From Microcystis aeruginosa NIES-843 (GTDB lineage Bacteria; Cyanobacteriota; Cyanobacteriia; Cyanobacteriales; Microcystaceae), in assembly GCF_000010625.1 (NCBI RefSeq), contig NC_010296.1, forward strand, positions 60,001 to 92,000: a stretch of 32,000 nt of DNA, given 5' to 3'. Below, piece after piece: positions 1-32,000 of this stretch. The position numbers and the translations under genes are program-made. How positions within the stretch are numbered: the first letter of the stretch is position 1; every line of letters starts with the position of its first letter. The notes under the pieces are model-generated. The model ran no database searches and was not told where the DNA came from. It saw only the letters and a list, made by a program, of their open reading frames with translations.

Positions 1-1065
1 GCCGGCGATCGAGAAATTGCCGCTTGGTTACGACAGCAAAATGTCCCGATACTTTTGGCCGTCAATAAATGTGAATCGGTGGAACAGGGTATCCTGCAAG
101 CGACGGAATTCTGGGAATTAGCCATCGGTGAACCCTTCCCCATCTCGGCCATTCACGGCTCTGGTACAGGCGAACTACTCGATGCGGTGATTAAATATTT
201 GCCACCTGCGGCGGAAATTCCCGAAAATGAAGAGATTAAAGTGGCAATTATCGGTCGTCCTAACGTGGGTAAATCCAGTCTCCTCAATGCTTTAACCGGA
301 CAACAACGGGCGATCGTTAGTCCGATTTCGGGAACCACCAGAGACTCGATCGATACTTTAATTGAACGAGAAGGACAGGTTTATCGGTTAATTGACACCG
401 CTGGCATTCGCCGTAAGAAGAATGTGGACTATGGAGCCGAATTTTTCAGTATTAACCGTGCTTTTAAGGCCATTCGCCGGTCTGACGTGGTACTATTCGT
501 CATCGATGTGCTAGATGGTGTCACCGAACAGGATTTAAAATTGGCGGGACGAATTATTGAAGAAGGGCGCGCGGTGGTGCTAGTGGTCAATAAATGGGAT
601 GCGGTGGAGAAAGACACCTACACCATCAATACTTACACCAAAATGCTCCAAGATCGGCTGTATTTTATGGATTGGGCAGAAATGATCTTTGTCAGCGCCA
701 TGACGGGGCAAAGAGTCACCAAAATCCTCGAATTAGTCGATATTGCCGCCGAATCTCACCGTCGTCGCGTCAGTACCTCGGTAATCAACGATGTGATCGA
801 AGAGGCGGTGAAGTGGCACAATCCCCCCACCACCAGGGGCGGAAAACAGGGGAAACTATACTATGGCACGCAAGTATCGAGTCAACCCCCCACGATCGCC
901 CTTTTCGTTAACGATCCCCAGCGCTTTAATGATAACTATCGCCGTTACATCGAAGGGCAATTCCGGCAACAGTTAGGCTTTAAAGGAACCCCGATCCGCT
1001 TAATCTGGCGCGGCAAACCGGCGCGAGAAGTGGAAAAAACGGTTAATAGAGCCACCAAGGTCTAA
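1..1065 (+). CDS. der: Ribosome-associated GTPase Der/EngA, 5' end cut by window edge
   Basis: Frame 1 is open from base 1 ([26 protein letters not shown], the NKxx G4 motif of GTPase domain 1). The second GTPase domain has GRPNVGKSS (P-loop), DTAG and NKWD, followed by a KH-like C-terminal domain. Stop TAA at 1063-1065. Confidence 0.9.
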
Positions 1066-1068
1066 TTT

Positions 1069-1944
1069 ATGGATTTATTGCGAAGTTTGCCCATCGGTCT
1101 TTATCTCGATCAACCGATTACCCGACTACATCAACTAGATGCCCGGGTAAAATTTATCTGGTTAATGGCTTTTTTAGCAGCACCTTTATTAGCTAATCCT
1201 TGGTGGCGTTTAGCTTTGGTGGGATTGTTAATGTTTTTAACCCTGTTAGCTCCTATTCCCCCCCGCGTCTGGCGGCAACAGATGGGCTGGCTGATATTTT
1301 TAGCGATTATCGTCTTTCTGATTACTGCTATCACTCCCGATGGTTTAGCGGTGAGTATTCAGCCGCGTTTACCGGATGAAGGGCTGAATTTACCGCCAGC
1401 AAGTGATTATCAGTATGTTTTATGGGATAGAGGTCGTTTATTTGTTACCCGACGTTCTTTGGAATTAGCAGTGAGAATTAGTACCTTAGTTTTTACTTTA
1501 ATTTATAGCACTAATCTCTTTTTATTGACGACGGCCCCGGAAGAAATTACCGAAGGTTTAGAGAATTTAATGAGTCCTTTACGGCGATTTAATGTGCCGG
1601 TGACGGAAATTTCTCTGACTCTGACCCTCTCTTTGCGCTTTATTCCCCTGGTTTTAGAAGAAGTGCAAAATCTAGCTAGGGCAGTGAGAACTAGGGCGAT
1701 CGATTGGCAAAAATTAGGGATTAAAAAGAGTTTAAACGTCTGGTTAACAGTAGTGGAAAAATTCCTAGATAATTTGCTTTTGCGCGCCGAACAAATAGCG
1801 ATCGCTATGGAGGTTCGCGGTTTTACCAGTCCCAATCAGCATCAAGTACGCTGGCACCAATTACAGTTAAGATGGGCTGATTTGATCGCTTTATTTTTGT
1901 TAATTCCCTTTTGGGCAGCCCGATTAGTTTGGGGGGGTTTATAG
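1069..1944 (+). CDS. ecfT: Energy-coupling factor transporter transmembrane subunit (EcfT/CbiQ family)
   Basis: 291-aa polytopic membrane protein with CbiQ/EcfT-like layout. ATG lies 3 nt after the der stop. Confidence 0.7.
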   Translation: MDLLRSLPIGLYLDQPITRLHQLDARVKFIWLMAFLAAPLLANPWWRLALVGLLMFLTLLAPIPPRVWRQQMGWLIFLAIIVFLITAITPDGLAVSIQPRLPDEGLNLPPASDYQYVLWDRGRLFVTRRSLELAVRISTLVFTLIYSTNLFLLTTAPEEITEGLENLMSPLRRFNVPVTEISLTLTLSLRFIPLVLEEVQNLARAVRTRAIDWQKLGIKKSLNVWLTVVEKFLDNLLLRAEQIAIAMEVRGFTSPNQHQVRWHQLQLRWADLIALFLLIPFWAARLVWGGL

Positions 1945-1975
1945 CAGTTATCAGTTATCAGTTATCAGTTATCAG
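1945..1975. repeat. Heptanucleotide tandem array CAGTTAT x4
   Basis: Read directly: cagttatcagttatcagttatcagttatcag, immediately after the ecfT stop. Confidence 0.95.
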
Positions 1976-2026
1976 ATTTGAGTTTTAAGTGTGCAGTATT
2001 AAATAGAAGTTTCCTACTGTCTTTGC

Positions 2027-2067
2027 ACTGATTACTGATTACTGTTTACTGATTACTGTTTACTGTT
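2027..2067. repeat. Heptanucleotide tandem array ACTG(A/T)TT, about 6 units
   Basis: Read directly: actgattactgattactgtttactgattactgtttactg. It is roughly the reverse complement of the 1945-1975 array (about 1 mismatch per unit). Confidence 0.9.
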
Positions 2068-2358
2068 CACAGCAAAAAACTCCCCACACCCTACACCCAG
2101 CCTAGACTTTAACTGCGTTGTCACCCCTTCAGGGTGCGGATGTTGACGGCAATGTTGTGGAATTTATAACCGAGGAACCCTTCGCGCCTCCGGGAGGAGT
2201 AGTAATTAGGGTCTGCTGAATAAATCTAAAAACTTTGTTGGATAAGACTTTTGGACTTTTTTCCCCTCAAAAAGTGCCAGCCATTGCGGGGATCGGGGGG
2301 AAATTCAGGGACTTTTTCCCTGAAAATTAGGTAGTTGACCACCTGAAAATCGATAAAA

Positions 2359-2389
2359 CCCCACACCCCACACCCCACACCCCACACCC
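2359..2389. repeat. Heptanucleotide tandem array CCCCACA x4
   Basis: Read directly: ccccacaccccacaccccacaccccacaccc. Confidence 0.95.
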
Positions 2390-2657
2390 TGCCCCCAGGA
2401 AAAGCTTTTTGCCGCAAACCCTAATTATCCCTCTGTGCTGCCCCAGGAGACTCCTTCCACAGAATCAATGCCACTGGCTGCTTGCCACACTAAATGGTTA
2501 CATACGCTACATAATCTGTTACCATTTGCATACGGCGATTCTTCTGTCCGTTTTGTACCGATAACTCCTTATTGGATAAGCCTTTCCACTTAGAAGATGT
2601 ACCAGACTGAGCCTGAATCTGCCGTATGTATAGAATTGTTGATTGGGAATTTTTATT

Positions 2658-5234
2658 ATGACATTGCAGGAAGGCACTTACATCTGGGAATACGGCGACA
2701 CCACCCAGGCTCTCTGGTTCACCGCTTCTTACAACACAGTCACAAATCAATGGACTGTTGATATGAAGAAGGGGTCAATGGACCTCAACGCATTCTGGTG
2801 GTCGAATGGCGATAGCAACGCGGATGGCAATATAGTTCTTTCCAAGGCTGACAACAGTCTCAATATGAATGGGACTGGTATCGTCTGGGATGGATACGAC
2901 AAGATTTCCGATACGGGGTTAACGGGAACGGAGCATAATGGCAGCAGTCTTCTTACTGCGGGTAATACCTATACTTACAGCTACAGCAAGGATCAAGGGG
3001 TAGAGATCGAAGCGCTCTTGGCGGGGGGTGTTACGACTCTTGGTGTCAGAGCCACAAGCGTCAACGGCACCGACGGTATCAAGGCGGTAGATGGACAATA
3101 TGTTTTCGTTCCCTACGATACAACTCCACCTACAGTGACAGTCAATATCGTTGATGCTTCCTTGAACGATGGCGATAACAATTCTCTCGTCACCTTCCAG
3201 TTCAGCGAAACCGTCAGCGGCTTCACGGTCGGTGATGTGAGCGTCAGCGGCGGAACACTGAGCAACTTCACCCAGGTGGATGGCAACAGCTACCAGGCCA
3301 CCTTCACGGCCGACGATGCTGTGGAAACCACCGGCTCGGTGTCCGTGGCAGCGGCCAGCTACAGCGACGTGGCAGGCAACCAGGGCGGAGCGGGTACGGA
3401 CACGGTGACGATTGATACCAAAAATCCGACCCTTGCAGTCGATATTGTTGATGCTTCCTTGAACGATGGCGATAACAATTCTCTGGTCAGCTTTGAGTTC
3501 AGCGAAGATGTCGCCGGTTTTGACAACAGTGATGTGAGCGTCAGCGGTGGAACCCTGAGCGACTTCACCCAAGTGGATGGCAACAGCTACCAGGCCACCT
3601 TCACGGCCGACGATGCTGTGGAAACCACCGGCTCGGTGTCCGTGGCAGCGGCCAGCTACAGCGACGTGGCGGGCAACGATGGCGGAGCGGGTACGGACAC
3701 GGTGACGATTGATACCAAAAATCCGACCCTTGCAGTCGATATTGTTGATGCTTCCTTGAACGATGGCGATAACAATTCTCTGGTCAGCTTTGAGTTCAGC
3801 GAAGATGTCGCCGGTTTTGACAACAGTGATGTGAGCGTCAGCGGTGGAACCCTGAGCGACTTCACCCAAGTGGATGGCAACAGCTATACGGCCATCTTCA
3901 CGGCCGACGATGCTGTGGAAACCACCGGCTCGGTGTCCGTGGCAGCGGCCAGCTACAGCGACGTGGCGGGCAACGATGGCGGAGCGGGTACGGACACGGT
4001 GACGATTGATACCAAAAATCCGACCCTTGCAGTCGATATTGTTGATGCTTCCTTGAACGATGGCGATAACAATTCTCTGGTCAGCTTTGAGTTCAGCGAA
4101 GATGTCGCCGGTTTTGACAACAGTGATGTGAGCGTCAGCGGTGGAACCCTGAGCGACTTCACCCAAGTGGATGGCAACAGCTACCAGGCCACCTTCACGG
4201 CCGACGATGCTGTGGAAACCACCGGCTCGGTGTCCGTGGCAGCCGATAGCTACAGCGACGTGGCAGGTAACAATGGTGGAGCGGGTACGGATACGGTGAC
4301 GATTGACACGCTTAATCCGACCGTGGGCATCACCTTCGACAACTCACCGCTCACTGGCCAGAACTTTAGCACTACGATCACCTTCCAGTTCAGCGAAGCC
4401 GTAAGCGGTTTCGCCGCCAGCGATGTGACCCTGACCAACGGGGTGCTGAGCAACTTCACCGGCAGCGGCAGCAGCTACACCGCCACCTTCATCGCCACCA
4501 ACTTCCAGTCGCCAACGGGAACAGTGGCGGTGTCCAACGACTATTTCGATACCCCTGGCAACCAGGGTGCTGCCAATTCGGCCAACATCGCCATGACCGT
4601 GGGCGGCGGTCCTGACCCGAATGATGGGCCGTCTGGAGGCGGCAGTGTGATTGGCTCAGGTACAATTGGCGCGGATTCCATCACCGGATCAACCGGTGAC
4701 GACAACCTTAGCGGCCTCGACGGCAACGACACCATCAATGGCGGCGACGGCAACGACACCATCAACGGCGGCACTGGCGCCGACATTATCAGCGGCGGCA
4801 CCGGCAACGACAACATCATCGGACTCGGCGGCTTTGATCTGATCTACGGCGGATCCGGCAATGATACCATCAATGGTAGTAATGGTATTGACACCATCGT
4901 CGGCGGGTTCGGCAACGATTCCCTCACCGGTGGCGGCGGCGACACCTTCCGGTTTCTGAGCATCTACGACCAGCAGGATGTGATCACCGGTTTCAACGAC
5001 ACCATCGTGTTCGATATAACCGGTGCCAGCGCCTTCACGTCCTTGGGTAGCGGGGCTTTGGGAACCACAACCTACACCGGTGCAATTGCCGGCGGTTACC
5101 TCACCTACAGCGGTGGGGTACTCTCCTACGATGCCGATGGTTCCGCGGGATCAACCTTCAGTCCGTTGGCGATCGTCACGTTGACCGGCTCTCCCACCCT
5201 CTCCAACACCAACGTACTGTTCCAGAACCTCTAG
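2658..5234 (+). CDS. RTX-type secreted repeat protein: unknown N-terminal domain, 5 bacterial Ig-like repeats, hemolysin-type Ca-binding nonapeptide repeats, C-terminal tail (probable T1SS substrate)
   Basis: The ORF track starts at TTG 2643; an in-frame ATG at 2658 is preferred. There are five ~99-aa repeats (TxNPTLAVDIVDASLNDGDNNSLVSFEFSEDVAGF...SYSDVAGN). GGxGxD nonapeptides (GDDNLSGLDGNDTINGGDGNDTINGGTGADIISGGTGNDNI...) lie at about nt 4670-4950. No N-terminal signal peptide is visible. Confidence 0.85.
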   Translation: MTLQEGTYIWEYGDTTQALWFTASYNTVTNQWTVDMKKGSMDLNAFWWSNGDSNADGNIVLSKADNSLNMNGTGIVWDGYDKISDTGLTGTEHNGSSLLTAGNTYTYSYSKDQGVEIEALLAGGVTTLGVRATSVNGTDGIKAVDGQYVFVPYDTTPPTVTVNIVDASLNDGDNNSLVTFQFSETVSGFTVGDVSVSGGTLSNFTQVDGNSYQATFTADDAVETTGSVSVAAASYSDVAGNQGGAGTDTVTIDTKNPTLAVDIVDASLNDGDNNSLVSFEFSEDVAGFDNSDVSVSGGTLSDFTQVDGNSYQATFTADDAVETTGSVSVAAASYSDVAGNDGGAGTDTVTIDTKNPTLAVDIVDASLNDGDNNSLVSFEFSEDVAGFDNSDVSVSGGTLSDFTQVDGNSYTAIFTADDAVETTGSVSVAAASYSDVAGNDGGAGTDTVTIDTKNPTLAVDIVDASLNDGDNNSLVSFEFSEDVAGFDNSDVSVSGGTLSDFTQVDGNSYQATFTADDAVETTGSVSVAADSYSDVAGNNGGAGTDTVTIDTLNPTVGITFDNSPLTGQNFSTTITFQFSEAVSGFAASDVTLTNGVLSNFTGSGSSYTATFIATNFQSPTGTVAVSNDYFDTPGNQGAANSANIAMTVGGGPDPNDGPSGGGSVIGSGTIGADSITGSTGDDNLSGLDGNDTINGGDGNDTINGGTGADIISGGTGNDNIIGLGGFDLIYGGSGNDTINGSNGIDTIVGGFGNDSLTGGGGDTFRFLSIYDQQDVITGFNDTIVFDITGASAFTSLGSGALGTTTYTGAIAGGYLTYSGGVLSYDADGSAGSTFSPLAIVTLTGSPTLSNTNVLFQNL
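3121..4308 (+). repeat. 297-bp tandem coding repeat x4 (units 2-4 nearly identical), plus a degenerate 5th unit to ~4600
   Basis: The marker gttgatgcttcc recurs at 3150, 3447, 3744 and 4041, an exact 297-bp period. The antisense ORFs 3359-3583, 3656-3880 and 3953-4177 repeat with the same spacing. Confidence 0.95.
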
Positions 5235-5471
5235 CCCAAGCAGGCATTCCCCGCCTTATTTCTCCGGCCCCTGCTGGCCATTATTGCGGGGAATGTTCTT
5301 AACTTCTTCTGCTCTGCACCTGCTTACCGGCTCTGGTTTTGAGCCAGTCCGTAGCGATTGTCTTAAAAGTCAAGGGGAATAAAGAAAATCTTTTGTACCC
5401 CAAATAGGCAAGACAAAGTAACGGCACCAGTCATCCGTTTTGTCAGCGATGAAATTGTTCGGAAAACTGGA

Positions 5472-6408
<937 letters not shown>

Positions 6409-6650
6409 CGTTTATGCTGGGGTTAAGTTATTTTGTCCCTTTGGTAACTCGTCCTTGCGAATACGAGGTTAATCCTCCAGCGATTGTTCGAGCTTGTCTC
6501 ATCGGGATGACGGCGTGGCTCCGGTGGCTACCCAACGGTGTCAAGCACCTCGGTTGAACTGGATGTCCACGCCCTTTTTCAGAATATAGGCACCCAAGCT
6601 ACAAAGCGGTATTTTTTACCTAGGTTGGGACGGGTTGCCTACTTCTCAAG
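6409..6650 (-). ncRNA. Candidate IS110 non-coding end (possible bridge-RNA locus); extent uncertain
   Basis: About 240-280 bp of non-coding sequence lies 5' of the transposase ATG. A 7-bp stem, GGCGTGG (6512-6518) with CCACGCC (6567-6573), encloses 48 nt. The assignment rests only on the known placement of bridge RNAs in IS110-group elements. Confidence 0.25.
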
Positions 6651-6681
6651 ATACAAGCGACTGTATCGCCAGTTCGTTCAT

Positions 6682-7036
6682 CGGAAATTTTGGGTCTGAA
6701 ACCCCGCCGTTCTAGGTTGGCTTTACGTTAGAATTAAAAGGCCAGTCTCGAAAACCAAGTGGACGGCGCAGCACCTTGAAAACTCGGCTTAGGGGGTTCC
6801 GACCAGAAAAGCTTGGCCGGGTAAAAAGTCGCGCGCAACAAGTACAAGAAGCTATAGGCGGTCAACGTACCGTGGGACACACGGAATCGGGCTTCTGAAA
6901 TGGGGCGAAAGTCTGTGGACTCTGTGTAAGACAGTACATGGTTTTTTAACTGTGGTATGCGACGGTGGTGGAAGCAGAAACTTAAATCGTGAGGTTTAGG
7001 AATCGCCGCACTTTTAGGGCGGCGAGGATGTCAACA
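6682..7036 (+). mobile_element. tnpB-less IS200/IS605-type miniature element (E1) with omega-RNA-like 3' scaffold
   Basis: It starts CGGAAATTTTGGGTCTGAAACCCCG and ends GGAATCGCCGCACTTTTAGGGCGGCGAGGATGTCAACA. It is collinear with E2 (14289-14650) and shares 3' motifs with the tnpB 3' end at 30892-31045. Confidence 0.55.
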
Positions 7037-7163
7037 GGTTCGGTTTCACCGTCCCGTTAACGTAGTCGCCAGCTTCCGCAAACGCTTTCAGTGTCGCCTC
7101 GATAGCGGCGACCTGTTCGGGTGTTACCTGGAGTTGGCAAGATACGGTCAGGACTTGTTTCAT
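7037..7163 (-). pseudogene. 5' stub of a TnpB-like gene (first ~42 codons), truncated at the E1 right end
   Basis: The minus-strand ATG at 7163 gives MKQVLTVSCQLQVTPEQVAAIEATLKAFAEAGDYVNGTVKPNL. This matches the typical N-terminal pattern of IS605/IS607-type OrfB/TnpB proteins as I recall it. The reading frame runs straight into E1 sequence at 7036. Confidence 0.4.
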
Positions 7164-7213
7164 CCCCTCATTAATAATAGACCTCTTGTAAAAATCAAAA
7201 ATTGTTGTTAGGG

Positions 7214-7248
7214 TTAGGAGTCAGGAGTCAGTAGTCAGTAGTCAGGAG
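7214..7248. repeat. Heptanucleotide array T(T/C)AG(G/T)AG x5
   Basis: Read directly: ttaggagtcaggagtcagtagtcagtagtcaggag. Confidence 0.9.
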
Positions 7249-7538
7249 AATTAAGAATGAATAATAATCAATTAAACGGTCTATTTCCAGATTTTATGTA
7301 ATTTAATCCTTGTTTTTGCCGTTTTTGAATCCTCAAAAATTAATTATGCAAGAGGTTTAATCAATACATGAGGATTTTGAGGAAGATGCAAGAATTTATT
7401 GGCGATTTTTGGGGCATCGAACCCCTCAAAGCCGAACAGTAGGGACTCACGCGGTTTCGTTGAGAAAATTGTCGGAAAAGAGATATTAGCTCAGAAAGCG
7501 ATTATACTCAATGATCGAAGACTATTGGCCGGCGATCG

Positions 7539-8150
7539 ATGAACCAAGACAACGAGATTAGTCACTTACTAGACCTCATGCCTGCTTCGGGACGGATGAT
7601 GACGCGCATTGTCAGCAAACCCGAAAGCACCAAGGTAATCGAAACTAATTTTCCCCTGCCCTGGCAAAGAGGAGTCAGACCGATTCAAATTAATTTTGAC
7701 CTCTGGCGGCAATTATCAAGACCCCAACGGGATCTAGTCTTGTTAAGGGCCGTCTCTGTTTTAACGGCAGTAAAATGGTTTAAACCCGATCTCGATCGAT
7801 TAATTGCTCTGGCTGGTATGATCGGTTTAACCGTGGAAACCCTGCAAACCGATGCCGTCGGTATGGCAGTAGCGGGGGGTTTAACTGCCTTGGCAATTAA
7901 CCGGATTTGGCGAGAAAAACGCAGCCCCCAACGGGAATTAGACGCGGATGAAGCGGCCCTAAAAGTGGCTGTTAGACGCGGTTACACGGAAACCGAGGCC
8001 GCTAAGGGTTTATTATCGGCTATTGAGACTATAGCTGAAATTGAGGGGCGATCGAGTCTCAATTTTAACGAGTTATTGCGCTGTCAAAATCTGAAAAAAT
8101 TAGCCAATCTCTCCTTTGTTGGTGTTCCCGATCAGGTGAGACAATCTTAA
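7539..8150 (+). CDS. Conserved cyanobacterial hypothetical protein (DUF3318-like)
   Basis: 203-aa ORF. The LLDLMPASGRM...FPLPW...INFDLW..L..PQRDLVLLRAV pattern is recalled from the DUF3318 family and was not verified by search. Confidence 0.55.
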   Translation: MNQDNEISHLLDLMPASGRMMTRIVSKPESTKVIETNFPLPWQRGVRPIQINFDLWRQLSRPQRDLVLLRAVSVLTAVKWFKPDLDRLIALAGMIGLTVETLQTDAVGMAVAGGLTALAINRIWREKRSPQRELDADEAALKVAVRRGYTETEAAKGLLSAIETIAEIEGRSSLNFNELLRCQNLKKLANLSFVGVPDQVRQS

Positions 8151-8182
8151 GGTCAGTTGTTTTGGCTATCAGCTTTCTTTTT

Positions 8183-8210
8183 ACTGATTACTGATCACTG
8201 ATCAATGATC
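8183..8210. repeat. Heptanucleotide array A(C/A)TGAT(T/C) x4
   Basis: Read directly: actgattactgatcactgatcaatgatc. Confidence 0.9.
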
Positions 8211-8265
8211 GCTTAAATCCCTAACCTTAAAATAACTACTATAAAAATATTTTTCCCCTTGCTCA

Positions 8266-10377
8266 ATGGCTGCAATTGACTCTTTAGAAAAAGCCTTAAA
8301 ATATCACTTTGGCTACGATCAATTTCGACCGAATCAACGCCAAATAATTGAGGCTGCTTTAAATAATCAGGATTTATTAGTAATTATGCCCACTGGAGGC
8401 GGTAAATCTCTCTGTTTTCAGCTACCCGCTTTAATCAAAAAAGGGGTGACGGTGGTGGTTTCTCCCTTAATTGCTTTAATGCAGGATCAAGTAACTGCTT
8501 TAGCTGATAATGGCATCGGGGCAACATTTCTCAATAGCACTTTAAACGCTAAACAAGTCAGAGAAAGAGAATCTTTAATCCTGCAAGGAAAAATTAAACT
8601 GTTATATGTCGCCCCAGAAAGATTATTATCGCCTAGTTTTTTAGACTTTTTAGCTGTTATTGATAATTACCTCGGTTTAGCCTGTTTAGCAGTGGATGAA
8701 GCTCACTGTGTCTCCGATTGGGGTCATGATTTCCGCCCTGAATATCGACAAATTAAACAAGTTCGTCAACGCTTTCCCTCCGTGCCAATTCTGGCTTTAA
8801 CTGCCACCGCTACCCAACAGGTTAGAGAAGATATTATCCAACAATTAGGATTGCGAGATACTTCCATTCATATTGCTAGTTTTAATCGTCCTAATCTTTA
8901 TTATGAAGTTCAACCTAAAACCAGTAAATCTTATCAGCAATTGTATCAATATATTAAAGGACAAAAAGGAGCAGGAATAGTTTACTGTATCAGCCGCAAA
9001 ACCGTCGATAAAGTTGCTGAACAGTTGCAAAAAGATGGTATTAATGCCCTACCCTATCACGCGGGTATGGAGGATCGGGAAAGAAGTAACAATCAAACCC
9101 GTTTTATTCGGGATGATGTGCAGATTATGGTGGCAACAATTGCCTTCGGTATGGGGATTAATAAACCGGATGTACGCTTTGTCATTCATTACGATTTACC
9201 CCGCAATTTAGAGGGATATTATCAAGAATCGGGCCGCGCGGGTAGGGACGGAGAACCAGCTAAATGTACACTCTTTTTTAGCTTTGCAGATGCCAGAAAA
9301 ATTGAGTATTTTATTAACCAAAAAACCGAGCAAAATGAACAACAGAAAGCTCGTCAACAATTGCGACAGGTGTTAGATTATGCTGAAGGGACTGAATGTA
9401 GAAGATCGCGCGTACTAGGTTACTTTGGAGAAAGTTTTGCGGGTAACTGTGGTAACTGTGATAACTGTCGGAATGGTACAAATAACCAGGATTGGACAAT
9501 CGAGGCACAAAAATTTTTATCCTGTGTGGCGCGGACGGGACAAAAATTCGGTATGATGCACATAATCAACGTACTCAGGGGAGGAAAAGGTGAAAGAATC
9601 ACCCAATATCAACACCATTTATTATCTACTTATGGCATCGGTAAAGATAAAACTGTGGAGGAGTGGAAACGTTTAAGTCGTTCCCTTGTCCAGCAAAATA
9701 TATTAGTAGAAACTGAAGACGATTTTAGAATCTTGAAACTTAATCAACACAGTTGGGAAGTGATGCGGAAACAACGTTCCGTGTTTATTGCCGTCCCCCA
9801 AAAAGCTAACGGTCAAATCGTGGGAGACGACAATCCCAATATGGTGGAAAGTGATTTATTATTCGAGCGCTTGCGGCAACTGCGGAAAAAAATTGCCGAT
9901 AGTCAAGGGGTTCCTCCCTACGTTATTTTCCATGATTCTAGTCTACGTTTGATGGCCCAATCGAAACCCCGGAATTTGGGGCAGTTTCGTCAAATTTCTG
10001 GAGTAGTACACAGTAAAGTACAACAGTATGGGGATATATTTATAGCGGCAATTAATGATTTTTGTCAGGATAGTCTTCCCTCTACTCAATTCCTCACTCT
10101 CCAATACTATCAAGATGGGTTGAATGCGGAAGAAATCGCTCGCAAAAGAAGCTTAAAAGTCTCAACCATCTATGAACATTTAGCTAAATTGCTGGAAGCG
10201 GGTTACGAAATTGATATTAATCAGTTAGTCTCTAAAAATAAACAGGAATATATTCGTTTAGTGATCAAAAAATTGGGCGATCAATCCCTGAAAACTCTCA
10301 AAGAAAATCTGGGAGATAATTATAGTTATGAGGAAATTAAATTAGTTGTTGCTTGGCAAAGACGACCCCGGCAATAA
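8266..10377 (+). CDS. recQ: ATP-dependent DNA helicase RecQ
   Basis: Motifs present: FGYDQFRPNQ, PTGGGKS (Walker A), DEAHC (DEAH box) and the Zn-binding CRR/CGNCDNC motif. These are followed by RQC, HRDC and a C-terminal HTH-like extension. Confidence 0.95.
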   Translation: MAAIDSLEKALKYHFGYDQFRPNQRQIIEAALNNQDLLVIMPTGGGKSLCFQLPALIKKGVTVVVSPLIALMQDQVTALADNGIGATFLNSTLNAKQVRERESLILQGKIKLLYVAPERLLSPSFLDFLAVIDNYLGLACLAVDEAHCVSDWGHDFRPEYRQIKQVRQRFPSVPILALTATATQQVREDIIQQLGLRDTSIHIASFNRPNLYYEVQPKTSKSYQQLYQYIKGQKGAGIVYCISRKTVDKVAEQLQKDGINALPYHAGMEDRERSNNQTRFIRDDVQIMVATIAFGMGINKPDVRFVIHYDLPRNLEGYYQESGRAGRDGEPAKCTLFFSFADARKIEYFINQKTEQNEQQKARQQLRQVLDYAEGTECRRSRVLGYFGESFAGNCGNCDNCRNGTNNQDWTIEAQKFLSCVARTGQKFGMMHIINVLRGGKGERITQYQHHLLSTYGIGKDKTVEEWKRLSRSLVQQNILVETEDDFRILKLNQHSWEVMRKQRSVFIAVPQKANGQIVGDDNPNMVESDLLFERLRQLRKKIADSQGVPPYVIFHDSSLRLMAQSKPRNLGQFRQISGVVHSKVQQYGDIFIAAINDFCQDSLPSTQFLTLQYYQDGLNAEEIARKRSLKVSTIYEHLAKLLEAGYEIDINQLVSKNKQEYIRLVIKKLGDQSLKTLKENLGDNYSYEEIKLVVAWQRRPRQ

Positions 10378-10502
10378 GGCCAGAGGAACTCTTTTGATGC
10401 AACCCTCCACTTTACAGGCAATAGGCAATAAATAATCAGTTTTTAATAACCGGATTTAGTATTACAACCAGTGGGTTAATCCGCTCAAAAATTGCTTTTT
10501 CT

Positions 10503-10526
10503 GGGGTTGAAACATTTTCAACCCTG
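10503..10526. terminator. Hairpin between convergent recQ and a small ORF (possible bidirectional terminator)
   Basis: GGGTTGAAA ca TTTTCAACCC read directly. No strong U-tract. Confidence 0.35.
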
Positions 10527-10533
10527 ATTTTTA

Positions 10534-10674
10534 TCATCCAGGAAAAATAACTTCTAGGGGAGCGGGAATCATCTCGCTACGAAAGTCAAGAATCTGGACT
10601 AGGATTAAATAGGCAACGGCGATTAAAATCGAAATTGCTCCCGTGATAATGGCGATAATTTTAGCAGAATTCAT
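10534..10674 (-). CDS. Small (46 aa) single-pass membrane protein, hypothetical
   Basis: Hand translation of the minus strand gives MNSAKIIAIITGAISILIAVAYLILVQILDFRSEMIPAPLEVIFPG, with stop TGA at 10534-10536. It is below the length cutoff of the ORF track and has one clear hydrophobic helix. Confidence 0.4.
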   Translation of the reverse strand: MNSAKIIAIITGAISILIAVAYLILVQILDFRSEMIPAPLEVIFPG

Positions 10675-11171
10675 ATAATTAACCGTTAATTTCCTGAGAT
10701 TATTGATCTATTCCCGCAAAAGCTACCGAAATTTATTCTCATCTACGATTGCGAGGATAAACAATTTAAACTGAAGATATCTTACAGCACAATTCTCCGA
10801 GGCGATCGAGAGGAGGAAAATCTTTACCGAATCAAGGTTAGTTACGGTTAAAGAGATTTTGCCATCAGTTCCACGAAAGAATAGGGTTTATCAGCTAGGA
10901 GAACATTCAGAATTTTGACTAATCCCGAACTGAGGTTCAGGTTGAAACCCAGTTTGACGAGAGATAGTCCTTGCGGCTCAATGTATAGATTAACATCTAT
11001 GGTAAAGCTTACAATTATTTGTTATTTGAATCTATACAACCAGCAAAACCCTTGCTATAATCGACAATACATGGTAATAGACCAATTCCATCCACGGCAT
11101 CCGCATCGGCATCCTCAAAGTTGATCAACCTCGTTTTGTTTTAAGGTAGGCTAAGGCCTGCCTTACTTTTT

Positions 11172-11197
11172 ATCAGTGATCAGTAACCAGTAAGCAG
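11172..11197. repeat. Heptanucleotide array A(T/C/G)CAGT(G/A), about 3.7 units
   Basis: Read directly: atcagtgatcagtaaccagtaagcag. Confidence 0.85.
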
Positions 11198-11251
11198 AAA
11201 ATTGCCATTTAATACCAATCAGCGCTCAGACTGTCCACGGAAAACTCAAAT

Positions 11252-11290
11252 CTGATCACTGGTAACTGATAACTGATAACTGATCTGATC
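11252..11290. repeat. Heptanucleotide array CTG(A/G)T(A/C)A, about 5 units, inverted relative to 11172-11197
   Basis: Read directly: ctgatcactggtaactgataactgataactgatctgatc. Confidence 0.85.
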
Positions 11291-11384
11291 CCCTAGCGTG
11301 ATAAGCTGTGTATTGGCTAATTTTACAAAAAATTAAGACTTTCCCCTTGTGGGAGTTATCAGCTAAAACCCAGAGTAGACATAA

Positions 11385-12836
<1,452 letters not shown>

Positions 12837-12911
12837 TTACAAAGTCAGTAGTAACCGCTAAACGCGGTTACTTAACCCAGAAATCTGCCAAAATTATCGT
12901 TATTATCACCA

Positions 12912-13328
12912 ATGAGCATTACAGTACGGGTTATTACACCCGATCGCATTGTCTGGGATAACGTGGCCGAAGAAGTAATCCTACCCAGTTCCACGGGACA
13001 ATTAGGTATTCTTAGCGGTCACGCTCCTTTATTAACTGCCCTGAATATTGGCGTAATGCGAATTCGACCGGGGAAAGACTGGGAAAATATCGCAGTTTTG
13101 GGCGGTTTTGCCGAAGTCGAAAATAATGAGATCAAAGTCCTCGTTAATGGGGCGGAATTAGGCTCAAAAATCGATAAAGAAAAAGCTCGCGCCGAATACG
13201 AACGGGCCCAAACTCGTCTCGATGAAGTCAGTAAAGGGGATGACCGTCGCAAAACTATCCAAGCGCAACAATCATGGCGCAAAGCTCGCGCTAGATACCA
13301 GGCCGCCGGCGGTTTAGTATCGGTTTAA
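12912..13328 (+). CDS. atpC: F0F1 ATP synthase subunit epsilon
   Basis: 138 aa immediately downstream of the beta subunit gene, with a typical epsilon N-terminus ([12 protein letters not shown]...). Confidence 0.92.
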
Positions 13329-13359
13329 ACCAAACCAAATCAAATTAAATTCAAGCAAA

Positions 13360-13398
13360 ATCGGGCGGGTTTATATAAACCTACCCGATTAATTTTTT
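13360..13398 (+). terminator. Rho-independent terminator after atpC
   Basis: ATCGGGCGGGTTTA / TAAACCTACCCGAT stem (2 mismatches) followed by TAATTTTTT. Confidence 0.6.
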
Positions 13399-13472
13399 AG
13401 CCTTTAGCAATCAGCTTTTAGCCATTTTTCTGCTTACTATCAAGATTATCTAGCTGACGGCTAAAAAGCCGA

Positions 13473-13796
13473 TTAATTGCTACCACTAAACACAACTTCG
13501 GGGAATTTTAACTGTGCATCGGCCATGGGGATTTGTCGGCCTTGATTGCGTAACTCTTGCCAAAAATTAATTACTTCTGTGGCTTTGTTGAGAACATCAA
13601 CGCGATCGGACTCATCAATCCAGTGTTTTGCTTCTAACTCCTCTTGCAGTTGTTGCCAAGCATCATTGCGCGGCCAGAAAAAATAAGCGGTGAGGGGGCT
13701 AGTTCCTTTGCCGACCACCTGATCCACAGCGATCGCTACGTTCTGATCTAACCACAATACTTTTAAAATAAACTTTGATTCGGAACTGACTGTCAT
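13473..13796 (-). CDS. 30S ribosomal protein PSRP-3 / Ycf65
   Basis: [42 protein letters not shown] matches the PSRP-3/Ycf65 family signature as I recall it. Confidence 0.8.
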
Positions 13797-13899
13797 TGTT
13801 AATCGTTAATCGTACAATTCTCGATTATATCATCTTTTGACTCAATTTTCCGCAGTCAGTTTTTAACTATTTTTTGCTGTTTTTTCGCTAATAACCGCT

Positions 13900-14304
13900 A
13901 TGATTCCAGAAACAGACTCTTTACCCTGTAAACAAATCGGTGTGGCCGTAATTAGAGATGATCGAGATTTAATTTTAATCGATCGCCGTCTAGCCAAGGG
14001 ACTCCTGGGCGGTTTTTGGGAATTCCCCGGTGGCAAAATCGAAGGCAATGAAACGGTACAGGAATGTATTAAACGGGAGGTATTAGAAGAAATTGGCATT
14101 GAAATCGCAGTGGATAGTCATTTAATCACCATCGATCACACCTATAGTCATTTTCGGGTTAATCTACAAGTATATAACTGTCGTTATCTCAGCGGCGAAG
14201 CGCGGGCGATCGAATGTGAAGAAATCCGCTGGGTAACTATCCAGGAACTAGATAATTACACTTTCCCCGCGGCCAATCAAGAGATTATCGAAAATTTGGG
14301 TTAA
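13900..14304 (+). CDS. NUDIX hydrolase, MutT-like (8-oxo-dGTP diphosphatase family)
   Basis: Nudix box GGKIEGNETVQECIKREVLEEIGI. 134 aa. Confidence 0.8.
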   Translation: MIPETDSLPCKQIGVAVIRDDRDLILIDRRLAKGLLGGFWEFPGGKIEGNETVQECIKREVLEEIGIEIAVDSHLITIDHTYSHFRVNLQVYNCRYLSGEARAIECEEIRWVTIQELDNYTFPAANQEIIENLG

Positions 14305-14650
14305 AACCCCGTCCTTTTAGGACGGCTTTAAGCTACAATGGAAAAAGCGATAACCAAGCTAAAAACTGAACCTTGACAACAGATAGTAGGGGGTTTTGTT
14401 CAGAAAAGAATTCAAATTCGGCCTTGAACGAGTAAAACTTTCTAGGAAATAAGGTTGAACATTAGATTTTTTCGACTTGTTCAAAGTGGCCGTCCGGCAT
14501 CCGGACACTCAAAACGGACGGGTCGAAAGAGTCAGACTTAAGCAATTAAGCGTTTTTCGCTATCTGCGTCAACCCCATTGACGCGACCACCCTAAAAAAG
14601 TGGCGTGGTGAGGAATCGCCGTCCGTTTTACGGCGGCGAGGATGTCAACA
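14289..14650 (+). mobile_element. tnpB-less IS200/IS605-type miniature element (E2) with omega-RNA-like 3' half
   Basis: It starts CGAAAATTTGGGTTAAAACCCCGTCCTTTTAGGACGG (perfect CCGTCC/GGACGG hairpin) and ends GGAATCGCCGTCCGTTTTACGGCGGCGAGGATGTCAACA. Bases 14508-14650 align by eye with the reverse complement of 30892-31040, the 3' end of tnpB. Its 5' end overlaps the last codons of the NUDIX gene. Confidence 0.6.
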
Positions 14651-14705
14651 GAGCCTTAAAAGACATGGTAAACTCGAAATGATTGCTGCTAATCGTCGAG
14701 TAATT

Positions 14706-14942
14706 ATGCTTAATCCTTCTATTCGTCAAGAACCCCGCTATGAACCGGCCGCGGTTATTCCCCTAAAAAAAGACGCTTCCATTGTCGAGTGGTTAGAAAA
14801 AAATAATCGCATGATTCCCCGGGATAAAATCGCCGAACCGGATCTGACTCTCGAAGAAGATGTGGAACTATCTGAACTCATGGATGTCGATGATATCGGT
14901 TATGATGACGACGAGGATGAATTAGTCTTAGATGAAGATTAA
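14706..14942 (+). CDS. Small acidic conserved cyanobacterial protein (DUF3134-like)
   Basis: MLNPSIRQEPRYEPAAVIPLKKDASIVEWLE... with an acidic tail (DDIGYDDDEDELVLDED). The internal ATG at 14706 is preferred over the track start 14679. The family name is from memory. Confidence 0.5.
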   Translation: MLNPSIRQEPRYEPAAVIPLKKDASIVEWLEKNNRMIPRDKIAEPDLTLEEDVELSELMDVDDIGYDDDEDELVLDED

Positions 14943-14987
14943 TCCCGTCTTCTTTGGCAAATTTTACCCTTATCTGGCGCTTTAGTC

Positions 14988-16055
14988 GTGAACGCTAACA
15001 TTTTTTCCGCCCCTATCTTTAAAAAACCCACTGGAACCCATCTCCTGATTCTACTAACGGGATTACTATTTCTGTTAGTAGTTTTTTTTCAGTCCACTAA
15101 TTCCCTGTTAATCCCCCTGATGGCCACAACGTTAATCAGTGCTGGTCTTGGTTGTCAAGTAGTACCGATGCTGCGGCGCTTGAAAATGGGTCAGATTATG
15201 CGCGAAGATGGACCCCAGGCCCATTTAAAGAAAGCAGGAACCCCGACCATGGGAGGCAGCTTTTTTGTGCCAGTAGCCCTTATTTTCGCTTTAATCTGGT
15301 CTAAATTCACTCCTAATGTGGTGGCGGTTGCTTTGCTGACCTTTGTTTACATGGGTATCGGTTGGTTAGATGATTGGCAAATTCTGCGTTATAAGTCGAA
15401 TAAGGGCCTGTCTCCCCAGATGAAGTTAATTTTACAGATAACGGGGGCGGTGCTTTTTTGCCTCTGGATGTTGGTCAATCAGGTGAGTACCGATATCACC
15501 CTTTGGGGTCGATTAGTCATTCCTTTGGGCTTTTTCTTCTGGATTTTGGCGGGATTTGTCCTTGTGGCTGAAAGTAACGCCACTAATCTCACCGATGGGG
15601 TGGATGGATTAGCGGGGGGAACAGGTGCGATCGCATTTTTGGGTTTAGGTATTATTATCGCCCCTAGTCATCCGGATTTGGCGATTTTCTGCACTTGTTT
15701 TGCTGGTGCTTGTCTAGGCTTCATTTTTCATAACCGCAACCCCGCTAAAGTGTTCATGGGTGATACGGGTTCCCTCGCTTTGGGAGGTGCTTTAGCTGCG
15801 GTGGGTTTAATTGCCGGACATCTCTGGGGATTATTTTTAATTAGTGGTCTGTTCTTTCTGGAATCTCTTTCGGTAATCGCTCAGGTTATCTATTATAAAG
15901 CCACAAAAGGACCCGATGGCAAGGGCAAAAGATTATTAAAAATGGCTCCTTTTCATCATCATTTAGAATTAAGTGGTTGGACGGAAACGAAGATTGTGGG
16001 AGCTTTTTATCTGGTTAATGCGCTTTTAGTTGTCTTGGCTATTTGGAGTAGTTAA
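14988..16055 (+). CDS. mraY: Phospho-N-acetylmuramoyl-pentapeptide transferase
   Basis: 355-aa polytopic protein with GTPTMGG, DDxxK, NATNLTDGVDGLA and FMGDTGSLALGG motifs. GTG start. Confidence 0.93.
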   Translation: MNANIFSAPIFKKPTGTHLLILLTGLLFLLVVFFQSTNSLLIPLMATTLISAGLGCQVVPMLRRLKMGQIMREDGPQAHLKKAGTPTMGGSFFVPVALIFALIWSKFTPNVVAVALLTFVYMGIGWLDDWQILRYKSNKGLSPQMKLILQITGAVLFCLWMLVNQVSTDITLWGRLVIPLGFFFWILAGFVLVAESNATNLTDGVDGLAGGTGAIAFLGLGIIIAPSHPDLAIFCTCFAGACLGFIFHNRNPAKVFMGDTGSLALGGALAAVGLIAGHLWGLFLISGLFFLESLSVIAQVIYYKATKGPDGKGKRLLKMAPFHHHLELSGWTETKIVGAFYLVNALLVVLAIWSS

Positions 16056-16379
16056 TTAAGCACTAAAGGAAAGACCACAACCGCAGGTATTTTGGGTGTT
16101 GGCATTGGTAAAACGGAAACCACCACCCATGAGATCTTCTGAATAGTCTAATTTTAAAATTTGTAGGTAGCGATCGCTGTCAGGATCGACTACAATATTA
16201 ATACCCTGACTTTGATAAAAGCGATCGTTTTCTGCCGCAATAGGGGTTAATTCGAGATGATAGTGAAGTCCCGAACAACCACCGTTTTTTACTGCCAAAC
16301 GCAGATAGGAACCAGTCAGACGACGGCTTTGACTCCAACGTTCAATTTCTCTAGCGGCGGCGGGACTTAATTCGATCAT
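16056..16379 (-). CDS. HesB/IscA-family iron-sulfur cluster insertion protein
   Basis: 107 aa with GGCSG and the C-terminal CGCG motif. Its stop codon directly abuts the mraY stop. Confidence 0.85.
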   Translation of the reverse strand: MIELSPAAAREIERWSQSRRLTGSYLRLAVKNGGCSGLHYHLELTPIAAENDRFYQSQGINIVVDPDSDRYLQILKLDYSEDLMGGGFRFTNANTQNTCGCGLSFSA

Positions 16380-16452
16380 TGTTTTTGAGACTATTGTAAT
16401 AATAATATCAAGTTCTTGTGAAGTTATACCACAGTTATTATCAAACTTTATG

Positions 16453-16650
16453 TTAAGTAGCTGGTTATAATTAAATTAAAAATGGATTTTAGGTTCGATC
16501 CCCCCTGCCCCCCTTGATAAGGGGGGTGCCGATAGGCGGGGGGATCGCCCCTGCCCCCCTTGATAAGGGGGGTGCCGATAGGCGGGGGGATCGCCCCTGC
16601 CCCCCTTGATAAGGGGGGTGTCTGACAACTTTTAACGCCTACCTACTTAA
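16453..16650 (+). mobile_element. MITE-like element, copy A (TTAAGTAG... terminal inverted repeats)
   Basis: The ends are TTAAGTAGCTGG and CCTACCTACTTAA. The first ~58 bp are identical to the reverse complement of 28325-28382. Confidence 0.7.
16497..16620 (+). repeat. 46-bp tandem repeat, about 2.7 units, inside MITE copy A; each unit has a C6/G6 hairpin
   Basis: The GATC marker recurs at 16497, 16543 and 16589. The unit contains CCCCCCTTGATAAGGGGGG. Confidence 0.9.
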
Positions 16651-16698
16651 GAAATATGTAACTAATGGATGGCGGGGGTAGCTGACAATTTTTAACAC

Positions 16699-16731
16699 AG
16701 AAAAAGGGTTTCTCCGAGAAACCCTTTTTCT
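16699..16731. terminator. Palindromic hairpin (variant of the GAAAACGGGTTTCT family)
   Basis: AGAAAAAGGGTTTCTCCGAGAAACCCTTTTTCT read directly. It has A/T-tracts on both sides. Confidence 0.5.
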
Positions 16732-16765
16732 AGGTGACTTAGAAGGAGAGCTTAGAAACTTAGAT

Positions 16766-16865
16766 AAAGAAATTACCCACTGGAATGCTCCCTAAAGCTG
16801 GTAAAGTCCCAGTAAATCCGGTGATATTTATTAATAAATCATTGCTGGATTGGAAGCCAGCCGTG
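16766..16865 (-). pseudogene. Orphan duplicate of the last ~32 codons plus stop of the giant exoprotein gene
   Basis: 100 bp with 3 mismatches to 17355-17454, aligned by hand. There is no upstream ORF continuation or start codon. Confidence 0.85.
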
Positions 16866-16940
16866 AGAGGAGCGGGTATTTGTCACAGGGGAATTAATTT
16901 GTGGTAGCATACAATTAAATGCGTTTTGTCTGCTAGGATA

Positions 16941-17231
16941 ATGCTCAACCTTTCAAAAGACATTCATTCTTTAACTGAGTTTAAACGAAACACGACCCGG
17001 TTCCTAGAGCATCTCAAACAAACCAAAGACCCTTTGGTGCTTACGGTTGATGGGAAAGCAGCACTCGTCGTGCAAGATGCGGAATCCTATCAGACACTTC
17101 TTGAAGCTGCTGAATTGGTTGAGACGCTTAAAGGAGTCAAGCGTGGTCTTGAAGAGATGAAGCAAGGCAAAGGTAAGAAGGCAGAGGAATTCTTCTCTGA
17201 ATTGTTCGATAAGCTGGACAGTTCTCCATGA
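16941..17231 (+). CDS. Type II antitoxin, Phd/YefM family
   Basis: MLNLSKDIHSLTEFKRNTTRFLEHLKQTKDPLVLTVDGKAALVVQDAESYQTLLE. The ATG at 16941 is preferred over TTG 16926. Its stop overlaps the next ATG (ATGA). Confidence 0.8.
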   Translation: MLNLSKDIHSLTEFKRNTTRFLEHLKQTKDPLVLTVDGKAALVVQDAESYQTLLEAAELVETLKGVKRGLEEMKQGKGKKAEEFFSELFDKLDSSP

Positions 17232-17404
17232 GCCAAAAGTATCAAGTGGTCATACAACCTGAAGCACAACAGGGAATTGAAAAAGCCTATCTGTGGTTCA
17301 GTAAAGATTCTCCTCGAAAAGCGAGGTTGTGGCTAGAAGGATTGTTAATTAAACAAAGAAATTACCCACTGGAATGTTCCCTAAAGCTGGTAAAGTACCG
17401 GTAA
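17228..17404 (+). pseudogene. Truncated RelE/ParE-family toxin gene (only ~41 authentic codons)
   Basis: MSQKYQVVIQPEAQQGIEKAYLWFSKDSPRKARLWLEGLL matches a ParE/RelE N-terminus. After ~17350 the frame reads antisense through the 3' end of the giant gene to a stop at 17402-17404. Confidence 0.65.
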
Positions 17405-20400
17405 ATCCGGTGATATTTATTAATAAATCATTGCTGGATTGGAAGCCAGCCGTGCTATCATTAATAACGAGGTAAGTTCCAGCTATCGCACCGGTTGTTA
17501 CCTGCACTAAGGCGGCACTATTAACCCCTAATCCTTGATTACCTGTAGTGGCTCCATTGGCATCAGTAAATACTTGATTGATTAAATTCTGTAAAGTGGT
17601 GACAGTGCTATTAGCAGCACGACTGAAATTGCTAGGCGCACTCGTGGCGTTTCCAGCTTGAGTTAATAAGTCAATTTTATCACTATTGATGGCAAAATCT
17701 GTGATACGATCCCTTGTTGATATGGTAGATTGACCAAATTGGAAGATAAAAGTATCTGCACCTAAACCACCGGTTAAGGTATCAATTCCCGCACGTCCAT
17801 TGATTTGATTATTGCCACTATTTCCGGTGATTTTATTGTTACCGGCGTTACCTGTACCATTAATATTATTACTGCCAATTAGTCTGAGGTTTTCGACATT
17901 GGCGGGTAGGGTAGTGGTGACATTAGCGGTTAAGGTGTCGCTGATGGTGACAATTCCCTTGTTATTGCTAAGAGTTGCATTGACGGGATTACTGAGGTTA
18001 ATGGCAAAAGTTTCGTTTGCCTCATTAAGGTTATCATTGAGGATGGGAATGGTAATAGTAGCAGTGGAAGTATTAGGTGCAATGGTGATAGTTCCAGTTT
18101 TGCTAGTGTAATCTACATTGGCGATAGCGTTAATGGGTGCAGTAGTATAATTGACGCTAATTGGTTGTGGATTGGGGTTGTTGACAGTGACGGTGAGGAT
18201 GGCATTATTATCTTTACCCTCGACAACGGTGACATTATTGATGGAGAGTTTGGAGAAATCGTCATTAGTAATTGTCCCCGTCACTGCGGTGGCCGTACCT
18301 ATTGTATAACCCGTCCCAGGAGCAAGGTTTAAAGTTACGGTTTCATCATCTTCAACATTTGTATCAGCAGTGGGGTCAATTGTTACAGTCGCAGTATCTG
18401 AACCAGCAGCGAAGGTGACTGTATTATTAGTCCCTGTACGAGTGTAATCTGTATTAAGGGTAGCTGTCCCTCCGAGGGTGTAATTGACTGTTAAAGCATT
18501 GGTTGTTACACCAGTACGAGTGAAGGTATAAACGAGATTAGCTGTCCCGTCTTCTGTCACACTACTGGGAGAAACCGCAAGAGTGACACTGGTATTATCA
18601 CCATCATCATTAGTAATTGTTCCTAATCCTTGATTATCTGTAATCAGCGCATTGCTAGGATTAGAAAGGTTAATCAAGAAAGTCTCATCGGGTTCAATTG
18701 CAGTATCACCATTGACTGAAATAATAATATCTTGGCTGGTTTGTCCGGGGGTAAAGGTGAGAGTCCCTGTTGTGGCTGTATAGTCGCTTCCTGCTGTTGC
18801 TGTGTCATCAGCAGTGGCATAATTTACGGTAATTGTTTGGGTACTTGTGGTTGACAATGTAACTTTAAATACCAGGTTGTTTGTTCCTGAATTGTTTTCT
18901 ACAATTGTCGGATTTGAGATTGTAAAGAATGGTTTATCCCAATCGGCTGCTGTCCAGGTAGTTGTTGCTTGCCAAGTTTGGGGTGTCCATTCATCAATAC
19001 TGTTCCAAGCATCTCCTGACCATTTAGTTGTAGCTTGCCAAGCGTTATCTCCCCAGTCAGGTATGGCATCCCAAAAGTTATCAATTGTCTGTGATGCTGT
19101 AGCTGTTGTTGCTATTTGATAGCTATTTGTGTCGAGAAAAGATGATGCAAGCGTTTGCGTTGAATTGCTTTGATTTGCAGTTGATGGAGATAAACCAAGT
19201 TTCTTGTCAGACTGTCCAATAATCGCATCCCACGCATCTGAAGTCCAAGATTTAGCTGCGTTGTAAGCGGATGTTACTGCATCGGATATATTTCCAAGAC
19301 CATCAATGGCAATTCCGATTGCTTGGCGTACTTTTTCAGTGGTTCCACGATAAGTTAAAGCCGCTGCCAGATATGTTCCTGTTAATCCAATTCCAGGAAT
19401 AGGTAAGCTTCCCAATCCTCTAATCATCATTTGCAATGCAAAATAATCAGCATCAGGCAAATATGTAAACCAGTAACTACTTAAATCAGTGGTATTTCCG
19501 TTGGCAACTTTCCGAGTTAAATCTGTCGGCTTTGACAAATTAGTTCTTGTAATAGTTTGATTTAAGACGGGAACTGAATGTTTTTCAAAAGTAATTGCAG
19601 ATGTTAGTTTTGAATATTTTTCTAAGTTCCAGAGTCCATTTAGGTATGTTGAACCTGCAATGCTAACCACATCGGCCGAGGTTATGTAATGAGTGACACC
19701 TAAGTTATTAGTAGCGTTGAAATTAATGCCGGGTTGTTGAGAAATACCCGGACTATTGAAAGTAACAATCTTTCCGAGTTGTCCTGTATAACTACCCCCT
19801 ACCCACTGACTTAATGCACCGCCTAAACTATGACCTGTAATATTAGGTTTTAGAGTCAATCCGCTTACGGGATTAGATACTTCTGAAAGCCATTGATTGA
19901 TTGCGGCTTTATTGTTAGTAAATTGATTATAGCCAACTCCTTCGGTTTCAGTATCACTTAATAAATCTTTACCAGATGAGAATTCAGTACCCCGAATGGC
20001 TAAAACAGGAGGTTTAGCAAGGTCATAAATTGTGCCATCAGTGAAGGTATAGGATTGATTGGCGCTGGTGAGTTGGTTGATTAGATTCTGTCCAGCAGTA
20101 TAGGCGGCGGTATTGTTACCGCCTGAAGTATTGGCAATATCTTGCAGTAAGTTATTGCTATTAGATGTAAATTCATTGGCATTAAGGGGATTGGCTAAAA
20201 CCAGAAAGAATTTTTCATCAGAAGTTAAACCAAAAGCATCAAATCCTGTGCTAGAATCTTTGAAAACTTTATTGATACGATAGCCTTCGTAACCCAGGTC
20301 ACTATAGTCATAGATCTTATCTACTTCTTTGCCTTTGTCCGTATCTGTCCAATCACGATAAGCGGTGTCTCTAGCCAAAATCTCAAAGGTTTGGTCGGTA

Positions 20401-22640
20401 GGAGGCGCACTTCCTAAAACAGTAATTTCTATTTGTTTACTGGTTTGTCCTGGGAAAAAGGAGAGGGTTTGTTTGACAACATTGTTAAAATCTTTTAATT
20501 GGTTAGGGTCTATTGAATTGGCACTTCCATCAAGGGTATAGTAATCAACGGTTATGGGTTTATCATAGGTTGAGGATAGTTTAACCTCGAAAATAACCTT
20601 CCCTGCGGGAGCATCAAACCGCGCATTACTGACTGATATCGTTGGTTTAGGTGGAGGATTAGGAGTGGGTGGGAGTGCTGTGTAAGTGGCATCATCATAT
20701 ATATTTGGATATTTTGGATCTATTGGATTTGCTATCCATTGACCATTAATCCAGCTGGATTCAGATGTAGTTGAATCTCCATCTGAATCTATATACCAAA
20801 CTTGGTTCGCAGTATGTCCACTAATAATACTATTTGAACTCCATGTACCCCTATTGTAAATACCACCACCTAAGTTGGCATTATTGTTAGTAAGAATGTT
20901 ATTCGTTAATGTTAATGTACCCCCGTTGTAAATTCCCCCCCCAGCATCAGCAGTATTACCTGTTATTGTACTGTTGGTTATTGTTAATGTTCCCGTAGAG
21001 TTGAAAATTCCCCCTCCAGAACGAGTAGCCGTATTACCAAATATTGTACTGTTGGTTAATGTTAATGTTCCCCCATCGTTGTCAATTCCCCCTCCGTCAT
21101 AAGCAGCCGTATTACCAGATACTGTACTTTCAGTTAATGTTAATGTTCCATAGTTTTCAATTCCCCCTCCAGAACCAGTAGCCGTATTACCAGATATTGT
21201 ACTGTTGGTTAATGTTAATGTTCCCCCATAGTTGTCAATTCCCCCTCCGTCATAAGCAGCCGTATTACCAGATACTGTACTGTCAGTTAATGTTAATGTT
21301 CCATAGTTTTCAATTCCCCCTCCAGAACCAGTAGCCGTATTACCAGATATTGCACTGTCGGTTATTGTTAATGTTCCCGTAGAGTTGTAAATTCCCCCTC
21401 CAGAACCATAATAACCAGTAGCCGTATTACCAGATATTGTACTGTTGGTTAATGTTAATGTTCCCCTTCCCCAGTTGTAAATTCCCCCTCCAGAATAAGT
21501 AGCCGTATTACCTGTTATTGTACTGTTGGTTAACGTTAATGTTCCATCGTTCTCAATTCCCCCTCCAAAATTAGTAGCCGTATTACCTGTTATTGTACTG
21601 TTGGTTAACGTTAATATTCCCCTTCCCCAGTTGTGAATTCCCCCTCCAGTATTACCAGATATTGTACTGTTGGTTAATGTTAATGTTCCATCGTTGTCAA
21701 TTCCCCCTCCATAAGTAGCCGTATTACCTGTTATTGTACTGTTGTTTAATGTTAATGTTCCCCCGTAGTCGTTGTCAATTCCCCTTCCTGCTTTGTTGCT
21801 GATATAGAGATTATTTAATGTAACTCCAAGTTGACTAGAGTTACTTATAATAGAATTATAATCATTCTCCCCAGAGATAGGACTAGCATTATTAACAATA
21901 GAAGCTAGTGCTGTTCCATCAGTTTCAATGGTAATCGTACCATTCGTATTCAAACTGCGATCGCCTGTTGTCGTATTATTAACATAAGTTAAAGCATAAG
22001 TCGTTCCTGATTTCAGCTTAATAATATAGGGAGTATTAGGACTTTTATTAGCAATTGTAACAGCATCCCGCAAAGATAAACCACTCCCAATAGTGGCACT
22101 TCCATCATTCTCATCTATAGTAGTATTGACAATTAAAGTAATTGGTGATGTTTGTTCAACCCCTATAAATTGTCCACCTAAATTAATAACAGAACGATCA
22201 TCTTCTGTTTGAATATAAGTTAACTCAGCCTCAGTTAAATTAACCCCTCTCACCAGATGAGAAAATAATTCTCCCTCATCCCCCACCGTATCCACCCTAT
22301 TAATTTGAGCATCCACATAATGCCCAATTTCTTCTAAAATCACCGCAACCAAAGCATCTAAACTAGCAGAAGCAAAAAAACTTTCAGATAGATATATCTT
22401 ATTGGTGCTAATCCCATAAGCGCCATTTGCACTACCTAAAACACTGCTATTGACAACCTCAATCTCAGGAAGTTGACTAAAATCTCGGCTTTGCCACTGC
22501 TGTCGTAATTCTGTCGCTTTAACCACATCATAACTTGTGCCAAAAGCGGTTTCTAAATTCGCCCAAAAGCCATCAGATTGAGCGAAATCGAACAAAACAT
22601 CGTCAACAGCAGGAAGGAGGGGCAACAGGGTAGAAGTCAT
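17349..22640 (-). CDS. Giant (1763 aa) multidomain RTX-type exoprotein: conserved N-terminal domain, parallel beta-helix (PMP-like) repeats, Calx-beta-like domain, class-3 lipase-like alpha/beta hydrolase, 3 Calx-beta domains, RTX nonapeptides, conserved C-terminal tail
   Basis: About 12 repeats of GGGIxNxGTLTLTNSTISGNTAT lie at nt ~20850-21790. The GHSLGG nucleophile elbow is at aa 936-941 (nt 19818-19835). Calx-beta signatures are present (ITVNYATADDTATAGSDYTATTGTLTFTPGQTS...DETF). RTX repeats are GNAGNNKITGNSGNNQINGRAGIDTLTGGLGADTFIF. No Sec signal peptide is visible. Confidence 0.85.
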   Translation of the reverse strand: MTSTLLPLLPAVDDVLFDFAQSDGFWANLETAFGTSYDVVKATELRQQWQSRDFSQLPEIEVVNSSVLGSANGAYGISTNKIYLSESFFASASLDALVAVILEEIGHYVDAQINRVDTVGDEGELFSHLVRGVNLTEAELTYIQTEDDRSVINLGGQFIGVEQTSPITLIVNTTIDENDGSATIGSGLSLRDAVTIANKSPNTPYIIKLKSGTTYALTYVNNTTTGDRSLNTNGTITIETDGTALASIVNNASPISGENDYNSIISNSSQLGVTLNNLYISNKAGRGIDNDYGGTLTLNNSTITGNTATYGGGIDNDGTLTLTNSTISGNTGGGIHNWGRGILTLTNSTITGNTATNFGGGIENDGTLTLTNSTITGNTATYSGGGIYNWGRGTLTLTNSTISGNTATGYYGSGGGIYNSTGTLTITDSAISGNTATGSGGGIENYGTLTLTDSTVSGNTAAYDGGGIDNYGGTLTLTNSTISGNTATGSGGGIENYGTLTLTESTVSGNTAAYDGGGIDNDGGTLTLTNSTIFGNTATRSGGGIFNSTGTLTITNSTITGNTADAGGGIYNGGTLTLTNNILTNNNANLGGGIYNRGTWSSNSIISGHTANQVWYIDSDGDSTTSESSWINGQWIANPIDPKYPNIYDDATYTALPPTPNPPPKPTISVSNARFDAPAGKVIFEVKLSSTYDKPITVDYYTLDGSANSIDPNQLKDFNNVVKQTLSFFPGQTSKQIEITVLGSAPPTDQTFEILARDTAYRDWTDTDKGKEVDKIYDYSDLGYEGYRINKVFKDSSTGFDAFGLTSDEKFFLVLANPLNANEFTSNSNNLLQDIANTSGGNNTAAYTAGQNLINQLTSANQSYTFTDGTIYDLAKPPVLAIRGTEFSSGKDLLSDTETEGVGYNQFTNNKAAINQWLSEVSNPVSGLTLKPNITGHSLGGALSQWVGGSYTGQLGKIVTFNSPGISQQPGINFNATNNLGVTHYITSADVVSIAGSTYLNGLWNLEKYSKLTSAITFEKHSVPVLNQTITRTNLSKPTDLTRKVANGNTTDLSSYWFTYLPDADYFALQMMIRGLGSLPIPGIGLTGTYLAAALTYRGTTEKVRQAIGIAIDGLGNISDAVTSAYNAAKSWTSDAWDAIIGQSDKKLGLSPSTANQSNSTQTLASSFLDTNSYQIATTATASQTIDNFWDAIPDWGDNAWQATTKWSGDAWNSIDEWTPQTWQATTTWTAADWDKPFFTISNPTIVENNSGTNNLVFKVTLSTTSTQTITVNYATADDTATAGSDYTATTGTLTFTPGQTSQDIIISVNGDTAIEPDETFLINLSNPSNALITDNQGLGTITNDDGDNTSVTLAVSPSSVTEDGTANLVYTFTRTGVTTNALTVNYTLGGTATLNTDYTRTGTNNTVTFAAGSDTATVTIDPTADTNVEDDETVTLNLAPGTGYTIGTATAVTGTITNDDFSKLSINNVTVVEGKDNNAILTVTVNNPNPQPISVNYTTAPINAIANVDYTSKTGTITIAPNTSTATITIPILNDNLNEANETFAINLSNPVNATLSNNKGIVTISDTLTANVTTTLPANVENLRLIGSNNINGTGNAGNNKITGNSGNNQINGRAGIDTLTGGLGADTFIFQFGQSTISTRDRITDFAINSDKIDLLTQAGNATSAPSNFSRAANSTVTTLQNLINQVFTDANGATTGNQGLGVNSAALVQVTTGAIAGTYLVINDSTAGFQSSNDLLINITGFTGTLPALGNIPVGNFFV

Positions 22641-22733
22641 GACGGTAACAGCAGAGGTTTATTGCTAACAGTTTTAGCTCAACAATGGCCAATTTTTCAA
22701 GACCCCTGTAACAGAAATTAACATTTATTCCAA
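22641..22733 (-). promoter_or_regulatory. Leader/promoter module C (upstream of the giant gene)
   Basis: The conserved CTTGAAAAATTGGC box (+ strand 22688-22701) is shared with modules at 24574-24661 and 26073-26170. A possible TTGAAA -35 sits 17 nt from CTAAAA. Confidence 0.4.
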
Positions 22734-22764
22734 GAAAACGGGTTTCTCAAAGAAACCCGTTTTC
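22734..22764. terminator. Perfect palindromic hairpin GAAAACGGGTTTCTCAAAGAAACCCGTTTTC
   Basis: Read directly. It lies between the Rpn fragment stop and leader module C. Confidence 0.6.
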
Positions 22765-22781
22765 TAGATATTAGGATAAGA

Positions 22782-23193
22782 TTATTGGATTCTTGCCAAA
22801 GACTGCCTAAATTCTGCGAGAGAATTAGCGGTAGCTGCTAATTTTAGTAGCTCTTCTAAGATAGTAGGGTTAGTCATTTTGCCGATTATCTCTTCAATTT
22901 CTGAAGAAATCTGTCCAAACCGCACAGTTAAAACTGTTTTTATGGCATCGCGGCTTTTTTGTAACGCGCCAATTTCTTTACCAATTTCTTTACCGCGTTC
23001 TATTCCTCGTAACTCCCCAATTTCCTTGCCAATTTCCTTACCGATTTCCTTACCGCGTTCTATTCCTCGTAACTCCATATTACTCATTAAAGGCATGGTT
23101 CTTTCCTCCTCAAATTGTTTGATTTTACTCTCTAAACTTGACTGCAATTCAGGGGATAAAGTCATCATATTGTCGATGATTTCAAACAGTTTA
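22782..23193 (-). pseudogene. 3' fragment (C-terminal ~135 codons) of an Rpn-family/DUF4351 gene
   Basis: MMTLSPELQSSLESKIKQFEEERTMPLMSNMELRGIERGKEIG... is collinear with residues ~215-339 of the full copies. Homology to them ends after CAGTTTA at 23193. Confidence 0.8.
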
Positions 23194-23218
23194 CTAAGTA
23201 AGGTAGGTATTACCCACC

Positions 23219-24229
23219 CTACTTATTTATGATGATACTAAAAGACTTCCTACACTCCTCAAAAGAATTTACTATAAGTGCGGCTTTTAACATCTCTTCT
23301 AAAACCGAAATAACTGAAGCATCATTGAGACATTGTCCAATATCTCCAGGGATATCGCCTAGTCGGTTTTCCAAAACTTTTTTCACAAAATCACGAGCAT
23401 TTTCTAACGCTCCAATTTCCTTACCAATTTCCTTACCGCGTTCTATTCCTCGTAACTCCCCAATTTCCTCACCAATTTTCCTTCCTCGTAACTCCATATT
23501 ACTCATTAAAGGCATGGTTTTTTCCTCCTCAAATTGTTTAATTTTACTCTCTAAGCTTGACTGCAATTCAGGGGATAAAGTCATCATATTGTCGATGATT
23601 TCAAACAGTTTAATTATCTGTTCCCTCTCGAACTCCTTTTCATATAATCCCCTGATTAACTTCCACTTCCACTGTTCCCGTTGTGGCAGCTTCCCAGTAG
23701 TCGCTTTTGTTTTCAGGTGTGCCATGACTATTATAGCAAAGGGATTGCTACTTGCTTCTAGTTCTGACCAGCTTTCCTCATAGTCCAGTAATTTGACTGT
23801 TGGGAATTTCAGACTCACTTCACAGCCGGCGATAGTATAATTATAGGAATCTGGTCGCCAATTTACTCGTTCATCTCCTAAAATTGCCAGACTGATAACT
23901 GGTTTCTGATACAAATCAAAGGCCCGATAGTTATAAATATACATCCTCTGAGGGAAATTTTCTTCGTATTGACTTTGAATTTCAATATGAATCAAAATCC
24001 AGACTTCTTGTCCCTCAAGTAGCCAAGCCTTATAAAGTTTGTCAGCGAAACGTTTTTTTGTCTTTGCTGAAGCGGTAATCCGTTTGAGTTCTTTTTCCAG
24101 GGATTCGGGAATTTTTGTCCAATCAATTAGTTGGTGAACTTCAGGAAAAAAGAAGCATAAAAACGCTTCAAAATACTCGGTTAATGCTTCTTTCCAGGGT
24201 TCATCATAATTGGCGGTTGTTGGGTTCAT
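23219..24229 (-). CDS. Rpn-family recombination-promoting nuclease/putative transposase (PD-(D/E)XK) with DUF4351-like C-terminus, copy 2
   Basis: 336 aa. It has an N-terminal YDEPWKEAL motif, a FADKLYK...ILIHIEIQS (D...ExQ) core, and a C-terminal repeat plus helical tail. Family assignment is from memory of YhgA/Rpn-like cyanobacterial proteins. Confidence 0.7.
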   Translation of the reverse strand: MNPTTANYDEPWKEALTEYFEAFLCFFFPEVHQLIDWTKIPESLEKELKRITASAKTKKRFADKLYKAWLLEGQEVWILIHIEIQSQYEENFPQRMYIYNYRAFDLYQKPVISLAILGDERVNWRPDSYNYTIAGCEVSLKFPTVKLLDYEESWSELEASSNPFAIIVMAHLKTKATTGKLPQREQWKWKLIRGLYEKEFEREQIIKLFEIIDNMMTLSPELQSSLESKIKQFEEEKTMPLMSNMELRGRKIGEEIGELRGIERGKEIGKEIGALENARDFVKKVLENRLGDIPGDIGQCLNDASVISVLEEMLKAALIVNSFEECRKSFSIIINK

Positions 24230-24573
24230 TTGAGTTGTTTGCTTACTCGTAGGCTGTGAAGCGCGATAGCGTAACGCACCGATTTAATAATAGAGTTGGT
24301 GGTGGTAATCTGGGGATTTTGTGGTAAAAAAGCGGATATTTGTTCGATTCCGTCTTGATTGGGAGAGAGAATAACCGTGGCGACTCCAGGGATTACCCCA
24401 GCTTGGAGACTTTGATAATCGCTAACACCAGCATCGAGGAAAACTACGGTAGCGGTTAAACGCTGATTTCTCGCACTATCCACCCGATTAGCTTGACTCA
24501 AGCCATCAGATTGAGCAAAATTGAACAAAACATCGTCAACAGCAGGAAAGCTCGGCAACAGGGTAGAAGTCAT
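24226..24573 (-). pseudogene. Leader plus truncated DUF4347-domain ORF (stub B), stop overlapping Rpn copy 2 start (ATGA)
   Basis: MTSTLLPSFPAVDDVLFNFAQSDG is followed by ...VVFLDAGVSDYQSLQAGVIPGVATVILSPNQDGIEQISAFLPQNPQITT. The domain breaks off where full-length DUF4347 proteins continue with IHxVSHG. Confidence 0.65.
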
Positions 24574-24661
24574 GACGTTAACTGCAAAGGATTAATGCGA
24601 CTATTTTGTGCAAACAATCGCCAATTTTTCAAGGGGGATATAACAAAAATTAACATTATAC
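24574..24661 (-). promoter_or_regulatory. Leader/promoter module B
   Basis: It contains the CTTGAAAAATTGGC box (+ strand 24620-24633) and is collinear with modules A and C. Confidence 0.4.
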
Positions 24662-24710
24662 AGAAAACGGGTTTCTTTAAGAAACCCGTTTTCTAAGAAA
24701 CCCGTTTTCT
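24662..24710. terminator. Palindromic hairpin AGAAAACGGGTTTCTTTAAGAAACCCGTTTTCT plus a duplicated right arm
   Basis: Read directly. The right arm AAGAAACCCGTTTTCT is repeated at 24695-24710. Confidence 0.6.
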
Positions 24711-25728
24711 AGATATTGATTTTAGCCAAAGACTGCTTAAATTCTGCGAGAGAATTAGCGGTAGCTGCTAATTTAACAATCTCTTGTAATGTAGATAGTA
24801 CCGAAACTTTATTCAGGTATTGTTCCACATCTAAAGGAACTTCACCTAAGCGAGCTTGCAAAACTGTTTTGACAAAATCACGAGCATTTTCTAACGCTCC
24901 AATTTCCTTACCAATTTCCTTACCGCGTTCTATTCCTCGTAACTCCCCAATTTCCTTACCAATTTCCTTACCGCGTTCGATTCCTCGTAACTCCATATTA
25001 CTCATTAAAGGCATGGTTCTTTCCTCCTCAAATTGTTTGATTTTACTCTCTAAACTTGACTGCAATTCAGGGGATAAAGTCATCATATTGTCGATGATTT
25101 CAAACAGTTTAATTATCTGTTCTCTCTCGAACTCCTTTTCATACAATCCCCTGATTAACCTCCACTTCCACTGTTCCCGTTGTGGCAGCTTCCCAGTAGT
25201 CGCTTTTGTTTTCAGGTGTGCCATCACTATTATAGCAAAGGGATTGCTACTTGTTTCTAGTTCTGTCCATCTTTCCTCATAGTCCAGTAATTTAACCGTT
25301 GGGAATTTCAAACTCACTTCACAACCAGCGATAGTATAATTATAGGAATCTGGTCGCCAATTTACTCGTTCATCTCCTAAAATTGCCAGACTGATAACTG
25401 GTTTCTGATACAAATCAAAGGCCCGATAGTTATAAATATACATCCTCTGAGGGAAATTTTCTTCGTATTGACTTTGAATTTCAATATGAATCAAAATCCA
25501 GACTTCTTCACCCCTGAGTAACCAGACTTTATAAAGTTTGTCAGCGAAACGTTTTTTTGTCTTAGCTGAAGCGGTAATCCGTTTGAGTTCTTTTTCCAGG
25601 GATTCGGGAATTTTTGTCCAATCAATTAGTTGGTGAACTTCAGGAAAAAAGAAGCATAAAAACGCTTCAAAATACTCGCTTAATGCTTCTTTCCAGGGTT
25701 CATCATAATTGGCTGTTGTTGGGTTCAT
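24709..25728 (-). CDS. Rpn-family recombination-promoting nuclease/putative transposase with DUF4351-like C-terminus, copy 1
   Basis: 339 aa. The first ~270 aa are nearly identical to copy 2, while the C-terminal ~60 aa diverge. Confidence 0.7.
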   Translation of the reverse strand: MNPTTANYDEPWKEALSEYFEAFLCFFFPEVHQLIDWTKIPESLEKELKRITASAKTKKRFADKLYKVWLLRGEEVWILIHIEIQSQYEENFPQRMYIYNYRAFDLYQKPVISLAILGDERVNWRPDSYNYTIAGCEVSLKFPTVKLLDYEERWTELETSSNPFAIIVMAHLKTKATTGKLPQREQWKWRLIRGLYEKEFEREQIIKLFEIIDNMMTLSPELQSSLESKIKQFEEERTMPLMSNMELRGIERGKEIGKEIGELRGIERGKEIGKEIGALENARDFVKTVLQARLGEVPLDVEQYLNKVSVLSTLQEIVKLAATANSLAEFKQSLAKINI

Positions 25729-25781
25729 TGGAGTTGTCCGCTTACTCTTAGGGGTGAAGCGCGATAGCGTAACGCACCGAT

Positions 25782-26072
25782 TTAATAATAGAGGTGAATG
25801 GTGGTAATCTGGGGATTTTGTGGTAAAAAAGCGGATATTTGTTCGATTCCGTCTTGATTGGGAGAGAGAATAACGGTGGCGACTTCTGGAATTACTCCAG
25901 CTTGGAGACTTTGATAATCGCTAACACCAGCATCGAGGAAAACTACGGTAGCGGTTAAACGCTGATTTCTCGCACTATCCACCCGATTAGCTTGACTCAA
26001 GCCATCAGATTCAGCGAAATCGAATAAAATATCGTCAACAGCAGGAAGAATCGGCAACAGGGGAGAACTCAT
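25782..26072 (-). pseudogene. Leader plus truncated DUF4347-domain ORF (stub A)
   Basis: MSSPLLPILPAVDDILFDFAESDG is followed by the same DUF4347 N-terminal segment as stub B. It ends ...PQITTIHLYY. Confidence 0.65.
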
Positions 26073-26170
26073 GATATTAACTGTAAAGGTTTATTGCTAA
26101 CAGTTTTAGCCCAACAAGCGCCAATTTTTCAAGACTTCCATAACATAAGTTAACATTGATCGGGAAAACT
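26073..26170 (-). promoter_or_regulatory. Leader/promoter module A
   Basis: It contains the CTTGAAAAATTGGC box (+ strand 26120-26133) and is collinear with modules B and C. Confidence 0.4.
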
Positions 26171-26226
26171 GTATTTCTAAATCATCAGTTTTTCTGAATA
26201 TTGTCTCTCAATTCCCCCCTCACAAC

Positions 26227-26730
26227 TTAATCTAATTCATTTGCAGTTTGCAAAACCTCCTCATAAAGTTGATGACTGATGCGAAAATTTGCTTGGCTAA
26301 TTAGAGACTCCATTATCGGTTTAACCTTAGAAACTAATCCTCTATTTTTAGCAATTAAAAGAACTCCTAGAATACCCGTAATTGACAGCCCCAAACGCAC
26401 AGCCTCCCTCCGTCCAAGACGTTCATAAATTAACAATTCATCCGCCTTTAATTCCCAAGCAAGAGCGATTGCTTCTGCTTCGCCAAGATCTAAATTATAT
26501 TCATTCCTCAAACAAGCCACAAGTTCTAAATTAGTGGCTTGTTGAACCTGTATCCATTCCAGAGAAAGCGTCGCTTTAATGCGGATATCTTCCTCAGTTA
26601 AATTGGCCAATTCATTGGCAACTGCTTGGGGAATAATAACATTAGTATAAATATCTTTTAAGATTGACAGATAACCAACAAGAGCAAGACTGCTGAGAGG
26701 AGAAGTATCGCTAATAATGATCATAGCCAA
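26227..26730 (-). CDS. DUF3368-type PIN-like nuclease (putative toxin)
   Basis: IIISDTSPLSSLALVG...LDLGEAEAIALAWELKADELLIYERLGRREA...GILGVLLIAKNRGLV. It overlaps the upstream UPF0175 gene by 10 nt. Confidence 0.75.
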   Translation of the reverse strand: MAMIIISDTSPLSSLALVGYLSILKDIYTNVIIPQAVANELANLTEEDIRIKATLSLEWIQVQQATNLELVACLRNEYNLDLGEAEAIALAWELKADELLIYERLGRREAVRLGLSITGILGVLLIAKNRGLVSKVKPIMESLISQANFRISHQLYEEVLQTANELD

Positions 26731-26987
26731 CCTTTGTTTTTTAAATGCTTAATATCTTCCTGAAACTCAGCAACATCATAATGAATACAAATTCCTCTTT
26801 CAGAAAGCAGCCGTTGAAACTTGATTTGATTAATACCTAATAACTCACTTGCTTTTCCCAAGCTAATCTTATCTTGTTGAAATAACATAATAACAATCTC
26901 TTTTAACAGTTCATCCTCTGATAAACCACTTGCTTTAATCACTTCTTGGGAAATAACTAGACTCATATTTTCTTCGTATTTTGACAA
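26721..26987 (-). CDS. UPF0175-family antitoxin-like protein
   Basis: 88 aa with an HTH-like motif LGKASELLGINQIKFQRLLSERGI. It is the canonical partner of DUF3368 proteins. Confidence 0.75.
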   Translation of the reverse strand: MSKYEENMSLVISQEVIKASGLSEDELLKEIVIMLFQQDKISLGKASELLGINQIKFQRLLSERGICIHYDVAEFQEDIKHLKNKGWL

Positions 26988-27225
26988 GAATTATACAAAT
27001 GTTATCCTATTTTTCGCCGCCTGTCAAGGTGAATTGGTGAGTAATTCCCACCCTACGGTAAAAAGCATTGTCTTTGACCTCACTTCAATCAACAAGCTAT
27101 AATGACAATTTTAGCGGGTCATTGTCAGGGGGATACTTCCCGCGTTAACTTTTCTCTTTCAGCCAAAACCACCCGAAGTAATCTCACCGCTTGTGATGGC
27201 GAAGATGCGATCGCTAACGTCAAAA

Positions 27226-28146
27226 CTAGGCAGTTAAAGTATTTAACCAATTGATTAAATCTTCAACCGTAGAGAAATCGAATAAAGCTTCTCCTAATAC
27301 TTCGACATCATCAATACTTAACTGCATAATTTTAGTTTCTAATGAAGGATTAATCTCCCCTAACTTGCGTTTAAGTTGACGAAGAATCAATGTCTTTTCG
27401 CGTTCAATACCTTGTTCGATACCTTGACGCATCCAACTGGTGGTAATTTGCATAACTCCCTCCTGTACGGGTTGACTAAATGTGCTAATCTCTTGTTGAA
27501 ATTGTATCTCTTCGACCGGATTTAGATTGAGATAAGTATCAATAAATCCAGAAATTAATTGCATTCTCGCCGCATCTAACCTTAAAGTAATTAACAAGCG
27601 CAGACATTCGGCCTTAACTTTTGCTCGCTCTTTCTCGGCAATGTTCATCTTCGCCATCAAAGCTGAAGCAACCGGATTCGGCTGATTGAGAAAATCTCGC
27701 CAATTTAATCGATTTAACTGCACTACTTGATAGTTAAATTCTAAGACCTTAAAATCGGGAAAATCGACCACATATTGACTAATCGCTGCTCTTTTTGGCC
27801 TTGAATAAGAAAAAATTACAATCGGATAAATCGGTAAGACAAATTTCTCATGAAAGCGAGCAAAATAAGTAAACATTCGCCGGTTAAACCACTTTCGGGA
27901 ACTTTCCTGCGCCTCTACATGAATCAGAAAGAAAGATTCTTTTCCTCGAAACTTAACCTGTGCGACTAAATCACTTTCATACCTTTCTCCTTCCGTGACA
28001 TCTGTAAATACTTCTTTGTCTAAAAAAGTAATCGAGTCCCTATCTAAATAATTGATCAATTGAGGGAAAAACAACTCGATAAATTCGACAAAAAAGATGG
28101 AGATTAACTCCTTAAATAAGCGATCATGGTCAATATTATTAGTCAT
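27226..28146 (-). CDS. Divergent Rpn-family PD-(D/E)XK nuclease/putative transposase with DUF4351-like C-terminus
   Basis: HDRLFKELISIFFVEFIELFFPQ..., a D...FLIHVEAQES core, a QGIEQGIERE linker, then LILRQLKRKLGEI...LSIDDVEVLGEALFDFSTVEDLINWL. Confidence 0.7.
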   Translation of the reverse strand: MTNNIDHDRLFKELISIFFVEFIELFFPQLINYLDRDSITFLDKEVFTDVTEGERYESDLVAQVKFRGKESFFLIHVEAQESSRKWFNRRMFTYFARFHEKFVLPIYPIVIFSYSRPKRAAISQYVVDFPDFKVLEFNYQVVQLNRLNWRDFLNQPNPVASALMAKMNIAEKERAKVKAECLRLLITLRLDAARMQLISGFIDTYLNLNPVEEIQFQQEISTFSQPVQEGVMQITTSWMRQGIEQGIEREKTLILRQLKRKLGEINPSLETKIMQLSIDDVEVLGEALFDFSTVEDLINWLNTLTA

Positions 28147-28250
28147 GTAATATCATCTTAACTAATCTGAGTGATGAATGACTACTCTTCTCTATTATAT
28201 TCTGAAAAGTCTGTTTTGGCAGCAGATTGTTATAACCTTACCCCTTTAAC

Positions 28251-28382
28251 CTAAGTAGGTAGGCGTTAAAAATTATCAGACACCCCCGTTATCAAGGGTA
28301 GGGTTGATTCATGAATCAACCCTAGGGGCAGGGGGGATCGAACCTAAAATCCATTTTTAATTTAATTATAACCAGCTACTTA
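28251..28382 (-). mobile_element. MITE-like element, copy B (inverted relative to copy A)
   Basis: CTAAGTAGGTAGGCGTTAAAAATTATCAGACACCCCC...GGGGCAGGGGGGATCGAACCTAAAATCCATTTTTAATTTAATTATAACCAGCTACTTA. Both ends match copy A in reverse complement. The internal hairpin AGGGTTGATTCATGAATCAACCCT replaces the 46-bp array. Confidence 0.7.
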
Positions 28383-28403
28383 CGAAAAGAGGGGGATGCT
28401 TTC

Positions 28404-28436
28404 AGAAAACGGGTTTCTTAAAGAAACCCGTTTTCT
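28404..28436. terminator. Perfect palindromic hairpin AGAAAACGGGTTTCTTAAAGAAACCCGTTTTCT
   Basis: Read directly. It belongs to the same family as 22734-22764 and 24662-24693. Confidence 0.55.
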
Positions 28437-28569
28437 GTGGGGTTCAATCTTATCGAGTGCGATTGCCTTTCTTATCGTTGGTATTAACGCAGTGTAATGC
28501 AGCATTGCCTTATATCTCAGTCCAGATTCTTGAAAAATGGCTTAAATTCATCTTCCACAGCTTAGGGAA

Positions 28570-28597
28570 ACTGATTACTGGTCACTGATAACTGAAT
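28570..28597. repeat. Heptanucleotide array ACTGNNN x4
   Basis: Read directly: actgattactggtcactgataactgaat, upstream of hoxE. Confidence 0.85.
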
Positions 28598-28743
28598 ATC
28601 CCCCAATAACTAAAGGAAAGATAAAGTTATCGATCGCCCTCCGGAGCCAGTGTCAGAATAAAAGCAGGGAGATGACCAAGGAAAACCGACAACTCTCCAT
28701 CTTTTTCCCGTCATCGCCCCTAAAATTTATTTGGTTCAGATTT

Positions 28744-29253
28744 ATGCAAACTGCCAATCCTCGTCAAACGGAGAAAAAAGAGCATCCCAGTGGCGATAAA
28801 CGCTTCAAAGTCCTCGACATCACCATGAAGCGGGCAGGATATAATCAATCAGCCCTGATTGAAGTCCTGCACAAAGCTCAAGAAGCCTTTGGATTCCTAG
28901 AAGAAGATGTTCTCCTCTACGTTGCCCGGGCGCTAAAACTGCCCCTCAGTCGCGTCTATGGGGTAGCAACCTTCTACCATCTCTTTTCCCTGAAACCGGC
29001 GGGAAAACACACCTGTATCATCTGTATGGGGACTGCTTGTTATGTCAAAGGCAGCGGCAAAATCCTCGAAGACATCGAAAACGCCTTTGATGTCAAAGTG
29101 GGAGAAACCACCGCCGATGGAGAAATTTCCCTAGTGTCGGCCCGTTGTATCGGGGCCTGTGGGATTGCGCCGGCCGTGGTCTTCGATGGAGTCGTGGCCC
29201 CTAAACAAGATTCGGAAACTGTCTTAGCGAAACTACAGAGTTTCTCCCAGTAA
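28744..29253 (+). CDS. hoxE: Bidirectional [NiFe] hydrogenase diaphorase subunit HoxE (NuoE-like 2Fe-2S protein)
   Basis: [43 protein letters not shown]...[10 protein letters not shown]...[12 protein letters not shown]. The ATG at 28744 is preferred to the track start 28672, whose extra 24 aa look non-genic. Confidence 0.85.
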
Positions 29254-29281
29254 TTTTTCACTCTAGTGGATTGAGAAGAAT

Positions 29282-30889
29282 ATGGACTTACAAGAATTAT
29301 TGGCAGTGGCCGAGAAAGAAAAAACTAGACAAAAAAGCATCCGGGTGCATTGTTGCACTTCCACCGGTTGCCAAGCTGCTAACTCCCTCCAAATCAAAAA
29401 AAACCTCGCCACTGCCGTCCAAGAGGCAGACCTAGAGGATACAGTCGAAGTGGTCGGGGTCGGTTGTATGGGTTTTTGTGGTCGCGGTCCGTTGGTGGAA
29501 GTGGATCCCCAGGATCTCTTATACGAAGAAGTCACCCCGGAAAGTGCGGCCAGCATTATTGCAGCCTTAAACGGCGGCAAAACCGAGGTGCAATTAGGGG
29601 ACTCAAAACATCCCTTTTTCTCCCATCAAGTCAAAATTGTCCGGGAAAATAGCGGTAAAATCGATCCCGATCGCATTGAGGAATATATCGCCGTCGGGGG
29701 TTATCAATCTCTCTACAAGGCCCTCTACGAGATGACTCCGGCCCAGGTGGTGGAGGAAATCACCCAAAGCGGTTTGCGCGGCCGGGGCGGTGCGGGTTAT
29801 CCCACCGGTTTAAAATGGGCGACGGTGGCTAAACAACCGGGTAAACAAAAATACGTTATCTGTAATGCCGATGAAGGGGATCCCGGGGCGTTTATGGACC
29901 GTAGTGTTTTGGAAAGTGACCCCCATTTAGTCCTGGAAGGAATGGCGATCGCTGCCTATGCTGTGGGGGCCGATCATGGTTATATCTATGTTAGAGCCGA
30001 ATATCCTCTGGCGATTGATCGTCTGCAAAAAGCGATTAATCAGGCCAAAAAATTCGGTTTAATGGGTTCCCAAGTATTCGAGTCCACTTTCGATTTTAAG
30101 GTGGATATCCGCATCGGGGCGGGAGCTTTTGTCTGTGGAGAGGAAACCGCTCTCATCCATTCCATCGAAGGCGGCCGCGGCACTCCCCGCACCCGTCCCC
30201 CCTATCCGGCCCAATCGGGCCTCGATGGTTGTCCCACCCTGATTAATAACGTCGAGTCCTACGCTAATATCGCCGCTATTATCCGCGAGGGAGCCGCTTG
30301 GTACGCCAATATCGGTACTGCCAGCAGTAAAGGCACAAAAATCTTCGCTTTAACGGGAAAAATCCGCAATAATGGGCTGATTGAAGTGCCGATGGGTATT
30401 ACTCTCCGGGAAATTGTCGAGGAGATGGGGGGTGGTGTTCCCGATGGTCAAGTAAAAGCGGTACAAACCGGCGGCCCCTCTGGGGGTTGTATTCCCGCTA
30501 ATTTACTCGATACTCCCGTGGATTACGAATCCTTAGCCAAACTCGGTTCGATGATGGGATCCGGGGGGATGGTGGTTATGGATGATACCACCAGCATGGT
30601 GGAAGTGGCGAAATTCTATATGGAATTCTGTCGCGAGGAGTCCTGTGGTAAATGTATCCCCTGTCGCACGGGAACAGTACAAATGTTTGAATTATTGGCC
30701 AAAATTATCGCTCGAAAGGCCGATATTCACGACCTCGAAAACCTAGAACATCTCTGTCAAATGGTCAAGGAAACCAGTCTTTGTGGTCTTGGTCAAAGCG
30801 CTCCCAATCCGATTTTAAGTACCCTAAAGTATTTTAAGGAGGAATATCTGGCTCTGTTACAGGAAATCAAGCACCCCGTCTCTGTTTGA
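29282..30889 (+). CDS. hoxF: Bidirectional [NiFe] hydrogenase diaphorase subunit HoxF (NuoF-like, FMN/NAD(P)H-binding, Fe-S)
   Basis: It has an N-terminal thioredoxin-like 2Fe-2S module (CCTSTGC...[10 protein letters not shown]), [27 protein letters not shown] and [10 protein letters not shown] motifs. Stop TGA at 30887-30889. Confidence 0.9.
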
Positions 30890-30891
30890 GA

Positions 30892-31050
30892 TTGACATCC
30901 TCACCGCCGGGGCCGGACGGTGATGACCGGCAGATCAAACAAACTTAATTGAACGATCTTCGGTTGGGTTGACGCTTCACGGGATGCTGCTTCTTTAACA
31001 GAAGTCTTACACTTTCCTCTGCGTCCGTTTTTTGAGGTCTCCGATTGCCC
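30892..31050 (-). ncRNA. Predicted omega-RNA (reRNA) scaffold at the right end of the tnpB element
   Basis: The minus strand ends ...CACCGTCCGGCCCCGGCGGTGAGGATGTCAA (hairpin plus terminal motif). This position, overlapping the tnpB 3' end, is where IS200/IS605 TnpB guide RNAs are encoded. The 5' limit is approximate. Confidence 0.45.
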
Positions 31051-32000
31051 ACCGGCGACCTTGATATTAATTGCGGCGTTCACGTCTCGATCATGGAAAG
31101 TCCCACAGAAAAGACATTCCCACTCACGGATATTTAACGCTTTCTTCCCGCCGATATTCCCACAACAGGAACACCTCTGAGACGTTGGCTCCCATCGGGA
31201 AATTATCCGAAAATCACGCCCATATTTGTCAGATTTTGCCGATAGCATATCTCGAAAAGAACGCCATCCTAAATCTGATATAGCACGGGACAACTTGCGA
31301 TTTTTAACCATTCCCGATGTGTTTAAATCCTCTAAAATTATCGTTTGATTTTCACGAACAACTCTAGTGGATATTTTATGCAAGAAATCAGTGCGAGTGT
31401 CTTTAATCTTTGCGTGGATTCTAGCTACTCGTTTCCTAGCTTTTTCCCGTCGTTTACTTCCCTTCTGTTTTCTAGAAAGGTTTTTCCGATGCTCTTCTTA
31501 GTCGTTTTAATCGTTTCTTTAACGGTTTCGGTGCGTCTATCTTTTCTCCTGTTGAGAGGGTAGCAAAGGTAGCAATCCCTAGATCAATTCCCACTGACTC
31601 CCCATTATTGGGAAGTATTTCGGACTGAATCTCGACGACAAAACTAAGAAAGTATCGATCTGATGCGTCTTTGATCACGGTGACGCTAGAAGGTTTAGAA
31701 GGTAATGGGCGACTCCAAACTATTCTTAAATCACCGATTTTCGCTAAAGTAACGCAGTGTTGGTTAACGGTAAAACCATTATCGGTAAATCTTGCTAATT
31801 GTTTAGATTTACGCTTCTTAAATTTAGGAGGTTTGACTTTCTTTCCTTTTCTTTCTCCCTTGCAAGATGCAAAAAAGTTAGAATAGGCTGTCTCTAAGTC
31901 TCTCAAAGACTGCTGTAAAGGGATAGAAGAAACCTCGGTTAACCACTGTTTTTCTTCTGTTTTCTTGACTTGAGTTAGTCTTTTAGATAACTCAGTATAT
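30901..32000 (-). pseudogene. tnpB: IS200/IS605-family TnpB (OrfB, RuvC plus Zn-ribbon) RNA-guided nuclease gene, frameshifted; 5' end beyond the window
   Basis: The upstream frame reads ...QWLTEVSSIPLQQSLRDLETAYSNFF...VGIDLGIATFATLSTGEKI...RLRRASEKPF*. The downstream frame reads LSRKQKGSKRREKARKRVARIHAKIKDTRTDFLHKISTRVVRENQTIILEDLN...CSCCG...CLFCG..HDRDVNAAINI. Removing one A from the A5 run (T5 on the + strand, 31481-31485) restores a single ORF. Confidence 0.85.

Follow-up and report, generated by a model that had tools for sequence, protein, structure and literature searches.

Within the 32,000-nt stretch of Microcystis aeruginosa NIES-843 DNA considered here (hereafter, the window), a NUDIX gene, a short element without a protein gene (E2), a DUF3134 gene, and then mraY follow one another, all on the + strand (Table 1). 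The window also holds a second tnpB-less element, E1, and a resident tnpB pseudogene on the − strand; a tnpA gene was looked for across the 32,000 nt and none was found. An initial annotation of this DNA described E2 as having no ORF and, indeed, every ORF that overlaps it is ≤49 aa, the largest being 49 aa. The same annotation placed E2 at 14289–14650. This start is exact, but the end is not: E2 ends at 14648, with TCAA, because the base after TCAA differs freely among copies. Specifically, over 62 distinct flanks, this base is T in 20, A in 17, C in 15, and G in 10. At the E2 junction, one C is ambiguous.

Table 1. Coordinates of E2, its parts, and related features in the window
Feature	Position	Strand	Remarks
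E1	6682–7034	+	Second tnpB-less element, sister subfamily; inserted after TCAT
R1 match in E1	6864–7034	+	34.0 bits, E = 4.5e-8
NUDIX gene	13900–14304	+	3′ end replaced by E2; Pfam PF00293 on orthologs
Target tetranucleotide TTAT, presumed TAM	14285–14288	+	Left flank; from empty-site comparison
E2	14289–14648	+	360 bp; tnpB-less IS200/IS605 derivative (PATE); from filled versus empty alleles
E2 left end (LE)	14289–14329	+	Mini-hairpin GGGTTAAAACCC and TnpA-type hairpin
LE hairpin CCGTCC-TTTTA-GGACGG	14309–14325	+	Arms 14309–14314 and 14320–14325
−10-like hexamer TACAAT, candidate promoter	14334–14339	+	Reads into E2
E2-family middle segment	14340–14480	+	In part common to E1; none in full-length IS
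Omega-RNA scaffold homolog	14483–14648	+	Four covarying local stems; R1 match over the full model (positions 1–168), 103.6 bits, E = 8e-27
Terminal hairpin with bulged T	14616–14639	+	TnpA right-end hairpin, equal to the last scaffold stem
TCAA, right-end cleavage motif	14645–14648	+	Last bases of E2
Predicted guide CAGAGCCTTAAAAGACATGG	14649–14668	+	Flanking DNA directly 3′ of the scaffold
DUF3134 gene	14679–14942	+	PF11332; downstream of E2
Resident tnpB pseudogene	30892–32000	−	One frameshift near 31470; cut by the window end; from three-frame translation
tnpB-linked omega-RNA region	30892–31062	−	R1 match, 185.4 bits, E = 7e-49

What does the insertion site look like in other strains? An identical DUF3134 protein is encoded in many Microcystis assemblies, with the same neighboring genes, and looking up this protein in public assemblies led to 10 loci with matching gene order. 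E2 presence is polymorphic: some Microcystis strains are filled and others are empty. In seven of the 10 loci retrieved, the site is empty, and the NUDIX protein there is 140 aa, with a stop codon that overlaps the DUF3134 start. Four empty loci that were aligned read …GAGATTAT followed directly by CAGAGCCTTAAAAG…, and the exact junction (…GAGATTAT, then CAGAGCC…) is present in all seven. It is at this junction, 3′ of its TTAT, that 360 bp are inserted in the window and in two other loci, L126 from assembly GCA_977016965.1 and L129 from assembly GCA_008579225.1; one more locus (L123) has an insertion with a gap of Ns.

The empty sites in other Microcystis genomes thus establish that E2 entered directly 3′ of a TTAT, duplicated no target bases, and has a TCAA end. 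The first bases of E2, right after TTAT, are CGAAAATTT…, and its last bases are …GAGGATGTCAA. Filled and empty alleles, when compared, reveal neither a target duplication at E2 nor terminal inverted repeats in it. Insertion at TTAT, the lack of a target duplication, and the TCAA end are the signature of IS200/IS605 elements. E2 has another trait of this group, subterminal imperfect hairpins at both ends, each with compensatory changes among relatives; the CCGTCC/GGACGG hairpin at the left end had already been recognized in the initial annotation and is indeed there. E2 also has the traits of palindrome-associated transposable elements (PATEs): IS200/IS605 ends, no protein gene, and a length of 360 bp. 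At this locus, the NUDIX protein is 134 aa in the window versus 140 aa at empty-site loci, where its C terminus is …IIRALKDMVNSK followed by the stop codon. As had been proposed from the window alone, E2 supplies the end of this gene, with ENLG and a stop codon in place of the last ten NUDIX codons. E2 also breaks the ATGA overlap of the NUDIX and DUF3134 genes.

Relation to IS605 elements and the omega-RNA scaffold

The resident tnpB retains three intact RuvC motifs, and the 3′ arm of the terminal hairpin contains its stop codon. A homolog search with the repaired (frameshift-mended) resident TnpB sequence as the query shows that intact Microcystis TnpB proteins are abundant; they are 403–414 aa long, are 88%–96% identical to the window pseudogene, and have the domains HTH_OrfB_IS605, OrfB_IS605, and Cas12f1-like_TNB. 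The closest TnpB cluster, P0001, represents 510 member sequences and is an intact 414-aa protein to which the resident TnpB is 96% identical. Complete IS605 elements are found at two loci (L131 and L132), with the order TTAT, LE, tnpA (Y1_Tnp, on the opposite strand), promoter, tnpB, and a right end that finishes with …GAGGATGTCAA. The promoter between tnpA and tnpB in these two copies is TTGACA-17-TAGAAT, and a PF01797 tnpA lies between an E2-like left end and tnpB in both of them and in L169. One relative is annotated as ISTel2.

Both ends of E2 have counterparts in these elements. Its nt 1–41 are 95% identical to the LE of L131 and L132 (tnpA and tnpB), with a compensatory change in the LE hairpin, which is CCGTCG…CGACGG in those two copies versus CCGTCC…GGACGG in E2. 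On the other side, the final 83 nt of E2 share 94% identity with the tnpB-linked right end in L133. TTAT precedes all three IS605 copies (L131–L133). Nucleotides 42–192 of E2 have no counterpart in the IS605 copies, meaning that E2 is a derivative that keeps both ends together with ~168 nt from the 3′ region of tnpB. At the level of sequence comparison, it is thus shown that E2 descends from a Microcystis IS605 element with tnpA and tnpB that lost both genes while its ends and scaffold were kept.

In the parent IS605, the omega-RNA scaffold and the 3′ end of tnpB normally occupy overlapping sequence. The 3′ part of E2 can be aligned to the tnpB 3′ end in the window (30892–31075, reverse complement); this local alignment has z = 8.4 against shuffles, and omitting the last 45 nt, which hold the obvious terminal motif, does not change the value. 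A homology of ~143 nt (14508–14650) had been suggested initially; the homology itself is real, but it starts further upstream, at 14481–14483, for a shared length of ~166–168 nt. The blocks proposed as shared, CTCAAAACGGACG..GAAAG.GT.AGACTT, GCGTCAACCC, the terminal hairpin, and GAGGATGTCAA, are all found in E2. The covariance-model comparison that the initial annotation called for was made with a model (R1) built solely from 11 tnpB-linked 3′ ends, namely that of the window tnpB and ten others, down to 72% protein identity. With speed filters off, a search of the whole window with R1 recovers the tnpB end, E2, and E1 (Table 1), and nothing else with E < 0.27. Hence, E2 has significant similarity to tnpB-linked omega-RNA regions. 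It may be noted that plain blastn is too weak to demonstrate the homology, for which a covariance model and local alignment tested against shuffles were needed.

An alignment of 31 scaffold relatives, both tnpB-linked and tnpB-less, has a consensus of four local stems and long-range helices. Standard pairs make up 96.4% of cells in the 31 scaffolds, and both partners have changed in 21 of the 35 pairs. Covariation scores 0.392 versus a shuffle mean of 0.139, with none of 500 shuffles reaching the observed value; slid controls, in which the 3′ partners were moved by 1–3 columns, score ≤0.084. Covariation is also seen when the set is confined to the 22 tnpB-less copies (18 of 37 pairs compensatory), where four of the five pairs of stem 2 change on both sides, in 9–14 sequences. 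More generally, pairing in stems 1–3, which lie outside the terminal hairpin, is kept by compensatory changes in tnpB-less copies. The terminal hairpin has nine pairs, seven of them with compensatory changes among the 31 relatives. The change in this hairpin to which the initial annotation drew attention, G:C in E2 versus A:T in tnpB, is real, and the 31 relatives have AU in 14 cases, CG in eight, GC in four, UG in two, and UA in one. Covariation in the terminal hairpin could stem from recognition of DNA by TnpA rather than from an RNA function, and much of the scaffold covariation may predate the loss of tnpB, having arisen inside tnpB-bearing elements.

The copy of E2 in the window is not a typical family member in every respect. 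Its stem 1 has two non-standard pairs, with an alternative GTCCGG/CCGGAC hairpin being possible there, and right upstream of GCGTCAACCC it does not match the family consensus at GTGAAG, a block that is otherwise 90% conserved. The E2 copies at the same locus in L126 and L129 have the consensus version of the scaffold. Long-range helices predicted by RNAalifold are either GCGUC:GAUGU or GACGU:GCGUC together with CAUUC:GGAUG, and the columns involved are all invariant and carry no covariation signal. An 11-nt pairing of AAAACGGACGG (14511–14521) with CCGTCCGTTTT (14619–14629) dominates the single-sequence fold; it was rejected, being lost in relatives that have other terminal hairpins.

Taken together, the empty sites, LE identity, R1 match, and stem covariation support the initial proposal of a tnpB-less IS200/IS605-type element that keeps an omega-RNA scaffold. 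Judged from sequence, E2 is a gene-less miniature IS200/IS605 copy that still carries the omega-RNA part of its parent.

The E2 family and its mobility

E2 belongs to a family with many relatives. A right-end motif scan of species-representative genomes yielded at least 120 stretches. Among the matches listed, the terminal module (GGAATC, hairpin, and GAGGATGTCAA) occurs in many cyanobacteria as well as in proteobacteria, actinomycetes, and archaea. Most of the listed cyanobacterial matches with enough upstream sequence are ORF-less elements of 163–455 bp, mostly ~340–400 bp, with size taken as the distance from the right end to the upstream left end. A metagenome scan for an exact pattern, the E2-class block AAGCGTCAACCCCATTCA, gave at least 45 short gene-less elements and at least two full-length elements (~1.8 kb) among the matches listed with a recognizable left end, a ratio that the exactness of the pattern biases toward the PATE consensus. 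A plasmid collection had matches to the left end only, and a phage collection had no match.

Several observations bear on the mobility of the family. First, at least 62 distinct sequences flank E2-type right ends in the loci retrieved; hence, the E2 family is mobile. Second, an E2 copy that is 97% identical sits at another locus (L035). Third, among the metagenome matches listed, TTAT precedes 27 of the 27 complete E2-family elements whose left end is identical or nearly identical to that of E2, with sister families sitting after TCAT, TGAC, or TGAT. Copies of E1 are found at five other loci (L118, L089, L116, L044, and L074). Fourth, the E2 family includes deletion derivatives of 153–266 bp, which keep E2 nt 1 to ~40–113 and the last 83, 115, or ~145–175 nt. 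In the derivatives of 153–224 bp, only 83–115 nt of scaffold are left, yet these derivatives are at many different sites; thus, the E2 family can spread without a full scaffold.

The middle segment of E2 is specific to the family. No similarity was found by blastn between this segment (14340–14480) and L131–L133 or L053, and no resemblance to the TnpA sequence of L131 is apparent by eye. The segment is confined to E2-family copies, and the shorter derivatives lack its 3′ part, from ~E2 nt 110 onward. Other PATE families likewise carry a conserved middle module that is missing from the parental IS. The middle modules of these families have no match in Rfam, and RNAalifold gives only a weak consensus for them (−4.8 kcal/mol), with one small covarying hairpin. 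The scaffold starts at the same point, (A)GTCGC, across PATE families with different middles. In the pattern-selected loci, tnpB-less copies outnumber tnpB-bearing copies by far, and a putative promoter and the full scaffold are kept. This is the basis for a speculative and rather doubtful idea, that cyanobacterial tnpB-less elements of the IS605 lineage are self-sustaining “guide-only” parasites rather than decay products, with the middle (~140–200 nt) possibly being a new RNA part. If this were true, the middle module could stabilize, process, or load the guide where the tnpB mRNA context is missing.

A candidate guide RNA and competing explanations

Most PATE left ends have a TAnnnT hexamer 5–6 nt past the LE hairpin, and such a hexamer lies within 14 nt of the hairpin in 31 of 35 distinct PATE left ends. 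A TGn-extended −10 is present in 20 of the 35, versus 2.7% in shuffles. A similar −10 element is located just ahead of tnpB in tnpB-only IS copies such as L053. A scan of 14200–14750 for a sigma-70 consensus in which a −35 was required, and for intrinsic terminators, found none. The promoter of E2 is therefore a candidate, put forward from the conserved position of the −10; the scan that requires a −35 is empty.

The predicted guide is the stretch of flank that directly follows the element, as the initial annotation had it, although it starts one position away from where that annotation began it, at 14649 (CAGAGCC… and not AGAGCC). The guide region is unique within the window. The initial annotation also raised the question of whether the TAM and the 16–20 nt of flank occur elsewhere. 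TTAT with the first 16 nt of the guide flank (CAGAGCCTTAAAAGAC) is present exactly in seven of the 10 Microcystis loci retrieved, all of them empty alleles. The expectation of a target elsewhere in the genome should be corrected: it is the empty form of this very locus, present exactly in other strains, that is the natural target. The correspondence of TAM and guide to the empty allele is as predicted by the IS605 retention/homing model, in which omega-RNA-guided TnpB cuts the element-free site and recombination restores the element (Meers et al. 2023, PMC10055086).

A possible course of events for E2 can be outlined. Y1 TnpA from full-length copies elsewhere would move E2 in trans, and precise excision by TnpA should give back GAGATTATCAGAGCC. 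Transcription of E2 would begin at the −10 just inside LE or come from NUDIX read-through, which is on the same strand. The transcript would then yield an omega RNA with the flanking CAGAGCCTTAAAAGAC… as its guide, and a TnpB from another IS copy, once loaded with this RNA, would be led to cut the empty allele (TTAT-CAGAGCC…). E2 would then be restored or copied by recombination, a mechanism that Meers et al. (2023) demonstrated for IS605. A partner for E2 within the same genome is putative: the tnpB in the window is frameshifted and the window has no tnpA, which counts against the guide reading. On balance, it is likely that E2 is a PATE with an omega-RNA scaffold that is moved in trans by TnpA and probably serves as a guide source for TnpB made elsewhere.

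As an RNA, E2 might instead be an inert relic: a deletion product still movable by TnpA, whose scaffold survives solely through its position beside the right end, the deletion having by chance stopped there, and which makes no working guide. Several features would fit such a relic, including the many distinct sites occupied by derivatives with 83–115-nt scaffolds, the stem 1 mismatches and changed conserved single-stranded block of the window copy, the empty scan for a sigma-70 consensus promoter and terminator (14200–14750), and the pseudogene state of the window tnpB. By analogy with IS608, TnpA-type recognition needs the terminal hairpin region only. Many PATE families with differing middles nevertheless keep the whole 168 nt from the same base, stems 1–3 have compensatory changes in tnpB-less copies, and a conserved −10 element is directed into the scaffold. 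With this evidence on the two sides, an inert relic appears fairly unlikely.

There is far less to recommend co-option by the host, in which E2 would act as a cis-regulatory or antisense RNA for NUDIX, DUF3134, and mraY. E2 does lie inside a same-strand gene run, where it alters the NUDIX C terminus and breaks the ATGA overlap. However, the insertion is polymorphic, with the site being empty in seven of the 10 loci retrieved, the same element is found at dozens of unrelated sites, and nothing in E2 is locus-specific apart from the flank. This alternative, which the initial annotation had offered as a co-opted cis-antisense or regulatory RNA, finds no support in an element that some strains have and others do not, and it is very improbable.

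Finally, there is practically no likelihood that E2 resembles the tnpB 3′ end by chance or is an unrelated known ncRNA family: blastn within the window does give only an 18-nt match of E2 to the tnpB end, but the alignment z, the covariation, and the R1 match refute this reading, and a scan of the window against Rfam at the gathering score matched no family. A permissive Rfam scan of 14200–14750 gave only chance-level matches (Va-907, E = 0.049; CRISPR-DR29, at the terminal hairpin, E = 0.92), such that E2 is not claimed by any Rfam family, a possibility that had been raised at the outset.

Comparison with known systems and implications

How does E2 compare with elements already described? PATEs of IS200/IS605 were named in Haloquadratum (PMC3119063), and those of Geobacillus stearothermophilus “often encode omega RNAs”, needing TnpB in trans (Meers et al. 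2023, PMC10055086). E2 is like known PATEs in being short and gene-less, with IS200/IS605 ends, a need for mobilization in trans, and an omega-RNA region that would need TnpB in trans. It differs from them in its cyanobacterial (Microcystis) lineage and TTAT target, and in having a ~140-nt family-specific middle that is missing from the parental IS, along with a series of shorter derivatives. Omega-RNA-bearing PATEs have thus already been described (Meers et al. 2023), and E2 adds a further one.

Microcystis is rich in IS605 copies and IS200-type tnpA genes. The IS605-family elements with tnpA and tnpB in NIES-843 are of the ISMae10-16 class (PMC2779907). E2 shares with Microcystis IS605 a 95% identical LE, a homologous right end and omega-RNA region, the TTAT target, and the TCAA end; unlike these elements, it has neither tnpA nor tnpB and is 360 bp long versus ~1.3–1.8 kb. 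In its arrangement, E2 can also be likened to the TnpB omega RNA (reRNA) of elements such as ISDra2 (PMC8612924, PMC10097598), where a structured scaffold, encoded on the tnpB sense strand, occupies the right end, the adjacent external DNA provides the guide, and the TAM is the transposon target site. In contrast to ISDra2-type reRNA, the scaffold of E2 has no overlapping tnpB ORF, and its expression would need the LE promoter or read-through.

Classical MITEs of Microcystis include MaeMITEa-h (PMC2779907) and a 187-nt ISL3-type MITE (PMC11448079). E2 resembles these in being short, multi-copy, and non-autonomous, but it has no terminal inverted repeats or target duplication and its movement would follow a single-strand Y1 mechanism instead of depending on a DDE transposase. 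The MITEs of Microcystis were searched for by their inverted repeats by Kaneko et al. (PMC2779907). This matters for annotation: E2-type elements have neither the inverted repeats nor the target duplication on which MITE searches rely, and they have no match in Rfam.

What are the implications of E2? First, E2 leaves our understanding of how TnpB systems function unchanged. Second, E2 has consequences for the genes at the insertion site; it rewrites the C terminus of a NUDIX hydrolase and parts two translationally coupled genes. Third, the locus is a clean natural case of the modularity of IS200/IS605, in which ends, transposase, nuclease, and guide RNA can each be on a separate copy. Fourth, filled and empty alleles are both present in sequenced Microcystis, so the predicted TnpB target is exactly known. 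The retention/homing model should thus be easy to test in Microcystis, an ecologically important bloom-forming cyanobacterium.

Copy variation and folding of E2

What distinguishes copies of E2, the 360-bp tnpB-less IS200/IS605 derivative, at a single insertion site? When the window copy is compared with L126 and L129, two loci from elsewhere with E2 between the same NUDIX and DUF3134 genes, the differences are clustered in two patches. In the first (14492–14495), GGAG in L126 and L129 is replaced by GTCC in the window copy, and in the second (14556–14584), GGTGAAGCG...TTCAGCG is replaced by GCTATCTGCG...TTGACGCG. A further copy at this site, L123, has the window-type second patch; its first patch falls in a run of Ns. 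Both patch variants are also present in copies at other loci (L170 and L133). From these alignments, the differences at the E2 site look less like point decay than like the outcome of gene conversion among copies.

Within the omega-RNA homolog, an 11-nt stretch in the terminal hairpin's 5' arm (14619–14629) is perfectly complementary to the invariant AAAACGGACGG block (14511–14521). This gives an alternative fold in the Microcystis copies; the pairing is not kept in relatives with other hairpin sequences.

Modular architecture of the gene-less elements

Many gene-less elements of the E2/IS605 lineage, 340–410 bp long, carry a middle module of ~140–200 nt between a putative left-end promoter and the scaffold. 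These modules share the motifs CCCGCCC, GTGAAACCGAG, GGGAAGC, GGCAATGG and CCAACCTTGAA, and are absent from full-length IS copies. One small hairpin within the module covaries, and Rfam holds no family matching the module. Still shorter E2 derivatives of 153–266 bp (L167, L195, L156, L150, L212, L179 and others), found at many different TTAT sites, retain the left part and only 83–175 nt of the right part. Some copies have insertions of short repeat blocks, tandem or GC-rich, either in the loop of the left-end hairpin or in the middle segment; L008, for instance, has repeated CTTCGACAAGCTCA units.

Locations of elements, modules and repeat blocks (L-numbers, comparison loci)
Feature	Location	Strand	Remark
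E1	window 6682–7034	+	second gene-less element, sister subfamily to E2
Resident tnpB	window 30892–32000	−	one frameshift near 31470
Middle module	L180:1012–1165; L217:3236–3360; L168:5224–5365; L038:2488–2630; others
Repeat block	L008:5565–5760; L116:1990–2080; L089:2920–3030
Terminal module	L020; L066; L069; L073		among the matches listed

E1, the resident tnpB and the shared right end

E1 lies directly 3' of TCAT, starts with CGGAAATTTT and ends with GAGGATGTCAA. Its 5' half is similar to that of E2, and it has relatives in other cyanobacterial genera at 74–81% identity (L044, L074). The resident tnpB, whose left end lies beyond the window, yields a frameshift product reading ...RRASEKPF* where ...RRASRKNLSRKQKGSK is expected, and its RuvC motifs are intact. 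On its sequence, the gene looks like either a recent pseudogene or the result of a sequencing slip within a run of A.

Among the matches listed, gammaproteobacteria, Streptomyces, a haloarchaeon and a Desulfurococcales archaeon have elements that carry nearly identical versions of the terminal module (GGAATC-hairpin-GAGGATGTCAA). Judged by these matches, the right end of this TnpB clade is very widely conserved.

Follow-up and report, generated by a model that had tools for sequence, protein, structure and literature searches.

A probable rpn array directly upstream of a giant exoprotein gene in Microcystis aeruginosa NIES-843

Organization of the locus

The window is a 32,000-nucleotide stretch of Microcystis aeruginosa NIES-843 (NC_010296.1, 60,001-92,000 of the forward strand), and all coordinates are window positions. 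Two 1499-bp units, each composed of a leader module, a DUF4347 stub, an Rpn gene and a hairpin, and mosaic in sequence, lie ahead of a gene for a 1763-aa bluetail exoprotein. The features are, in the direction of transcription:

27226-28146, minus strand: second Rpn-subfamily gene, 306 aa, DUF4351 C-terminus, homologous to the RpnA family over its full length
26227-26987, minus strand: UPF0175 antitoxin and DUF3368 (PIN-like) pair, matching the PADLOC candidate defence system PDC-S70
25999-26160, minus strand: module copy A, 5' region and 24 codons, ATG 26072
25782-26072, minus strand: stub A, 96 aa, leader and DUF4347 positions 1-52, break after PQITTIHL
25729-25791, minus strand: stub-to-Rpn spacer, 64-nt consensus taken from unit 2
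24709-25728, minus strand: RpnA, 339 aa, alpha tail, catalytic residues D9/D63/E83/Q85/R95
24661-24710, minus strand: hairpin closing unit 1 (RpnA), palindromic, 1.5 copies, -27.3 kcal/mol, terminator-like on both strands
24500-24661, minus strand: module copy B, second promoter haplotype, ATG 24573
24226-24573, minus strand: stub B, 115 aa, 1-nt indel relative to stub A, stop overlapping the RpnB start (ATGA)
23219-24229, minus strand: RpnB, 336 aa, beta tail (...SFSIIINK)
22782-23193, minus strand: orphan Rpn C-terminal cassette, gamma tail, rpnSs-like, ORF 23168-22782 of 128 aa
22732-22765, minus strand: hairpin between the orphan and module C, palindromic, -23 kcal/mol
22567-22728, minus strand: module copy C, heading the giant gene, ATG 22640
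17349-22640, minus strand: giant exoprotein, 1763 aa, behind module copy C

The initial annotation had described three modules with minus-strand ATGs at 26072, 24573 and 22640, and a shared 162-nt block (5' region plus 24 codons) was indeed found at each, all on the minus strand. The conserved promoter box claimed for them was recovered as well, CTTGAAAAATTGGC occurring three times against 0.06 expected; in copy A a -35-like TTGAAA lies inside the box at 26133-26120, and a decayed hairpin arm is located directly upstream of the module. The 1499-bp spacing reported for the stub ATGs and for the Rpn ATGs also holds. The two spacings represent one fact, to which an equal distance from stub ATG to Rpn ATG (344 nt in each unit) can be added. 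A hairpin closes RpnA and another the orphan, but RpnB itself is not closed, so that the same hairpin does not end every unit as had been proposed.

The stubs cover positions 1-52 and 1-49 of the 164 positions in the Pfam DUF4347 model, the complete domain being absent. The break, formerly placed after PQITT, lies in copy A after PQITTIHL, where intact relatives read PQITTIHLVSHGAPGC (L025); the same locus provides the intact relative that a search for the missing gene body was expected to find. The 1-nt indel in copy B altered the end of the stub, leading to the overlap of its stop with the RpnB start. Over its full length the spacer consensus matches 11 places at 92-100% identity, and in unit 1 it does so over its first 38 nt; it appears to mark a single ancestral junction. 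The first 31 nt of the spacer resemble a palindromic element downstream of a bluetail gene in L021.

Identity between units 1 and 2 is about 77% in the module, 96-100% in the stub and Rpn N-domain, and about 61% in the last 150 nt of Rpn, a mosaic that contradicts a clean recent duplication of both units. Short reads can mis-assemble repeats of this size, but the units differ in their mosaic pattern and carry different C-terminal tails, and equivalent architectures were found in independent complete genomes and in metagenome contigs; the chance that an assembly artefact created the tandem units, raised earlier as a possible refutation, is therefore negligible.

The giant is composed of the leader, a conserved N-domain, beta-helix/PMP repeats, four Calx-beta domains and a C-terminal bluetail domain (NCBIfam NF041519, residues 1704-1762), which passes with 67.7 bits against a cut-off of 21. 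The N-domain has a weakly zincin-like fold with an EEIGH motif.

The Rpn nucleases and their C-terminal domains

Both window Rpn genes fall short of the family cut-offs, with 17.6 and 16.5 bits for PF04754 (cut-off 21) and 16.5 and 19.3 bits for TIGR01784 (cut-off 52.1), and a 97%-identical protein is named by NCBI as Rpn family. Among 57 homologues, no variation occurs at D9, D63, Q85 or R95, and conservation of E83 reaches at least 90%. The active-site residues of E. coli RpnA are D11, D63, E82, Q84 and R94 (Kingston et al. 2017, PMC5350276), and hhalign sets family residues opposite the last four of these with a probability of 32%; the PD-(D/E)XK core of E. coli RpnA-E has the same five residues as the window proteins. 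The family profile aligned with the window DUF4351 gene at 27226-28146 over the full length, including the C-terminus (hhalign probability 99.6%, E 6e-24). With the Rpn model (AF2, pLDDT 93.6), which predicts a long helix at 244-294 containing the repeats and then a small helical bundle, Foldseek returned no significant solved structure, 7TH0 being included among the non-matches, and PADLOC v2 (2023) gave no match for the window Rpn proteins. Sequence comparison places these genes, which stay under the thresholds of both Pfam and NCBIfam, in a distant cyanobacterial subfamily.

The variable C-terminal domain is DUF4351-like, as judged by full-length alignment to a window ORF with Pfam DUF4351 (E 3e-21). 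It contains KEIG four-residue repeats, in 1-9 units among 19 copies, which in RpnA map to 24969-24898, within the predicted helix, and begin 15 residues after M239. In a pair of contigs with 99.74% identity across 7 kb, the main difference is a single repeat unit, and four tail types recur among the Rpn copies. M239 and P240 are invariant, and GAGGAGG is located 8 nt upstream of a predicted internal start, found at 25014-25012 in RpnA and 23515-23513 in RpnB. The string GAGGAGGAA-AGA-ACN-ATG has been preserved at 143 sites, representing 13 haplotypes, even in homologues of 57-66% identity.

The orphan cassette retains GAGGAGG-ATG (ATG 23096-23094) and is 99% identical to the start of the unit 1 Rpn C-terminal region. 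It had been regarded as the remnant of a 5'-deleted third Rpn gene; since the pair of beta-tail Rpn followed by orphan recurs in five of five loci, it is better regarded as a conserved downstream small homologue, that is, a displaced C-terminal cassette rather than a random remnant. Displaced orphan C-terminal cassettes are a feature of Rhs and CdiA-CT polymorphic toxin loci, and as in those loci alternative C-terminal modules come after a conserved segment, a stretch of which is retained by the displaced module and would permit homologous exchange. Here, however, the variable module would be the oligomerisation/antitoxin domain of an intracellular nuclease, in place of a delivered toxin that is paired with an immunity gene.

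The stubs and Rpn copies could be decaying, functionless by-products of rearrangement in a genome rich in repeats and IS elements. The stubs are truncated domains under relaxed constraint (pN/pS 0.59, a value compatible both with slow decay and with a leader peptide that has a function), truncated leader ORFs are frequent among leader-bearing loci, and Rpn copies are disrupted elsewhere, by IS66 in L001 and by an internal deletion in L005. In the window, by contrast, the RpnA, RpnB and orphan ORFs are all intact. More than 100 copies retain the catalytic residues and the internal SD-ATG, 5887 representatives of the family were counted at E <= 1e-3, and the discrete tail alleles together with repeat-number variation look like diversifying selection, not decay. 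Inert debris is accordingly an unlikely description of the locus.

Much of this anatomy has been published for rpn genes. In the RpnL/RpnS system, which is antiphage, a PD-(D/E)XK nuclease toxin is paired with an antitoxin from its own C-terminal domain, and according to Zhong et al. (2023, PNAS) DUF4351 is the free-standing form of RpnS (PMC10400941). They also describe arrays that arose by tandem direct duplication, small homologues downstream of rpn genes, and C-terminal domains that are hypervariable and whose four-residue repeats begin 8-20 residues after an internal Met (PMC10400941). The E. coli genes share with the window genes the DUF4351-related variable C-terminal domain, the array formation by tandem direct duplication and the position of the repeats (15 residues after M239 here). 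The repeats in both combine one hydrophobic residue with charged residues or glycine (KEIG here, KGIE in RpnC) and vary in number among strains, and the small C-terminal homologue downstream of rpnE (ypaA/rpnESs) corresponds to the orphan after RpnB. The window Rpn genes thus fit the published toxin-antitoxin kind, and may have toxic or defence activity. The window array differs in its duplication unit, which takes in a captured promoter together with a truncated neighbour gene, in its four discrete tail alleles, which recombine between copies, and in the conserved position of the subfamily immediately upstream of giant exoprotein genes. These signatures (repeat-number variation, downstream small homologues, arrays) would extend the RpnL/RpnS model to bloom-forming cyanobacteria.

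The leader module and recombination among strains

The module had been taken for a local triplication of the leader, but it serves as the standard 5' end throughout a multigene family of Microcystis, and similar N-termini head homologues in Nostocales and Snowella. A search for other leader-bearing genes gave 28 loci in Microcystis reference genomes, five of them on one chromosome. Exoprotein-family genes in Microcystis all begin with the same cassette of about 200 bp, in which a palindromic hairpin and a promoter-like region precede a short 5' UTR and 24 codons. The promoter-like region is present in all three window copies and in 36 aligned copies from other loci, and the leader copies begin with ATG except for two (L004 and L011). 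The module heads two body types in the family, which are unrelated and joined to it at a sharp boundary at codons 24/25, and cross-locus comparison showed its promoter haplotypes reassorted across body types.

Putative mobile promoters, reportedly described by Matus-Garcia et al. in NAR in 2012, are homologous 5' regulatory regions upstream of non-homologous genes. Like them, the module is a discrete and sharply bounded 5' cassette, about 160 bp long, that heads unrelated bodies at many loci, but it differs in reaching 24 codons into the ORF, in being tied to one protein superfamily, in always adjoining a palindromic hairpin and in appearing to spread by homologous recombination.

Unit number and content vary at the loci that share the flanks of the window. 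No stub unit was found at the NIES-298 hoxEF locus and one at the BLCC-F210 locus, the giants also differing, while in M. ichthyoblabe the two flanks are at two separate loci. Loci with zero, one or two units and different giants indicate a recombination hotspot on evolutionary timescales, and to this extent the hotspot proposed in the initial annotation stands; no evidence for programmed switching was found. The swapping of bodies behind a shared promoter as a programmed system is not supported, each leader copy having its own promoter-like region and ATG. Neither inverted switch sites nor a site-specific recombinase came to light, and no recombinase gene was found within 16000-28500; cassette-switching antigenic or phase variation is not supported either. 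In Borrelia, the vlp/vsp surface-protein families have conserved 5' ends and achieve antigenic variation by expression-site switching. Like them, the family studied here has a shared promoter and N-terminus, variable bodies and a recombination-prone setting, but all its copies carry a promoter of their own, and a silent archive, expression site or dedicated recombinase was not identified.

Transposition of the unit, or of rpn with its hairpins, would make Rpn the transposase and the hairpins the ends. The Rpn family was historically annotated as 'putative transposase', many copies are present per genome, and hairpins flank the units and also sit inside truncated genes (L015, L024). However, rpn genes have four classes of 5' flank, homology stopping at or within a few bases of the ATG, and inverted terminal repeats and target duplications were not seen in the 5'-flank comparison. 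The hairpin is a perfect palindrome also found distant from rpn genes, the arrays are head-to-tail duplications, and Zhong et al. report no evidence for autonomous transposition (PMC10400941), leaving a mobile element very improbable.

The region is probably an rpn array of the RpnL/RpnS kind, directly upstream of and co-oriented with a giant exoprotein gene, the usual position of this subfamily in cyanobacteria. It could have originated by one ancient illegitimate event, in which a DUF4347-type member of the family became fused, near codon 95, with the 5' flank of an rpn gene, producing the module-stub-rpn-hairpin unit. Because the unit is bracketed by direct module repeats, unequal homologous recombination and gene conversion between module copies would suffice to duplicate, delete and move it among family loci, and later gene conversion would have made the copies mosaic. 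The stub would give each rpn gene an exoprotein-type promoter, and in unit B also translational coupling through the ATGA overlap, which is close to the alternative, already raised, of Rpn genes hitch-hiking on the promoter. The rpn C-terminal domain would diversify by change in KEIG repeat number and exchange among the four tail alleles, and the orphan after RpnB would be a displaced or extra small antitoxin-like gene (rpnSs). Capture of the promoter and first codons of a neighbour, followed by amplification through repeated 5' cassettes, would be a route for rpn array growth.

Pairing of Rpn genes with giant exoprotein genes

Of 24 evaluable giants with this N-terminal domain, 23 have an Rpn-family gene a short distance upstream on the same strand, a count that is biased because most loci were retrieved through Rpn itself; in the leader-anchored subset, which is free of that bias, the proportion is seven of seven. 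The pairing was also found in Anabaena, Dolichospermum and Snowella, and the adjacency is conserved in at least five independent contexts outside Microcystis and in many within it, while roughly two in three Rpn loci outside Microcystis have no giant gene downstream. The statement that no such system had been described has to be divided: the arrays, the repeat-bearing C-terminal domains and the downstream small homologues were known (PMC10400941), and the tight Rpn-to-giant pairing, recurrent across cyanobacteria, is new.

In an active diversification system, Rpn would break DNA at or near the hairpin and module and thereby drive the exchange of bodies or cassettes while promoter and N-terminus stay constant, with variation in surface proteins as the outcome. 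Such a system is the main hypothesis of the initial annotation, widened to cover the entire family. It would accommodate the recurrent adjacency, the different giants at the NIES-298 and BLCC-F210 loci, the sharp joining of the module to two unrelated bodies and the fusion of the N-domain to many unrelated ones (RTX, LVIVD, FG-GAP, Calx-beta, lectin and M64), and overexpressed E. coli Rpn proteins raise RecA-independent recombination (PMC5350276). Against it, cleavage by E. coli RpnA has no sequence specificity (PMC5350276), the family has since been reinterpreted as toxins (PMC10400941), the promoter-like region and ATG on every module copy leave no silent cassettes, most Rpn loci outside Microcystis have no downstream giant, and ordinary homologous recombination among 160-bp repeats suffices for the patterns. 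We consider it unlikely.

The rpn-array explanation, although preferred, gives no reason for the conservation of the pairing across orders. There is a small chance that the Rpn subfamily and the N-domain giants form a functionally coupled two-gene unit across cyanobacteria. In such a unit the nuclease would either stimulate or police recombination at the constant cassette of promoter and N-terminus, so that new bodies are grafted behind it and surface proteins diversify, or would act as a dedicated addiction module retaining deletion-prone giants. The co-oriented pairing over several contexts and orders offers a testable handle on an in vivo role of Rpn beyond toxicity. The pairing has a bearing, too, on the way in which the very modular giant surface proteins of Microcystis gain new bodies, a matter relevant to the diversity of strains and to interactions with phage in blooms.

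Defence and toxin-antitoxin genes neighbour the window array, as they do the E. coli rpn genes, and the second Rpn-subfamily gene (27226-28146) is also present at the NIES-298 hoxEF locus.

Organization of the leader-bearing units

Three minus-strand ORFs of the window share their 5' end:

Start 26072, minus strand: stub A ORF, 96 aa, Pfam DUF4347 match
Start 24573, minus strand: stub B ORF, 115 aa, Pfam DUF4347 match
Start 22640, minus strand: giant exoprotein ORF, 1763 aa

As described in the initial annotation, all three ORFs have ~95 nt of 5' sequence and their first 24 codons in common, in the same orientation. A repeat finder placed the common block at 26160-25999, 24661-24500 and 22728-22567, and the box CTTGAAAAATTGGC is present in three copies where 0.06 would be expected. 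The two short ORFs cover positions 1-52 of the 164 of Pfam DUF4347, stub B with a 1-nt indel. The domain breaks off after PQITTIHL, not after PQITT as first read, at the point where intact relatives go on with VSHGAPGC. Behind each stub lies a gene of 339 aa (RpnA) or 336 aa (RpnB) with weak Transposase_31/Rpn matches, and the 1499 bp spacing from stub ATG to stub ATG was found again between the Rpn ATGs.

The two tandem units are indeed present, but their resemblance is mosaic: identity is ~77% in the module (the leader codons and their 5' region), 96-100% in the stub and Rpn N-domain, and ~61% in the last 150 nt of Rpn. This mosaic rules out a recent clean tandem duplication. The supposed 5'-deleted third Rpn copy (23193-22782) is instead an orphan C-terminal cassette, 99% identical to the start of the C-terminal region of unit 1. 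A hairpin had been thought to close each unit; RpnB is not closed by one, but the orphan behind it is.

The 64-nt spacer between stub and Rpn shows 92-100% identity across a dozen copies, pointing to a single ancestral junction. Three further 5' flanks are found on other rpn copies, with homology stopping at the ATG or a few bases from it, which argues against transposition. Since hairpin-plus-module repeats border the unit on both sides, unequal crossover could alter unit copy number, a model that the strain comparison supports. The differences in unit number expected of a recombination hotspot were found, with no unit in NIES-298 and one in BLCC-F210. NIES-298 shares the hoxEF flank and contains, in order, the DUF4351-Rpn gene, one Rpn (N-domain plus the tail allele gamma), a different toxin-antitoxin pair, the module and a different giant, with no stub unit. 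BLCC-F210 has the DUF4351-Rpn/UPF0175/PIN flank in common, followed by a single unit, whose Rpn has an internal deletion, and by a different giant. In M. ichthyoblabe the two flanks of the window are found at separate loci, 1.9 Mb apart, one with the module fused straight to a giant and no unit, the other with unit 2 and the orphan ahead of the orthologous giant.

The best-supported reading is that the locus is an rpn toxin-antitoxin/defence array, which would have been amplified via homologous recombination between repeated 5' cassettes of a surface-protein family, the stub representing a possible promoter capture for rpn. The initial annotation had suggested a system swapping gene bodies behind a shared leader; the data can be explained without a dedicated Rpn-driven system of this kind, which is a less probable alternative.

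The leader module and the giant N-domain

Stub homologues are all short (54-162 aa) and nearly all from Microcystis. The search for other leader-bearing genes proposed at the outset was successful, a degenerate leader pattern matching 28 loci in the reference-genome collection. Microcystis accounts for 27 of them, and five of the 28 lie in one chromosome, that of M. ichthyoblabe FBCC-A1114; the remaining one is on a contig of a MAG labelled Crocinitomicaceae, taken to be mis-binned. Translation from each leader locus revealed two body types. The first comprises giants of 534-1763 aa with the pattern FWANLETAFG...GAY..STNKIYLS...EEIGHYVDAQ, and the second DUF4347-type giants (> 1276 aa at locus L025), the gene body that the initial annotation had listed as missing.

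With blastn, the complete 162-nt module, sharply bounded, was recovered at ~45 places, and the same palindromic hairpin precedes nearly every copy. Two promoter-region haplotypes were each seen with both body types, indicating recombination inside the module. Among giants, the leader has diverged less at synonymous sites (0.21) than the body next to it (0.38), which agrees with homogenisation by gene conversion. In the non-coding part, conservation is strongest at TTGA.A and, 17-18 nt on,.AAAA., a pattern that fits a putative sigma-70-type promoter. Immediately next to the -35-like TTGAAA lie direct repeats TGTTAAnnnnTGTTA(C/T) with a spacing of ~10 nt (window 22702-22728, with equivalents in modules A and B); they are reminiscent of candidate OmpR/PhoB-type response regulator sites, such as cyanobacterial Pho boxes. 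An RNA element in the module was rejected, as the only Rfam signal, on the hairpin, was noise below threshold, and RNAalifold detected 0 compensatory pairs in 36 module copies. A double-glycine secretion leader was also discarded, its positions being off in a by-eye comparison with the consensus. The pN/pS of the stub is 0.59, a value compatible with a functional small protein as well as with slow decay.

Behind the leader, the giants of the first type share an N-domain that is fused to many different bodies. In the window giant it lies within residues 1-169 (22140-22640), with E104, G106, H107 and D110 invariant (EEIGH..D). Its AF2 model is confident (pLDDT 87.6), and the predicted fold is weakly zincin-like, with a weak resemblance to the metallopeptidases deuterolysin (probability 0.96, E 0.1), selecase, SprT and HtpX; in HExxH, Glu takes the place of the first His. 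The N-terminus looks similar in the N-domain giants of Nostocales and Snowella, and the leader may be native to the N-domain giant family, the DUF4347 type having acquired it in Microcystis.

Rpn genes and their pairing with giants

The Rpn family included 5887 representatives at E <= 1e-3, and a 97%-identical protein is named "Rpn family recombination-promoting nuclease" at NCBI. Across 57 aligned homologues, D9, D63, Q85 and R95 never vary and E83 hardly varies; hhalign pairs these with the residues established by experiment in E. coli RpnA (D11, D63, E82, Q84 and R94; PMC5350276), at a probability of only 32%. The family profile matched the DUF4351 gene of the window (27226-28146) over its full length with 99.6% probability. 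The AF2 model of the window RpnA is full-length and confident (pLDDT 93.6). A phmmer search of RpnA against the PDB gave 0 matches, Foldseek of the model returned nothing below E 0.1 (weak PD-(D/E)XK nucleases only, 7TH0 not being recovered), and PADLOC matched none of the Rpn proteins.

The following sequence features, described for RpnL/RpnS by Zhong et al. (PMC10400941), were all found in these Rpn genes, so the Rpn part belongs to an already known kind. KEIG-type four-residue repeats (1-9 per copy) lie within a long helix and begin 15 residues after the invariant Met239. The sequence GAGGAGG, 8 nt 5' of the Met239 codon, is kept at 143 sites, including homologues 57-66% identical, and the wobble position adjoining it varies. 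Four Rpn tail alleles recur (alpha, beta, gamma and delta), a small homologue follows the beta-tail Rpn in 5/5 loci, and tandem rpn arrays occur. Between two metagenome contigs with 99.74% identity over 7 kb, the main difference is one four-residue unit in the repeat region of the first Rpn (L032 8891-9907, 338 aa; L034 8903-9907, 334 aa), indicating repeat-number polymorphism at the population level. Metagenome loci were scanned with a 13-sequence alignment, the 57-sequence one being too diverse. In Cylindrospermopsis raciborskii G7 (L050 4968-11089) at least six full-length rpn genes stand in tandem, followed by fragments, and each gene start overlaps the end of the preceding gene by 20 nt.

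The most interesting lead is a conserved Rpn-to-giant adjacency. Rpn homologues with 61-69% identity lie 340-600 nt upstream of co-oriented N-domain giants in Anabaena azotica, Dolichospermum and Snowella, and the same arrangement was seen in three further metagenomic contexts. A same-strand Rpn-family gene ends <=2.5 kb upstream of 23 of the 24 evaluable distinct N-domain gene starts, a count that is biased because most loci had been retrieved through Rpn; among those retrieved with the leader only, the pairing was found in 7/7. About two thirds of the non-Microcystis Rpn loci have no giant gene downstream. The array reading does not account for this adjacency. The Rpn biology is of a known kind, and the pairing appears to be new: no earlier description of it was found in the literature on Microcystis Rpn/YhgA, DUF4347 and bluetail.

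Repeats, insertions and neighbouring genes

A perfect palindrome, AGAAAACGGGTTTCT..AGAAACCCGTTTTCT (-21 to -27 kcal/mol), follows genes and directly precedes almost every leader module. Copies are located at:

Window 16698-16731
Window 22732-22765
Window 24661-24710
Window 28403-28436
Locus L015, 6805-6831
Locus L024, 1816-1842

In some loci a copy or half-site sits where a leader-bearing ORF is truncated, and half-sites are tandemly reiterated upstream of the L038 giant. A bidirectional terminator, a recombination scar and a mobile mini-element are all conceivable identities for the palindrome.

The 3'-terminal ~106 bp of the giant gene occur twice (16760-16865 and 17349-17454, 95% identical), the same pattern of a displaced 3' end as in the Rpn orphan. 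Between the copies sit a Phd/YefM antitoxin gene (16926-17231) and a shortened ORF (17228-17404), read as a RelE/ParE-like toxin remnant though it has no Pfam match; the M. ichthyoblabe orthologue (L016) lacks this insertion. The whole 11.8-kb giant/Rpn/toxin-antitoxin island is bracketed by a 58-nt perfect inverted repeat (16454-16511 and 28325-28382, within regions 16454-16649 and 28252-28382), with a second pair of arms at 94%. The left copy contains three 46-nt tandem repeats (16497-16634), and the right one looks like an insertion, given that at the shared hoxEF flank NIES-298 has ~103 nt in place of ~316 nt in the window. The repeat is a possible MITE-like element that could allow inversion.

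The locus is rich in toxin-antitoxin and defence genes, among them a UPF0175 and DUF3368 (PIN-like) pair (26227-26987, minus strand) that PADLOC assigned to the candidate defence system PDC-S70 (PIN-like protein, E 1e-61). The window also encodes a second RTX exoprotein of 863 aa with five Big_12 domains and HemolysinCabind (2643-5234), an IS110-family transposase ORF (5707-6408) and a TnpB (Cas12f1-like TNB) fragment (30901-31383). A second stub class ends in ...AFLPLLKP (92 aa in L001, 88 aa in L012), at a junction distinct from that between stub and Rpn. In L001 (15892-18790) this stub lies straight upstream of a separate MSTPFLVKD...ELWKSDGT-repeat gene, which together look like a DUF4347-type giant with an internal deletion; a similar order, with longer stub ORFs, was observed in L058 (1180-4078) and L091 (9178-12936).
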